64,000 nucleotides of DNA from a candidate division CPR3 bacterium GWF2_35_18 (GTDB lineage: Bacteria > Patescibacteriota > CPR3 > GWF2-35-18): contig MESW01000002.1 of the NCBI GenBank assembly GCA_001771135.1, positions 69,315 through 133,314 on the forward strand, in the 5' to 3' direction. Below, piece after piece: positions 1 to 64,000 of the stretch. A model generated the notes under the pieces. That model ran no database searches, was not told the DNA's origin, and was given only the letters and a program-made list of their open reading frames with translations. Within the stretch, counting starts at the first letter, position 1. Each line of letters opens with the position of its first letter. The translations under genes were made by a program, and so were the position numbers.

Positions 1-122
1 ATTAACTCATTTACTACAATGCAAACTTATCAATTTATTTGTCAAACAGGTGCATTCTTATAAGTTCATTTTTTAATGAATTTCTAAACTCCTTCATATG
101 GTGATTTAAATTATGATAGAAT

Positions 123-1346
123 TTGTTTATGAGGATTTTGCAGATCAACAAATTCTTTTATCCCAAAGGGGGATCGGAAACTTATTATTTCTCTCTATGT
201 AATCTCTTAGAGAAACATAAACACGATGTGGTTCACTTTTCCATGCAGGACAATAAGAATGAAAACTCTCCGTACAAAGATTATTTTGTTTCCCATCTTA
301 ATATTACCAAGCCACAAGTTAATCTAAGCTCAATTGGGCAGATTTCTCGTTTAATTTGGTCAAATGAAGCTCAAAAAAAGCTAGAACAATTACTTACTAA
401 GGAAAAAATTGATATTGCGCATCTTCACAATATCGATCGTCATCTTACGCCATCAATCATTCCAGTCTTAAAGAAACACAAAATTCCGGTTGTAATGACA
501 TTACATGATTATAAAATTATCTGCCCCAATTCCTTACTTTTTGCAAATGGCGAAATTTGTGAAAGATGTAAAGGAAGAAAGTTTTATAGTCCATTTCCCC
601 AAAAATGTATCAAACAGTCTCGTTCTATATCATTGATTGGATCGTTTGAAGCCTATTACCATCTTTGGAGGAAGGTTTGGAAGAAAGTTGATCTTTTTAT
701 CTCGCCAAGCCAGTTTTTAAAGCAAAAAATGCAGGAATTTGGTGTTAGTCAAGAAAAAATTACTTATTTACCTCTTTTTCTTGAGGGAAAAGCAAAAAAG
801 ATTACTAAATCAACATCAAAAGGGTATTTCCTCTATTTTGGACGTTTAAGCCCGGAAAAAGGGGTAAAAACTTTAATGGAGGTATTTTCCAAGCTGCCCC
901 AAAAAACTTTAAAAATTGCCGGTTCTGGACCTCAAGAAGAGGAATTAAAAATGATTGCTAAGGATTCAAAAAACATTGAGTTTTTAGGTTTTCAAGATAA
1001 AAAAGCCATAAAAAGATTATTAACTGGCGCTAAAGGAGTAATTATTTCTTCGATCTGGTTTGAGAATGCTCCTTATACGATTATGGAGGCGATGTGGCAA
1101 GGTAAAGTGGTCTTAGGAAGTAGAGTGGGTGGAATTCCAGAACTTATTGATGATCAAAAAAGTGGTTTATTATTTAATCCTTCAAATATTCAAGACCTAA
1201 TGAGTAAAATAGAATTTCTAGAGAAATATCCCGCGAAATTAGTATCCTTTGGAAGTGAGGCTAAAAAGAGGGCAGAAGCGTTATTTAATGAAGAGGATCA
1301 TTACCAAAGATTAATTCAGATCTATCAAAAAGTAAGTTCTACTTAA
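123..1346 (+). CDS. Glycosyltransferase, GT4 family (GT-B fold); convergent with the minus-strand glycan operon
   Basis: 407-aa ORF. C-terminal GT1/GT4 donor-binding region (..FGRLSPEKG.., EFLGF, E..GIP..E) is typical of group-1 glycosyltransferases. Confidence 0.8.
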   Translation: MFMRILQINKFFYPKGGSETYYFSLCNLLEKHKHDVVHFSMQDNKNENSPYKDYFVSHLNITKPQVNLSSIGQISRLIWSNEAQKKLEQLLTKEKIDIAHLHNIDRHLTPSIIPVLKKHKIPVVMTLHDYKIICPNSLLFANGEICERCKGRKFYSPFPQKCIKQSRSISLIGSFEAYYHLWRKVWKKVDLFISPSQFLKQKMQEFGVSQEKITYLPLFLEGKAKKITKSTSKGYFLYFGRLSPEKGVKTLMEVFSKLPQKTLKIAGSGPQEEELKMIAKDSKNIEFLGFQDKKAIKRLLTGAKGVIISSIWFENAPYTIMEAMWQGKVVLGSRVGGIPELIDDQKSGLLFNPSNIQDLMSKIEFLEKYPAKLVSFGSEAKKRAEALFNEEDHYQRLIQIYQKVSST

Positions 1347-1584
1347 TTTCTTTTACGCTAATAGACTGTGAAGGGCAAAACTGCTGCGTTTCTTTGAGGA
1401 TTGAATAATCTTCATCGTCTACTTCAGTAGTTAGTTCGTACACTTTAGTTTTTTTATTTAGACTGCCACCAATTAGTTGTGATTTGGTGTCATCTCCCAT
1501 TTGCCAATATTTTGTTGTTAGAGTGGCACAAGTTCCAGTACCGATACAAGTTTCATGGTTGAAGGTAACTTTTACTTTTTTCAT
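1339..1584 (-). CDS. Small single-cluster ferredoxin-like protein (Pyrococcus-type), probable electron donor for the adjacent radical SAM enzyme
   Basis: 81 aa. Motif ETCIGTGTC...FCP, compared with the classical CIGCGTC...CP of the ferredoxin at 30806. The second Cys is replaced by Thr, as Asp replaces it in P. furiosus Fd. Lies 10 nt downstream of the rSAM gene on the same strand. Confidence 0.55.
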   Translation of the reverse strand: MKKVKVTFNHETCIGTGTCATLTTKYWQMGDDTKSQLIGGSLNKKTKVYELTTEVDDEDYSILKETQQFCPSQSISVKEIK

Positions 1585-1594
1585 AAGATACTCC

Positions 1595-2608
1595 TTATTT
1601 TAGTACTTTTTGTCCCAAGTGTACCTTGAGTTTATTTTTTATTGCCCAAAGTAAAACATTCCATTTATTTGCTTCAAAAGAGCCGCGTAGGGTACAGATC
1701 ATCCATGCCTCATAAGGATTATTTTTACAGGTGGTTTGTCTGGCTTTCTCAGCTTCCTGCGAATTGACGATATCGTTGATATTTTGGTTTTTAATATTAC
1801 CAATTTCATGATTAACATAATCGGCCGGATAAACTTGTCCTTTAGGGGATACAAATACAGAGTCTTTTCCTGAGCCTTCCGGTAAAACTCTTTCGTTATA
1901 GCGGAAAAATCTCCAGGCACCATAGTCAAAATAGGCTCTTGCCCAACGTTTTACAGAGAAAGATTTAAGCTCTTTATCAATAAGATATTCAAGTTGAGAG
2001 CGGAGATTATCAAAATTTTTGATTTTATTGTCGGTTTTTTTGAAGAAGATTTCCGAGTTTTGAGCGAGAGCTAGAGAAAGCTCAATTTTCAAATCGCGGG
2101 TTAAGTTATAAATTCTTTCTGCTTCTCCAGGGTTTTCATCCAGAATCGTGTGTCCAATACCCAGATTCTTGACGCCAATTTCTTGTAATGCCTTGATAGT
2201 GGCAATACATTTATCAAAAGCGTGTGGAATTCCGCGGGTTTGTTCATGCTTTTCGTACATACCATCGATAGAAACACGGATACCAATCTGAGGATAAAAG
2301 GTTAGAATTTCTTCAACGCGGCGACTAATGAAATCAGTCAAAAAACCGTTTGTAGAGATGATTATTTGAGCCTTTGGTGAATATTTTCTGATTTGACGGA
2401 CTATTTCTACAATATCGGGTCGTAAAAAAGGTTCTCCTCCGGTAACGTTCACGTATTTTGCCGTTGAAGGAAGATTTTTTAAGTCTTGCGTAGTAAACTC
2501 TCCTTCATGATCACGCTCTTTCCAAATATTACACATGATACAGCGGGAGTTGCATTTATAGGTGATAGCTAAAACGACATCCACAACTTCATATTGTTGA
2601 TTTGACAT
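1595..2608 (-). CDS. Radical SAM enzyme (CxxxCxxC, TNG motif, C-terminal extra Cys pair; possibly SPASM/twitch-like) inside a glycan locus
   Basis: 337 aa. N-terminal YKCNSRCIMCNIW matches the radical-SAM Cx3Cx2C motif. Also has GGEP and ISTNGFL motifs and a C-terminal CKNNPYEAWMIC. Confidence 0.85.
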   Translation of the reverse strand: MSNQQYEVVDVVLAITYKCNSRCIMCNIWKERDHEGEFTTQDLKNLPSTAKYVNVTGGEPFLRPDIVEIVRQIRKYSPKAQIIISTNGFLTDFISRRVEEILTFYPQIGIRVSIDGMYEKHEQTRGIPHAFDKCIATIKALQEIGVKNLGIGHTILDENPGEAERIYNLTRDLKIELSLALAQNSEIFFKKTDNKIKNFDNLRSQLEYLIDKELKSFSVKRWARAYFDYGAWRFFRYNERVLPEGSGKDSVFVSPKGQVYPADYVNHEIGNIKNQNINDIVNSQEAEKARQTTCKNNPYEAWMICTLRGSFEANKWNVLLWAIKNKLKVHLGQKVLK

Positions 2609-2752
2609 TATTAATTTCTCCTTTCTTTTTTATACCTGAATTATTACAATTTGTAAATTACGATATTTTAATTCTGGTTATACCTAAACTTCATTTTTTT
2701 ATTCAGGAAGTTTGGTGTATCTCATGGATTGCATCTTATAGGCAATATTGTT

Positions 2753-3949
2753 TTAAATTCTATTTACAGAAAAAAGCTCAAAAGATGGTCCAAATGAATA
2801 TTCAGAAGGTTTTTTATTGTTATTGTGATAATAAATTTTGAAAGTTTTCCTGACTATTTTATCCCAATGATATTGTTTTACAATCTCTTTTTGTTTTTCT
2901 AATCCCAATTTTTTGATTTTTCTTTCATGAAAAGTTGCGTATTTTAATTTTTTCTTCAGATCAAGGACATTCTTATTTTCAAAATTAAAACTATTCTTTC
3001 CAGTTACTTCAAGGTTTGCTGGAATATCTGAAGTTAAAACCGGTATTCCATAAGAGATTGCTTCCAGCACTGTTAGAGCCATACCTTCAGATTCTGAAGG
3101 TTGGATGTATAAATAAGCATTACTGAAAAGTTCGGTTAGAATTTTCCCTGTTTGATAACCGGTAAAAACGATGTTCGCGTTACCATAAGAGAGTGCTTTC
3201 AGCTCTTGGACATAATCATCCGTAAAAGCGCTGTCACCAACAATAACTAACTTTTTATCCTTTTTAGATACTTTTGGGTATAATTTTTGATAGGCCTCAA
3301 TTAGATAATGTATTCCTTTGTGTCTAACGAGCCTTCCTACTGTGAGGAAATAGGAATTCTTTTTTAATCCAAATTTATCTAAAAATAAGGCTTTAACATC
3401 AGGTTCTGTATAGTTTATTCCATTCGGGATAAAGGTGACTTTTTTGTGATACCTTTTTTCTAAATAGTGCTGCATATTTTGTGAAACCACAATTACTTCA
3501 TGGGGAAAAGTTAGACAAGCAATTTCACCTAGCTTCAGCATTGTTCTTGCAAAAAATCCCCATTTTTGATGTTCATAGTCAGCACAATGGTAGGTTGCAA
3601 TTATTCTTGTTTTTGGCTTGAAAATTCTAGGAATAAAAGAAAGAAGTGTTGGACCAATTCCTTGGTAATGAATTACATCATAATCTTTTGTTAGTGCATG
3701 CAGAGTAGAGAATAGTACATGCGTTATGGTATCTAAATGTTTAGTTTTAACTGAGGGAATAAAAACTTGTTTTAAATTTTGATTTTTTATTTTTAATTTC
3801 TGACTTTTTTCTACATACCATTTACGACAATAAATATAAACCTCATTTTCAGGGTTTTTTGTGAGTCTTTTGCCTAGCTCTTCTACATGACGTTCAACAC
3901 CACCATAAGAAGCAGGTATTCCTTTTTGTCCAATATAAGCAATTTTCAT
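2753..3949 (-). CDS. Glycosyltransferase (DUF1972-like N-terminus + GT4 C-terminus)
   Basis: 398 aa. N-terminus MKIAYIGQKGIPASYGGVERHVEELG, C-terminus E(A)ISYGIPVL. Paralog of the next gene. Confidence 0.8.
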   Translation of the reverse strand: MKIAYIGQKGIPASYGGVERHVEELGKRLTKNPENEVYIYCRKWYVEKSQKLKIKNQNLKQVFIPSVKTKHLDTITHVLFSTLHALTKDYDVIHYQGIGPTLLSFIPRIFKPKTRIIATYHCADYEHQKWGFFARTMLKLGEIACLTFPHEVIVVSQNMQHYLEKRYHKKVTFIPNGINYTEPDVKALFLDKFGLKKNSYFLTVGRLVRHKGIHYLIEAYQKLYPKVSKKDKKLVIVGDSAFTDDYVQELKALSYGNANIVFTGYQTGKILTELFSNAYLYIQPSESEGMALTVLEAISYGIPVLTSDIPANLEVTGKNSFNFENKNVLDLKKKLKYATFHERKIKKLGLEKQKEIVKQYHWDKIVRKTFKIYYHNNNKKPSEYSFGPSFELFSVNRI

Positions 3950-4236
3950 GACTATTTTTAGGAAGGAAAAGCGAATGGACAGCCTCTTTTCCTTAATCTT
4001 CTCCTTTTATTCTTCTCTCTATTATTGATGTTTTTTAAGGTTATTATGCTTTATAATTGTCGTAACCTATAGAAAACGTTCAAGTATATCTTATAATTAG
4101 TGTGTTGTCAAACCTATAGTTATAAAATACTCCTTATGAAATAAGCTTCATTTTTTGCCATAAAATAGCTTTAGATTGCAATAGTTTGAAATTTAATTGT
4201 GAGTAATAGAAATTAGAATGCTGATATGTAGGGAAT

Positions 4237-5472
4237 TTAGAGCATATTTGTATAGTATTGCTCAGTAAGATCTGCTATTTTATCCCAATGGTGAGTTGCG
4301 AATTCTTTAGGATGTAGATTTTTGGGATTATGATGATAAAGATTTTCATAAAACTCATCAGTCTTTTCTACTATTTGATCCCAAGAATACTTCTTTCGTA
4401 CATATAGACGAGCTTTTTCTCCGGTTTCTTTAATTAATTTAGGTTTGTGTAATAAGTTCACAAGTTTCTCTTTTAAATCGTCCACATTTCCTACTTTAAA
4501 TGAAAAACCAAAATCAGAAAGCGGCTCTAGGTTTTCAGGGATGTTTGAAGCAAGTACGCAATTGCTGTAGGCCATGGCTTCCAGAACTGCAATAGGAAGA
4601 CCTTCTGCTGCTGAAGGATGAACATATAGGTAAGTATTAGAAAAAAGCTCCGCGAGAGTTTCTCCCGTTTGAAATCCTGTAAAGATGATATTGGGATCTT
4701 CCTTTGCAAGGTTCTTTAAGTAATCCTCATATTGTCCACTTCCATCTGCTTTTCCTCCGACAATGACTAGTTTTGGATTTGTTTTATTTGGTTTTGGAAA
4801 TAAGAGTTGATATGCCTTGATCAAAGTATGAATATTTTTATGTTTTACTAATCTTGCTACTGTTAAGATATATTTATCTTTTTCTAAACCCCAATCTTTA
4901 ATGTTTTTAGCTTTTTCTTTAGTGAATAGGGGAACTCCATTTGGAATATAGGTAATCTTTTTGTGGTATTTTTCTCTTACATATTCTTGAATAGTTTTAC
5001 TAACGGCTATTGTTCCATTGGGTATTTTGACGCAGACATGTTCTCCAAATTTTAAATAGCTACGGGCTAAAAAACTCCATTTTTGGTGTTCGTAATCTTT
5101 GCAATGGAATGTTGCTACAATCCGACTTTTGGTTTTTAGTAACTTAGGGATAAATAGTAGGGAAGAAGGACCAATTCCATGATAATGTATTACATCAGCC
5201 TTTCGAGTTAAAACATTCATTGTTGCCGTAAAAGTACTTGTTATCGCATCAAGGTTTTTAGTATTTATTGAAGGATTATTTAATAATTTTATCTTTTGAT
5301 ATGTTTTGGGAACTTTTTTGTTTTGAAAAACCAAGTTTTGATACCAAGGGCGGCAGTACACATAGACTTCATGTCCTTTTTTAGCAAGTCGAGAAGCTAG
5401 TTGCTCAACATGATGTTCTACGCCTCCGTAGGAAGCAGGAATTCCCTTTTGTCCAATAAAATAGATTCGCAT
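4237..5472 (-). CDS. Glycosyltransferase (DUF1972-like + GT4), tandem paralog of 2753-3949
   Basis: 411 aa. N-terminus MRIYFIGQKGIPASYGGVEHHVEQL. Collinear similarity to the previous protein throughout. Confidence 0.8.
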   Translation of the reverse strand: MRIYFIGQKGIPASYGGVEHHVEQLASRLAKKGHEVYVYCRPWYQNLVFQNKKVPKTYQKIKLLNNPSINTKNLDAITSTFTATMNVLTRKADVIHYHGIGPSSLLFIPKLLKTKSRIVATFHCKDYEHQKWSFLARSYLKFGEHVCVKIPNGTIAVSKTIQEYVREKYHKKITYIPNGVPLFTKEKAKNIKDWGLEKDKYILTVARLVKHKNIHTLIKAYQLLFPKPNKTNPKLVIVGGKADGSGQYEDYLKNLAKEDPNIIFTGFQTGETLAELFSNTYLYVHPSAAEGLPIAVLEAMAYSNCVLASNIPENLEPLSDFGFSFKVGNVDDLKEKLVNLLHKPKLIKETGEKARLYVRKKYSWDQIVEKTDEFYENLYHHNPKNLHPKEFATHHWDKIADLTEQYYTNML

Positions 5473-5492
5473 GGGATATAAATGATTACTTC

Positions 5493-6848
5493 TTAATTTT
5501 TCGTTTTGTGTTCACTGTATCGGTAATAATGACTCTTTTTATCACCATTCGGTTTTTTGTTATTGAGAATTGTCCCAATAATCTCTCCACCTACCTTTTT
5601 GATTGCTTCAACGGCCTTTTGTGCATTAGTACGAGTGGTCTTCCCGGATTCAACTACTAATATAGCTCCATCAACCATGGAAGAAATAATTGCGGCATCA
5701 GTAATTAAACCAATTGGTGGGGTGTCGAAAATAATAGTATGGAATTTAGCTTCCTTTAGTCTTTCAATTAAATGATACATTTTGGTTGAACCTAACCATT
5801 CTGCGGGATTAGGGAGAAAAGATCCAGAGGTAATTAAAGATAATCCATTTATTTGAGTTGATTCCCAAATGGTTTTAGGGAGATCATTTTTGGTTAAGAC
5901 ATCAGTTAATCCAAAGTTATTTTCAACTTTAAAAATATCATGTTGCGTAGGACGGTGTAAATCGGCATCAATTAAAATGGTTTTATAACCAGCTTGAGCC
6001 ATAATTACCGCTAGATTAGCCGTAATTTGCGACTTTCCTTCAGATGGTCCGGAAGAGGTAACAACAAATGCTTTTGTGGGTTTGTCAGGTTGTGAAAATT
6101 GTACATTAGTTCTTATTTCTCTAAAGGATTCCACAATTGGGTCATGTGGATCGGTTGTGGTTATTAAATTTCCTGCACGACGGTGGACTTCTTTGATATA
6201 AGAAACCGTTCCCAGATGAGGCAGGTTTAGATATTCTTTTATATCAAATTCATCTTTGAATGTATCATCCAAATATTCAATCAGGAAAATGATTCCAATG
6301 ATTGAAATGAAACTGAGAATAAAAGCTAAAGAGATTGAGAGTGCTTTTTTAGGGGAATCTGGTTTTTCTGATGGAAAAGCCTTTTCTACAGTTGCAATTG
6401 TATTATAACTTTGTTTATCACCTTGAAGCTTTATTACCTCTTCAGAAAATTTTTGAGCGATAGTATCAGCAATCTGTGCCGCTATTTCAGCATCTTTTGC
6501 TTTTACGGATATTGTGATAAGTTGAGTGTCTCTAACTAATTGGACGTCAACTTTTTTTAGAAGTTCTTCATAATCTGTATCAAGATTTACTTCTTTTATT
6601 ACAGACTCTAATACGGTTCTTTTAGAAATAACCTCAGCATATGTTTTTGCTAGTCTTTCGGATGTCATAATATCGTTTAGGTTAATTGTTTCGGTACTAG
6701 CAAGGTTAACCATGACAGTTGTAGAAGATTTGTAGGTAGGAGGAATCATGAAAACTAAAGCTGTTGTTGTCGCCGTAGCGAAAATCACAAATAGGACGAT
6801 GATGAATAAATATCGTTTAATGATAAAGAGGTAATTTTTAATATCCAT
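5493..6848 (-). CDS. Fused Wzc-like polysaccharide co-polymerase / bacterial tyrosine (BY) autokinase
   Basis: 451 aa. Two TM segments flank a Wzz-like periplasmic domain. Cytoplasmic Walker A VVTSSGPSEGKS, Walker A' ILIDADLHRP, DTPP, Walker B, and a C-terminal Tyr cluster (SHYYRYSEH). Confidence 0.8.
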   Translation of the reverse strand: MDIKNYLFIIKRYLFIIVLFVIFATATTTALVFMIPPTYKSSTTVMVNLASTETINLNDIMTSERLAKTYAEVISKRTVLESVIKEVNLDTDYEELLKKVDVQLVRDTQLITISVKAKDAEIAAQIADTIAQKFSEEVIKLQGDKQSYNTIATVEKAFPSEKPDSPKKALSISLAFILSFISIIGIIFLIEYLDDTFKDEFDIKEYLNLPHLGTVSYIKEVHRRAGNLITTTDPHDPIVESFREIRTNVQFSQPDKPTKAFVVTSSGPSEGKSQITANLAVIMAQAGYKTILIDADLHRPTQHDIFKVENNFGLTDVLTKNDLPKTIWESTQINGLSLITSGSFLPNPAEWLGSTKMYHLIERLKEAKFHTIIFDTPPIGLITDAAIISSMVDGAILVVESGKTTRTNAQKAVEAIKKVGGEIIGTILNNKKPNGDKKSHYYRYSEHKTKN

Positions 6849-6863
6849 GGCAGTAAAATGTTT

Positions 6864-7571
6864 TTAAAATGAACTATCATTTAAAATATTAGCACAGTTA
6901 GTTTGAGACAGCAATTGCCATTTTGTTAAGCCAATCAAAGATTTAATTTTAGACTCAACTTTGGTTAACGGATAAAAACGGTTTTGACTATTATGAGAAT
7001 CACTTCCAATTAGATCATAGTAACCATTTTTTAAGAATAATTCAGCCTGGTTTGTAATTTTTCTGTTATTTTCGATTAAAGAAACACTAGTTAATTGAAA
7101 GAGAACACCGAGTGATTTAATTTTTTTCACCATATCTAAATTGTATAAACAAGGATACCTTTCTGGATGGGCTAAAATTGGGCGAAGGTTATTTTTTAAA
7201 AGATATTCAAGCTGTGAGATTGTTTCTGTGGTTATGTCCGGATAAACATCTACAAGTAGATATCTGGAATTATTCAGGCTTTGAAATTGTTCTAATGGTT
7301 TTTGTTCAAAAATATAATCAGTTAATCTTACCTCTGATCCAGGATATACTTTAATATCCCATTTAAGTTCTTTTAGAGCATTGTTCAAGATCTTTATTTT
7401 ATCTTGAATTTCCTTTTTTGTGGGTTCCCAATAACCTTTCCAGAAGTGTGGTGTTGTAATAATATTTTTATAACCCGTTTGAACAAAAGCTTTTGCTAGA
7501 CTTAAACTTTCTGGAAAGTCTTGCGGGCCATCATCTATTTGAGGCAGTATGTGAACGTGAGTTTCAATCAT
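6864..7571 (-). CDS. CpsB/YwqE-type PHP-family protein-tyrosine phosphatase
   Basis: 235 aa. N-terminus MIETHVHILPQIDDGP..TPHF and downstream His/Asp metal ligands typical of Mn-dependent CpsB phosphatases. Confidence 0.8.
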   Translation of the reverse strand: MIETHVHILPQIDDGPQDFPESLSLAKAFVQTGYKNIITTPHFWKGYWEPTKKEIQDKIKILNNALKELKWDIKVYPGSEVRLTDYIFEQKPLEQFQSLNNSRYLLVDVYPDITTETISQLEYLLKNNLRPILAHPERYPCLYNLDMVKKIKSLGVLFQLTSVSLIENNRKITNQAELFLKNGYYDLIGSDSHNSQNRFYPLTKVESKIKSLIGLTKWQLLSQTNCANILNDSSF

Positions 7572-7587
7572 CTGGTTATAAAAATTA

Positions 7588-8268
7588 CTATTCTTCCATT
7601 TTCGCAGTTATAATCAGTCTTTTCAAGCTTGTTCCAGGAGGATAGCAGGTTTGAAGAGTGATTACCGGTTCGGCAAAATCTCTTGTTAAAGGTTCGATAT
7701 TAGTTGGATCAACAATGTCTTTACTATCAACGATATAGTTGTATCTGGTTCCTTTATAAAAGGTGACAATAGAATCTCCTTTTTCTAGTTGATGGAGTAG
7801 AGTAAAGACAGCATTGTATTTACTAATATTAAGAGGATCAACAGTAGAATGTGCAAATAGATATGCGTTTCCGATTTGCCCGGGGTATTTAGTTCCTTTT
7901 GCATGAGCGACTCCATTTTCCAGTGCTTGCCAATAACCTTCTCTAGTTGAAATATCAATATCAGGCTGAAAGTCAGTATTTAAATTGATCTTTTCGATTA
8001 TTATTCCAAATTCGGTTGATACCGGAGTTACTGACAAGGGTTTTTCTATTGGAATTTTGACAGAATTTGTTGACTCATCGGAGTTTAAATTTGATGATTC
8101 TTGATTATTACTTTTGAATAAGCGATGTAGCTGGTACTCAATTTCGGGTTTAATAATTGGGAAAAATATAAGGAAAAGATAGATAACACCACTAATTATT
8201 AAGAAGTTTGAGATATAAATAAGATATTTTCGATTTAGTTTTAGTTTTGGTTTTTTTTGTTTATTCAT
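7588..8268 (-). CDS. Sortase-family transpeptidase
   Basis: 226 aa. Has an N-terminal TM anchor, conserved His (GNAYLFAHS), catalytic TLxTC (ITLQTCYPP) and downstream Arg (KRLIITA). Confidence 0.7.
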   Translation of the reverse strand: MNKQKKPKLKLNRKYLIYISNFLIISGVIYLFLIFFPIIKPEIEYQLHRLFKSNNQESSNLNSDESTNSVKIPIEKPLSVTPVSTEFGIIIEKINLNTDFQPDIDISTREGYWQALENGVAHAKGTKYPGQIGNAYLFAHSTVDPLNISKYNAVFTLLHQLEKGDSIVTFYKGTRYNYIVDSKDIVDPTNIEPLTRDFAEPVITLQTCYPPGTSLKRLIITAKMEE

Positions 8269-8404
8269 GATTTTATAACCACATACATTTTTATTATTTT
8301 AAATAAGTTGGATATATAATATATACCTGAATTTAGTTCATTTGTAAAAAGAGAGATACTTAAGTAATGAGTAATAGTATATAAAATTTGGTAATAGTCT
8401 AATT

Positions 8405-8432
8405 TTGCAAATCAAATTAATTCGGGTATAAT
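8405..8432 (+). promoter_or_regulatory. Sigma70-like promoter (TTGCAA-16-TATAAT) oriented toward the tRNA-Ile(UAU) region
   Basis: TTGCAA at 8405-8410 and TATAAT at 8427-8432 in an AT-rich intergenic region. Confidence 0.3.
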
Positions 8433-8620
8433 CAAAAAATGAGCTAGCATTATTCTATTAATTTATGTTATACCCAAATAACTCTAAAATGGGTAATACT
8501 CAAATGTATTTGTTGTAAATCTGAGTTTTTTAATATAAATGATTTTTATAGATTAGTAGAAGAATAAAAATCAAGTGGTGCATAGCTTAAATGGGAGAGG
8601 ACTATGTTTATATTGCAAGT

Positions 8621-8660
8621 GGGTGCATAGATTAAGTGGTAGAGCACCAATCTTATATGG
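8621..8660 (+). pseudogene. Truncated 5'-half copy of tRNA-Ile(UAU) (acceptor/D-arm/anticodon arm only)
   Basis: GGGTGCATAGATTAAGTGGTAGAGCACCAATCTTATA closely matches the 5' 37 nt of the intact tRNA at 8666, then diverges. A more degenerate copy lies at about 8577-8600. Confidence 0.5.
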
Positions 8661-8665
8661 TGACT

Positions 8666-8740
8666 GGGCGCATAGCTCAGTGGTAGAGCACCAATCTTAT
8701 AAGTTGGCCGTCCGTGGTTCGAATCCACGTGCGCCCAGCC
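8666..8740 (+). tRNA. tRNA-Ile, anticodon UAU (reads AUA)
   Basis: Manual fold: acceptor GGGCGCA/TGCGCCC, D-arm GCTC-AGTGGTA-GAGC, anticodon stem CCAAT/GTTGG with loop CTTATAA (anticodon TAT), T-arm CGTGG-TTCGAAT-CCACG. Confidence 0.75.
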
Positions 8741-8767
8741 ACCATTAATTTAGAATAAATTTTAAAT

Positions 8768-8806
8768 ATAAGTTGGCCGTCCGTGGTTCGAATCCACGTG
8801 CGCCCA
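8768..8806 (+). repeat. Exact 39-nt direct repeat of the 3' half of tRNA-Ile(UAU) (anticodon stem to acceptor end); att-like remnant
   Basis: ATAAGTTGGCCGTCCGTGGTTCGAATCCACGTGCGCCCA at 8768-8806 is identical to 8699-8737. Confidence 0.7.
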
Positions 8807-8928
8807 CTTGCAATTCACTGAATGTTTTTTATCTCAGTATTCTTTTTTAATTTCAACATATCAACATATATTGAATTCAGATAGTAATTAATATACTATG
8901 GATATAGTTAAGCTTTTCTTTTCTAATT

Positions 8929-11900
8929 ATGAAAAAATTATCTAGACATTTTTGCTTTTTACTACTTTCTTTTAGTTTATTATTCAACTCAAGCTTTTTT
9001 CAAGCCCCTAATCTTACCTATGCAATTAATCAAACTAATACTCCGGCAACCGTTGTATTAGGACAGAACGGTTTTGATGCCTGTGATAGAGCTCCTAATT
9101 ATGGAGATATGAGAAGAGGTTTTAGTACACCTATACAAACCTTGATTGTGAATAATAAATTGATGGTTTCGGATTATGCTAATAGCAGAATATTTATTTA
9201 CAATACTATACCGGATTCTTATTTAGATGTACCAGATGTTGTGATTGGACAAAATAATCTATGTAATAATCTGATAAATAAATATCAAGGTCCTACAATA
9301 GTAGCGGCAGATACTTTATATTATCCATATTATATTTATTCTGATGGGACAAAACTCTTCGTAGCCGATTATTTGAATAATCGAGTATTAATTTACAACG
9401 AGATTCCAACTTCTAATAATGCTTCGGCAGATGTTGTAATTGGGCAACCAAACATGACCAGTAATACGGCTAATAATGGTGGTCTCGGGGCAAATACACT
9501 TTATAGACCTCTAGGAGTTTATTCTGATAACACCAAACTTTATATTGCTGATACAAGTAATAATCGAGTATTAGTTTACAATGAAATTCCAACTTCTAAT
9601 AATGCTTCAGCAGATGTTGTAATTGGGCAACCAAACATGACCAGTAATACGGCTAATAATGGTGGTAGAGCTGCTAATCGTTTAAATGCTCCTTATGCTA
9701 TAACTGTTAATAATGGGAAAATCTATATAAGTGATTTAAGTAATAATCGTGTATTGATTTTTAATTCTATTCCAACTTCAAATGATGCTTCTGCAGATAT
9801 TGTTGTCGGTCAAACTAACATGACGAATGGAGCTGCAAATCAAGGCGTAGCTGTAGCTTCAAACACCTTATCTTCGCCTATTTATACTCAAATAGCGAAT
9901 AATAAATTATATATTACTGATCGTGGAAATCACCGAGTATTAGTTTATAATAGTATTCCCATTGTAAATAATACTTCCGCCGATCTAGTGATAGGGCAAC
10001 CAAATATGACTAGTAACACGGCCAATAACGGTGGAATAAGTTCACAAACCCTTAATAATCCTACTGGTTTATCAGTTACTACGAATAAAATGATCATCAC
10101 GGATTCAAGTAATCATCGATTATTAATATTTAATACTTTACCCTTAACCAATAATCCGGAAGCAGATATTGTTATTGGCCAGAAAGATTTTACGCATAAT
10201 TTATCTTATATGGGAGCTGTTAATTCACAATCTCTATCGGCCGGTTGGAATACTGCTTTTTCCGATGGACAGAGATTATATGTCGTTGATTATGCTAACA
10301 ATCGAGTATTAATTTATAACTCAATTCCTACAGATAGTAATACTCCAGCCGATGTCGTAATTGGTCAACCGGACATGACCAGTAATATTGCAAATAATGG
10401 TGGATTAAGTGCAAAATCATTGAATCATCCCGTAGAAGTTTTTGCTTATCAAAATAAACTATATATATCAGATTACTCTAATAGTAGAGTATTAATATTT
10501 AATACTATCCCTTCAACTAATTTTGCCGAAGCTGATATTGTAATAGGGCAGCCAAATATGACCAGTAATACTGCTAATAACGGCGGCCTTGGGGCAAATA
10601 CTCTTTATTATCCAGGTTCTACGTATACTAATGGAGAAAAATTAATTATCGCCGATTATAATAATCATCGAGTTTTAATATATAACACAATCCCTACCAA
10701 TAATAATGCAAGTGCTGATGTAGTAGTCGGTCAACCAAATATGACAACAAGATCAATAAATTATGGAGGTTTAAGTGCTAGCTCTCTATATTATCCATAT
10801 GTTGTATCCTCAAACGGTAGTAATTTAGTAGTTACCGATTATAGTAATAGTAGAATACTTATTTATAACTCTATTCCTACATCGAATCTAAGTAGTGCTG
10901 ATGTAGTAGTTGGTCAACCAAATATGACTAGTAATGGATGTAATAATGGTGGAATAAATGCAAATACTGTGTGTAATCCATGGTATGCTTATACAGATGG
11001 TATTAGATTATTTATTGCCGATACTGCCAACTATCGAATACTTATTTATAATTCTATACCTACAAATAACTTTACAAACGCAGATATTCTAATCGGACAA
11101 CTTGATTTTACGCATAAGGATATTAATCAGAATGGAGATGCGTCGCAATATACTTTAACTGCTCCCTATTCAGTAATTACTGATAATCATAATTTAATAG
11201 TATATGATGCAATGAATTATCGTGTACTCTTCTACCCTCTTGGCCCTCAAAACACGGGTGTTACCACAGACAGCTATAGTAATTCTCAGAACATTGATTT
11301 AACCCTCTCTGCAGATGATGCAAAAGAGATGATGATCTCTGAAGATAGTGGATTTACCGGAGTCTCATGGGAATCATTCTCCACTTCCAAAGATTTTACC
11401 TTATCTACCATAGAAGGTAGTAAGACTGTCTATGTAAAGATGAGAGATTATGCTAATTACGAAGGAGATACTTTATCTACTACACTAACCTATGACGCTA
11501 CCTCTCCCACGGGGAGTCTTACCATCAACTCTGGAGCTACCACTACTAATAGCAGGGGAGTCACACTCACTCTTTCAGCTGACGATGCTCTTTCTGGAGT
11601 AGTCTCGATGATGATTTCTGAAGATAGTGGGTTTAATGGAGCATCCTGGGAAAATTATGATACCTCTAAGGATTGGATCCTTACCTCTGGAGATGGAATT
11701 AAGACAGTCTATGCTAAGTATAAGGATGTTGCTGGGAATATTTCTGAGAGAGTCTCTGGAAACATCGAGATGGATACTAATATCCCCGAAGGAGAGATTA
11801 TTATCGTTAGTCCTACGGAGAATGCTTATGTAAACAGTGAAACAGTCACTCTGACTTTAGAAGGAACCGATGAATTAACAGAGGTGTTTGAGATGATGAT

Positions 11901-12510
11901 CTCTGAAGATCCAAACTTCATCGGAGCTTCATGGGAAACATATACAACAACCAAAGAGTGGACATTTTCTGAGGGAGATGGAATTAAGGTAATATATATA
12001 AAGTATCGTGACTCCGCTCAGAATGAAAGCTTAATATACAGCTCCAGTATCATACTAGATACAGTAACCACTATAGATCTTACTAAGCTGGGAGGTAATA
12101 CCTTTAATACAGATATAACTGATTGGGAGATAGAAGATAATAAACCTAGCTTTGAAGGAACAGGGGAGGTAGATGCAGAGGTTGTAGTTACCATCAATTC
12201 TGATTCCATAATAGGAACTTCCATTGTAGATAGTGGTGGGAATTGGATCTGTACTCCAGAAACAGAGATTCCTGTTGGAAAGCATGAGGTAACGATAACC
12301 TCTACCGATCTAGCATCTAATACCGATACTCTCTCATTCAATCTTTCCGTACTTGGAGCTACTGATACACAAGAACAAATAGAAGGACCTGAAGAGCTAC
12401 CTAATACCGGAGTACAAACAATCATTATCTTCTTCATGGTAATAGCACTATTTTGGACAGCTACAAATCTGAGAATCATTGATAAACTTAGAAGTTTTAT
12501 GAAGAGATAA
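8929..12510 (+). CDS. Large LPXTG-anchored surface protein: signal peptide, about 14 NHL-type beta-propeller repeats, 3 tandem ~115-aa Ig-like repeats, Ig-like stalk, LPNTG sortase signal
   Basis: 1193 aa. N-terminal signal peptide. Repeated N(N/H)RVL(I/V)YN..IP..N..AD(V/I)V(I/V)GQPNMTSNTANNGG units. Three MMISED..GF.G.SWE.Y.T.K.W....GDGIKTVY.KY.D repeats. C-terminal LPNTG, then a hydrophobic segment and a basic tail (RIIDKLRSFMKR). Confidence 0.85.
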   Translation: MKKLSRHFCFLLLSFSLLFNSSFFQAPNLTYAINQTNTPATVVLGQNGFDACDRAPNYGDMRRGFSTPIQTLIVNNKLMVSDYANSRIFIYNTIPDSYLDVPDVVIGQNNLCNNLINKYQGPTIVAADTLYYPYYIYSDGTKLFVADYLNNRVLIYNEIPTSNNASADVVIGQPNMTSNTANNGGLGANTLYRPLGVYSDNTKLYIADTSNNRVLVYNEIPTSNNASADVVIGQPNMTSNTANNGGRAANRLNAPYAITVNNGKIYISDLSNNRVLIFNSIPTSNDASADIVVGQTNMTNGAANQGVAVASNTLSSPIYTQIANNKLYITDRGNHRVLVYNSIPIVNNTSADLVIGQPNMTSNTANNGGISSQTLNNPTGLSVTTNKMIITDSSNHRLLIFNTLPLTNNPEADIVIGQKDFTHNLSYMGAVNSQSLSAGWNTAFSDGQRLYVVDYANNRVLIYNSIPTDSNTPADVVIGQPDMTSNIANNGGLSAKSLNHPVEVFAYQNKLYISDYSNSRVLIFNTIPSTNFAEADIVIGQPNMTSNTANNGGLGANTLYYPGSTYTNGEKLIIADYNNHRVLIYNTIPTNNNASADVVVGQPNMTTRSINYGGLSASSLYYPYVVSSNGSNLVVTDYSNSRILIYNSIPTSNLSSADVVVGQPNMTSNGCNNGGINANTVCNPWYAYTDGIRLFIADTANYRILIYNSIPTNNFTNADILIGQLDFTHKDINQNGDASQYTLTAPYSVITDNHNLIVYDAMNYRVLFYPLGPQNTGVTTDSYSNSQNIDLTLSADDAKEMMISEDSGFTGVSWESFSTSKDFTLSTIEGSKTVYVKMRDYANYEGDTLSTTLTYDATSPTGSLTINSGATTTNSRGVTLTLSADDALSGVVSMMISEDSGFNGASWENYDTSKDWILTSGDGIKTVYAKYKDVAGNISERVSGNIEMDTNIPEGEIIIVSPTENAYVNSETVTLTLEGTDELTEVFEMMISEDPNFIGASWETYTTTKEWTFSEGDGIKVIYIKYRDSAQNESLIYSSSIILDTVTTIDLTKLGGNTFNTDITDWEIEDNKPSFEGTGEVDAEVVVTINSDSIIGTSIVDSGGNWICTPETEIPVGKHEVTITSTDLASNTDTLSFNLSVLGATDTQEQIEGPEELPNTGVQTIIIFFMVIALFWTATNLRIIDKLRSFMKR
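9397..9668 (+). repeat. Near-identical intragenic tandem repeat (unit about 183 bp, 61 codons) inside the LPXTG gene
   Basis: 9397-9485 and 9580-9668 are about 97% identical at DNA level. More diverged copies with the same period occur through about 10950. Confidence 0.6.
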
Positions 12511-12524
12511 ATTAGAAATATGGA

Positions 12525-13397
12525 TTAGAGTTCTTCGAGTTTGAAGGTTTCTTTGTAAGCAGTTCTAACATGTTCTAAGTATTTTTCTGTAGTTGATAAT
12601 CTTTTGTGTCCTACGATTTTTGAGATCAAAATGAGGCTAGTTCCTTTCATGAGGTGATGGGCGATAAAGGTATGTCGAAGGTCATTTACTTTTGCGTTTT
12701 TTACTCCCGCCTTACTAAAATATCGATCGATTGCAGATCGAATATTTCTGATTAATAGCGGTTTTCCAGTTTTAGTCACAAAAAGAGTTTCTTCTTTTGT
12801 GTTTGGCCTGATTTTTAAATATTCAGATATTGATTTAATTACAGATTTATTTAAAGGAACATTACGGCCTTCGTGTCCATGAGATGGTTGAATTATTAGC
12901 TCTCCGCTATTTTTTGTTTTATCAATAATTACATCTTCTACTCGAAGATTTCTCAATTCTCCAATACGAATACCTGTTTGTAAAAGAATTTCTACAATGG
13001 CAGCTATTCTTGGATCCTCACGACAAGAGTCTCTTAAAGCTCGATATTCAATTTTTGATAGAATTCTGGGAGCTGGAGTATCAAACTTGGGATGCGATAT
13101 TAAATTTGCAGGATTGTCAGTGATATATTCATTTAGTTCAAGAAAGCGGAAAAAAGTCTTAGTGCTATTTGTCTTTCGGGAGATACTTTTAGTGGTATAA
13201 TTTTCTTTTTCAAGTTTTGCCATGAAGGCTTGAAGATCGTTTTTGTTAATATGAGTTGTTCTAGTTTTACTTAAATTTTCTAGAAATTCTATAAGTTGTT
13301 CTATATCTTTACCATATGCAAGAATAGTCGCTTGAGAGCGGTCTTTTTCCGTAAGATGTTCTACAAATTTTTTGTGAGCTTCTTTCAATTCGATCAT
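12525..13397 (-). CDS. Tyrosine site-specific recombinase, XerC/XerD family (possible integrase). Start trimmed to the internal Met of the 12525-13514 ORF.
   Basis: C-terminus LRHTFIAHHLMKGTSLILISKIVGHKRLSTTEKYLEH matches the R..H..R..Y catalytic signature. The N-terminal SAM-like core-binding domain begins MIELKEAHKKFVEHL. The first 39 codons of the ORF look non-coding and overlap the neighbouring ORF. Confidence 0.8.
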   Translation of the reverse strand: MIELKEAHKKFVEHLTEKDRSQATILAYGKDIEQLIEFLENLSKTRTTHINKNDLQAFMAKLEKENYTTKSISRKTNSTKTFFRFLELNEYITDNPANLISHPKFDTPAPRILSKIEYRALRDSCREDPRIAAIVEILLQTGIRIGELRNLRVEDVIIDKTKNSGELIIQPSHGHEGRNVPLNKSVIKSISEYLKIRPNTKEETLFVTKTGKPLLIRNIRSAIDRYFSKAGVKNAKVNDLRHTFIAHHLMKGTSLILISKIVGHKRLSTTEKYLEHVRTAYKETFKLEEL

Positions 13398-13683
13398 ATT
13401 AACAGTGAATAATAATTTAAACGACAATATATTATGATATTCTTTTAATGAAAAGAAATTAAGGTTGGATAATTGTCGAAGTCGTAATGTAGCATATCTT
13501 TTGTTTTGTGTCAAGAACTATAGGATATATAATCTTTTTATTTCTTTATTAACAAGCCATTTACATATATTTTATAAAGTTGAAAATGTTAATCAGTGGC
13601 CGAAAATAGATATCATTAAGAATGTTTTAAATTTGAAATTCTACTTTGCAATTTTTAATCTTTTAAGTATATACTTAAAAGAT

Positions 13684-14217
13684 ATGTTTTTTAAAGCAAA
13701 TAAAGAATTATTAAAACATAAAGCTTCCAATAAACACGACGTAAAAGTGAATATATTTGATGATTCTAGCAATGAAGTACAAGATAAAAACTCTATAAAA
13801 TCGCCGAAAATCTTTACTGATAAACCGAGATTTCTTCATAAAAAAAATCAAACTTTTACGATTGAGACTTTTTTTTCTTCAATATTAATTATTTTTCTTT
13901 TATGGTTAGCTTTTTCTTTAAGTAAATCTTTATGGCAAACAATTAGTAATCAAACAAGGATCATTAAAGAAAATGAAGAAAGAGATAAGCTTTCAGAAGA
14001 AGTTGTTTTTTTGCAGGAAAAACTAAGTTACTTAAAGTCAGAGAGTTATATAGAAGAAGAAGGTCGGAACAAATTAGGATTAGCGAAAGATGGTGAAAAG
14101 GTTCTTATTATTCCTGAAGATACATTAAATGAAATTGAAGCATCTCTAGAAGAAGATACGGAGTTTTCTGTTAAGAGTCTTTCCGTTTGGGAGCAATGGT
14201 TTAAATTCTTCTTTTAG
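13684..14217 (+). CDS. FtsB/DivIC-like septum-formation initiator (single TM + coiled coil); start moved to an internal Met
   Basis: Has a TM segment (ILIIFLLWLAFSL) followed by a coiled coil and the conserved ...YIEEEGRNKLGLAKDGEKV... tail typical of FtsB/DivIC. The upstream 13465 start overlaps the recombinase gene. Confidence 0.5.
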   Translation: MFFKANKELLKHKASNKHDVKVNIFDDSSNEVQDKNSIKSPKIFTDKPRFLHKKNQTFTIETFFSSILIIFLLWLAFSLSKSLWQTISNQTRIIKENEERDKLSEEVVFLQEKLSYLKSESYIEEEGRNKLGLAKDGEKVLIIPEDTLNEIEASLEEDTEFSVKSLSVWEQWFKFFF

Positions 14218-14298
14218 TATTGTATTTCTAAATTGACGATAAATGACCCCTATGCTATGATTGGGAAGCTTTCTAATGGAATATGTACTATATTATAT

Positions 14299-14373
14299 CG
14301 CGGGGTGGAGCAGTGGTAGCTCGCAAGGCTCATAACCTTGAGGTCAGCGGTTCGAGTCCGCTCCCCGCTACCA
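14299..14373 (+). tRNA. tRNA-Met (CAU), initiator-like (5' CGCGGGG with 1:72 mismatch), CCA encoded
   Basis: CGCGGGGTGGAGCAGTGGTAGCTCG-CAAGG-CTCATAA-CCTTG...CCCCGCTACCA. Strong resemblance to bacterial tRNA-fMet. Confidence 0.8.
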
Positions 14374-14510
14374 AGGATGTAAATTCGAAATTCAAAGCAC
14401 GGAGTTCGAAACAATAATTAAATTTCAAAAGAGCCAAGATATTTCTAATTTGAGATTTAAAAATTAGAATTTGTTTAGAATTTCGGATTTTGGGCTTCGA
14501 ATTTTTTTAT

Positions 14511-14582
14511 GCCAGGGTAGCTCAGTGGTAGAGCAGCAGACTCATAAGCTGTCGGTCGTGGGTTCAAATCCCGCCCCTGGCA
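14511..14582 (+). tRNA. tRNA with CAU anticodon (elongator Met or lysidine-type Ile2)
   Basis: GCCAGGG-TA-GCTC-AGTGGTA-GAGC...CTCATAA...GTGGG-TTCAAAT-CCCGC-CCCTGGC-A. No CCA encoded. Confidence 0.75.
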
Positions 14583-14684
14583 TATAATTGATGGGTGTTA
14601 GCAGTCTCCTGATGTGAAATATTTATGAAGTTTCGCTTGTAAAAAATTTAGAAAATATCATCAAATATAAAGAAAGATTAATAA

Positions 14685-16598
14685 ATGGCAACTACAAATA
14701 ATGGAAATCAAAACAAAATAATTCCGAATCATAAAAAAATAGTTGGGCAGGGAAATATTTTTAAAGGAATAATTATTTATATTATCCTTGCTGTGATAGG
14801 TTTGTACGTCTTTTATACATTTTTTACTCCTTCTAACTTATTTGAAAAAGAAGTTCCTCTAACTGAGATTGCACAGGATATTAAAGATAATAAAGTTGAA
14901 AAAGTGTTTGTTACGTCTGAAAAACTGACTGTAAATTATAAAGATGGACAACAGAAGATATCGCGTATAAGTGGTCAAGATGGAGTGATAGAAGCTTTTA
15001 AAAATTTAGGAGTAGATCCTTCAAAAATTGAAATAAAATTTGAGAATACTTCCACATCATCTTTTTGGGTAAACTTAATAGCTCAATTTTTTCCTGTACT
15101 TTTGATGATTGTTTTCTTTTTTATCATTATGCGTCAAGCTCAGTCATCAGGTTCAAATATCTTATCTTTTGGAAAATCGAAGGCAAAACTTTTTACAAAA
15201 GATAAAACTAGAGTTACTTTTAATGATGCTGCTGGTGTAGAGGAAGCAAAAAAAGAGTTACAGGAAGTAGTTGAATTTCTGAAATATCCTAAAAAATTTA
15301 CCAGTTTAGGAGCTAAAATTCCTCGAGGAGTACTTCTTGTAGGTGCTCCTGGAACAGGAAAAACTCTTCTGGCTCGTGCCGTTGCAGGAGAAGCTGGCGT
15401 TCCGTTTTTTTCTATCGCTGGTTCAGAGTTTATGGAAATGCTTGTTGGAGTTGGTGCTTCTCGTGTCCGTGATCTTTTTGGTGAAGCTAAAAAGAATGCT
15501 CCGGCAATTCTTTTTATCGATGAATTAGATGCAATCGGAAGACAGCGTGGAGCTGGTATTGGGGGAGGACATGATGAACGAGAACAAACTTTGAATCAAA
15601 TATTAGTAGAGATGGACGGATTTGATCAGACAGTAAATGTTATCGTTATTGCTGCTACAAATCGTCCGGATATTCTAGATCCCGCTTTAATGCGTCCGGG
15701 TCGTTTTGATAGACGAGTTGTGATTAATTACCCTGATATGGAAGGTCGAAAGGGCATAATTAAAATTCATATGAAGAAAAAACCAATCACTGAGGATGTT
15801 AATATTGATAAATTGGCTCGTCGTACCGTAGGTTTCTCGGGTGCTGATCTAGAAAATATGTTGAATGAAGCCGCAATTCTTGCCGCATCTCAAGGAAAAA
15901 ATAAGATTAATGCTGCAGATATTGAAGAAGCAGCAACAAAAGTGAAGCTAGGTCCAGAGAAAAAACGATTACAAACTGAGGAAGATCGAGAAATAATTGC
16001 TTATCATGAATCTGGTCACGCGGTTACTACTTATTTTTTGCCTCAAACTGATCCAGTGCATCGGATCTCTATTGTATCTAGGGGTTTAGCACTTGGTTAT
16101 ACTATGACTCCTCCACAAACAGATCGTTATAATGAAAATAAAACCAGACTACTTAATCAAATTGCAACTCTTTTGGGAGGAAGAGCCGCTGAGGAAATTG
16201 TTTTTAATGAACAAACAGTAGGAGCTTCTTCAGATATAGAAACAGCAACCGGTATCGCTCGTGAGATGGTTTGTCGCTATGGAATGAGTACTCTAGGGCC
16301 AATTATGTTGGGAGAGAAAGAAGAGTTAATCTTTTTAAGTCGAGATTTACACGAAAAGAGAAATTATTCTGAAGAGTTTGCTTCGAAGATTGATGTGGAG
16401 ATTGAGAAGATTATTAATCAGAGTTACAACAAAGCAAAAGAGATCTTAATAAAGAATCGAAATAAATTAGACCTTCTTGCCCAAAAGTTAATGAAACAGG
16501 AAACTGTTGAAAGTGAAGAATTTGAAAAGTTAATGCAACAAGATATAACTTCAAATAATCAAAAAAGTAAGAAGTCTGCTAGTAAAACAAAAATATAG
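14685..16598 (+). CDS. ftsH: ATP-dependent zinc metalloprotease FtsH
   Basis: 637 aa. N-terminal TM, AAA+ Walker A GAPGTGKT, second region of homology, and HESGHA zinc motif. Confidence 0.95.
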
Positions 16599-16634
16599 AA
16601 ACGATATATAACTTTTTACTTGAATTAGAATAAT

Positions 16635-17567
16635 ATGAACGATTCTAAGATAGTTATTTTTGACGCACATGCTTTGATACATCGAGCTTATCATGCTTTA
16701 CCACCCCTTACAACTTCGGAAGGGATTCCAATAAATGCTGTCTACGGATTTGTGAAAATAGTTTTAAATATATTAGAAACAATGTCTCCCAATTATGTTG
16801 CGGTGGCTTTTGATACAAGAACTCCTACTTTTAGACATGTGGACTACAGTGAATATAAAGCAAATCGTCCTCCTTCTCCAGATGATTTGAAAATACAATT
16901 TCCAATTGTTAAACAGATAGTTGAAGACCTTGGATTATCTTCTTTTGAAGTTGAAGGTTATGAAGCTGATGACGTTATCGGGGCTTTAGTTAATAAATTT
17001 GAAAAAAGTGTTTCCAACTCTGAAATATTTATAGTTACTGGAGATTTTGATGCTACTCAGCTTGTAAATGATCATATAAAGATTTTTACTCTTGGGAAAA
17101 GAATTGAAAATACTTCTATTTGGTCTAAAAAAGATTTGATGGAAAAATTCCAACTTTCTTATCCAAAACAGATTATCGATTATAAAGCTTTAAGAGGGGA
17201 TCCGTCGGACAATATTCCTGGCGTTAAAGGTATTGGGGAGAAGACAGCCTCAATATTATTAAAAAACTTTAAGAACCTAGAGACAATTTATGAGAATATT
17301 GATAAAGTAGAGTCAAAATATCGTCAAAAGTTAGTAGATGATAGGACAAATGCCTTTCTATCAAAGAAATTAGCGACTATTATCAGTGATGTGCCACTAT
17401 CTTTTAAAGTAGATGAATGTAAATATCATAGTTTTGATAGAGAAAAGATAGTACCTGTTTTGGAAAAATACGAATTTCGAAGTTTAATAAAAAAATTCAC
17501 GAGAAAAGATATCTCAAAAACAGTACAAAAAAAAGACGAAAATGAACAACTCTCCTTTATCGAATAA
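16635..17567 (+). CDS. 5'-3' exonuclease (FEN-like; N-terminal domain of DNA polymerase I) as a separate ORF
   Basis: 310 aa. MNDSKIVIFDAHALIHRAYHAL..., GYEADDVIG, and H3TH region (GIGEKTA). Confidence 0.85.
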   Translation: MNDSKIVIFDAHALIHRAYHALPPLTTSEGIPINAVYGFVKIVLNILETMSPNYVAVAFDTRTPTFRHVDYSEYKANRPPSPDDLKIQFPIVKQIVEDLGLSSFEVEGYEADDVIGALVNKFEKSVSNSEIFIVTGDFDATQLVNDHIKIFTLGKRIENTSIWSKKDLMEKFQLSYPKQIIDYKALRGDPSDNIPGVKGIGEKTASILLKNFKNLETIYENIDKVESKYRQKLVDDRTNAFLSKKLATIISDVPLSFKVDECKYHSFDREKIVPVLEKYEFRSLIKKFTRKDISKTVQKKDENEQLSFIE

Positions 17568-18855
17568 AAACAACAGAGAATCAGTAAGTATTTCAGACGA
17601 ATTACATCCATACAATGTTGATAATATAGATGGTCAGATACAAAACCTGTTAACAACTATGAGCAAAGTGGGATTTCTTATAGATGTTGAGGTTATAAAT
17701 AATCTAGAAGTGGAGGTTGAGGATCTTCTTAAAAAGTTATCTGTTAGGATATTTCATCATATCGGATATGATATAAACTTAAATTCGTCAAAGCAAATTG
17801 CAAAGTTATTATATGAAGATTTAGAGCTTCCGTCAGGTAAAAAGAAAAAAACCGGTTTTTCCACTGATGAAGTGACATTGAAAAAAATTAAAAAGCTACA
17901 TCCAATAATTCCCTTAATATTAGAATATAGAACGGTTTACAAATTAAAAAGTACCTACTTAGAATCATTAAGATGTCGTATTGAGGAAGATGGAAGGATT
18001 CATTCGACGTTTCTACTTGATGTGGCAAGTACTGGGAGGATAGTTAGCAGAGACCCAAATTTACAAAATATTCCGATCAGAGGTAGTTGGGGAGAAAAAA
18101 TTCGAAAAGCTTTTATCGTTCCTTGCGAGAAGATATTAATTGCGATTGATTATTCTCAAATAGATCTGCGAGTATTAACACATTTTTCTAAAGAATCAAA
18201 ATTAATAGAAGCTTTCAAGCAAAATCAAGATATTCATCTCTCAACAGCAATGGAGATTTTTAATAAAAAAGCTTCGGATATTACTGCTGATGAACGTCGA
18301 ATAGCAAAAACAGTGAATTTTGGCATTATTTATGGAATTAGTCCTCACGGACTTTCTGAGAGTTTAGAAATTAATCAAAAACAAGCTGCTTATTTTATCA
18401 AAACCTATTTAGATAAATATCCTCAGGTAAAACAGTATCTTGATCTAAGTCGACAGAATGCTTTAAAAAATGGTTATACGGAAACACTTGGTGGAGAAAA
18501 AAGATATATTCCAGAGTTAAAAAGTAAGAATCATTTTATTCGAAGTTCTGGAGAGAGAATGGCTATTAACTATCCTATTCAGGGAAGTTCCGCGGAGATA
18601 ATCAAATTGGCAATGTTAGATATTGATTGTGAATTTGTTAGACGAAAATTATCGTCTTCAAAGATGATTTTACAAATTCATGATGAATTAGTCTTTGAAG
18701 TAGAGAATGAGGAAAAAGATGCTGTAATAAAAATCGTAAAAGAAAAAATGGAAAATGTAGTAAAACTCATTATTCCGTTGAAAGTTAGTATTAAAGAAGG
18801 TGTCAATTGGGGAGAGATGACAGAAATTTTAAAATTGGAGATGGCAATAAAATGA
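17542..18855 (+). CDS. polA: DNA polymerase I polymerase domain only (no 3'-5' exonuclease domain)
   Basis: 437 aa. Family-A motifs: motif A DYSQIDLRVL, motif B RRIAKTVNFGIIYG, motif C QIHDELVFE. Overlaps the upstream exonuclease ORF by 26 nt in a different frame. Confidence 0.85.
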   Translation: MNNSPLSNKNNRESVSISDELHPYNVDNIDGQIQNLLTTMSKVGFLIDVEVINNLEVEVEDLLKKLSVRIFHHIGYDINLNSSKQIAKLLYEDLELPSGKKKKTGFSTDEVTLKKIKKLHPIIPLILEYRTVYKLKSTYLESLRCRIEEDGRIHSTFLLDVASTGRIVSRDPNLQNIPIRGSWGEKIRKAFIVPCEKILIAIDYSQIDLRVLTHFSKESKLIEAFKQNQDIHLSTAMEIFNKKASDITADERRIAKTVNFGIIYGISPHGLSESLEINQKQAAYFIKTYLDKYPQVKQYLDLSRQNALKNGYTETLGGEKRYIPELKSKNHFIRSSGERMAINYPIQGSSAEIIKLAMLDIDCEFVRRKLSSSKMILQIHDELVFEVENEEKDAVIKIVKEKMENVVKLIIPLKVSIKEGVNWGEMTEILKLEMAIK

Positions 18856-19961
18856 AAGTTGCAATTGTTCACGATTTTTTAAATCAATATGGAGGAGCTG
18901 AAAGAGTTGTAGAAGCAATTAAAATGATTTATCCAGAAGCTCCTATTTACACGTCGTTTTTTGAACCAGAGAAACTTCCTGAGAGAATGAGATCTTGGCA
19001 GGTAATCACTCCGAATTTTAAAAAAATACCCTTAATTAGAAGGTTTTCGAAGCAATATACTTTTTTGTTACCACTTGCCTTTGAAAGTTTTGACTTGCGC
19101 GATTATGACGTAATAATTTCTTCTACTGCTAACTTTGCAAAAGGAATAATTACGAAACCAAATCAGATTCATATCTGTTACTGTCATACCCCTCCGCGTT
19201 TTTTATATCACTATGAAACTGAATTTAACCGAAGGAAGATATCTATATATAAACCATTTTTGATCTTCTTAGACCACTATCTGCGAGTTTGGGATTACTT
19301 GGCGGCACAAAGAGTAGATTATTTTTTAACGAATTCATATAATACTCAACAAAGAATTAAGAAATTCTATCGGAGAGAATCAAAAGTTATTTATCCTCCC
19401 GTGGAGCTATCCTCTACAGGGCAAAATTCTCAATACAAAACCCAAAATTACGGAAAGTATTTTTTTATCGTATCTAGATTGGTTGCATATAAAAGAATCG
19501 ATTTAGCAATTAAAGCTTGTAATGAGTTGAATCTAAATTTAGTAGTAGCGGGAACAGGTAAAGATAAAAAGAAATTAGAAAAATTGTCGGGAAAAACGAT
19601 AAAGCTGTTGGGAAAGGTTTCTGATATTGAGTTAGCAGGTCTTTATAAAAACTGCGAGGGATTCATTTTTCCTGCAGGAGATGATTTTGGTATGACTCCA
19701 GTAGAAGCGATGTTATATGGAAAGCCTGTTATTGCCTATGGTAAAGGTGGTGTCTTAGAGTCTGTTATTCCAGGGAAAACAGGGGAATTTTTTTATGAAA
19801 ATAATGTAGTTTCTTTAAAAAAAGTATTAGCTAATTTTAATGGAAATAATTATTTAAAGGAAAACTGTCAAAAACAAGCTCAGAAGTTTAGTAAATCTAA
19901 ATTTAGTAAAGAATTACGAAATTTTGTTACAGAAAAATGGAAGGAAGAACAAAATGCCTGA
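18852..19961 (+). CDS. Glycosyltransferase, GT4 family
   Basis: MKVAIVHDFLNQYGGAERV... and C-terminal GT4 motifs (FIFPAGDDFGMTPVEAM). ATG overlaps the polA stop (ATGA). Confidence 0.75.
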   Translation: MKVAIVHDFLNQYGGAERVVEAIKMIYPEAPIYTSFFEPEKLPERMRSWQVITPNFKKIPLIRRFSKQYTFLLPLAFESFDLRDYDVIISSTANFAKGIITKPNQIHICYCHTPPRFLYHYETEFNRRKISIYKPFLIFLDHYLRVWDYLAAQRVDYFLTNSYNTQQRIKKFYRRESKVIYPPVELSSTGQNSQYKTQNYGKYFFIVSRLVAYKRIDLAIKACNELNLNLVVAGTGKDKKKLEKLSGKTIKLLGKVSDIELAGLYKNCEGFIFPAGDDFGMTPVEAMLYGKPVIAYGKGGVLESVIPGKTGEFFYENNVVSLKKVLANFNGNNYLKENCQKQAQKFSKSKFSKELRNFVTEKWKEEQNA

Positions 19962-20787
19962 GTTACCGGAGGTAGAAACAGTAAGATATGATTTGAATAA
20001 AAGCCTTTCGGGGTTTCAGATAAAAGATATTTCATGTAATACGACAAAGATATTACAGCCTTCTTTGAAGGAGGTTATCAAACATACTAAAGGATTAACG
20101 ATAAGCAGTTTTAATCGAAAGGCAAAACTTCTGATCGTTGAACTAAATAAAGATTGGAATTTTTTAATACATTTAAAAATGAGTGGAAGGTTATTAATTC
20201 GTGATCCAGGAGGTGTTGAAGATCGATGGACGAGAGTAATTATTGCTTTAGAAAGAAAAGGTATAATTAAAGAGTTACGATTTGCAGATCAGCGTAAGTT
20301 TGGGTACATAAAACTCATTAAAAAGGAAGAGCTTTCTGATATTTTATCAAATTATGGCCCTGAGCCTTTTGCGGATCTTAGTTTGCAAATTTTTACGAAA
20401 ATCTTGAAATCAAGCAGAAGAGCAATAAAAAAAGTATTAATGGACCAAGTCTTGATCTCGGGAATTGGAAATATTTATGCAAATGATGCACTATTCTTAG
20501 CCAAAATCCATCCGGAAACATCAGCCAATTATTTAAATCAGAATCAAATTAAAAATCTATTTGAAGCAATTGAAGAAGTTTTAAAAAGAGGTTTGAAATA
20601 TAGAGGAGCCTCTGATAACTCTTACTTAGATGCTTTTGGTAAAAAAGGTCAGTATCAAGAACATTTTCTTGTATATGGTAAAAATAAAGAAAACTGTCCA
20701 AACTGTGGTAGTGTCATCCAAAAAATAGTCGTAGGAGGAAGAGGGACTTTTTATTGTCCAAAATGTCAACTTCAAGAAAGGAAATAA
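19954..20787 (+). CDS. mutM: Formamidopyrimidine-DNA glycosylase (Fpg/MutM; Fpg/Nei family)
   Basis: N-terminus MPELPEVETVR (catalytic Pro2), H2TH, and C-terminal zinc finger CPNCG...CPKCQ. Confidence 0.85.
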   Translation: MPELPEVETVRYDLNKSLSGFQIKDISCNTTKILQPSLKEVIKHTKGLTISSFNRKAKLLIVELNKDWNFLIHLKMSGRLLIRDPGGVEDRWTRVIIALERKGIIKELRFADQRKFGYIKLIKKEELSDILSNYGPEPFADLSLQIFTKILKSSRRAIKKVLMDQVLISGIGNIYANDALFLAKIHPETSANYLNQNQIKNLFEAIEEVLKRGLKYRGASDNSYLDAFGKKGQYQEHFLVYGKNKENCPNCGSVIQKIVVGGRGTFYCPKCQLQERK

Positions 20788-21075
20788 ATGCCATTATTAG
20801 ATTCGTCTTTACTAAATCCGTATGTTTTGTTTTTTGGAGGAATTGTGATGATTATTTTTGGTTTAACTATCTCTGGTATGAAACCAACCGTAATTATTGA
20901 ATTTTGGATGAGATTTTTACTATATTTTTTTAAAAATCCTAATAAATATGAAAGAGAGCAAGAAAAAAATCCTAGTTTTAGCTTTGGGGGATGGATATTT
21001 TTATTTGGTTGGTTTTTAATAATTGCCGGAATTATTAGATTTTTGGGATTGGGGGTTGAGAATGCGTTTGAATAA
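20788..21075 (+). CDS. Small hypothetical membrane protein (2 predicted TM)
   Basis: 95-aa ORF with two hydrophobic segments. Overlaps the recF start. No recognisable family. Confidence 0.35.
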   Translation: MPLLDSSLLNPYVLFFGGIVMIIFGLTISGMKPTVIIEFWMRFLLYFFKNPNKYEREQEKNPSFSFGGWIFLFGWFLIIAGIIRFLGLGVENAFE

Positions 21076-22099
21076 AGTACTTTTAAGTAACTTTCGAAAT
21101 TTTAAAAAAGAATCATTTGATTTTCAACATACAACAATTATTTTAGCTGATAATACTCATGGGAAAACAAACCTTCTGGAGGCTATTTTTTATCTTTCAA
21201 CCGGAAAATCTTTTCGTGCGGAAAATGAGATTGACGTAATTAACTATGATAAGGATTTTGCGAGCATTGAAGGAGAGGTTGAAAATACTGAAGGAAAGGA
21301 AAAATTAAGGGTTTTTATCTCCGGGCAGGAACATCAACGTAAGCAGCTTCGAGTTAATGGAATCAATAGAATGATCTCAAACTTTTCTGGCCGTTTTAGG
21401 TCGGTTATTTTTACGCCAGAGAATTTTAATATTTTACAAGGTTCTCCAGAAATTCGTCGTCGGTATTTAGATAATATCTTAATCCAAATAGACAGAGAAT
21501 ATGTACGTAATTTAAGTCAATATCGAAAAGTGGTTTATCAAAGGAATCGTTTACTGGAAAGTATCCGGGAGAGAAAGTCAAAGGAGAATGAACTGGATTA
21601 TTGGAATGAAAAACTATTGGAATTGGGAAGATTCATTCAAGAAAGAAGGTTTCAGTTAATCTCATTCTTAAATGATGAGTTACTTAAATATAGTTTTTTG
21701 TATCGGAGTAAAAAGCAGATTACCTTGGTTTATAAAAATAATCTTGTGAGTGAGGAACGTTTGTTTTCGCATGCTCAGAAGGAAATAGCTGCAGGTCTAA
21801 CTCTCATTGGTCCTCATCGTGATGAAATGCTAGTTTTTTTAGATGGGAAGAAAATAGAATCTTTTGGTTCAAGAGGGGAACAGCGGCTAGGAATCTTGAG
21901 TTTATCTCTTTCTGCTATTGATTTTATTGAATATTGTGTGAAGGAAAGACCGATTCTTTTACTCGATGATATTTTTTCGGAGCTTGATAGTTATCATAAA
22001 AGTTCAGTACAAGATATTCTTGAAAAACAACAATCGATTATTACTACCACAGAGTGGGAGAATGGTGTTTCAAAAAAAGTTCAAATAATTGAGCTGTAA
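21062..22099 (+). CDS. recF: DNA replication/repair protein RecF
   Basis: N-terminal NFRNF...GxNTHGKTNLLEAI Walker A, SMC-like signature and Walker B (LLLDDIFSELD). Confidence 0.85.
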   Translation: MRLNKVLLSNFRNFKKESFDFQHTTIILADNTHGKTNLLEAIFYLSTGKSFRAENEIDVINYDKDFASIEGEVENTEGKEKLRVFISGQEHQRKQLRVNGINRMISNFSGRFRSVIFTPENFNILQGSPEIRRRYLDNILIQIDREYVRNLSQYRKVVYQRNRLLESIRERKSKENELDYWNEKLLELGRFIQERRFQLISFLNDELLKYSFLYRSKKQITLVYKNNLVSEERLFSHAQKEIAAGLTLIGPHRDEMLVFLDGKKIESFGSRGEQRLGILSLSLSAIDFIEYCVKERPILLLDDIFSELDSYHKSSVQDILEKQQSIITTTEWENGVSKKVQIIEL

Positions 22100-22152
22100 T
22101 GATTTTACTTCATTTCCTTCACAATTACCGCAAGTAATGCTAAACTATAATT

Positions 22153-23196
22153 ATGTTGGATTTTAAGTTCCGAATCAATAATAATATCCTGAAAAATATT
22201 AGTCAAATAGAGGCTTCCAAACAGATTATTGAAAATTCTCCCTTGTTACCTTATTATGAACGACAATTTCAAAAAGAGGCTGTAGTTCGCGCCGTGCATC
22301 ACTCTACTCACATTGAAGGTAATATGTTGGATATTGATGATGCCAAAAAAATCATCAACGGTCAAAAGATTGAATCTGCGGGTAAAGAGCGCGATTTACA
22401 AGATATCATAAACTATCGTAATGTGTTAAACTATATCGAAAGTATACAATCTAAAAGTGTCGATTTGAATCCGGTTTTACAGGTACATAAAATTGTCGGT
22501 TATGGAATTATTCCTGACGTTTATTGTGGTAAATTTAGAAATAAGCAGGTTGTGATTCGTAACACTAAAACTCAAAAAATCTCTTATGTTCCTCCGTCTT
22601 ATTTAGAAGTTGAAGATAAAGTATCCGAACTTTTATCTTGGTTAAAAAGTCAAAAAGAAGCAGATATTCATCCGGTTATTAAATCTGGACTGTTTCACTG
22701 TCAATTTGTAAAAATCCACCCTTTTGTAGATGGAAATGGAAGAACCGCCAGGGCTTTAACGACATTAATACTCTATTTGGATGGTTACGATATAAAAAAA
22801 TTTTTTTGTTTAGATGAATATTATGATCATGATTTAAAAAGATATTATCAAGCTCTACAGTCTGTTACCGAGTTCGATCAAGATTATACTTTTTGGCTTG
22901 AATATTTTACAAATGGATTGTTAGAAGAGTTTCTTAAAATCAAACAAAAGGTTCTTAAGATTAGTCGTGATCAAAGAATTAAAAAATCAATTGGTCAGGT
23001 TTATCTTACCGAAAGACAGGAAAAAATTGTTGAATACCTTCAAGAAATTGGACGTTTACAGAATCAAGATTTCCCAAAAATCTTATCAAATGTTTCGGAA
23101 GACACTTTTTTGCGTGATTTAAAAGAGCTTATTGTTAAAAAAGTGATTAAAAAAAGAGGAAAAACTAAAGCTGCATTTTATGAATTAAAAAATTAA
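22153..23196 (+). CDS. Fic-family protein (AMPylase fold) with intramolecular inhibitory motif and C-terminal winged-helix
   Basis: Fic motif HPFVDGNGRTAR. Upstream inhibitory (S/T)xxxE(G/N) motif STHIEGN. Confidence 0.85.
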   Translation: MLDFKFRINNNILKNISQIEASKQIIENSPLLPYYERQFQKEAVVRAVHHSTHIEGNMLDIDDAKKIINGQKIESAGKERDLQDIINYRNVLNYIESIQSKSVDLNPVLQVHKIVGYGIIPDVYCGKFRNKQVVIRNTKTQKISYVPPSYLEVEDKVSELLSWLKSQKEADIHPVIKSGLFHCQFVKIHPFVDGNGRTARALTTLILYLDGYDIKKFFCLDEYYDHDLKRYYQALQSVTEFDQDYTFWLEYFTNGLLEEFLKIKQKVLKISRDQRIKKSIGQVYLTERQEKIVEYLQEIGRLQNQDFPKILSNVSEDTFLRDLKELIVKKVIKKRGKTKAAFYELKN

Positions 23197-23209
23197 TTTA
23201 GGATATACT

Positions 23210-24997
23210 ATGCTCTTTCAAGATCTTGCTAATTATTTTGAAAAACTAGAAAAAACTACATCTCGTAATGAAATTACGAAAATTTTGAGTGAACTTTTCA
23301 AAAATCTTTCCGTAGAAGAGGTGAATGTTGTTTGTTATCTGTCGTTGGGGAAATTGAAGCCATCATATGAATCTTTAGAATTTAATCTTGCCGAAAAGAT
23401 GATAGCCGAACTTTTATCTCGAATTAGTCAAAAGACAAAGGAAGAAATAAATAAAGATTTTAATGTTATGGGAGATTGGGGTGATTTGGCGGCTAACTTG
23501 ATTAAAAGAAAAACGAGTGATCTGACAATCAAAGATGTTTATAAAGAGCTTCTTTCTTTAGCCAAAATTGAGGGTTATGGATCTCAAGAAGTAAAGATAA
23601 ATAAGCTTTTATCCTTATTTTCGCATATAAATAGTGCATCTGCTAAATATGTTTTACGTGTTATTCTAAAGAAGTTAAGACTCGGTTTCTCGGATATGAC
23701 CATTCTTGATGCGTTGTCTTTTATGGAAGTCGGAGACAAGAGTCTAAGAAAAGAGATCGAAGAATCATACAACACAGTTGCGGATATTGGAAAAGTTGCT
23801 TCGTATTTTAAGGCTAAAGGTTTAAAAGGTTTAAAAGAGCTATCTGTTACTCCGGGAATACCTGTAATTCCTTCTGCGGCAGAAAGGCTTCCGAGTGCGG
23901 AAAAGATTTTTGAAAAGATTGGAGTTTGTTTGTTAGAACCTAAAATCGATGGTTTTCGGCTCCAAGTACACTTAAATAAATTAAAAACTGAGATTTCAGA
24001 TGATAACCCTCTTTTTGCAAAAGAAGAGCCTTTTATACGATTCTTTTCTCGAAATTTAGAAGATATGACGGGAATGTTTCCGGAGATTAAAGACGTCGTT
24101 TCTAAAATTGATTGTGAATCTTTGATTATAGAGGGAGAAGCAGTCGCTTTTAATCATAAAAATAATCGGTTTTTACCTTTTCAATTAACCATATCGCGTA
24201 AAAGAAAGTATGACATTCAGGAAAAATCTACAGAGCTACCTTTGACTCTATTTGTATTTGATTTGCTTTATTTAAATGGAAAAAGCTATATTAATGAGTC
24301 TCTAATTGAAAGAAGAAAAATATTAGCAGAACTCATTCCAGAAAATGTAAATAGTCTGCAACTAATTCCACAACAGAAGGCAGTTTCGGTGCAAGACATC
24401 TCCAAATATTTTCTCGAAAAAAAGAAAGCCGGTTTAGAAGGAATAATGGCAAAAGTTCCTGATTCTTATTATGAAGCTGGATCAAGAGGATTCCATTGGA
24501 TTAAGTATAAAAGAGAAGAAAGTCAAGGCCTTGAGGATAGTATTGATGTTGTTGTTTTAGGTTATTATTATGGTCAGGGAAAAAGGACAAGTTTCGGTAT
24601 TGGCGCTTTATTGGTTGGAGTTTATAATAAGAAAGGCGAGATTTTTGAAAGTATCGCTAAAATTGGTACAGGAATTAAAGATGAAGAGTTTATAACTATT
24701 AAAAAGGATTGTGATTTATTAAAAAGAAAACTCCCTCCCAAAAATGTGATTGTCCCTAAAGCTTTAATTCCAGATGTTTGGGTGGAGCCTCAAATTGTTG
24801 CTGTTATCCTTTCTGATGAGATAACAAGATCGCCGCTACATGCAGCTGGTGCAAGTAAAGATGGGAAAGGTTATGCTTTACGTTTTCCACGTCTTACTAC
24901 TTGGCAAAGAAAAGATAAGAGCATTTATGATATAACAACTGTATCAGAAATCGAAAGACTTTATCAAAATCAAAATAGGAAATCTTCTAAAAATTAA
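23210..24997 (+). CDS. ATP-dependent DNA ligase
   Basis: 595 aa. Motif I LEPKIDGFR (KxDG), adenylation and OB-fold motifs. Confidence 0.85.
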   Translation: MLFQDLANYFEKLEKTTSRNEITKILSELFKNLSVEEVNVVCYLSLGKLKPSYESLEFNLAEKMIAELLSRISQKTKEEINKDFNVMGDWGDLAANLIKRKTSDLTIKDVYKELLSLAKIEGYGSQEVKINKLLSLFSHINSASAKYVLRVILKKLRLGFSDMTILDALSFMEVGDKSLRKEIEESYNTVADIGKVASYFKAKGLKGLKELSVTPGIPVIPSAAERLPSAEKIFEKIGVCLLEPKIDGFRLQVHLNKLKTEISDDNPLFAKEEPFIRFFSRNLEDMTGMFPEIKDVVSKIDCESLIIEGEAVAFNHKNNRFLPFQLTISRKRKYDIQEKSTELPLTLFVFDLLYLNGKSYINESLIERRKILAELIPENVNSLQLIPQQKAVSVQDISKYFLEKKKAGLEGIMAKVPDSYYEAGSRGFHWIKYKREESQGLEDSIDVVVLGYYYGQGKRTSFGIGALLVGVYNKKGEIFESIAKIGTGIKDEEFITIKKDCDLLKRKLPPKNVIVPKALIPDVWVEPQIVAVILSDEITRSPLHAAGASKDGKGYALRFPRLTTWQRKDKSIYDITTVSEIERLYQNQNRKSSKN

Positions 24998-25009
24998 AAG
25001 AGTAAAACT

Positions 25010-26326
25010 ATGGAAAAAAGATATATTGCTGATTTACATCTTCATTCAAAATATTCACGCGCTGTTTCTAAGGATATGAATATCCCTGTAATGTGGTTAT
25101 GGGGAAACAAAAAGGGAATCAATCTAATCGGTACTGGAGATTTTACACATCCCTTTTGGATTCATGACTTGAAACAGGATTTAGAAGCTATGGGAAACGG
25201 TTTTTATAAATACAAAGGAGATCAAGAAGGAAAAGGTCCTTTTTTTGTTCTATCTTCAGAGATAAGCTGTATTTATAGTCAAGGCGGTAAAACTAGGAAA
25301 ATTCACATTGTTTTCTTATCTCCCTCCATTGAAGTTGCCGAGTTAATCAATAAATCACTTTCTGAGATTGGTAACATTACTTCCGATGGAAGACCAATTT
25401 TAGGTATCAGCGCTTTGAACTTAGTAAAAAAGATCAAAGCGATTTCATCCGAAGTAATTGTTATTCCAGCGCATATCTGGACCCCTTGGTTCTCTCTCTT
25501 TGGCGCGAACTCAGGATTCGACTCAATTGCCGAGTGTTTTGGTGATGTAAGCCAAGATATAATTGCTGTGGAAACAGGACTTTCTTCTGATCCTGCCATG
25601 AATTGGAGAATTCCAGAATTAGATAATAGACAGATTGTTTCTTCCTCTGATGCTCATTCTCCAGCAAAACTAGGAAGAGAAGCGACTGTTTTTGAATCTG
25701 ATTTTAGCTACACCGGTTTAAAAAGTGCTTTGTCAGGAAAATCGGCAGAGAATAAAATTTTGTATACAATTGAATTTTTTCCAGAAGAAGGTAAATATCA
25801 TTACACTGGACACCGAAATTGTGGCGTAAAGTATAATTTAGAGGACTTGAGAAAAAAGGGGAAAATTTGTCCGGTATGTGGTAAACAATTAACAGTTGGA
25901 GTAATGCAAAGAGTTGAGGATCTTGGAAAGATTTTGGAATCAGATTTACAAATTGAAGATTGGTATTTAGGAGAAAATAAGGTAAGAGGAATAAAATCAG
26001 GAAAATTAAAGAGACCTCCTTATGTGATGTTAGTTCCTTTAATTGAGATAATTTCGGAAGCACTAGAAGTTGGTGGTTCTTCTAAGGCAGTTACTGAAGA
26101 ATATGAAAAAATCATAAATGGAATTGGTACGGAATTTAAAGTATTACTTACTGCTTCAGAATTAGAATTAAAAGTGTATGCTCAGGAAAAAGTTGTAGAA
26201 GGAATTCTGAAATTAAGGAAAAGAGAGATAAGTGTTGATCCAGGGTTTGACGGTGTCTTTGGAAAAGTGAAGATTTGGGGTAAGGAAAAACCGGAAGAAA
26301 TACAGGAACAGATAACATTATTTTAA
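25010..26326 (+). CDS. PHP-domain endonuclease, Endonuclease Q (EndoQ)-like
   Basis: DLHLHSKYSRAVS (PHP HxH), LIGTGD, SDGRP, PAHIWTPWFSL, SDAHSP..LGRE, and zinc finger GKYHYTGHRNCG...CPVCG. The overall order resembles archaeal EndoQ (TIGR00375-like). Confidence 0.6.
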   Translation: MEKRYIADLHLHSKYSRAVSKDMNIPVMWLWGNKKGINLIGTGDFTHPFWIHDLKQDLEAMGNGFYKYKGDQEGKGPFFVLSSEISCIYSQGGKTRKIHIVFLSPSIEVAELINKSLSEIGNITSDGRPILGISALNLVKKIKAISSEVIVIPAHIWTPWFSLFGANSGFDSIAECFGDVSQDIIAVETGLSSDPAMNWRIPELDNRQIVSSSDAHSPAKLGREATVFESDFSYTGLKSALSGKSAENKILYTIEFFPEEGKYHYTGHRNCGVKYNLEDLRKKGKICPVCGKQLTVGVMQRVEDLGKILESDLQIEDWYLGENKVRGIKSGKLKRPPYVMLVPLIEIISEALEVGGSSKAVTEEYEKIINGIGTEFKVLLTASELELKVYAQEKVVEGILKLRKREISVDPGFDGVFGKVKIWGKEKPEEIQEQITLF

Positions 26327-26456
26327 AATGATAATCTTTAAGTAATATTTAACTAGGTTTTTGTCAATTTAATGAATCTGAGTCTATATCCAAATTAATC
26401 CATATTTTTGAATAAATTCAAAAATCTTGCTTTGAAAAATAAATATTGTTAAAAGT

Positions 26457-26553
26457 GTCTTCCGATTTGGAAGACAAGAGATTTTATCATGATAAAATCT
26501 TCGGTTAATACGTAACTACATCTTTGCAATCTCAAAGATGTAGGGTATATAAT
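26457..26553 (+). promoter_or_regulatory. Leader/operator region: three consecutive inverted repeats, including a perfect 20-bp palindrome, overlapping a TTGCAA-18-TATAAT promoter
   Basis: GTCTTCCgatttGGAAGAC (26457-26475). GATTTTATCATGATAAAATC (26480-26499, perfect palindrome). CTACATCTTTGcaatctCAAAGATGTAG (26516-26543), overlapping the -35 at 26524-26529. The -10 is at 26548-26553. Confidence 0.35.
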
Positions 26554-26590
26554 AAACTTAACAATTTTTTCTAAAGGAGGTGACACGTTT

Positions 26591-26944
26591 ATGGTAGAGG
26601 AAATAAAAAAAGAAACAAAGCAAGAAGCTCCTAAACAAGGAACCGTTGTAAGTAATAATGATTCAAAAATTAAAGCTGCTGTAGCTTGTATTCCTATAGT
26701 AGGACTTATCCTTTATTTTATTGAAAAGGATGATCAGAGAGTGCGTTTTTATGCCGCACAAGGAATTTTAGTGGGTATTTTGGGTATTGTATTAGGAGTA
26801 ATTCCTTTTGTTAACTTTATTGCTTGGTTAGCCGAATTGGTTTTAATTATTGTCACAGCCTTAAAAGCTTATCAAACAGATGAGAACTATAAATTGCCAA
26901 TTCTTGGTGATTGGGCTGAAAAGTGGGCTGCTAAAAAAATGTAA
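26591..26944 (+). CDS. Small hypothetical membrane protein
   Basis: 117 aa. Strong RBS (AGGAGGTGA). Two TM helices after a charged N-terminus. Confidence 0.5.
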   Translation: MVEEIKKETKQEAPKQGTVVSNNDSKIKAAVACIPIVGLILYFIEKDDQRVRFYAAQGILVGILGIVLGVIPFVNFIAWLAELVLIIVTALKAYQTDENYKLPILGDWAEKWAAKKM

Positions 26945-27101
26945 TTTAATTCTTAAAATATTTTTAAATCCCATCTTTTATACTAAAAAAGGTGGGATTT
27001 TTTTTGAAGCGGGAACATGTTAAAATTGAAGCTATTATTTAATTATTTGTGCCGCGATTTTATTATTAGTTGAAGAATGTTAGATTGAGGAGATTGAGGA
27101 T

Positions 27102-27641
27102 ATGAGAATTATTGTTGGACTTGGTAATCCGGGTCGGAAATATGAGAAAACAAAACACAATATCGGTTTTCAGGTTATCGATGAGCTTGCTTCAAAGTTA
27201 AACTCAAGCTTTTGGAAAGAAAACTCCAGATTTGAAAGTCTAATTTCAGAGGGAGATCTTGAAGGTAACAAGTTACTACTTGTTAAGCCTCAGACCTTCA
27301 TGAATAATTCTGGCGAAGCTGTATATAAAGTCGTTAATTTCTATAAAATACCACTGACTGATTTGCTTATTGTGCATGATGATTTTGATTTACCATTGGA
27401 TGATATTAGATTACGTGTCAATTCTGAAGGAAAAAGCAGTCATAACGGGATCCGTTCGATCGTAGAGAGATTAGGAACACCAGAATTTGATCGACTTCGA
27501 GTGGGAATTGGAAATGATCTAATTATACCAAAAGATAAATATGTTTTGAGTAATTTTGAAAATGAAGTAAAACATATCAAAGAAATAATTGGAAAAGCAT
27601 TAGACAAAATTATCGATTGGATTACTAATGAAAAACGTTAA
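27102..27641 (+). CDS. pth: Peptidyl-tRNA hydrolase
   Basis: MRIIVGLGNPGRKYEKTKHNIGF... is the canonical Pth N-terminus. Confidence 0.9.
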   Translation: MRIIVGLGNPGRKYEKTKHNIGFQVIDELASKLNSSFWKENSRFESLISEGDLEGNKLLLVKPQTFMNNSGEAVYKVVNFYKIPLTDLLIVHDDFDLPLDDIRLRVNSEGKSSHNGIRSIVERLGTPEFDRLRVGIGNDLIIPKDKYVLSNFENEVKHIKEIIGKALDKIIDWITNEKR

Positions 27642-27957
27642 AATATCCAAGTTTGCAGAAAAAGTTTATAAGTTTACGAAAAAAATTCCTAAAGGAAAGG
27701 TCTCTACTTATGGACAGATCGCTAAAGCATCAGGTTATGGCAAATCTTCTCGGGCAGTAGGAAATACTTTACACAAAAACCCCTTTGCTCCAGTAGTTCC
27801 TTGTCATCGAGTAGTAAATAGTAATGGTTTTCTAGCTAAAAACTTTGGAAGCGGTGGAATAAAATCGCAACAAAAACTATTAGAATCAGAAGGAATTGTT
27901 TTTGATATTTCGGGAAAGGTGGATCTAAATAAATTTCAGTATTTTTTTAAGGAGTAA
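27628..27957 (+). CDS. MGMT-family DNA-binding domain protein (O6-alkylguanine-DNA alkyltransferase C-domain; active-site PCHRV)
   Basis: 109 aa. VPCHRVVNSNG motif. Confidence 0.8.
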   Translation: MKNVKISKFAEKVYKFTKKIPKGKVSTYGQIAKASGYGKSSRAVGNTLHKNPFAPVVPCHRVVNSNGFLAKNFGSGGIKSQQKLLESEGIVFDISGKVDLNKFQYFFKE

Positions 27958-27959
27958 AT

Positions 27960-28619
27960 ATGGATAAATTGAAGTATCAGAATATTGTAATTTCAAGTCT
28001 TCCTGGGTCTGGTAGATCTACTCTTGCACGATTATTGCACAAAAAACTGTCTGATTGGAATTTGTTTTCAGGAGGAGGATTCATGAGGGAATACGCAATC
28101 GAAAAGGGTTTATTCAAAGGAGATTCGTTACTACATCATTCTGCTGCTACTTATGGTGAAGATTTTGATCGAAAAGTAGATATGGGAATGAGAGAATGGT
28201 TAGTCAAAAAGGAAAAGATGATTATTGAGTCATGGTTGTGTGGATTTTTAGCTCAGAATGTCCCAAATACTTTAAAAATATTATTAGTATGTAAAAATTC
28301 TCTTCGTATTGATCGTGTGGCAAACCGAGATAATGTAAGAGTTCGTGAAGCAAAGAAAAATTTAAAAGAGAGAATGAATATTAATGTTCAGAAATGGACA
28401 CAAATGTATCATAAAGAGTGGAATGATTGGGTTGTTAAAAAGAAGTTAATTGACTCTAAAGAAGAAATAAATTTTTGGGATGAGCGTCTTTATGATCTTG
28501 TCATTGATACTTATATGTATTCTAAAGAAGAGACTTTTAATCTTGCATATGAAGCCTTAAGTAAAGGTATTACAAACAAATATCAGGTTTCTGATGAGTG
28601 GAAAGAAGATAATAAGTGA
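27960..28619 (+). CDS. Cytidylate-kinase-like P-loop NMP kinase
   Basis: P-loop ISSLPGSGRSTLARLL, followed by FSGGGFMREYA, as in CMP kinases. Confidence 0.55.
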   Translation: MDKLKYQNIVISSLPGSGRSTLARLLHKKLSDWNLFSGGGFMREYAIEKGLFKGDSLLHHSAATYGEDFDRKVDMGMREWLVKKEKMIIESWLCGFLAQNVPNTLKILLVCKNSLRIDRVANRDNVRVREAKKNLKERMNINVQKWTQMYHKEWNDWVVKKKLIDSKEEINFWDERLYDLVIDTYMYSKEETFNLAYEALSKGITNKYQVSDEWKEDNK

Positions 28620-28662
28620 TTATAGCTGTCTTTAGTTTCATTATTAAATCAAAAAATCTAAA

Positions 28663-28944
28663 ATGAAAAAAAGATTACATATTTTTGTTTCTGGAAAAGT
28701 TCAAGGGGTCTCTTTTAGACATAACGCCCGAGAGTTGGCTGAAAAATTACCTTTAGTCGGTTGGATATGTAATCTGAGAGATGGGAGGGTTGAGATTTTA
28801 GTTGAAGGAGAAGATCATAAAATTCAAGAGTTTTTAAGCTGGTGTTACAAAGGCCCTATTGAAGCGGTTGTTCAGGATGTTGTCTTTGATTTTGAAAAAC
28901 CAGAGGGTGATTTTTTTGATTTTAGAATTACTTACCAAGAATGA
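28663..28944 (+). CDS. acyP: Acylphosphatase
   Basis: 93 aa. VSGKVQGVSFRHNAR...GWICNLRDGRVEILVEG signature. Confidence 0.85.
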   Translation: MKKRLHIFVSGKVQGVSFRHNARELAEKLPLVGWICNLRDGRVEILVEGEDHKIQEFLSWCYKGPIEAVVQDVVFDFEKPEGDFFDFRITYQE

Positions 28945-29537
28945 AGCAAAAAAAGAACAAACTATTAATTTTGATAGCAAAAAGTGTATCAAGAATCTTT
29001 GGTTTCGGAACCTTTATCCTTTTAGCTCTAGTAGCAGTTTTTTCAGGTCAGTTTAACGCTACCGATTATGGTTGGATATTCTTGAGCGCCATGATGTTTA
29101 TATTATCCGGAGGAGTGTTGTTTCTTTTCACTAAACTACGTATTTTTTCTGATTTTGATCTTAGTGATAGAAGTGAAAGACCCTTATTTTTCTTTATTCT
29201 TATTATTTTGGGAATAGTATTATTTTTTCTCTATGTTATTTTTGACGTGAGTATGATATTACGGTATTTCATCCTTATTTATTTAGTAGAGATTATTCTC
29301 GACTTTATGATTACACTTTTTTGGAAGATTTCGAATCACACTCTTGCGGTTACGAGTTTTATATCATTTTCAATAATTCTTTTAGGATTTGGTTACTTAT
29401 ATTTACTATTGCTTCTACCTTTGGTGATGTGGGCTCGATTTTTTTTACAAAAACATACTGTAGGGCAATTGTTGGGTGGAGCAATTTTGGCCGTAATTGT
29501 GATCTTTCCCTTGTCTCGTATTTTTGGCTTTATATAA
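28941..29537 (+). CDS. PAP2-like membrane protein (hypothetical)
   Basis: Polytopic. ISNHT and ARFFLQKHTVGQ resemble PAP2 motifs 2 and 3. Confidence 0.4.
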   Translation: MKQKKNKLLILIAKSVSRIFGFGTFILLALVAVFSGQFNATDYGWIFLSAMMFILSGGVLFLFTKLRIFSDFDLSDRSERPLFFFILIILGIVLFFLYVIFDVSMILRYFILIYLVEIILDFMITLFWKISNHTLAVTSFISFSIILLGFGYLYLLLLLPLVMWARFFLQKHTVGQLLGGAILAVIVIFPLSRIFGFI

Positions 29538-29556
29538 TTTCGTAAGGAGCAACTAA

Positions 29557-30762
29557 GTGACAATTAAAATCGTAAAAAAACTATTAATTATTGTTATCAC
29601 AATATCTTTGTTCTCAGTTTTGATAAACACAAAGGTGCAAAGTGCTGATGATTCTTGTAGCAATCCTACCGTTTGTACAATTGAAGATGATCAGAATAAT
29701 AATCAAGATGGAAATTTTGATCAATATCGTCCGCAAGATGAATCAGGAAAGGTATGTGTCTACTATTTTTGGGGAGCAGGATGTAAGGCTTGTGCTTCTG
29801 TAAGTCCATTTGTTGAAGAATTGACCTCTCAAAAGAAAGATAAAGTAGAATTAAAATCACTGGAAGTTTATTATAATGAAGAAAATAGGAAGCTACTTTC
29901 TGATTTTAATAAACGATATCAGGTTGAAGATTCTGGTGTCCCAGCAGTTTTTGTTGGTGATACTTATTTGGGCGGAGCAGATGCCATCAAAAATAATTTA
30001 AGCGAAAAAATAGACTATTTTTATGAAAACAAAACCGCTTGTCCTCTAGATTACAATCGGATTCAAGGCAGTACGGAAGAAACAAAAAAGTTGGAATTAA
30101 CTCTACCAGCTATTCTTCTTGGAGCCGCAGCAGATAGTGTTAACCCTTGTGCTTTTGCCGTTCTTATATTTTTACTGGTTTATCTCATGGCGGTTAAAGA
30201 TAAGAAGGCAATGTTTAAAGTGGGATTGACTTATATTATTGTCGTTTTTGTCGTTTATTTTGTTTCCGGTTTGGGAATTTTACAGCTGGCCAAATATTTA
30301 ACAGCGACATCTGTGGTAATGAAAATTGTAGCCTCTATTTCAATTGTGGCAGGACTAATAAATATTAAAGATTTCTTCTGGTATGGTAAGGGGATTAGTC
30401 TACATATTCCCGAAAGTAAAAAACCGCTAATCGAAAGATATGTCAAAAAGGCTACTTTTCCAGCAACAATCGTTTTAGGATTTTTAGTTTCTGCATTTGA
30501 ATTACCCTGCACGGGAGGTGTTTATTTAGCGATTCTAGGAATCCTAGCTCAAAGTAGCGATAAATTGTTATCAATTTTTTATCTTTTAATTTATAATGTA
30601 ATATTCGTTTCGCCTTTACTTATTATTTTGCTTGTAGTTTATAAAGGGTTAGATCCGGATAAGGTTAATTCCTGGCGTCTTGATAAAAGAAAATGGTTGC
30701 GATTATTTATGGGACTTATAATGTTAATTTTAGGTTTCGGTTTATTTTTTGGCCTTTTTTAA
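29557..30762 (+). CDS. Thiol:disulfide oxidoreductase fusion: exported thioredoxin-like domain (CKAC) + CcdA/DsbD-type transmembrane electron-transfer domain
   Basis: Signal peptide. YFWGAGCKAC CxxC motif. The TM domain has the paired VNPCAF and ELPCTGG motifs characteristic of CcdA/DsbD-beta. Confidence 0.7.
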   Translation: MTIKIVKKLLIIVITISLFSVLINTKVQSADDSCSNPTVCTIEDDQNNNQDGNFDQYRPQDESGKVCVYYFWGAGCKACASVSPFVEELTSQKKDKVELKSLEVYYNEENRKLLSDFNKRYQVEDSGVPAVFVGDTYLGGADAIKNNLSEKIDYFYENKTACPLDYNRIQGSTEETKKLELTLPAILLGAAADSVNPCAFAVLIFLLVYLMAVKDKKAMFKVGLTYIIVVFVVYFVSGLGILQLAKYLTATSVVMKIVASISIVAGLINIKDFFWYGKGISLHIPESKKPLIERYVKKATFPATIVLGFLVSAFELPCTGGVYLAILGILAQSSDKLLSIFYLLIYNVIFVSPLLIILLVVYKGLDPDKVNSWRLDKRKWLRLFMGLIMLILGFGLFFGLF

Positions 30763-30778
30763 TAGCTATATTTAATAG

Positions 30779-30997
<219 letters not shown>

Positions 30998-30999
30998 AA

Positions 31000-31479
31000 A
31001 TGGTTGATGAACAAAATAATAATAAAATCGTAATTTCAGTTTTAGGAGTTATCTTCGATACTTCAGGAAAAGTATTGCTTTCTTTACGAAGCGATAAGGA
31101 GATTCCTCTGGCTGATTTTAAATGGGAAATTCCCGGAGGGAAAATTGACTTTGGAGAAACAGCGACTGAATGTATTGTCCGTGAAATTCGCGAAGAGACT
31201 GGACTCATTGTAAATCCAGTTAGATTGGTCGATTGTATTTGGAGTAATATTTGGGATACAAATGCCGGTCATAAAATTCAAGCAATTTTAATTCCCTTCC
31301 TTTGCGAAGTAGACAGCGGAGTTACTAAGCCGGGAAACCATGAAGTTCTTGAATTAAAATGGTTCTCGATGAAGGAGATTGATAGTTTGAATACATTACC
31401 AGGGGTTAAGGAAATAGTAAGAACGGCCTATTTTACTAAAAAAGGAGTTACATATGGAAAATCAAAAGATGGTTTATGA
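31000..31479 (+). CDS. NUDIX hydrolase
   Basis: Nudix box GGKIDFGETATECIVREIREETGL. Confidence 0.85.
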   Translation: MVDEQNNNKIVISVLGVIFDTSGKVLLSLRSDKEIPLADFKWEIPGGKIDFGETATECIVREIREETGLIVNPVRLVDCIWSNIWDTNAGHKIQAILIPFLCEVDSGVTKPGNHEVLELKWFSMKEIDSLNTLPGVKEIVRTAYFTKKGVTYGKSKDGL

Positions 31480-32413
31480 TTTATTGATAATTGGGGCTGG
31501 TCCAGCTGGATTTACAGCTTCAATTTACGCTTCAAGGTATAAGGTAAGTAACCTCGTCATTGGTCCTGAATTGGGAGGGACAATAGCGAAAGCGCATAAG
31601 GTTGAAAACTATCCCGGATTTTTATCAATTCCCGGTTTTGAATTGGGTCAAAAAATGAGTGAGCAGGTAAAAAATTTGGGATCAGAAATCAAACTAGAAA
31701 CAGTGGCGCATATTAATAAAAATGATCTTTTTGAATTAACTACAAATAATGGAAACAAATATTACTCAAAAATGATAATTATAGCTTCCGGTACAGAAAG
31801 AAGGAAACTGAACATTTTGGGTGAAGATAAGTATTTAGGACGCGGAATCTCGTATTGTACAAATTGTGATGCTCCATTTTTCCGTAATAAAAAAGTAGCT
31901 GTAGTTGGAGGGGGTGATGCCGCAATTACAGGAGCGCTACATCTTAACGAAATTGCAAGTGAGATTTATCTGATTTATCGACGGAAAAAAGAAGATTTAA
32001 GGGCTGAACCAGCTTGGTTAGAGAGTCTTGCACAATCAAAGGTTATTGGTATTTATGAAACTAATCCGATCGAGGTTTTAGGAGATGAAACTAAAGTCAC
32101 CGGTTTGAAGTTGGATAAGCCTTTTAAGGGTCAAGAAGTTCTTGGTTTAGACGGGGTTTTTGTCGAGATCGGTGCGGTTCCTGTTTCTAAGATTATTTCT
32201 CCACTAGGAGTTGTGGTGGATGAGTCTGGTTTCATTAAAGTAGATGCTTCTATGCAGACTAATATTGAGGGGATTTATGCAGCAGGAGATATTACAGAAC
32301 AATCAAAAGTGTTGCAACAGGTGATAACCGCTGAAGCTCAAGGGGCAATTGCGGCAGCCTCCGTCTTTAGAAAAATTAAAGGAAAAGTTGATGCTCCCAA
32401 ACAATGGGGGTAA
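31454..32413 (+). CDS. trxB: Thioredoxin-disulfide reductase
   Basis: FAD motif LIIGAGPAGFTA, redox-active CTNCDAPFF, NAD(P) motif VVGGGDAA. Confidence 0.85.
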   Translation: MENQKMVYDLLIIGAGPAGFTASIYASRYKVSNLVIGPELGGTIAKAHKVENYPGFLSIPGFELGQKMSEQVKNLGSEIKLETVAHINKNDLFELTTNNGNKYYSKMIIIASGTERRKLNILGEDKYLGRGISYCTNCDAPFFRNKKVAVVGGGDAAITGALHLNEIASEIYLIYRRKKEDLRAEPAWLESLAQSKVIGIYETNPIEVLGDETKVTGLKLDKPFKGQEVLGLDGVFVEIGAVPVSKIISPLGVVVDESGFIKVDASMQTNIEGIYAAGDITEQSKVLQQVITAEAQGAIAAASVFRKIKGKVDAPKQWG

Positions 32414-32431
32414 AAATTTTAGGAGATCAAA

Positions 32432-32965
32432 ATGCCAAATGCTACCGTTAAAGGAATATTTTTAAAGGGACTTGTGGAGGTAGTTAGAAAACTAAAAGGA
32501 CCGGATGGCGTTAATAAGCTCAAAGAGGAGTTTGGTGATCTTGGTTTTGCCGGATTTAAAGACTATCCGATGCAGGTGCAGGCCGATCTCAACAAAATTT
32601 CGAGTAAAATTATTTATGGTTCTTATTGTCCGGAGGCGGAGTATGAATTTGGACGGCTGTCTTTCAAAACATATACCGATAGTTTGATTGGAAGAACAAT
32701 GTTTTCTTTAATAGGAAGTAGCCCAATCAAAGTCGCAAAAGCTCTTCCAAAGATATTGGGAACAGTTACTTCGGGTTTAAAAATTACCGTAGAAGAAATA
32801 AACAGTTTAAAGGCAAAAATTCGCATGCAGAATATTCCTTTTCATATTAAGCATTATGAAGGAGCATGTGTGGCGGCCGCAGAGCATTTTGGCTATAAAG
32901 CAAAAGTTACTTCAAAGTTGATTGGAAAAGATGATTTTGAATATACTGTAGAATGGTATAAATAA
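32432..32965 (+). CDS. Hypothetical protein
   Basis: 177-aa ORF in an operon-like context. No confident family assignment. Confidence 0.4.
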   Translation: MPNATVKGIFLKGLVEVVRKLKGPDGVNKLKEEFGDLGFAGFKDYPMQVQADLNKISSKIIYGSYCPEAEYEFGRLSFKTYTDSLIGRTMFSLIGSSPIKVAKALPKILGTVTSGLKITVEEINSLKAKIRMQNIPFHIKHYEGACVAAAEHFGYKAKVTSKLIGKDDFEYTVEWYK

Positions 32966-32973
32966 ATAATTCT

Positions 32974-33708
32974 GTGAAAAAAACTATCAAATTAATTAGT
33001 CTAAACATTGAAGGAGATAATCACCTAGATAAAGTGATTCCTTTTTTAGTTTCCGAGAATCCTGATATTATCTGTTTACAAGAGGTTTTTAAACATAATT
33101 CCGAGACTATTGCAAATAAAATTAAGAGAAAAGATTATTTTTTCCCCATGGCAAAAATGTTTGAAAAACGATATACCAAAAAATCATTGGGTATGTTGTG
33201 GGGGATTTCTTTTTTAACCAATTTGGAATTCAAAAATATCCAGTGTGAGCAATATTTTGGTAACGAAAAAGTTGTTCCTTCATATTTGGGTGGAGGAGGA
33301 CTCTGTAATCGAATTTTAGCTTGGGGAAATGTCAAGAAAGAGGGTAAGGAACAAACGATTGCAACGACTCATTTTACGTGGAGTTCAAAGGGAAATACGA
33401 CAGTGATCCAAAGAAGATCATTCAATAAATTAAATAAGATCCTGGATAAAGTAGGAGATTGCGTTTTATGCGGCGATTTTAATGCTCCTCGAGGCGGAGA
33501 GATTTTTACGGCATTGTCAAAAAGGTTCACAGATAATATTCCGGTTCAGGTGAAGACGACCGTGGATGAAAATTTGCATCGAAAAAAGGGATTGCAAGTT
33601 GTTGTGGATGGACTGTTTACTTCTTCTAACTACAAAGCCGAAAATGTGAAGATTATTGGTGGAGTTAGTGATCACAAAGCGATTGTGGCAACGATATTTA
33701 AGATATAA
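32974..33708 (+). CDS. Endonuclease/exonuclease/phosphatase (EEP) family protein
   Basis: ISLNIEGDNH...ICLQEV, GDFNAP, SDHKAI motifs. Confidence 0.75.
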   Translation: MKKTIKLISLNIEGDNHLDKVIPFLVSENPDIICLQEVFKHNSETIANKIKRKDYFFPMAKMFEKRYTKKSLGMLWGISFLTNLEFKNIQCEQYFGNEKVVPSYLGGGGLCNRILAWGNVKKEGKEQTIATTHFTWSSKGNTTVIQRRSFNKLNKILDKVGDCVLCGDFNAPRGGEIFTALSKRFTDNIPVQVKTTVDENLHRKKGLQVVVDGLFTSSNYKAENVKIIGGVSDHKAIVATIFKI

Positions 33709-33720
33709 AGGATTAATATT

Positions 33721-34521
33721 ATGTCTAAAGATTTTTCATATCACATAAAAACAATATTAGAACTGGCAAAGGAAACATTCCAAGAGAACCAATCTTTGAA
33801 TAAAGAGATTGGGATTATTAATGTGAAGGGTGATGAGGTTTTAGCTATGGATAAGAAGATGGAATCGGTGATTATTGACTATTTACGTAAAGAAAAACTT
33901 CCGGTAAGTATTTTTTCCGAAGAGATTGGTTTTCTGGAACTGCATAATAATCCAACCCATCTTGTTGTTTTTGATCCTCTAGACGGAAGTACAAACTATC
34001 AAATCGGCCAAAACTTAATGCCTTATGGTTTAATGATTGCTGTCTATGAAGGTTCAACCCCAAAATTGTCTGATATAAAAGCATCAGGAATGTATGAAGT
34101 AACTTCAAAACGAGGATTTATTTTTGATGGATCTACTACTAGGAATCTAGAAGGCGTTCAAATCTCTGTAAATAGACAATGGGGGATTAGTGCAAAGACA
34201 CCTGTTCACTTTGATCTTTATTATAAAGAAGCGGTTCAGAAATTTGGATCACTGGCGCAGAATGTACATCTGAAATGGGGTGGTTCCAATATCTCGAGTT
34301 TACTTTATGTTTTATCTGAAATAGGAGCGGTAATGGGTTCAGTAAAGATGAGACCGGAAGAAATTGGAGCTGTTGCATCTCTTATTAATGGAGCTAATGG
34401 AATAGTTGTGGATTTAAAAGGTAATAACCTCATGAATTATTCTTTTGGAGTAGATAGTATTTATCCCTTCATAGCTGGAAATAAAGAAATTGTTAGATAT
34501 TTAATCAAAGAAATAAATTAA
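33721..34521 (+). CDS. Inositol monophosphatase / FBPase family protein
   Basis: VVFDPLDGSTNY metal-binding motif and EE.G.LE upstream. Confidence 0.75.
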   Translation: MSKDFSYHIKTILELAKETFQENQSLNKEIGIINVKGDEVLAMDKKMESVIIDYLRKEKLPVSIFSEEIGFLELHNNPTHLVVFDPLDGSTNYQIGQNLMPYGLMIAVYEGSTPKLSDIKASGMYEVTSKRGFIFDGSTTRNLEGVQISVNRQWGISAKTPVHFDLYYKEAVQKFGSLAQNVHLKWGGSNISSLLYVLSEIGAVMGSVKMRPEEIGAVASLINGANGIVVDLKGNNLMNYSFGVDSIYPFIAGNKEIVRYLIKEIN

Positions 34522-34544
34522 CTTCGAAAATATCAACTTTCCTC

Positions 34545-34573
34545 TTGCCTTTTTAATTTTCCTATGGTATAAA
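34545..34573 (+). promoter_or_regulatory. 16S rRNA promoter (TTGCCT-17-TGgTATAAA, extended -10)
   Basis: -35 at 34545-34550 and -10 at 34568-34573. The same TGGTATAAA -10 recurs at the 23S promoter and at 58907. Confidence 0.45.
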
Positions 34574-34774
34574 TACCCATGCTTCTCGTATGAGAAGTTT
34601 CTTTTTTCGTTCTTTAACATTCAAGAAGTGGTAGGAATTTAGGCGAAGTGTTGTCTAAATTCTTAGTACAAGACTTCGTCAATTTTTTTTGTAATCATTG
34701 TTAAACCAAGTAATTGGTTTAACTCGTTTACTCTTTATGATATTTCCTAAATTTATTTAGGATTTGTCATATTT

Positions 34775-36276
<1,502 letters not shown>

Positions 36277-36375
36277 TAAGGAGTATCACTCCAACTTCAC
36301 GACTGGAGTCTTTATAGGTGTATGCTACAACCATAAAGGTAGCAGTTCCTACCACTTTTTGAAAGTTAAAGATAC

Positions 36376-36406
36376 AAAAAACGGAGCTTGTTGCTCCGTT
36401 TTTTTG
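36376..36406 (+). terminator. Rho-independent terminator-like hairpin downstream of 16S
   Basis: ACGGAGC-ttgtt-GCTCCGT followed by T7. Confidence 0.6.
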
Positions 36407-36459
36407 TTTATGATATATTCAATTCGTTTAAAAATTGGAGTTTCGCAGCTTGTTAATTT

Positions 36460-36534
36460 GGCGCGGTAGCCAAGTGGAAAGGCAGGAGTCTGCAAAACTC
36501 CTACGCGTCGGTTCGATTCCGACCCGCGCCTCCA
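36460..36534 (+). tRNA. tRNA-Cys (GCA)
   Basis: Acceptor GGCGCGG/CCGCGCC, anticodon loop CTGCAAA, T-loop TTCGATT, CCA encoded. Confidence 0.85.
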
Positions 36535-36545
36535 AAGATAAATAG

Positions 36546-36622
36546 GGGCGATTAGCTCAGGTGGTTAGAGCGCCAAACTGATAATTTGGAGGTCCATGGT
36601 TCGAGTCCATGATCGCCCACCA
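36546..36622 (+). tRNA. tRNA-Ile (GAU)
   Basis: GGGCGAT...anticodon loop CTGATAA...TTCGAGT...ATCGCCC-A-CCA. Confidence 0.85.
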
Positions 36623-36627
36623 TAGAA

Positions 36628-36657
36628 TAAAAACTACGTTATTAACGTAGTTTTTTT
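36628..36657 (+). terminator. Rho-independent terminator after tRNA-Ile
   Basis: ACTACGTT-att-AACGTAGT followed by T7. Confidence 0.65.
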
Positions 36658-36678
36658 CGTTTGTGTTATACTTTTTTT

Positions 36679-37140
36679 ATGAATAAAAAGATTCAAATTC
36701 CAGGAATTGATTATATCGGTATAACGACTCCTTTCTACTGTAATGATGGTAAGGGTAATTTTCTTTTACATCGCAGAAGTAAAAATTGCCGTGATGAACA
36801 GAGAAGATGGGATTTGGGTTCGGGTCAATTAGAGTTTGGGTTAACTCCAGAGCAAAACGTTCTTAAAGAGGTTTTTGAAGAATATGGTTGTAGTGGAACT
36901 ATTCAAAGTCAACTTCCGCCACACTCTATTTTTCGAAAGCATCAAGGGGTAGATACTCACTGGTTGGCAATTCCTTTTTTTGTACAAGTTGATCCACAAA
37001 AAGTAAAGATTAGTGAACCCACTAAAATTGATGAGATTGCCTGGTTTACTTTAGATAATTTACCAACTCCTTTACATTCTGGTTTTTCCTATACTCTAAA
37101 GACTTACAAACAGTATTTTGAAAAGTATAAAAAGCGATAA
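36679..37140 (+). CDS. NUDIX-like hydrolase (hypothetical), located between 16S and 23S
   Basis: Nudix-like GSGQLEFGLTPEQNVLKEVFEEYGC. ATG at 36679, whereas the track start 36661 is TTG. Confidence 0.6.
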   Translation: MNKKIQIPGIDYIGITTPFYCNDGKGNFLLHRRSKNCRDEQRRWDLGSGQLEFGLTPEQNVLKEVFEEYGCSGTIQSQLPPHSIFRKHQGVDTHWLAIPFFVQVDPQKVKISEPTKIDEIAWFTLDNLPTPLHSGFSYTLKTYKQYFEKYKKR

Positions 37141-37707
37141 TTATACTAATGTAGCAGTCTCTATTATCTGGTTGCCAAAACGCCAAAAATGGGCATTCGT
37201 TTTTCCTTTTTTTATTTTGATTTTCCGACTCTTTTTCTCTATAGTTAAATATTGGAGATTAACGACATTTAATGTCTTATTATTACTATAATTTCAGTTC
37301 TAAAAAACTCCGCTCAAAAAGGAGAAAAAGATACTTTATTTCGGCTCTTTACTCATTTTTTACAATTTTCTTTTTATTTTCAATATTTTTACCCTATTTT
37401 AAATACAATAACGTAGCTACATATGTAAGTGGAACAACTTCTACAAATACGACCTAGGACTTGTGAAATTAGTCGACGTTAAACCTCTTTAGCTTAGTAA
37501 TCCGACGATAATTACCAATAAATACGGATACTATAGTTTCTAGTGAAAAAGGGGAAGAATCAGATTGTGATTGAGTCAAAAAAGATGAAAAGACTAAAGC
37601 AGTCTATCGATCTGAAGTGATTACAGTATAGACTAACAATGGACATCTTGGAAAAAATATCAAAATCTAGTATTATTATAGTAATAATCAAAGGAGGTGA
37701 TAAATAA

Positions 37708-38217
37708 ATGGAAGAAGTAAAAACAGAAACTCCCGTAACCACAACAGCTTATGAACATGCTGGTTTTGGTGTTAGATTGGTTGCGGCGATTATAGACGGA
37801 ATTTTAATCAGCGTTGTTACTGGAATTATAAACGGAATTTTTGGAACTGCTTTAGGTGCAGGAACTTCATTAATGAGTACCGATGTGATGACAGATGAAG
37901 CTGCTGCTGGTCTTATCGCCACGGCAATTGGAGGATCATTTATTCTCATGTTTGTAAATATGGCGATCTCCTGGGGTTATTATATTGTTATGACCGGAGC
38001 AAAAGGAGCGACAATTGGAAAAATGATTATGAAGCTTGAAGTCGTCGATGAAAATTATCAAAAAATTTCTTATGGTAAAGCGGCTTTGCGCGAAATTGTC
38101 GGGAAATTTATTTCCAGTCTAGTATTTTGTTTAGGATATATATGGGTTTTATTTGATGATAAAAAACAAGGTTGGCACGATAAAATTGCCAAAACTTACG
38201 TCATCAAAAAAAGTTAA
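37708..38217 (+). CDS. RDD-family membrane protein
   Basis: RDD motif: R..A.IID.. (GVRLVAAIIDGIL), later D and D (WHDKIA). RBS AAAGGAGGTGA. Confidence 0.8.
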   Translation: MEEVKTETPVTTTAYEHAGFGVRLVAAIIDGILISVVTGIINGIFGTALGAGTSLMSTDVMTDEAAAGLIATAIGGSFILMFVNMAISWGYYIVMTGAKGATIGKMIMKLEVVDENYQKISYGKAALREIVGKFISSLVFCLGYIWVLFDDKKQGWHDKIAKTYVIKKS

Positions 38218-38280
38218 GGTTTAAAGAGAGTGGGTAAGTAGATTCATCTACTTACCCCTCCTTTAATAAAAAGAGGAAAA

Positions 38281-39255
38281 ATGAACATCGATTTTCGCAA
38301 AATAATTAAACGATCTTGGGAAATTATTAAAAAGAATAAAATACTCTGGATTTTAGGAATGCTTCTTGGTGGAGCTAGTGTGGGAAGTGGCGGAGGGGGG
38401 AGTGGATATGACTTTGACAGTTCTGATGTCGATAAAATCAAAAACTCCGATTTTGTAGATGGGGATCAACTAACTTCAGCGATAGATTCTTTTTTAACTT
38501 CTCTTTCTGAAGTTATTGCCAAAATTCCACCATATATTTGGATACTTATCATAGTGACTTTAATTAGCGTTATCATCCTCGGAATTATTGTAAAAATCTA
38601 TTTGAATAACTGGGCAGAGGGAGCTGTTATTGGTCTTGTGAATGGAGCAGAAAAAGGAGAGGAAATTAGTTTTCGTAAAGGCGCAATTTATGGAATTCGT
38701 TTTGCTAAGAGGTTAGTTTTAATTTCAATAGTTCCCGGTTTAATCTATTTTTTAATTTTAATCGCTTTTGGTTTGCTTATTGTTTTCAGCCTGCTTTTCC
38801 CCGTACCGGTACTGAATATTATCTTAGCAATTATTTTTGGCTTCATTCTAATATTTTTTATGCTTATAGGATCTTTATTTTTATCTCTGCTAAAGATAAT
38901 TTCTATCCGAATCGTGGTTGTCGAAGATAAAGATTATCTAGAAGCATATAAGGAAGCTTTTACTTTTGTGAAAAAAGCCTTCCTTGAAATTATCATTCAA
39001 GGAGTTATCAATTATAGTTTTGGTTGTGGTTTTGGTTGTCTCTATTTGATTTTTTTAATCGTAATTATTGGAATTATTATTTTAGGATTTTTTATTCACG
39101 TTGGGTTAGGTTTACCACTTGCTCTTTTAGGTTTACTTATTTTAATTGTTAGTGGAGTATTCGTAGGAGCTTTTAATTCCTTTAAATCTGCAAACTGGAC
39201 GCTACTGTACAAACAGGTTAGAGAAAAACAGAAGGAGGGGAACAATGCAAAGTAG
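38281..39255 (+). CDS. Polytopic membrane protein with N-terminal Gly-rich/acidic segment (hypothetical)
   Basis: 324 aa. GGASVGSGGGGSGYDFDSSD, then about 6 TM helices. Confidence 0.5.
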   Translation: MNIDFRKIIKRSWEIIKKNKILWILGMLLGGASVGSGGGGSGYDFDSSDVDKIKNSDFVDGDQLTSAIDSFLTSLSEVIAKIPPYIWILIIVTLISVIILGIIVKIYLNNWAEGAVIGLVNGAEKGEEISFRKGAIYGIRFAKRLVLISIVPGLIYFLILIAFGLLIVFSLLFPVPVLNIILAIIFGFILIFFMLIGSLFLSLLKIISIRIVVVEDKDYLEAYKEAFTFVKKAFLEIIIQGVINYSFGCGFGCLYLIFLIVIIGIIILGFFIHVGLGLPLALLGLLILIVSGVFVGAFNSFKSANWTLLYKQVREKQKEGNNAK

Positions 39256-39796
39256 TATTAAGCAATCTCAATATCAAAACGCAGGGTTTATTGTTCGGTT
39301 TTTGGCTTTTCTCGTAGACCATTTGATTCTTTGGCTCCCTTTTTTATTAATTAGTCTTTTTATCACTTTAGGTAGTAGTTCTACATCAGATCTTTTAGTG
39401 AAATTAGGAATATTAACCCTTTATTATCTTATTATTCAGGAAATTTTATGGCTTTTCTATCAAACACTAACGACTTCCTATTGGGGCGGGTCTCTGGGAA
39501 AAGAGGCTTTTAACCTCACGATTCTGAACGAAAAAGGAGAAAAACTAAGTTTGAGGGATTCACTTTTTCGTTACGTAATTGGTTATACGGTTTCAGGACT
39601 AGTTTTTGGCTTAGGGTTTTTATGGATTATCAAAGATGATCAAATGAGAGCTTGGCATGATCTGCTTATTGGTTCAAAAGTTGTTGTTAAGGAAAAAGAC
39701 TACATTTTGGGAGTTTTATCTCTTTTGGGATTAGTGCTTGTTTCTAGTATTTTTATCTTTATTTTGGTATTTAAAATCGTCTCTTTCATGAACTAG
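39245..39796 (+). CDS. RDD-family membrane protein (second copy)
   Basis: GFIVRFLAFLVDHLILW...AWHDLLIG. Overlaps the previous gene by 11 nt. Confidence 0.75.
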   Translation: MQSSIKQSQYQNAGFIVRFLAFLVDHLILWLPFLLISLFITLGSSSTSDLLVKLGILTLYYLIIQEILWLFYQTLTTSYWGGSLGKEAFNLTILNEKGEKLSLRDSLFRYVIGYTVSGLVFGLGFLWIIKDDQMRAWHDLLIGSKVVVKEKDYILGVLSLLGLVLVSSIFIFILVFKIVSFMN

Positions 39797-39805
39797 TTTT
39801 AGTAT

Positions 39806-39835
39806 TTGACTTTCAGTTTCCGTTTGTGGTATAAA
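39806..39835 (+). promoter_or_regulatory. Promoter for tRNA-Ala/23S/5S unit (TTGACT-18-TGgTATAAA)
   Basis: -35 at 39806-39811 and -10 at 39830-39835, with the same extended -10 as the 16S promoter. Confidence 0.45.
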
Positions 39836-40010
39836 TTAAGTCGCGAAATGATGTACTTTTTCAACCAAAACAACGGATCGATGGGAAGCCTTAGAAGCAA
39901 TCGAGAAAAATCATATATTTTCCAAGATTCTCGAGCCACTTAGACTTTTTCCATCAAAACAATTGAACATATTTTTTAGGACCCTTGAGGGGGATTTTTT
40001 AATTTTTTCC

Positions 40011-40086
40011 GGGCCTGTGGCGTAGTTGGTAGCGCGTCTCGTTTGCAACGAGAAGGTCAGGAGTTCGAATCTCCTCAGGTCCACCA
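40011..40086 (+). tRNA. tRNA-Ala (UGC) with G3:U70
   Basis: GGGCCTG...anticodon loop TTTGCAA...TTCGAAT...CAGGTCC-A-CCA. The G3:U70 identity pair is present. Confidence 0.9.
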
Positions 40087-40223
40087 AAATTCAATTGCGT
40101 AAAAAATTATAAACTTTAAGTACTAAATACTAAATGTTTAGGATTTAGAAATTATAATTTTTAAAACCTTTGTTCTTTAAAAACTGGATAGAATTTCAAC
40201 ATCTTCGTATTTTAGAATTTTAA

Positions 40224-43188
<2,965 letters not shown>

Positions 43189-43323
43189 AAAATGAAGAAG
43201 GCTGATTTTCTATCCAGTACTTTAGAGAACAAATCTCTAAGCACATAAATAATAATTTTATATTACCTGTCGGATTTAACTGCTAGTAAGTATATTTTTA
43301 GTCTACGAAAATACTAAAAAACT

Positions 43324-43445
43324 GCTTCCTGGTAGTTAGAGCAAGGGGGTTCTACCTCTTTCCATTCCGAACAGAGTCGTAAAAACCTTTAGCAGGAAAG
43401 ATACTTGGTTCACAAGGACCTGGGAAAATACCTCGCTGCCAGGAC
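43324..43445 (+). rRNA. rrf: 5S ribosomal RNA
   Basis: CCATTCCGAACAGAGTCGTAAAAACCTTTAGC corresponds to conserved CCATGCCGAAC...GTGAAAC...TAGC. Terminal helix CCTGGTAG/CTGCCAGG. Confidence 0.8.
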
Positions 43446-43448
43446 AAA

Positions 43449-43478
43449 GAAATCTCCAATAATATGGAGATTTTTTTG
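43449..43478 (+). terminator. Rho-independent terminator after 5S
   Basis: ATCTCCA-ataata-TGGAGAT followed by T7. Confidence 0.65.
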
Positions 43479-43506
43479 TAGGTGAATTTGTTCTATACTT
43501 ATATTC

Positions 43507-44088
43507 ATGAATATTATTGTTATTGATAACGGTACTAATAATTTACAGAAGCTGTTGTTTTTATTGAAAAACCATAATACTGAGATTATCAACGTTAAAA
43601 AAATCAACTTGAAGAATACGAGTAAAGCTGATTTAATTATCCTTTCTGGTAGTAGTAAAAATGCAGTAGTTAAAAATAAGTCTTTATATAATAAAGAGAT
43701 AGAATTAATAAAAAAATCTAAGGTTCCAATGATCGGTATTTGTTTAGGTTTTGAGTTAATTTCTTTTGTTTATCACACTGAATTGAAACTTAGAGAAGAA
43801 AGAGAAAAAGGGTTTGTAGATATTGAAATAGTTAATAATGAGGCGATTTTTAAGGATTTACCGAATTTAAAAGTTTTTGAATCTCACCGTTGGTATATAG
43901 ATAGATTGTCTCCGGATTTAGTTATGTTGGCAAAATCTGAGTCTGGAATTGAAATTATTAAACATACAAATAGGATGATCTATGGATTTCAATTTCACCC
44001 TGAGTTATATATCACAAAAACTTGTGGACACAAGATTTTTTTTAATCTCCTTCATTACATTGAAAAATCAAAATTAATAGTTGAGTAA
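43507..44088 (+). CDS. Class-I glutamine amidotransferase-like protein
   Basis: GATase1 catalytic MIGICLGFELI (Cys) and FQFHPE (His). Confidence 0.7.
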   Translation: MNIIVIDNGTNNLQKLLFLLKNHNTEIINVKKINLKNTSKADLIILSGSSKNAVVKNKSLYNKEIELIKKSKVPMIGICLGFELISFVYHTELKLREEREKGFVDIEIVNNEAIFKDLPNLKVFESHRWYIDRLSPDLVMLAKSESGIEIIKHTNRMIYGFQFHPELYITKTCGHKIFFNLLHYIEKSKLIVE

Positions 44089-44280
44089 TTTAGTATAAAC
44101 TGGATTACTAATATTCCTATTTTCAAATTGAAATAATTCAGTTATATCCAAATAAACCAGATTTTAAACTTTAATATATGATTATTTGGATTATACTCAG
44201 TAATGTTATTGCAAATTATAGTAAGATGAGTATATAATTGCGGTGTTCGAAATTCATCAGAAAGGATGTGAAAAGAAAAA

Positions 44281-45384
44281 GTGAATAAAAAAGATACTGT
44301 TGCGGCTTCCGAAGCTAGGTCAATGGATGATCTGAAAGATAATCCTCTATTTAATCCCAAACCAATCAAAAGAAATAAAATAGTCGAAGGAATTGTGTTA
44401 TCGATTAATGATAACGAGATTTTGGTTGATTTAGGTACTAAAGCAGAAGGAGTTATCTTAGGTAAGGAACTCCGAGCTGAAAAAGATTTTCTTTCTCAAC
44501 TCAAAAAAGGTGATTCTATTTTAGCTTCTGTAGCTCAAGTCGAAAATGATCATGGTCAAGTCGTTCTTTCATTACGTCGTGCGGGAATTGAACGCCGATG
44601 GAGGAAATTGGAACAGGCCTTTGAAGAAAAAACTCCAGTTAAAGTAAAAGTCATTGATTTCAATCGTGGCGGACTTCTTGTTGACGGAGGTATTCGAGGA
44701 TTTATTCCTATCTCTCAGTTATCTCAAAATATATTTCCAAGTACTGGAAGTAAAGAAGAGGTTGAAGATTCCTTGGAAAAACTCAAGGGAAAAGAGATTG
44801 AAGCATATGTTCTAGAGGCGAATAGAAAAGCTAATAAACTTATTCTTTCAGCTCGTCCACTTGATCAGATCAGTTTTTCTCACGACCAAAAGGCTGAAGT
44901 TTTATCTAAAGTAAAGAGTGATGATGTTATTCCAGGAACAGTCACCAGAATTGTTCCTTTTGGTATCTTAGTAGATATCGGAGGCATTGACGGTCTTGTT
45001 CATATTTCTGAAGTCTCTTGGGATAGGCTTAAAAAACCGGAAGATCTTTACTCTGTAGGTGAAAAAGTCAAAGTTTTGGTTCTTGAGAAAAATGAAGATG
45101 AAGGGAAAATTTTATTATCTTTAAAGCGGTTGCAAGATGATCCATGGACTAAACTAGAAGGTAAATACTCTGAAGGACAGGAAGTCGAAGGGGAAGTTAC
45201 AAAGTTAACTACCTTTGGCGCTTTTGTCCGGGTTGGAGAAGGAATTGATGGTCTTGTTCATAGCTCTAGACTATTGGATCTTAATCTCGAACTTAAAGTT
45301 GGAGATAAAGGTTTATTCAAAATTACTACTTTGAATGTAGCTTTAAAGAGAATGGGTTTAGAACCTATCGTTGATAAAAGTTAG
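44281..45384 (+). CDS. rpsA: Ribosomal protein S1-like (4 S1 domains), GTG start
   Basis: Four repeated S1 OB-fold units (G..V.G.V..I..FG.FV....G..GL.HISE). Confidence 0.8.
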   Translation: MNKKDTVAASEARSMDDLKDNPLFNPKPIKRNKIVEGIVLSINDNEILVDLGTKAEGVILGKELRAEKDFLSQLKKGDSILASVAQVENDHGQVVLSLRRAGIERRWRKLEQAFEEKTPVKVKVIDFNRGGLLVDGGIRGFIPISQLSQNIFPSTGSKEEVEDSLEKLKGKEIEAYVLEANRKANKLILSARPLDQISFSHDQKAEVLSKVKSDDVIPGTVTRIVPFGILVDIGGIDGLVHISEVSWDRLKKPEDLYSVGEKVKVLVLEKNEDEGKILLSLKRLQDDPWTKLEGKYSEGQEVEGEVTKLTTFGAFVRVGEGIDGLVHSSRLLDLNLELKVGDKGLFKITTLNVALKRMGLEPIVDKS

Positions 45385-45551
45385 ATTTCTTGATTACTTA
45401 TAATCAAGAAATTATGGAGGGGTGGCGCATTAAGCGCCACCCCTCCTTTTTCTATTTCATAGATCTATAATTTACATGATTTTTAGGTTTCACAATGGTA
45501 TACTTGAGATTACTTTCGTTCTATTCAAAATTTCAGTTTAAGGATTTCTTT

Positions 45552-46892
45552 ATGGGAAAACAATCAACCGTTTTTATTTGTCAAAATTGTGGAAGTCAGT
45601 ATACATCTTGGATGGGACGTTGCTCAAATTGTAACCAGTGGAATACTTTGATTGAAGAGATTAAAGAGGAAAAGGAAAGTGTCGGTGGAGAGAAGAAGGG
45701 AAAGATGCAACTTCTTTCTCTATCCTCAATTTCCAGTGAGAAAATCACCAGAATTGCTACCGGATTTTCTGAATTTGATCTTATCTTAGGAGGAGGAATT
45801 GTAAAAGGGAGTTTAATTTTACTTTCTGGGGAACCTGGCGTTGGGAAGTCGACTCTATTATTACAGCTGGTTCAAAATTTACTAAATAATCAAGAGAAGT
45901 TTCAAATTCTCTATATTTCTGGAGAAGAATCTCCAGAGCAAATTAAAATTCGTGCCGAAAGATTGGAAAATTCCGACAAAAATCTAACCACTGATAAGTC
46001 TCTATTAGTAGCCTCAGAAACAATAATTGAGAAAATAATTACCTCAATTGAGGAAGAAAAGCCGTCTTTACTCATAATTGATTCCATTCAAACTGTTTTT
46101 AGCGAAAAATTGAACAGTTATCCTGGAAGTGTTAGTCAGGTTCGTTTCTGTGCCAACGAAATTATGAGGGCAATAAAGAGATTAAAAATTCCCACCTTTA
46201 TCGTGGGTCAGGTGACAAAAGAAGGAATTGTGGCTGGTCCTAAAGTTTTGGAACATCTTGTTGATGTTGTCCTTCAAATCGAAGGTGGGGAAGCTCAAGA
46301 CTTTCGCCTTCTGCGATCTTTGAAAAACCGATTTGGAAATACTGATGAAATCGGAATTTTCCAGATGGGGGAAAGAGGATTAACCGAAGTCAAAAATCCG
46401 TCAGCGGTATTTTTGGACGAACATGAGAGTAATATTCCAGGATCAGTGAAAACTGTATTTTTAGAAGGGAAAAGATGTTTACTTGCAGAGATTCAAGCCC
46501 TTATTGTTCCTAACTATTTCCCTCCACTGCGACGTACTGCTACCGGAATTGATTATAATCGTTTATTACTTCTTGTCGCTGTTCTTGAGAGAAGATTAGG
46601 CTTGAAATTACAGAATAAAGATATTTATATCAAAGTTTCCGGAGGATTGAAGCTTCAAGATCCAGCTATAGATTTGGCTGTTTGTGGAGCGATTATTTCT
46701 GCCTATCAGAATAAGGTTCTTAGCAATAATATTGTTATGGTTGGAGAGATTGGTTTACTTGGTGAAGTTCGAGGGGTCTCACAGCTAAATAAACGGATAA
46801 AAGAAGCAAACAAACAGGGATTTAAGAACGTTTATAGTTCTCAGAGCTACAAAAATCTTCTGGATATTCAAAAAGTTCTAAATCGTGATTAA
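45552..46892 (+). CDS. radA: DNA repair protein RadA/Sms
   Basis: Zinc finger CQNCG..CSNCNQWNT, Walker A GEPGVGKSTLLLQ, KNRFG motif, Lon-like C-terminal domain. Start trimmed to MGKQST. Confidence 0.9.
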   Translation: MGKQSTVFICQNCGSQYTSWMGRCSNCNQWNTLIEEIKEEKESVGGEKKGKMQLLSLSSISSEKITRIATGFSEFDLILGGGIVKGSLILLSGEPGVGKSTLLLQLVQNLLNNQEKFQILYISGEESPEQIKIRAERLENSDKNLTTDKSLLVASETIIEKIITSIEEEKPSLLIIDSIQTVFSEKLNSYPGSVSQVRFCANEIMRAIKRLKIPTFIVGQVTKEGIVAGPKVLEHLVDVVLQIEGGEAQDFRLLRSLKNRFGNTDEIGIFQMGERGLTEVKNPSAVFLDEHESNIPGSVKTVFLEGKRCLLAEIQALIVPNYFPPLRRTATGIDYNRLLLLVAVLERRLGLKLQNKDIYIKVSGGLKLQDPAIDLAVCGAIISAYQNKVLSNNIVMVGEIGLLGEVRGVSQLNKRIKEANKQGFKNVYSSQSYKNLLDIQKVLNRD

Positions 46893-47049
46893 AATTAATT
46901 AATTTCTAACTTATTTTAAGTTAGGAATAATATTACTATTAATTTTTTGGTTTTATTTACAGATATCACATTCTGAAATAGAATAATAAAATTCATTTGT
47001 AATATCTGATAGAAATATACCTTAATATAAAAATAAATTTTGTGTCTAT

Positions 47050-48207
47050 ATGATAACAAAAGCAATTACAACTGATTTTCCAAAGGAAAGTTTGAAACTA
47101 CTTTTTCTAGAAGCAGATCAAGTCCTAGTTATTCAGCCTCCTCGTTTAGGATTATCGATTATGACTGAAAATTTCACCATGGCCGTTAAAAAAGCAATTT
47201 CAAGCTTTTCAACGCCAAAAATTCCAAAACTAATCTTATGTACGGCTTTTACAGAGCTTTTTAGGAACGATCCAAATTTTGATTTAGTAATTACACATGA
47301 GAAATATCGAGAATTTTTGAGAGAACAGAAACTCAGTAAAAAAAACCTGTTTGTTGTTGACCTGACTAATGATGATCACAACAAGTTTTTGTTTGAATAT
47401 GATCGAATGATGAAATGGCCAATTAAACAACGTCCGTATTATTCTCAAGTTAATTTCCATTGGCAGAATCTGCCGACAGGAAAAGGAGAAGAAAACACTA
47501 TAGGTAGTCGTTACTTAATTTTACTGGAACAGATTTTTGGTAAAAATCTCTTCGTAAAACCACGTTTTCCCAAGGTGTATTTACCCAAAAATTCTGAAGA
47601 AATATACTCTAAAATTGTGTCGGAGTACAACTTAAATCCGAATAAATGTCGAGAGATAAGTATTTTATATCTAACTGATAATGAACTTAAAAAAATTCAG
47701 GAAGATTGGTTAGTTTCATTAATTGAAAAGTTAACAAAGAAGAAGCATAATTTGGAAATTAATATTATTTTACATCCGAATAATATTGATAAGGAATGGA
47801 TAAAAGGTATGAGGGAAAAGATCCTTAAGAAACAAGGATTTTCTCTTTGGCGGAAGAAAAAATTAAATTTCCTAAGTTTTAACCTTTCTGATTTAGCAGT
47901 TTTTTTAAGCAAACAACAGCTTGTTATCGGTGTAAATTCTGGAGTTTTACACTTAACAAATGCATTGGGAGTCAAAACTATCTCTTTACAGGGTCCCAAA
48001 TCAAGACATTTTATTTCTAATTATCGTTGGGATAATTCGATCTATCCAGCTGCTGATAACTGTCCTTATTTAACAAAAACGAATACTTGGAAAGGAAAAG
48101 GTTTGTTAACAACTTGTTATTATGAAGGAAAATGTAAGAAGGAAAGAAATTGTATCTCTGAAATAAGCGTTGACAAAGTGGTAGAAAAAGCTATTGAAAT
48201 TCTTTAA
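47050..48207 (+). CDS. Glycosyltransferase family 9 (heptosyltransferase-like)
   Basis: C-terminal GT9 signature VIGVNSGVLHLTNALGVKTISLQGP. Confidence 0.7.
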   Translation: MITKAITTDFPKESLKLLFLEADQVLVIQPPRLGLSIMTENFTMAVKKAISSFSTPKIPKLILCTAFTELFRNDPNFDLVITHEKYREFLREQKLSKKNLFVVDLTNDDHNKFLFEYDRMMKWPIKQRPYYSQVNFHWQNLPTGKGEENTIGSRYLILLEQIFGKNLFVKPRFPKVYLPKNSEEIYSKIVSEYNLNPNKCREISILYLTDNELKKIQEDWLVSLIEKLTKKKHNLEINIILHPNNIDKEWIKGMREKILKKQGFSLWRKKKLNFLSFNLSDLAVFLSKQQLVIGVNSGVLHLTNALGVKTISLQGPKSRHFISNYRWDNSIYPAADNCPYLTKTNTWKGKGLLTTCYYEGKCKKERNCISEISVDKVVEKAIEIL

Positions 48208-48277
48208 TTTATTGAGAGTATAAGCGTTATCTAATATCTTAAGTTTAAATAGATTTAATTCGTGGTATTATACAACT

Positions 48278-48874
48278 ATGTATGGAGTTTCTAAATCAGT
48301 CCAAAAACTAATTGAACATTTTCAAAAGCTTCCCGGAGTTGGTCCCAAAAGCGCTGCCAGACTCACTTATTATCTGATCCGAATGCCAAAAGAGGAAGTT
48401 TTTGCCTTTGCAGATGCAATTAAAGACCTTAAGGAAAAAACCAAGCTTTGTTCTATCTGTGCGAATATTTCAGAAGAAGATCCTTGTCATATCTGTTCAT
48501 CGGGAACACGAAATAAATCGATTGTTTGTGTTGTTGAAGAACCTCTACAAGTTTTAGCTCTTGAAAAAAGCGGATTTAAAGGTGTTTATCATGTTTTACA
48601 TGGAGTAATTTCTCCTCTTAATAATGTTGGACCAGAGGATTTGAAGATTCGTGAGCTGCTTAATCGTTTAAAAAAGGAAAAAATTACGGAGATTGTTTTG
48701 GCTACGAATCCGACAATGGAAGGAGAAGCAACGGCGATGTACTTAAAAAAACTGATTGGTCCACTTACTATAAGAATGACGCGAATTGCAAGTGGTCTTC
48801 CTGTGGGTGGTGATCTAGAATATGCGGATGAAGTGACTTTAAGTAGAGCTCTCGAAGGAAGAAGAGATTACTAA
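48278..48874 (+). CDS. recR: Recombination protein RecR
   Basis: HhH LPGVGPKSAARL, C4 zinc finger CSICANISEEDPCHIC, Toprim domain. Confidence 0.9.
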   Translation: MYGVSKSVQKLIEHFQKLPGVGPKSAARLTYYLIRMPKEEVFAFADAIKDLKEKTKLCSICANISEEDPCHICSSGTRNKSIVCVVEEPLQVLALEKSGFKGVYHVLHGVISPLNNVGPEDLKIRELLNRLKKEKITEIVLATNPTMEGEATAMYLKKLIGPLTIRMTRIASGLPVGGDLEYADEVTLSRALEGRRDY

Positions 48875-48953
48875 TTCTTAGGAAACAAGCTTAAAAAATG
48901 ATAAAATATATAAGATTGTTTTACATGAGAAAAGAAGTATAAAGGAGAATATT

Positions 48954-49604
48954 ATGGAATTCGGAAAATTAATTAAACAATTTGTTTCTAAATCTGGAAA
49001 GGAAATCACTTTACAGGTTGTGGAGGATAATGATTTACAGCTTTTGCTTGATTTTATCAATCGACTAATTCAGGAAGATACTTATATTTATCGTGAAACA
49101 GATAGCCCCGTAACTTTGGATGAAGAAAGATTGTGGCTTTCTAAAACTCTTGAAGATATTGCGCGTAACGATCAATTCTATTTTGTGGCTAAAGCTGATA
49201 ATAAGATTGTGGGAGTCGGGAATATTGTACGCGGTTGGATGAGAGAAAGAGAACAGGGGACTTTCCGAATGTCGATTGATAAAAATTATCGTGATCAAGG
49301 TCTTGGAGCAGAGATGACTCAGGTCGCAATTGATAGCGCCAAGAATATGGGATTGCGTATTCTGAAGGCCTGGATCTTTGCGGATGATGAAAAAGCCGTC
49401 TATCTAGCCAAAAAAATGAACTTTATCGAAGCCGGTAGATTACCACAGTCAATATATTTCAAAGAAAAATACATTGATGAAATTCTTTTCTTTCGGAAAC
49501 TAGAAGATATTTACATCCCTGAATATGGAGGGATGAAAGATAGTGAAACTGGAGATGAAAATGCTCCCGCTGAAATTGAACGCAGCGATGAAGATATTGT
49601 TTAA
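48954..49604 (+). CDS. GNAT family N-acetyltransferase with acidic C-terminal tail
   Basis: GNAT motif A region RDQGLGAEMTQVAIDSAKNMG. Confidence 0.65.
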   Translation: MEFGKLIKQFVSKSGKEITLQVVEDNDLQLLLDFINRLIQEDTYIYRETDSPVTLDEERLWLSKTLEDIARNDQFYFVAKADNKIVGVGNIVRGWMREREQGTFRMSIDKNYRDQGLGAEMTQVAIDSAKNMGLRILKAWIFADDEKAVYLAKKMNFIEAGRLPQSIYFKEKYIDEILFFRKLEDIYIPEYGGMKDSETGDENAPAEIERSDEDIV

Positions 49605-49613
49605 ATTTCTATC

Positions 49614-51089
49614 ATGTTAAAGATTTATAATACCTTAACCAAAAAATTAGAGTCATTTAAGCCAATTGAAGACAAAAAAGTCCGATTTTATCACTGTGGT
49701 CCGACAGTTTATTGGACACAGCATATTGGTAATCTTCGTGGAATGATGATGGCCGATCTTATTCGTCGTTCGTTGGAGTATTTAGGTTATGATGTGAATT
49801 TTGTGCGGAATTACACCGACGTTGGGCATTTAACCGGTGATAATCTTGGCGATGCGGATACTGGTGAAGATAAAATGGAAAAAGGAGCTCTCAGAGAAGG
49901 GTTAACACCTGATGAAATTGCGGATAAATATATTCGGATTTTTGAAAACGATACAAAAGCGCTTAATATTGAAGAGCCAAACAAAAAACCACGAGCGACT
50001 CAATATGTTAAGCAAATGCAGAAAATGATTACTACTCTGATAGAAAAGAGTTATGCTTACGTGACTCCGAAAGCCGTTTACTTCGATGTTTCCAAGTTTT
50101 CAAATTATAATGAATTAAATCATCAGAATCTGGAACTGAATCTATCTGGAGCAGGTACTGGTGATGTCTCGGATGCAAATAAAAAGCATAGCGTGGATTT
50201 CGCTCTCTGGTTTTTCAAAACCGGAGCACATCAAAACGCACTGCAGACTTGGGAATTCCTCGGTGTTACTTCTGAAGAAGTTGAAAATGGACGAGGTTTT
50301 CCAGGGTGGCATATTGAATGTAGCGCAATGAGTAAAGCACTACTTGGAGACACTATTGATATTCATATGGGTGGGATTGAACATATTCCTGTGCATCACA
50401 CCAATGAAATTGCCCAAAGTGAAGCCTCAAATGGAGTAAAATTCGTCAATTATTGGTTACATAACGAACATTTGAATGTTAACGGGAAGAAGATGTCAAA
50501 GTCTGAAGGAACAGGGTATTCGTTGCAAGAAGTAGTGAGTAAAAAAGTTGAGATTAAAAATAGGATGTTTGTAAATTTCGAACCCTTTGATTTACGTTAT
50601 TTCTTTTTAAACTCGCATTATAGATCGAAACAAAACTTTACTTGGGATGCTTTAAAAGACGCGAAAATTGCACGAGAAAATTTTGACGAAAGAGTTTGGT
50701 CTTTACCTGAAAGAAAAGGTAATATTGTCAAAAGCTATAAGGAAAAATTTATAAAAGCGATTGAAAATGATTTTAATATACCGCAAGGTTTAGCTATTGC
50801 ATGGGAGTTATTGAAATCAAAAGAAAAAGAAGAGGATAAAAGAGAGACAATCTTGGATTTCGATAAAGTTTTAGGATTAGGTTTAAAAGGAAGTCAAAAT
50901 ATAGGCCGAAAAATATTAGAACCAAAACATTTAAAAAATATTAAGATTAGAAATTTAATTAAAGAAAGAGATGAAGCACGATTAAATAAAGATTTTAGAA
51001 AGTCAGATGAACTGCGAAAGCTAATCGAAGCAGAAGGTTATATCGTGGAAGATACCAAAGAAGGAACGAAAGTTTATAAAAAAGAATGA
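49614..51089 (+). CDS. cysS: Cysteine--tRNA ligase
   Basis: YHCGPTVY, HIGN (HIGH), KMSKS, Zn-binding Cys/His. Confidence 0.9.
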   Translation: MLKIYNTLTKKLESFKPIEDKKVRFYHCGPTVYWTQHIGNLRGMMMADLIRRSLEYLGYDVNFVRNYTDVGHLTGDNLGDADTGEDKMEKGALREGLTPDEIADKYIRIFENDTKALNIEEPNKKPRATQYVKQMQKMITTLIEKSYAYVTPKAVYFDVSKFSNYNELNHQNLELNLSGAGTGDVSDANKKHSVDFALWFFKTGAHQNALQTWEFLGVTSEEVENGRGFPGWHIECSAMSKALLGDTIDIHMGGIEHIPVHHTNEIAQSEASNGVKFVNYWLHNEHLNVNGKKMSKSEGTGYSLQEVVSKKVEIKNRMFVNFEPFDLRYFFLNSHYRSKQNFTWDALKDAKIARENFDERVWSLPERKGNIVKSYKEKFIKAIENDFNIPQGLAIAWELLKSKEKEEDKRETILDFDKVLGLGLKGSQNIGRKILEPKHLKNIKIRNLIKERDEARLNKDFRKSDELRKLIEAEGYIVEDTKEGTKVYKKE

Positions 51090-52063
51090 AGCAGTTTAAA
51101 TTAGTTGCCTTGGGTGGCACATTTGACCATCTCCATAACGGACACAAAAGCCTTTTTACAAAGGCTTTTTCAGTTTCGGAAAGAGTTATCATTGGTATCA
51201 CCTCTGACGAATTTATTAGCGGTAAAGTTTTACCTAAACAGATTCAATCTTTCAATATTCGGAAAACCCAGCTTCTTGATTATCTAAAATTCCATTATTC
51301 TGAAAATCGTTTCCAAATTATTGAATTAACGGATATCTATGGTCCGACTTTGTCGGATGACAGAATAGAAGCTTTAGTCATTGGTCCAAAAACCATGGAA
51401 GGCGCTAAAAAGATTAACGAAGTTAGGTTAAAACAGGGAAAGCAAAAACTAAAAATCATCGAAGCGGAATTTATTAAAAGCGAAGATCATAAATATTTGT
51501 CTTCAACGAGGATCAGAAAAGGAGAGATTAACCGCCACGGTGATATTTATGCCCATCTTTTCAATTCGAATATTCGTGTTACCGAGAGTTTCCGTAAGTA
51601 CTTACAACAAATTCATGGGAAAATTATCACTAATTATAACGAGTTCCCCCATAGTATTAGCAAGACGCAATTTCCAATCGTTTGGGTTGGAGATTCAGCC
51701 GGAGAATTTTTTATAAAGAATAAATTATCGTTTACCTTGGGGATTTTTGATCTGAAAACAGAGCGTAAACCAAACTTCTTTTTCCAAGATCTTTTGCAAA
51801 GACAACAGATTGATAGAGTATTGAATAAATCGGGAATAATTCAGCATAGGTTATACCAAACTATACAGAACGTAATTCAGGAACAAAAACAATATTTATA
51901 CGTACAAGGAGAAGAGGATCTAGCTGTGATTCCGCTTATTTTATTACTTCCTTTGAATTCTTTTATCTTCTATGGTTTAAAAGATACTGGTTTAATCATG
52001 ATTGAAGTTACCGAAGATAAGAAGGAAGAAGTGACAAAGAGATTAAAAAGTTGCCGCATTTGA
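51086..52063 (+). CDS. Bifunctional-looking CoA biosynthesis protein: N-terminal cytidylyltransferase-fold PPAT-like domain + C-terminal DUF359-like (archaeal GTP-dependent dephospho-CoA kinase-like) domain
   Basis: N-terminus LVALGGTFDHLHNGH (HxGH nucleotidyltransferase). C-terminal half has VWVGDSAGE and YVQGEEDLAVIPLILLLPLNSFIFYGLKD, resembling the DUF359 GEED..LP core. Confidence 0.55.
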   Translation: MKQFKLVALGGTFDHLHNGHKSLFTKAFSVSERVIIGITSDEFISGKVLPKQIQSFNIRKTQLLDYLKFHYSENRFQIIELTDIYGPTLSDDRIEALVIGPKTMEGAKKINEVRLKQGKQKLKIIEAEFIKSEDHKYLSSTRIRKGEINRHGDIYAHLFNSNIRVTESFRKYLQQIHGKIITNYNEFPHSISKTQFPIVWVGDSAGEFFIKNKLSFTLGIFDLKTERKPNFFFQDLLQRQQIDRVLNKSGIIQHRLYQTIQNVIQEQKQYLYVQGEEDLAVIPLILLLPLNSFIFYGLKDTGLIMIEVTEDKKEEVTKRLKSCRI

Positions 52064-52087
52064 TTGTTATGGGTAAAATAGATAGTA

Positions 52088-53509
52088 ATGAATCACCAAA
52101 ACCTGTTGTATAAAATTCCCCCGGAAATATTGAAAGTCATAAATGATCTAAAGACAGCTTCTTTTGAAGCTTATTTAGTGGGTGGTTGTGTTCGCGATCT
52201 ACTTCTAAACAACCCTCCCAAAGATTACGATATTGCAACCAATGCCAAACCAGAAGAAATTAGTAAGGTTTTTCCTGAATCAGTCACCACTTATGCCAAA
52301 TTCGGTACAGTCTTGGTACTTACCAAAGACGAACACAAAGAAACTCATCCGGTGGAAGTAACTACTTATCGGAGTGAGATGGATTATCGAGATGGTCGTT
52401 GGCCGATGAAAGTAGAATTTACTTCAAAGCTGTCAAAAGATTTGGGAAGAAGAGATTTTACCATCAATGCTCTAGCCATGGAAATCAAAGATAACGAAAC
52501 GGATATCATAGACCTTTTTAATGGAGTAAGTGATTTACATAAAGGAGTAATTAGAGCTGTAGGAACACCACAATTGCGAATGGAAGAAGATGGATTACGT
52601 GGATTTCGAGCCTGCCGTTTAGCTTCAACTTTAGAATTCGAGGTCGAAGGGGAAACATTTAGTGCGATCAGTAAGGCAAAATCTGTTTCTGCTCAAGTTT
52701 CGGTGGAGAGGATTCGGGATGAATTTATACGACTTCTGATGGAATCACATAAACCTTCAATTGGAATTGAACTGTTACGAAGAACCGGTCTTTTAGAACT
52801 CTTTCTTCCCGAATTACTTGAAGGAATTGGAGTGACGCAGCCGGAATATCATGTCGATGATGTTTATCACCATTTACTTGCGTGCGTTGATGTGGCTCTT
52901 GATGAGTTAAAATTAGCGGCACTTTTTCATGATATTGGTAAGCCACGCGTTAAAAATGTAGAATTTGAGCAAAAGTATTTACAGCGTCTTCTCAAAAAGG
53001 GAAAGGTAATTCCTAAACATCACTTTTTCGGACATGATGAAGAATCAGCGCGTATGACGGAGGAGATTTTAGTGAGAATGAAATTTCCAAAGGTTGAAAT
53101 TAAAAAAACTGTTTCTTTAGTACGTTGGCACATGTTTTACTATCAGGACGAATGGAGTGATGGAGCTGTGCGTCGATTTATCAAAAGAGTTGGGGGTGAA
53201 GAGAATGTAGATTTGCTTTTCAAGTTGCGGATAGCGGATGCGGATTCAAATCCAAAATCGGAGTTTACCCCTGCGGAAATTCAAAAGTTGGAAGAACGGA
53301 TTGCCGAAGTTAGAGCTAAAGAGATGATTCTATCAGTAAATGATTTAGCTATTAATGGGAAAGATTTAATGGGATTAGGAGTCCCTGAAGGACCGATAAT
53401 CGGTCAAATATTACAACACTTATTAAAAGAGGTTATTGAAGATCCGATTTTGAATGAGAGGGAAAAATTATTATCTATCTCTAAAAATCAAATTAAAAAT
53501 AAATTGTAA
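52088..53509 (+). CDS. cca: CCA-adding tRNA nucleotidyltransferase with HD domain
   Basis: LVGGCVRDLLL..DYDIAT Pol-beta head motif. HD domain LFHDIGKP. Confidence 0.85.
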   Translation: MNHQNLLYKIPPEILKVINDLKTASFEAYLVGGCVRDLLLNNPPKDYDIATNAKPEEISKVFPESVTTYAKFGTVLVLTKDEHKETHPVEVTTYRSEMDYRDGRWPMKVEFTSKLSKDLGRRDFTINALAMEIKDNETDIIDLFNGVSDLHKGVIRAVGTPQLRMEEDGLRGFRACRLASTLEFEVEGETFSAISKAKSVSAQVSVERIRDEFIRLLMESHKPSIGIELLRRTGLLELFLPELLEGIGVTQPEYHVDDVYHHLLACVDVALDELKLAALFHDIGKPRVKNVEFEQKYLQRLLKKGKVIPKHHFFGHDEESARMTEEILVRMKFPKVEIKKTVSLVRWHMFYYQDEWSDGAVRRFIKRVGGEENVDLLFKLRIADADSNPKSEFTPAEIQKLEERIAEVRAKEMILSVNDLAINGKDLMGLGVPEGPIIGQILQHLLKEVIEDPILNEREKLLSISKNQIKNKL

Positions 53510-53621
53510 TTTTGATGAATATTAATTTTCCTTTTGCTATTGTCACTGCTAATATCTTATGCTATACTTCTAACCTGTTAAAATCCAGTTTTAAAATTTT
53601 AGTTTAAGAGGAAGAATTTTG

Positions 53622-53918
53622 ATGAAAAATTATGAAGTTGCACTAATAATAAAACCTTCTCTAACAGATTCTGAAGTAAAATCATTTATATTGAATTTAG
53701 AAAAGTTTATCCAGAACGATTCTAAAGGTAAGATTCTAGAAAAAGAAGATTGGGGTCGAAGAAAATTCAGTTATCGGATAAAAAAAGAAGATATGGGATA
53801 TTACTATTTCTTGAATTTTTCTTTAGAAGCCGAGGCTTTAGCAAAGTTTGATAAGAAATTAAGATTAGATAATAATATTTTACGATATATTATTAGTAAT
53901 ATATCTACCAAAATATAG
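53622..53918 (+). CDS. rpsF: 30S ribosomal protein S6
   Basis: MKNYEVALIIKP... RBS AAGAGGAAG upstream. Followed by ssb and rpsR in the conserved arrangement. Confidence 0.85.
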   Translation: MKNYEVALIIKPSLTDSEVKSFILNLEKFIQNDSKGKILEKEDWGRRKFSYRIKKEDMGYYYFLNFSLEAEALAKFDKKLRLDNNILRYIISNISTKI

Positions 53919-54112
53919 TACAAATTTTGGTATGATCCGAATTACAAGTACTAAAATTGAAACAATTCGGATAGAATTAGACTAAATTAAAAAGGAGCAC
54001 TTTAAAGACACAGCAATTAGATTACAGTCACGGTAATAGGTCATAAATAGATTAAAAAGAACCGAAAGCCGAAAGAAAAGACTTACATTCTGTGTTTTAG
54101 TGAGCAAGAAAG

Positions 54113-54667
54113 ATGGCTACACGATCGTTAAACAAGGTAATGTTAATCGGAAATTTAACTAGAGATCCTGAACTAAGATATACTCCTTCAGGAACCCCAG
54201 TTTGTTCTTTTGGACTAGCAACCAATCGTTCTTGGGTTGCTTCTAATTCTAGCGATAGACAAGAAGAAACAGAATTTCATAGTGTTGTTGCTTGGAGTAA
54301 ATTAGCAGAGCTTTGTGCTCAGTTACTTGCTAAAGGACGTAAAGTCTATGTTGAGGGTCGATTACAAACTAGAAGCTGGGAAGCTCAAACTGGAGAGAAA
54401 AGAACTAAAACAGAAATTGTTGCTGAGGATATGATAATTTTAGATAGTAAATTCAAAAATTCAGATGGAGAACTTGTGGAAAGAGAATCAAGTAATAATC
54501 ATACCAAAGAAGCTTCTTCTGAAGAAACTCCGGTAACCGAAAATCAAACGACCGAAGTTGCTCCAACAGAAACTGTTTCTGAAGAACAGGCTCCACAAGC
54601 TACCAATGAAGAAAAACCAGAGGAAAATAAAAAGGAAGATATCGATCTTGATAAAATTCCTTTCTAA
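54113..54667 (+). CDS. ssb: Single-stranded DNA-binding protein
   Basis: OB-fold N-terminus (VMLIGNLTRDPELRYTPSG), acidic tail ending DIDLDKIPF. Confidence 0.9.
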   Translation: MATRSLNKVMLIGNLTRDPELRYTPSGTPVCSFGLATNRSWVASNSSDRQEETEFHSVVAWSKLAELCAQLLAKGRKVYVEGRLQTRSWEAQTGEKRTKTEIVAEDMIILDSKFKNSDGELVERESSNNHTKEASSEETPVTENQTTEVAPTETVSEEQAPQATNEEKPEENKKEDIDLDKIPF

Positions 54668-54675
54668 AGATAAAT

Positions 54676-54948
54676 ATGACAGAAGAACAATCCAAAAACA
54701 ATAGAGAGAAAAGAGAAAAAGACAACAAAGGGTATATAAATTACTGTTATTTCTGTGTTGATGGTGAAAAAGAAATTTCGTGTAAAGATGTGGCTAAACT
54801 TAAGCGTTTCTTAAACGAAAGAGATATGGTTATTTCAAGACAAAAAACCAGACTATGTGCTTATCATCAACGAAAACTAAGTAGTAGTATTAAAAAAGCC
54901 AGATTTTTAGCGCTACTTCCTGTGGGTGGGCGTAAAAATTTAGATTAG
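54676..54948 (+). CDS. rpsR: 30S ribosomal protein S18
   Basis: CYFC...KD...LKRFL.ERGKI..R..T.LCA..QR.L..AIK.AR.LALLP-like core. Confidence 0.9.
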   Translation: MTEEQSKNNREKREKDNKGYINYCYFCVDGEKEISCKDVAKLKRFLNERDMVISRQKTRLCAYHQRKLSSSIKKARFLALLPVGGRKNLD

Positions 54949-55017
54949 TATTATCATTTTGTACGGTTTTAGTGTTTAAAAAACTGCCAGCCTTATTTAC
55001 TTTCTAGATAGGCGACG

Positions 55018-56319
55018 TTGGGTAATTCCATGACTAAAAGAAGTATTATTCCAGCTTACTATCTCATAGTTGATTTAGGAGAGATAATTTCTCAGTTCTA
55101 CCTCCTTTATATTTCCGATAAATTCCAAATTGAAGTTTTTGGTCCTGTCGAAATAACAAGTGATGTCTTAAAAGCTGAAAAAGCGAATACCTATTTCGAA
55201 TCCGCGATTTTAGAGCTTCAAAAAATTTCAAATCGAAAAATAATTAGTCGTAACCTCATCCTTCTTCTAAATTCTCCTTCCAAAGGTATTAATGGAGTGT
55301 CTTTTGCAGGGAAAAAAGATTTAAATAGCAATATCGGTATTTTGAAATCTTTTAACCTATATAGTCAGAAGGAAGTTTTTGATTTACTTCTGTCCCTTTT
55401 GGAATCTTTTAATAGTGATTTTTATGTAATTGATATTGGATTGACTGATGTTTTCTATGGTTATGTAGATAAAAATCATAATCATCGTTCTTTCGTTAAA
55501 GGTGTTAGAGAGTCTCTTCTAGAGATATTGGGTGATCCGCTTAGTTTAGATAAGATTGCTTCTTTACTGCCTTTTGAAATAGATCTAAAAGAGCTAGGGA
55601 ATTATATTGCCAATAAAAGCGTTTATCTCCAAACAATCCCTCTTAATTTGCGTGATTTTACGGTAGAACAATCACTAATCAGAGAGATTGTGAGTAGAGA
55701 TAAAGTAGATTTTTTTAGGAACGAACAGTTAAATAAAGTTATTCTTTCTGGCTTGTGGATGAAAATGGCAACAAGCGTCGAGCAGATAGTTTTGACCATG
55801 ATAGATGGACTCGAGTTAACCGGAATTTCTTATCTTTATTTTGATAGACATAATCTTTTAAGAAATTGTGCTCCTATTATCTTTGATTATGAAGAAAAAA
55901 CTAAAAACTTAGTTTTACCGCAATTAATATCTCATTATGGAACAGTGATTACTCTTTTGGGTCCAATTGTAAAGGGTAAAAATATAGGAAAAGTCTATTT
56001 AGATCAAGGACTGGATGAAAAACAAGAAATTACGCTAATGGGTGGGGAAATTTATACTTTGCCTTTTACGGGGAAAATGAAATTAACTTTTGTGTTAGAT
56101 TTTATGTATGGAATATTCGACACAAACTCAGTTTTGAATAAGGCTAAAGAGGAAAGAACCATAGAAATCGAAGTCGTGGGTGGAGAGAAGGGAATCATTC
56201 TAGACGTTAGAGGTAGACCTATAACCGTAGTTGGGGGAAGAGAAGGTAAAAAGCAGATTCTCTCTTGGAATCAAGCTTTTGATATCTATCATAAAGTTCA
56301 GAAAGTAGGGGAAGATTAA
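55018..56319 (+). CDS. Uncharacterized protein with actin-like (ASKHA) ATPase-type motifs
   Basis: 433 aa. YLIVDLGEII (phosphate-1-like) and YVIDIGLTDVFYGYV (phosphate-2-like). Co-transcribed with the next ORF (ATG overlaps the stop). Confidence 0.4.
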   Translation: MGNSMTKRSIIPAYYLIVDLGEIISQFYLLYISDKFQIEVFGPVEITSDVLKAEKANTYFESAILELQKISNRKIISRNLILLLNSPSKGINGVSFAGKKDLNSNIGILKSFNLYSQKEVFDLLLSLLESFNSDFYVIDIGLTDVFYGYVDKNHNHRSFVKGVRESLLEILGDPLSLDKIASLLPFEIDLKELGNYIANKSVYLQTIPLNLRDFTVEQSLIREIVSRDKVDFFRNEQLNKVILSGLWMKMATSVEQIVLTMIDGLELTGISYLYFDRHNLLRNCAPIIFDYEEKTKNLVLPQLISHYGTVITLLGPIVKGKNIGKVYLDQGLDEKQEITLMGGEIYTLPFTGKMKLTFVLDFMYGIFDTNSVLNKAKEERTIEIEVVGGEKGIILDVRGRPITVVGGREGKKQILSWNQAFDIYHKVQKVGED

Positions 56320-57431
56320 TGTTTTCAAAGAATTCGACTCAAAGTGAATTACTTCTTTCTAAAAAGACATTGTATGAAGAGAATGTTAATCGAGAGATTG
56401 AAAGAAATTTGATTTCGGAAGGGACGATTTTCGCCAAAAAAGGTGAGTCCGTCTCTCCGGCTGATATCATCGGTGAGTGTTATGTGTCTAGAGGTTTTCG
56501 TATTTTTAATATTGCTGAAACTTTAGGTATAAAGCCAAATGAAATTAGTAATTATTTGAAAAAAGAACCAGGTTCTAAGGTTTTTAAGGGAGAAGTTTTG
56601 GCGGAGAAAAAAAGATACCTAGGAGTTCTCACAAGACAATTTATAGTTCCATGTGATGGAATTTTAGAAGGACTTAATCAAAAAGATGGTCAGTTAACAA
56701 TTCGTTTTCTTCCAGAGAAAAATAAGCTTCTTTCCGGATTTTACGGCGAAGTCCAAGAAGTCAATGAAGGAAAAAGTGTTATTCTAAAAACTGAAGTACA
56801 TGTTATTAGAGGTCAAATTGGAATGGGAATTAAAAGAGAAGGAATTTTTAATTTCATTTCAGATCATGGTGATAACATTACCCCTCTTGACGTTGATGCT
56901 CAGTATGCAAGAAAGATCTTGTTATTAGGAAGTTTGGTGTCAAAAGATATTGTCCAAAAATGCCTTGCCTTAGGAGTAAAAGGAATCATTGGAGGAGGAA
57001 TTAACTTCAAAGATTATCAAAGTTTAATAGGATCATTAAATCCACGTGAGGATGTTGGGGTAAGTATTCTGATTCTCACGGGTTTTGGAAGATCCGATAT
57101 TGATTCTAAGATAACGGGAATCTTACAAAAATATCAACATCGACATGTTATTTTAGATCCTCAGTCAAAAGAGCTATTAATTCCTTTGAGTCCAACAGAG
57201 TGGCTTAAAAAGAGATCAAAAAAGAAATCAGAAGAGATAGAATTTCTTAAAATAGGAAATGAAGTCCTAATTCTATCCTGGCCGTATCTTGGAAAACGAG
57301 GTATAATTACCGGACTTGAAGCGGAAAAAAAGAACGAATTAAGTTCTTGTGTTTCCGTTTTCGCAGCGAAAGTGAAGATCTCTGACGGAAAGGAAGTTAC
57401 CCTTCCAATTAGAAATCTGCAATTAATATAA
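56319..57431 (+). CDS. Uncharacterized protein, C-terminal KOW-like segment
   Basis: 370 aa. No family recognised. The C-terminal GNEVLILSWPYLGKRGIITGLE resembles a KOW motif. Confidence 0.4.
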   Translation: MFSKNSTQSELLLSKKTLYEENVNREIERNLISEGTIFAKKGESVSPADIIGECYVSRGFRIFNIAETLGIKPNEISNYLKKEPGSKVFKGEVLAEKKRYLGVLTRQFIVPCDGILEGLNQKDGQLTIRFLPEKNKLLSGFYGEVQEVNEGKSVILKTEVHVIRGQIGMGIKREGIFNFISDHGDNITPLDVDAQYARKILLLGSLVSKDIVQKCLALGVKGIIGGGINFKDYQSLIGSLNPREDVGVSILILTGFGRSDIDSKITGILQKYQHRHVILDPQSKELLIPLSPTEWLKKRSKKKSEEIEFLKIGNEVLILSWPYLGKRGIITGLEAEKKNELSSCVSVFAAKVKISDGKEVTLPIRNLQLI

Positions 57432-57564
57432 CAATCGCTAAAACCAATTAATAAACTCAAACTGGTATTTCTTATTAGTTCTTTGTTTTGTATAATAAGT
57501 AGATAAATTAATTTATATTAGAATATTCTTTTAATTCTATAGAAGTTATGAGAGGTCTATTTGT

Positions 57565-58785
57565 ATGGTAAATCCAGAGTATCGAACAATAAAAGTGATC
57601 ATATATATTATTTCTGCAATTGCTTTTTTCGTAGGAGGTTTTTTTGTTGGTAATTTCCAGAAAAACTATTATATTAATTTGTCTGGGAATAAAATTACCA
57701 TTGAAAATAAATCTCAAGCAAATCAAAATGTTGATTTTTCTATTTTTTGGAAAGTCTGGGATGAGGTTAGTAACAAGTATCTTTATCAAGAAGATGTTGA
57801 TCCTCAAAAGATGGTATATGGAGCTATAAAAGGGATGGTCGCAAGTTTAGATGATCCCTACTCAATCTTCCTCGATCCAGAAGAGTTTGCACAACTTAAA
57901 GAATCAATGGCTTCAACATATGAAGGTATTGGGATAGAGATGGGTTTTAAAGATAATCAAATCGTAGTGATTACTCCATTTGAAGGTTCTCCTGCAATTA
58001 AATCTGGAATTAAAGCGGGAGATTATATCTTGAAAATCAACGATGAAATAACTACGAACATGAGTCTTTCTGAATCAGCCAGTAAGATTAGAGGAGAGAA
58101 TAAAACTAAGGTAAAACTAACGTTACAACATCAAGGAGAAAGTGATCCTTATGAAGTTGAGATTGTTAGATCAGTGATTACCTATGATACGGTTACGATT
58201 AAATTCATTGATGATGATATTGCTTATGTAAGAATTCTTCAGTTTGGAGATGATACGAACGCTCAATGGGATGATGCGATATCTGAAATCCAATCACAAA
58301 ATCCTAAAGGGGTAATCCTTGATTTGCGTAATAATCCGGGAGGATATGTTTCCTCAGCCAGCTACATTGTCGGAGATTTTGTCGGAAGTAAAGTGGCTGT
58401 AAAGCAAAAATTTTCAGATTCCCATGTTACTTCTCAGAAATCTATTAATTCAAAACAAAGATTAAAAGATTATAAAGTAATTTTGCTTCTTAATGAAGGA
58501 TCAGCCTCTGCATCGGAAATTCTAGCGGGAGCGTTGAAATATTATAATATCGTAACAATTGTAGGGGAAAAATCGTTTGGGAAAGGAATAGTTCAAGATC
58601 AAATTCCACTGTCTTCCGGAACTGGTTTACATGTTACGACTTCGGAGTGGCTTACTCCTGGAGATCAGAATATTCACAAGCAAGGGATTGAGCCAGATAT
58701 CCAGATAGAAATGACTGAAGATGACATAAAAAAGGGAATTGATCCTCAACTGGATAAAGCAAAGGAGTTAGTGTCTGTTAACTAG
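57565..58785 (+). CDS. ctpA: Carboxyl-terminal processing protease (S41 family) with PDZ domain
   Basis: N-terminal TM, PDZ domain (GIGIEMGF...GSPAIKSGIKAGDYILKIND), S41 catalytic Ser/Lys region (LLLNEGSASASEILAGAL, FGKG). Confidence 0.85.
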   Translation: MVNPEYRTIKVIIYIISAIAFFVGGFFVGNFQKNYYINLSGNKITIENKSQANQNVDFSIFWKVWDEVSNKYLYQEDVDPQKMVYGAIKGMVASLDDPYSIFLDPEEFAQLKESMASTYEGIGIEMGFKDNQIVVITPFEGSPAIKSGIKAGDYILKINDEITTNMSLSESASKIRGENKTKVKLTLQHQGESDPYEVEIVRSVITYDTVTIKFIDDDIAYVRILQFGDDTNAQWDDAISEIQSQNPKGVILDLRNNPGGYVSSASYIVGDFVGSKVAVKQKFSDSHVTSQKSINSKQRLKDYKVILLLNEGSASASEILAGALKYYNIVTIVGEKSFGKGIVQDQIPLSSGTGLHVTTSEWLTPGDQNIHKQGIEPDIQIEMTEDDIKKGIDPQLDKAKELVSVN

Positions 58786-58883
58786 TATTTAGCGATTTTA
58801 ATATAAATTTCAGATTCTATAGGGTAATCGCTATTAAGTAATTTTAAAATAGGGTATTACATGTTATTTTAGTTTACTATAGG

Positions 58884-58912
58884 TTGACAATGTTTCTTAA
58901 CTGTGGTATAAA
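58884..58912 (+). promoter_or_regulatory. Consensus promoter TTGACA-17-TGgTATAAA (rRNA-promoter-like)
   Basis: -35 TTGACA at 58884-58889, 17-nt spacer, -10 at 58907-58912. Shares the TGGTATAAA element with the 16S and 23S promoters. Confidence 0.4.
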
Positions 58913-58919
58913 ACACGAT

Positions 58920-58956
58920 ACGGAGTCGGTGGGGGCAGTGCCGACTCCGTTTTTTA
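58920..58956 (+). ncRNA. Predicted ~40-nt hairpin transcript / intrinsic terminator immediately downstream of the promoter (candidate small RNA or rho-leader attenuator)
   Basis: ACGGAGTCGG-tgggggcagtg-CCGACTCCGT followed by T5. A 10-bp GC-rich stem in AT-rich context that starts about 7 nt after the -10. Confidence 0.4.
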
Positions 58957-59293
58957 TAAACTCAATTTCCTTAAATTTGCAAAAAAAGTATTGAGTATAT
59001 GATCATTGACAATCAGTTTCTTTTTTGCTAACTTAGATAAAGTTACATATATATTCGTGTTTTTCCATATTGTAATATCTTTTTCCTAAATATTCCTAGA
59101 ATATTAATTAATGAAACTTTATCAATTAGGTAGAATTTCAATAAAATAAAGAGCAAGTTATCCTGTTATATACTCGATGTTTAAAGATAAAGCTAAATTT
59201 GTAAGTAATTATGATCTAGAATTCCGTTAAACTTATGAAAATTATTAAAAATACCGAGAGTTTATAAATCTCGGAGTTCATAGAAAGGTTTGT

Positions 59294-60586
59294 ATGCCAG
59301 CTAAAAAAACTGTACCATCAACTTCAAAAAAGGTTGATACTAAGATTATTAAGGTCAACGAAGAATCAAGTATTGTTCCTGTAAATAAAAATACGGAGAA
59401 CACTCTTAACAATAGTTTACCAAAAAAGAATATAAGTAGTGAAAATAATTTTTCAACGTCTTCAATGAACGATACTGTTCCTGTAGGTGGGATTTTAGAA
59501 ATTATGCCTGATGGTTATGGTTTCTTAAGACATGAAAGATTATTGCCAGGAGCTGATGATATTTATGTATCACAGTCGCAAATAAAGAGATTTGGGATGC
59601 GTATTGGAGATTCTATTGAGGGAAGAGCGAGATCTCCTCGTGAAAGTGAGAAATATCAAGGACTTTTAAAAGTCGAAAAAATAAATGGTGATGATCCAGA
59701 AAAAGCTGTTCGTAGACCATATTTTCAGAAATTAACTCCGATTTATCCAAATGAAAAAATTGTTCTGGAGACTTTTAAAGATATTTATGCAACGAGAATT
59801 ATTGATTTGATCTCTCCAATAGGTAAAGGACAGAGATCCATGATTGTTTCTCCTCCAAAAGCCGGAAAAACATTTCTTTTTAAAGAAATTGCCAAAGGAA
59901 TGTCTTATAATCATAAAGAAATTCATATGATGGCCGTTCTTATTGGAGAAAGACCGGAAGAAGTTACAGATATTAGTCGTTCTTTTGAAGGTGAGGTTAT
60001 TGCTTCAAATTTTGACGAGCCGCCACATATTCAAACTAAAGTGGCAGAGATGGCTTTGGAAAGAGCTAGACGTTTGGTAGAAATGGGAAGAGATGTTGCA
60101 ATCTTAGTAGATAGTATCACTCGTTTGGCAAGAGCATACAATCTAAATGTCCCTCCTTCAGGTCGTACTTTGTCTGGAGGTTTTGATCCAGCAGCCTTAT
60201 ATCCACCTAAACACTTTTTCGGAGCGGCTAGAAATATTGAAAACGGCGGTTCTCTAACAATTATTGCCACTGCTTTAGTTGATACCGGTTCTCGTATGGA
60301 CGATCTTATTTATGAAGAATTCAAAGGAACTGGAAACATGGAGTTACATCTGAATAGAAAGCTTGCTAATCGACGTATTTTTCCTGCTATTGATATTATG
60401 CATTCATGGACTAGACAAGAGGAACAGCTTTTTGATCCAGATACTTTGAAAAAAATCTGGAAATTACGCCGGATGTTAGATATTTTAGGTAATGAACAAG
60501 AAGGAATAGAGCTTTTGCTAGAAAGATTGTCAAAGACTAAAAACAATAAGGAATTCTTAGAAACTTTGCATAAGAATATGGAGTAA
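59294..60586 (+). CDS. rho: Transcription termination factor Rho (with N-terminal insertion domain)
   Basis: Cold-shock-like RNA-binding domain (GILEIMPDGYGFLR), Walker A PPKAGKT, Q- and R-loops. About 60-aa low-complexity N-terminal extension. Confidence 0.9.
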   Translation: MPAKKTVPSTSKKVDTKIIKVNEESSIVPVNKNTENTLNNSLPKKNISSENNFSTSSMNDTVPVGGILEIMPDGYGFLRHERLLPGADDIYVSQSQIKRFGMRIGDSIEGRARSPRESEKYQGLLKVEKINGDDPEKAVRRPYFQKLTPIYPNEKIVLETFKDIYATRIIDLISPIGKGQRSMIVSPPKAGKTFLFKEIAKGMSYNHKEIHMMAVLIGERPEEVTDISRSFEGEVIASNFDEPPHIQTKVAEMALERARRLVEMGRDVAILVDSITRLARAYNLNVPPSGRTLSGGFDPAALYPPKHFFGAARNIENGGSLTIIATALVDTGSRMDDLIYEEFKGTGNMELHLNRKLANRRIFPAIDIMHSWTRQEEQLFDPDTLKKIWKLRRMLDILGNEQEGIELLLERLSKTKNNKEFLETLHKNME

Positions 60587-60644
60587 GATTAATATTGTAG
60601 AGCCTAAGAGTTATTTGATAAACTTTGTTAAGTAAGTACAATAT

Positions 60645-61796
60645 ATGTCAATAAAGAGAATCGGATTACCATTCATTATTTTTATTCACTTTCTTTTTAG
60701 CTATCTAGCTAAAAATCTCCTTATTTTATGGCAAAAAATAGTTACTATTGTTAGATGGATTTTATATCAACTAAATAAATGGAATCGTTTTTTTGTGCTA
60801 CAACTTATGTGGAGAAGAGGTAAGCTGGGTCGACCATTGGGACATTTAGGGATCATTATTGTGACTCTTATGATTCTTTTTGCTAGTAGTTTCACAAGAT
60901 CTAGTAACGTTTTTTCCGATACAAATCTTGCAGCGATTCTTAAAGAAAGTGAAGTTGAAGAGGGTTTAAGTGAAGATTTTTTAATTAATTTTGCTCAAGT
61001 TAATACCAATATCCCCGCAGGGCAAAGTGCTGAAGATATTACGGAATATGAGGTAAAAGTTGGGGATACTTTATCTCTGATTGCAGAAGAAAATCATATT
61101 ACAATCGATACTTTATTAGCTGTTAATGGTTTGGGTTTAAACGATCTTTTAATGCCAGGTCAAAAATTAAAAATTTTACCTGTTTCTGGACTTGAACATA
61201 CTGTTGTTGTGGGTGATACGGTAGAATCTATTGCAACAAAATACAAACTTGATACACCACAGCCAATTATTGAAATTAATTGGTTAGAAAAACCATATGA
61301 CTTAGAAGTAGGTCAGAAACTTATTGTTCCCGGAGGGATTGTTCCAGAAGTCCCGAAACCGGTTGTGACATATGCTGCAAACAGTTATGTTTCCTCTCAA
61401 CCTTCAGTAGCTCCAGTTGCTGGTACGGGACAGTTTTTATGGCCAACCCCTGGATACATGAGTCGTGGTTATGGTTGGTTTTATGGTTATTTCCACGGAG
61501 CTATAGATATTGCAAATAACAGCTGTGGAAATCCAATTTATGCAGCGGATAGTGGTTATGTTGAAGCTTCAGGTTGGAAAGCAGGAGGATGGGGAAATGC
61601 GGTATGGCTTGATCACCAAAATGGGTATAAAAGTAAATATGCACATATGACATCAGTAGCTGTGTCTGGCGGTACTTATGTAAATAGAGGGCAACTAATT
61701 GGTTATTCCGGGCAAACAGGGATAGCTTATGGCTGTCATCTTCATTTTGTGGTTGAATTAAATGGAGTAGCTATTAATCCCCAAGCGGTATTATAA
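60645..61796 (+). CDS. LysM-domain M23 family metallopeptidase (cell-wall hydrolase)
   Basis: TM anchor, two LysM repeats (YEVKVGDTLSLIA..., HTVVVGDTVESIA...), and M23 motifs HGAIDI...D and GCHLHF. Confidence 0.8.
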   Translation: MSIKRIGLPFIIFIHFLFSYLAKNLLILWQKIVTIVRWILYQLNKWNRFFVLQLMWRRGKLGRPLGHLGIIIVTLMILFASSFTRSSNVFSDTNLAAILKESEVEEGLSEDFLINFAQVNTNIPAGQSAEDITEYEVKVGDTLSLIAEENHITIDTLLAVNGLGLNDLLMPGQKLKILPVSGLEHTVVVGDTVESIATKYKLDTPQPIIEINWLEKPYDLEVGQKLIVPGGIVPEVPKPVVTYAANSYVSSQPSVAPVAGTGQFLWPTPGYMSRGYGWFYGYFHGAIDIANNSCGNPIYAADSGYVEASGWKAGGWGNAVWLDHQNGYKSKYAHMTSVAVSGGTYVNRGQLIGYSGQTGIAYGCHLHFVVELNGVAINPQAVL

Positions 61797-61889
61797 ATTT
61801 CGTTTGGGAACGAACTTAAACTCTCATTTGTCAGCTTTTCCCTTACCGATTAAATAAATTAAGTAATTGATTCTTCGTTATATAAAACA

Positions 61890-61917
61890 AAAAGCTCCGT
61901 TTTATACGGAGCTTTTT
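61890..61917. terminator. Bidirectional rho-independent terminator between convergent genes
   Basis: AAAAGCTCCGT-tttat-ACGGAGCTTTT, a symmetric A/T-flanked hairpin. Confidence 0.65.
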
Positions 61918-61941
61918 TGCTCAATTCGACCTTGATGGAAC

Positions 61942-63891
61942 CTAGTTATTATTAGCGGAGTCTGAAGATTCAGTTGTTTCTTCAGGAAGTAATTTTTTCA
62001 GTTCTTCTAATTCATTATTAGCTTTTTGATAGTCTGTATTATCTGTAGGTAAAAGATTTACAACTTGTTGCATAGCTGTAACAGCCAGTTCCGGTTGATT
62101 ATTTTCTCTATATGCAGCAGATAAGTTGTAATAAGCATTTACATAATCATTTTTTAATAAAGCCGCATTTTGAAAATTTAAGATCGCTTGGGTATAATTT
62201 TTCTGTTGAAAATAAACACCTCCAAGATCTAACCTTAAACGAGAATTATTTGGGTCTAAAGTAATTGCCGTATTATAAGCTCCAATTGTCCAGCTCTCAG
62301 CATCTTCTGCAATTCCAATAAGCTCACGGTAAACTTTTGCTCTTAATTCCCAATTGAATGAGTTTTGAGGAATTAAGTTTTCAGTCACAATTCGGATCTC
62401 TCTGACAGATTGTTGGAGTAACTGCTGAATGTTATTTTTATCTTGATCAGTAAGTTCATTACCATTATTTGCAATAGATCCAGCTAAAAGTAGCGATGTT
62501 TGAGCGTAGGTATTTCGATAAAGATCACTATAAGGATTATATAATATGGCTTTTTGGAGGTTATCATATGTTTTCATCGCTTCGTTATTATTTATTGCAT
62601 CTAAAGCGTTTTTATAGCTGATTTCAGCAATTAAAAATCGAGTTAGGTAATAGCCTGTGAATATCGATAGGATAATACTAAAGACCAAAAAAATCCAAGG
62701 AAGAGCTTCTGTTTTTAATTTTGCTTCTATTACTGGAGATTTTGTCTGGAAAAAACCACCTTTTTTGAGGACAACTTTTTCATTAATAATACCTCCAAAA
62801 GAAACTACTCCTTCTTTAAAAATACTTAAGCTTAAAATAACCTCTTCACTCATATGAATTTCTTCTAGGGAAACGGTAGTTATTGCTAAAATTAAGATAA
62901 ATATAAAAGCAGTTATCGTAGTAGAAAAAGTTAGCGCAAAAACTATAAAAAATATAATTAATGTTAGCAATAAAGGTAGAGCAAATACTGAACCAGAATT
63001 TTCTTGTTTAAATCTGAATGCTTTAAGAAAGGTAATGATTCCTTTAAAGGCTAAGAATATAAAGGCTAGAAGACCTAGTAATCCTACTTCGGAGAGGATT
63101 AAGAAATATTCATTTACAGGTTTGTTGAAATGGGAATCCCAGAAAATTGTACTATTTAAATATTGAGGGCGGAAACTATTATAATCGAAAAGAAAAGTTG
63201 AAGGACCAGATCCCAAGAGAGGAACATTTTGGAATGTATCCATGGCGATATTCCAAGAAGCTTTTAACTCCAGAAAATTTTCTTTAGGATAGTCAATTTT
63301 AGTGATTTTTGATGCCAATATTGATGTTAAGGGTGAAGTCAGAAAAAACGTTAGAGAAAGAATGATTACAAAGAAAGAATAGATAAAAGCATTTAAAAAG
63401 ATTTTATTTTCTTGTATTTGTGGCTTAGTGTTAGGTATTTTGGCATCAGTTTTAAGTTTTTTATTTAGATTAATCTTATTAATGTTTTGAAAGAACAATC
63501 CGGTACAAAGAATTAAAGTAGTGATAATTAATATAGTTAAATTGGTAGGAGATCCGACAGGATTGAAGGGGAGGTTTCCCATAAATGTCATTTTGATTAC
63601 TGAGAAATAGGTAAGCAAGTTAATTATTGATAAGATGAAAACTGAAGAAGATAATGATAAAACTACATTTTTGATTTCCTTAATCCCACTTATATTACTA
63701 GAAACAATGTAATACAAAATTACTAAGGAAATTAATTCAACAAGATTCCAGTGAAAAACTCCCGGAAGCCCCATAAAACTGACTAGACGATTTTGAGAAA
63801 ATATTGTTGCCGAGATAAAGGTTAGAATTATTAGCAGTAAAGGAAGGTCAAAAGGGGATTTACGGATTGATAATTTTTTATCAAAAACCAT
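61942..63891 (-). CDS. O-antigen ligase/polymerase-like polytopic membrane protein fused to C-terminal TPR repeats
   Basis: 649 aa. About 10 TM helices with a large loop (Wzy_C-like), then TPR-like repeats (YNPYSDLYRNTYAQ..., YFQQKNYTQAILNFQNA...). Confidence 0.65.
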   Translation of the reverse strand: MVFDKKLSIRKSPFDLPLLLIILTFISATIFSQNRLVSFMGLPGVFHWNLVELISLVILYYIVSSNISGIKEIKNVVLSLSSSVFILSIINLLTYFSVIKMTFMGNLPFNPVGSPTNLTILIITTLILCTGLFFQNINKINLNKKLKTDAKIPNTKPQIQENKIFLNAFIYSFFVIILSLTFFLTSPLTSILASKITKIDYPKENFLELKASWNIAMDTFQNVPLLGSGPSTFLFDYNSFRPQYLNSTIFWDSHFNKPVNEYFLILSEVGLLGLLAFIFLAFKGIITFLKAFRFKQENSGSVFALPLLLTLIIFFIVFALTFSTTITAFIFILILAITTVSLEEIHMSEEVILSLSIFKEGVVSFGGIINEKVVLKKGGFFQTKSPVIEAKLKTEALPWIFLVFSIILSIFTGYYLTRFLIAEISYKNALDAINNNEAMKTYDNLQKAILYNPYSDLYRNTYAQTSLLLAGSIANNGNELTDQDKNNIQQLLQQSVREIRIVTENLIPQNSFNWELRAKVYRELIGIAEDAESWTIGAYNTAITLDPNNSRLRLDLGGVYFQQKNYTQAILNFQNAALLKNDYVNAYYNLSAAYRENNQPELAVTAMQQVVNLLPTDNTDYQKANNELEELKKLLPEETTESSDSANNN

Positions 63892-64000
63892 TTTTAAACC
63901 CCAAAGAAAAAGTAAAATTAGAATAGCAGTTATAATTAGGAATTGCTTGTTGAACTCAAATACATTGTTAGTTAAAGGTAAAAAGTAGAGTGGTAATGCG

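Follow-up and report, generated by a model that had tools for sequence, protein, structure and literature searches.

An Endonuclease Q family gene and a conserved Fic–DNA ligase gene pair in a co-directional housekeeping array of a CPR3 bacterium

The window analysed here is a stretch of 64,000 nt from the CPR3 (Patescibacteria) genome GWF2_35_18. Between positions 19954 and 26326 it carries six plus-strand ORFs arranged head-to-tail, which encode Fpg, a 95-aa protein, RecF, a Fic protein, a DNA ligase and a PHP/zinc protein. An initial annotation had identified these genes, and its assignments were correct for all six; the motifs that it quoted were all found in the translations. Tight packing continues upstream, through genes for a 5'-3' exonuclease, PolA and a glycosyltransferase. 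The features of the region are as follows.

16635–17567, plus strand: stand-alone 5'-3' exonuclease (FEN), 310 aa (Pfam 5_3_exonuc_N and 5_3_exonuc)
17542–18855, plus strand: PolA, 437 aa (Pfam DNA_pol_A at residues 51–425, E 2e-139)
18849–19961, plus strand: GT4 glycosyltransferase (Pfam Glycos_transf_1)
19954–20787, plus strand: Fpg/MutM glycosylase-lyase, 277 aa (NF002211, 269 bits, and TIGR00577, 263 bits, both above cut-off)
20788–21075, plus strand: membrane ORF of 95 aa with two hydrophobic segments
21062–22099, plus strand: RecF (TIGR00611, 289 bits, cut-off 172)
22118–22146, plus strand: weak promoter-like site in the RecF–Fic gap, TTCACA-17-TAAACT with TG (consensus match only)
22153–23196, plus strand: class II Fic protein, 347 aa (Pfam Fic PF02661)
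23210–24997, plus strand: Lig1/archaeal-type ATP-dependent DNA ligase, 595 aa (TIGR00574, 387 bits, above cut-off)
25010–26326, plus strand: Endonuclease Q (EndoQ) family nuclease, 438 aa (sequence, profile and structure matches)
26591–26944, plus strand: DUF4870-like membrane protein, a synteny-backbone neighbour that also comes after EndoQ in related loci
26966–27000, plus strand: best intrinsic-terminator-like hairpin of the region, a 14-bp stem with a T run after it
27102–27641, plus strand: peptidyl-tRNA hydrolase, Pth (Pfam Pept_tRNA_hydro on the identical gene of locus L001)
27628–27957, plus strand: short MGMT-like protein, 109 aa (Pfam DNA_binding_1 on the identical L001 gene)

The gaps between the six ORFs, from Fpg through EndoQ, are 0, -14, 53, 13 and 12 nt. 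GC content is even across the region (0.32–0.34), and there is thus no sign of insertion. The region belongs to an extended housekeeping array of co-directional, tightly packed genes, and every protein of the array is a member of a known family. PolA consists of the polymerase domain only, without a 3'-5' exonuclease domain, and its gene shares 26 nt with that of the FEN; the same split layout was found in the related locus L084. The GT4 glycosyltransferase and Pth are non-repair parts of one synteny backbone and also lie upstream of Fpg and downstream of EndoQ, respectively, in related loci. Fpg has the N-terminus MPELPEVE and a C-terminal CxxC...CxxC zinc finger, RecF probably starts at the ATG at 21062, and the MGMT-like protein has PCHRV at residue 58. 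The 95-aa ORF gave no family match in Pfam, NCBIfam or PADLOC and was discernible only in the closest relatives, loci L084 and L085. Promoter-like sites were not in excess in the region (53, compared with 56.8 expected from shuffled sequence). The DUF4870-like gene has its own promoter-like site (26524–26553) and a strong ribosome-binding site, and the only good terminator-like hairpin in the region scan sits past this gene, the one that follows EndoQ.

[quoted passage not shown] Pyrococcus furiosus EndoQ (PfuEndoQ; 5zb8/7k30) matched query residues 7–422 with E 2e-49 (phmmer). The TIGR00375 profile, which the initial annotation had proposed as a check, matched over the full length (E 7e-49) but scored 167 bits, below the NCBI curated cut-off of 326.6, so we infer rather than read off the equivalence of this protein to the characterised enzymes. 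A search of the local Pfam-A library gave no match; the C-terminal domain PF27218 (MJ0043_C) was present. The AF2 model (pLDDT 87.6, pTM 0.89) had 5zb8 and 7k30 as its best Foldseek matches (E 1.8e-35, TM 0.78/0.85), with 423 columns spanning all three domains, and the next fold was 7rty (E 1.5e-4, TM 0.35). Equivalents of Pfu H8, H10, E76, H84, R114, H139 and W144 are kept, as are those of G169, L170, S171, D193, H195, K243 and Y244. The catalytic, wedge and base-pocket residues, whose roles in the Pfu enzyme have been described (PMC5961232, PMC8307549), are all retained. The zinc site is of H-C-C-C type (H268, C271, C287 and C290; nt 25811–25879). At the position of the first PHP histidine this protein has His, where some CPR homologs have Q or E. 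The model has the zinc-binding and C-terminal DNA-binding domains and fits PfuEndoQ, not a histidinol-phosphatase or PolX-type protein without the zinc finger, in agreement with the EndoQ identity first put forward. Sequence and model together indicate that the product of this gene is a true bacterial Endonuclease Q, an ordinary member of its family.

This family is not mainly archaeal. The initial annotation had called the nuclease archaeal-type and known mainly from Thermococcales, but homologs were found in at least 600 bacterial species, many of them fused to a UvrD helicase, and those of CPR bacteria already carry the NCBI label 'endonuclease Q family protein'. EndoQ is thus widespread in Bacteria. 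The CPR proteins form a clade of their own with 50–73 % mutual identity. The window protein ends in QITLF (nt 26309–26323), a beta-clamp-type peptide in which Q434 and F438 are invariant across 22 CPR homologs; a Q-x-x-L-F C-terminus was present in 65 of 80 bacterial EndoQ homologs from many phyla, and the clamp motif of bacterial homologs has been noted earlier (PMC4858679). The FEN likewise ends in a beta-clamp-binding-type peptide, QLSFIE (nt 17547–17564), and 15 of 16 FEN homologs of related loci end in Q-x-x-L/F-[FLI].

The ligase has three Pfam domains, N, M (adenylation) and C (OB), with the adenylation lysine K245 within KIDGFR (nt 23942–23959), and Sulfolobus ligase 2hiv matched it over the full length (E 2.8e-99). 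Its gene begins 13 nt past Fic with an AGGA ribosome-binding site. A clamp-binding tail was not recognisable in Patescibacterial ligases when these were compared with six Fic-less homologs, two of which (P0273 and P0257, Dependentiae/TM6-type) have QxxxF/QxxLF ends. Ligase and EndoQ genes lie 12 nt apart on one strand in the window, and the initial annotation had viewed the two as a self-contained repair module and proposed checking their adjacency in other CPR genomes. Of 80 genome loci centred on EndoQ, only seven had a ligase nearby; among the 50 whose upstream sequence reached 5 kb or more, the count was five. All of the seven were Microgenomates-type, and they retain GT4, Pth, DUF4870 and AcP as well. 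Among 39 loci with both genes, the number separating them was zero in five, one in 14 and two to six in 20, and these separating genes encode glycosyltransferases, a P-type ATPase and membrane proteins. Both genes were within 8 kb in 24 of the 35 related Fic-centred loci that had enough downstream sequence. The adjacency is therefore a lineage-specific synteny of Microgenomates/CPR3 and not a dedicated two-gene module.

The Fic protein carries an N-terminal inhibitory helix, STHIEGN (residues 51–57, nt 22303–22323), the active-site loop HPFVDGNGRTAR (residues 189–200, nt 22717–22752) and a C-terminal winged helix. T52, E55, G56, N57, H189, N195, G196, R197 and R200 were invariant in the family alignment A2. 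The PADLOC SoFic model matched residues 37–340 (E 2e-51), and the best folds for the structural model (pLDDT 83) were 4rgl, CbFic2 8cil and SoFic 3eqx. The NCBIfam SoFic equivalog model gave 71 bits where its cut-off is 550, too little to call the protein a SoFic ortholog. Judged from these matches, the protein is a SoFic/CbFic2-like class II Fic, predicted to combine an auto-inhibited AMP-transferase core with a DNA-binding-type winged helix.

Among 72 informative metagenome loci centred on Fic, 71 had the ligase as a direct neighbour, in three genomic contexts; it lay downstream on the same strand in 68 and was divergent in three. In six of 21 loci with full flanks the pair was kept alone, in another context without RecF, Fpg, EndoQ and Pth, and it was also found on contigs labelled Berkelbacteria, Gottesmanbacteria and WWE3. 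None of six ligase homologs outside Patescibacteria (Dependentiae-type contexts) had a Fic neighbour. A small ORF separates Fic from the ligase in many loci, and the small ORFs that follow Fic include those for a 61-aa membrane protein (14 loci) and a 23S-rRNA-IVP protein (four loci); there is none in the 13-nt gap of the window. No Fic–ligase fusion proteins were found, the ligase comparison revealed no Ser, Thr or Tyr residue separating Fic-linked from Fic-less ligases, and a literature search found no published link between the two proteins. Fic had been described as an unexpected, interposed member of the block; the reverse is the case, as Fic and ligase are the conserved pair and EndoQ the looser neighbour. 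Gene adjacency identifies Fic–ligase as a selectively conserved unit across Patescibacteria. This pair is the one new lead of the analysis, the enzyme families themselves being known. The earlier suggestion that Fic acts on a repair or replication factor is a guess to which the linkage lends some support.

The reading that we consider probable combines an EndoQ repair pathway with a Fic–ligase pair. By analogy with PfuEndoQ biochemistry, EndoQ would flip a dU, dI or AP-site lesion out and nick the strand immediately on its 5' side, while the disordered QITLF tail may tether the enzyme to the beta sliding clamp in the way that the PIP box links archaeal EndoQ to PCNA. Because EndoQ nicks 5' of the lesion (PMC5961232), the lesion remains on the 5' end, and a ligase cannot seal the nick without strand displacement and flap removal. 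The polymerase-only PolA could then carry out strand-displacement synthesis, the stand-alone FEN with its own clamp-type tail could remove the flap, and the Lig1-type ATP ligase would perform the final sealing; the genes for PolA, FEN, ligase and EndoQ all lie in the one array. Fic and ligase genes are most likely co-expressed. The most plausible role of Fic would be that of a DNA-binding enzyme that reversibly AMPylates and deAMPylates, and/or of an autoregulator, with the ligase or one of its partners at DNA nicks under its control.

Other explanations were weighed for the nuclease and its neighbourhood. Identification of the PHP/zinc protein as a PHP phosphoesterase other than EndoQ (a histidinol-phosphatase, a PolX-type or an RNase AM-like enzyme) could draw on the absence of a match in the local Pfam-A library and on the sub-threshold TIGR00375 score. 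It is, however, highly improbable and effectively refuted: EndoQ structures match over the full length, E-values for other PHP folds are worse by over 30 orders of magnitude with TM of at most 0.35, and the EndoQ-specific residues, zinc domain and C-terminal domain are all there. It also appears unlikely that EndoQ and the ATP ligase form a self-contained, co-selected nick-and-seal operon into which Fic was incidentally inserted. The spacing in the window, the co-occurrence within 8 kb in related loci and the fact that any EndoQ pathway ends in ligation agree with such an operon, but a ligase is missing from the vicinity in 73 of 80 EndoQ loci, those of Saccharibacteria and Parcubacteria among them, few loci have EndoQ immediately after the ligase and unrelated genes intervene elsewhere, and the unrelated GT4, Pth, DUF4870 and AcP are conserved in the same block. 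Moreover, a nick 5' of the lesion needs a polymerase and a flap nuclease before productive resealing, and Fic, as the most constant neighbour of the ligase, is not incidental.

For the Fic–ligase pair, shared transcription or regulation with no biochemical tie is a possibility of lesser but appreciable weight. Fic would then be a SoFic-like regulator with EF-Tu as its AMPylation target and with its own promoter bound by the winged helix. SoFic has been reported to AMPylate EF-Tu, its sole target reported so far and not a DNA enzyme, and to bind its own promoter DNA (bioRxiv 10.64898/2026.07.09.737422). The SoFic-like architecture (PADLOC E 2e-51; folds 3eqx/3zcn), the promoter-like site just upstream of Fic and the failure to find a ligase feature particular to Fic-linked lineages are consistent with this; yet the equivalog score is too low to support SoFic orthology, and persistence of the pair in three contexts, including inversion to the divergent arrangement, is not predicted by simple operon inertia. 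It seems quite improbable that Fic is instead an abortive-infection toxin of the SoFic type directed against phage, or some other defence or mobile gene, present here by chance. The strong PADLOC defence-model match would fit, as would the small ORFs after Fic in relatives, which resemble the AS1 antitoxin downstream of defence SoFic. Against this, Fic relatives have a uniform length of about 349 aa and 46–72 % identity across class-level Patescibacteria lineages, the gene holds a fixed position beside a housekeeping ligase, its base composition is native, the window has no small ORF after it, and no other defence genes adjoin it among the neighbouring genes (PADLOC).

The EndoQ repair and Fic–ligase reading can be set beside known systems. 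The P. furiosus and Thermococcus kodakarensis enzymes (5zb8, 7k30) share with the window EndoQ the PHP, zinc-binding and C-terminal helical domains, the metal ligands, the R114/H195 equivalents, the Trp wedge, the H/G/S base pocket and a clamp-binding-type peptide at the extreme C-terminus. PfuEndoQ is about 30 % identical to the window protein, which has seven residues inserted between the E76 and H84 equivalents and His for the first Cys of the archaeal C4 zinc site. The tail is a PIP box in archaeal EndoQ and a bacterial beta-clamp-type QxxLF here, and the host is a mesophilic CPR bacterium. EndoQ of Bacillus pumilus, of the same family, has been characterised, with nicking at dU, dI and AP sites reported (Shiraishi et al. 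2017, as cited in PMC6202378). In EndoQ–UvrD fusions the N-terminal EndoQ domain is 44–51 % identical to the window protein and most end in QxxLF, but about 700 aa of UvrD/PcrA SF1 helicase follow at the C-terminus, whereas the window EndoQ stands alone and no gene for UvrD turned up in the window. Sulfolobus ligase 2hiv, Pfu ligase 2cfm and human LIG1 have the same DNA-binding, adenylation and OB domains and the KxDGxR lysine; the window ligase differs from these archaeal and eukaryotic replicative enzymes in its bacterial host and in the Fic gene that constantly precedes it. SoFic of Shewanella oneidensis (3eqx, 3zcn) has the same inhibitory (S/T)xxxE(G/N) helix, HxFxDGNGRxxR loop and C-terminal winged helix at only about 20 % identity; unlike SoFic, with its EF-Tu target, the window Fic has a chromosomal gene in conserved synteny, with that of a DNA ligase as its partner. 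Coxiella burnetii CbFic2 (8cil) and Dde_2494 (4rgl), both Fic plus HTH, are the best full-length structural matches, with TM of only about 0.6 and a large rmsd due to domain orientation. CbFic2, in which DNA binding through the HTH toggles AMPylation versus deAMPylation (PMC10628234), differs from the Fic protein described here in being secreted as an effector that targets histone H3 of the host.

The six plus-strand ORFs of the initial annotation were all recovered, in position and in gene identity, and every sequence block quoted for the PHP/zinc-finger protein was found in its translation. The genes are:

19954-20787, plus strand: Fpg/MutM with an MPELPEVE start; TIGR00577 262.9 bits (cut-off 203.3), NF002211 above cut-off
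20788-21075, plus strand: 95-aa ORF with two hydrophobic segments
ATG at 21062 (most likely start), plus strand: RecF; TIGR00611 288.6 bits (cut-off 172)
22153-23196, plus strand: Fic protein with STHIEGN and HPFVDGNGRTAR
23210-24997, plus strand: ATP-dependent DNA ligase with three Lig1-type domains and KIDGFR
25010-26326, plus strand: PHP/zinc-finger protein (EndoQ) of 438 aa

Fpg has Pro2/Glu3, the H2TH domain and a C-terminal CxxC...CxxC zinc finger (CPNCG...CPKC); the 95-aa ORF had no match to any family in Pfam, NCBIfam or PADLOC. Spacing across the six genes is 0, -14, 53, 13 and 12 nt, and packing is equally tight upstream of Fpg, where a GT4 glycosyltransferase, a PolA limited to the polymerase domain and a stand-alone 5'-3' exonuclease (FEN) are encoded. 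Exact matches of its proteins place the window in candidate division CPR3 bacterium GWF2_35_18. The GC content is flat across the region (0.32-0.34), a promoter scan gave no excess of sites (53 versus 56.8 expected from shuffled sequence) and the sole convincing terminator of the region sits 3' of the DUF4870 gene. FEN ends in a clamp-type QLSFIE, and 15 of 16 homologs have a Q-x-x-L/F-[FLI] end.

Several other features of the window were recorded. DNA polymerase I is split (16635-18855) into a 310-aa 5'-3' exonuclease and, with a 26-nt overlap, a 437-aa PolA that consists of the polymerase domain alone and lacks the 3'-5' exonuclease domain; in most related loci GT4 directly follows FEN and PolA was not detected nearby. 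A very short MGMT-like protein (27628-27957; 109 aa, with the DNA_binding_1 domain alone and PCHRV at residue 58) is encoded by a gene that shares 14 nt with the end of pth and is found again within the synteny block in several relatives. A 1193-aa NHL-repeat/Big_13 surface-type protein is encoded at 8929-12510. The presence of a RadA/Sms-like recombinase (45495-46892) and an ExoIII-family (Exo_endo_phos) nuclease (32974-33708) means that repair genes are scattered over the 64 kb, beyond the flagged block. The rRNA operon (34773-43444) has a 16S-23S gap of 3.9 kb that contains three tRNAs and four protein ORFs:

34773-36275: 16S gene
36661-37140: Nudix-box-like protein, in the 16S-23S spacer
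37708-38217, 38281-39255 and 39245-39796: membrane proteins, in the 16S-23S spacer
40213-43191: 23S gene

On the evidence of sequence and structural model, the last gene of the block encodes a bacterial Endonuclease Q family member, with predicted nicking directly 5' of dU, dI and AP sites. The sole phmmer matches in the PDB were structures of Pyrococcus furiosus EndoQ (PfuEndoQ; 5zb8, 7k30-7k33; E 2e-49, query residues 7-422). The NCBIfam model TIGR00375 aligned end-to-end (E 7e-49) with 167.1 bits, a score under the curated cut-off of 326.6 that identifies a family member and not a certified equivalog. An AlphaFold2 model built on 22 homologs (pLDDT 87.6, pTM 0.89) fitted PfuEndoQ 5zb8 in Foldseek with an E value of 1.8e-35 over 423 columns (TMq 0.78, TMt 0.85), and the next-best fold was PsfC (E 1.5e-4, TM 0.35). 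As the model matches PfuEndoQ, the zinc-binding and C-terminal DNA-binding domains are present; PF27218 (MJ0043_C) is also recorded on a protein identical to that of the window. The EndoQ-like assignment of the initial annotation is upheld by these two domains, and a PHP enzyme other than EndoQ is extremely improbable. Residues were mapped from the HMMER alignment to PfuEndoQ, in which their roles have been fixed by mutagenesis and crystal structures (PMC5961232, PMC8307549). The PHP metal ligands (H8, H10, E76, H84, H139 and D193 in PfuEndoQ) are kept as H10, H12, E84, H99, H155 and D214, five of the six being invariant in 22 CPR homologs, with H10 replaced by Q or E in some. The essential R114 and H195 correspond to R128 and H216, the Trp144 wedge to W160 and the base pocket H139/G169/L170/S171 to H155, G190, L191 and S192, and the DNA-contact residues K262/Y263 are conserved. 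The extreme C-terminus, which is low-confidence or disordered in the model, ends in QITLF, with Q434 and F438 invariant among CPR homologs.

The initial annotation had envisaged EndoQ and the adjacent ligase as a self-contained nick-and-seal repair module. Searching the flanks of 80 EndoQ-centred genome loci (the best 80 of at least 600) with the window proteins placed the ligase upstream of EndoQ in seven; among the 50 loci whose upstream flank reached 5 kb or more, the count was five. All seven were of the Microgenomates type (Curtiss-, Woese-, Shapiro-, Levy- and Daviesbacteria) and share a backbone, GT4 - Fpg - RecF - Fic - Lig - EndoQ - DUF4870 - Pth - MGMT - AcP, that takes in genes with no repair role. 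No ligase was found near EndoQ in Saccharibacteria, Parcubacteria or any non-CPR phylum among the same 80 loci. The conservation of the adjacency across CPR genomes had been put forward as a check on the module; in this set it was confined to Microgenomates-type loci. Where both genes were present (39 loci), direct succession was seen in five, one gene intervened in 14 and two to six genes in 20, the intervening genes encoding glycosyltransferases, a P-type ATPase and membrane proteins. The ligase-EndoQ adjacency is lineage synteny, and a two-gene EndoQ-ligase nick-and-seal operon is improbable. A UvrD-type helicase linking the two genes was considered and rejected, the 813-892-aa gene that several relatives carry at this position being a P-type ATPase.

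The EndoQ nick leaves the lesion on its 5' side, and strand displacement and flap removal are therefore needed before ligation. The array also carries the genes for PolA and FEN, 6-8 kb upstream. We reasonably infer a route in which clamp-tethered EndoQ would nick, PolA and FEN would displace the strand and remove the flap, and the ligase would seal; such a route would be independent of gene adjacency. A second, independent EndoQ-Fpg neighbourhood was observed in seven EndoQ loci, where Fpg follows EndoQ on the same strand at a distance of 2-6 kb, six labelled Omnitrophota (L021, L023, L029, L031, L045, L068) and one 'Patescibacteria group' (L035).

The ligase scored 386.7 bits against TIGR00574 (cut-off 217.8), has the Pfam N, M and C domains with K245 in KIDGFR, and matched 2hiv with an E value of 2.8e-99. 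No LigA-like ORF was found among the annotated proteins of the 64-kb window. Fic-linked Patescibacterial ligases lack a clamp-type tail; such tails were seen on two Fic-less ligases, KQASIFE on P0273 (labelled candidate division TM6) and KQQLLFEK on P0257 (from an unlabelled JGI contig whose SecD-PlsY-Lig context is Dependentiae-like).

The Fic family is tight, at about 349 aa with 46-72% identity across Patescibacteria. The active site HxFx(D/E)GNGRxxR is present as HPFVDGNGRTAR (residues 189-200), with H189, N195, G196, R197 and R200 invariant in the family alignment. N-terminal to the core lies the inhibitory (S/T)xxxE(G/N) motif, STHIEGN (residues 51-57), with T52, E55, G56 and N57 invariant. 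The C-terminus of the model consists of helices (287-328) followed by a two-strand wing, forming a winged helix/HTH, and PF08220 is recorded on several homologs. The best full-length folds were Dde_2494 (4rgl), Coxiella CbFic2 (8cil) and SoFic (3eqx), all of which combine Fic with an HTH. Motifs and model place the window protein in class II Fic as a SoFic-like, predicted AMP transferase; its score against the SoFic equivalog NF046030 (71 bits) was far under the cut-off of 550.

Metagenome contigs were scanned with the Fic family alignment and 80 loci were taken, of which 72 were informative. Fic and the ligase were adjacent in 71 of these, the ligase being absent from the other. In 68 loci it came directly after Fic in the same orientation, often with an overlap, and in three it was divergent; in the window the gap is 13 nt, with an AGGA ribosome-binding site. 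Where at least 7 kb downstream of Fic was available, the ligase was found in 34/35 loci and EndoQ in 24/35. RecF was upstream of Fic in 28/37. Gene-order strings resolved three contexts: the RecF...EndoQ backbone; a set of two small membrane genes, a UppS-like gene, Fic, ligase and glycosyltransferases from which RecF, Fpg, EndoQ and Pth are all missing (6/21 loci with full flanks on both sides); and divergent Fic and ligase. The pair occurred on contigs labelled Berkelbacteria, Gottesmanbacteria and WWE3. Fic was next to none of six ligase homologs in Dependentiae-type contexts (SecD - PlsY - Lig; 46-49% identity). Fic is therefore not an interposed or unexpected member of the block, as had been supposed, and is instead the constant partner of the ligase in Patescibacteria. 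The pairing is robust, and no paper linking Fic with an ATP-dependent ligase was found in the literature searched.

In some loci of each of the two main contexts, small ORFs separate Fic from the ligase; the window has none. A 61-aa membrane protein was seen in 14 loci (family f17; L086, L089, L094, L099, L104-L106, L108 and others) and a 23S-rRNA-IVP four-helix protein in four (family f19; L167, L097, L102, L133). Their position recalls AS1, the antitoxin 3' of defence SoFic; a small protein encoded downstream neutralises one defence-type SoFic (PMC12249575).

What the Fic-ligase pair does can be read in several ways. The flagged block is probably a housekeeping array whose core is Fic and ligase and whose last gene encodes a clamp-tethered bacterial EndoQ; Fic would bind DNA and act in connection with nick sealing, either as a reversible AMP transferase or as a regulator. 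From the gene pairing we infer a functional link, within which a real biochemical link between the two proteins is doubtful. Linkage for regulation only, with EF-Tu as the Fic target, is somewhat unlikely; EF-Tu is a substrate that SoFic both AMPylates and deAMPylates, and SoFic also binds the promoter of its own gene (bioRxiv 10.64898/2026.07.09.737422). A defence or mobile Fic is very improbable. The PADLOC SoFic model does match residues 37-340 (E 2e-51), as a model with no curated threshold; against this reading stand the uniform, syntenic, vertical conservation of Fic and its native composition.

A more specific and rather unlikely proposal is that a SoFic/CbFic2-like Fic and a Lig1-type ligase form a functional two-gene module controlling or proofreading nick sealing in Patescibacteria (CPR3, Microgenomates, Gottesmanbacteria, WWE3 and Berkelbacteria). 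Fic might reversibly AMPylate the ligase or a clamp or nick-processing partner; alternatively, an aprataxin-like Fic might strip AMP from abortive 5'-adenylated DNA or from the ligase. This proposal draws on the 71/72 pairing, its persistence in three contexts, its absence from the ligase homologs of other phyla and the precedent of CbFic2, in which DNA binding via the HTH switches between AMPylation and deAMPylation (PMC10628234). On the other side, comparison of Fic-linked (62) with Fic-less (6) ligases gave four weakly discriminating columns, none of them a hydroxyl residue (Ser/Thr/Tyr), and no residue or insertion specific to Fic-linked lineages was found as a candidate AMPylation site. 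No Fic-ligase fusions were present among the top homologs of both proteins. The regulation of bacterial Lig1-type ligases is, to our knowledge, not known, and Fic enzymes have few known physiological targets. If true, the module would be the first link between a Fic enzyme and DNA ligation, and the pair offers a directly testable hypothesis on the control of nick sealing in unculturable organisms. The ligase, Fpg and RecF are standard, and the Fic-ligase pair alone is likely to be of specialist interest.

The initial annotation had described EndoQ as archaeal-type and known mainly from Thermococcales, and reviews up to 2021 still call it mainly euryarchaeal (PMC8307549). The family proved to be widespread in bacteria. 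A word-indexed search returned at least 8000 matches, many from Patescibacteria and some named 'endonuclease Q family protein' by NCBI, a species-level genome scan gave at least 600 and an exhaustive HMMER search against representatives of 50%-identity clusters gave 923 clusters (E <= 1e-30). The best 80 of the at least 600 loci, at 43-51% identity, include Patescibacteria, Omnitrophota, Thermodesulfobacteriota, Nitrospirota, Aminicenantes, WOR-3, Chloroflexota, Bipolaricaulota and Firmicutes. Among these 80, across many phyla, 65 have a Q-x-x-L-F C-terminus. The clamp-binding tail was rejected as a new observation because beta-clamp motifs of bacterial EndoQ homologs had already been reported by Shiraishi et al. 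2016 (PMC4858679). The window EndoQ thus belongs to a known family that annotation pipelines already recognise in CPR; a bacterial enzyme, from Bacillus pumilus, is cited as characterised in PMC6202378. Two EndoQ loci, L007 and L061, belong to MAGs that carry DPANN archaeal labels (Nanoarchaeia, Micrarchaeota). In each, EndoQ is neighboured by a DUF4870 gene resembling those of CPR, and one of the two keeps the QxxLF end; mis-binning of CPR contigs or gene transfer may account for them.

Among the best 150 of the 923 cluster representatives, 101 (in P0361-P0510) are at least 900 aa long, and all three long representatives that were domain-scanned were EndoQ-UvrD/PcrA helicase fusions. The fusions are 900-1250 aa, with an N-terminal EndoQ and a C-terminal UvrD/PcrA SF1 helicase (e.g. 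homologs P0380, P0384 and P0373, and L075 at 9914-13375). Among these 150 representatives, proteins of this length make up most of the nearest non-CPR bacterial relatives of EndoQ, and the QxxLF end is kept in 74 of the 101. The fusions suggest helicase-driven strand removal after the EndoQ nick and explain why several stand-alone CPR EndoQs are misnamed 'DNA helicase UvrD'. No paper on EndoQ-UvrD fusions, or on EndoQ with CPR, was found. Inteins occur in some 850-940-aa homologs (P0363, P0364, P0365; Intein_splicing, in one case accompanied by a LAGLIDADG homing endonuclease); their insertion sites fall inside the conserved PHP core or close to it. EndoQ is widespread among uncultivated bacteria, usually beta-clamp-tailed and often UvrD-fused. 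Its distribution, tail and fusions point to a route by which bacteria would excise deaminated bases, begun by a nick and tethered to the clamp; such a route would be relevant to reduced, low-GC genomes (about 33% in the window).

The window EndoQ departs from the archaeal enzyme in several places. It has a seven-residue insertion between the equivalents of E76 and H84 of PfuEndoQ. The zinc ligands of PfuEndoQ are four Cys (C249, C252, C268 and C271), whereas the zinc domain of the window protein, present in the model, reads H268-x2-C271...C287-x2-C290 (nt 25811-25879), with His first. His can bind zinc and is a putative ligand here. It occupies the first position in 78 of the best 80 bacterial homologs of at least 600 (L004-L083), and H-x2-C...C-x2-C is a domain-level signature of these proteins. 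At the C-terminus, a putative beta-clamp-binding-type peptide stands where archaeal EndoQ has a PCNA-binding PIP box.
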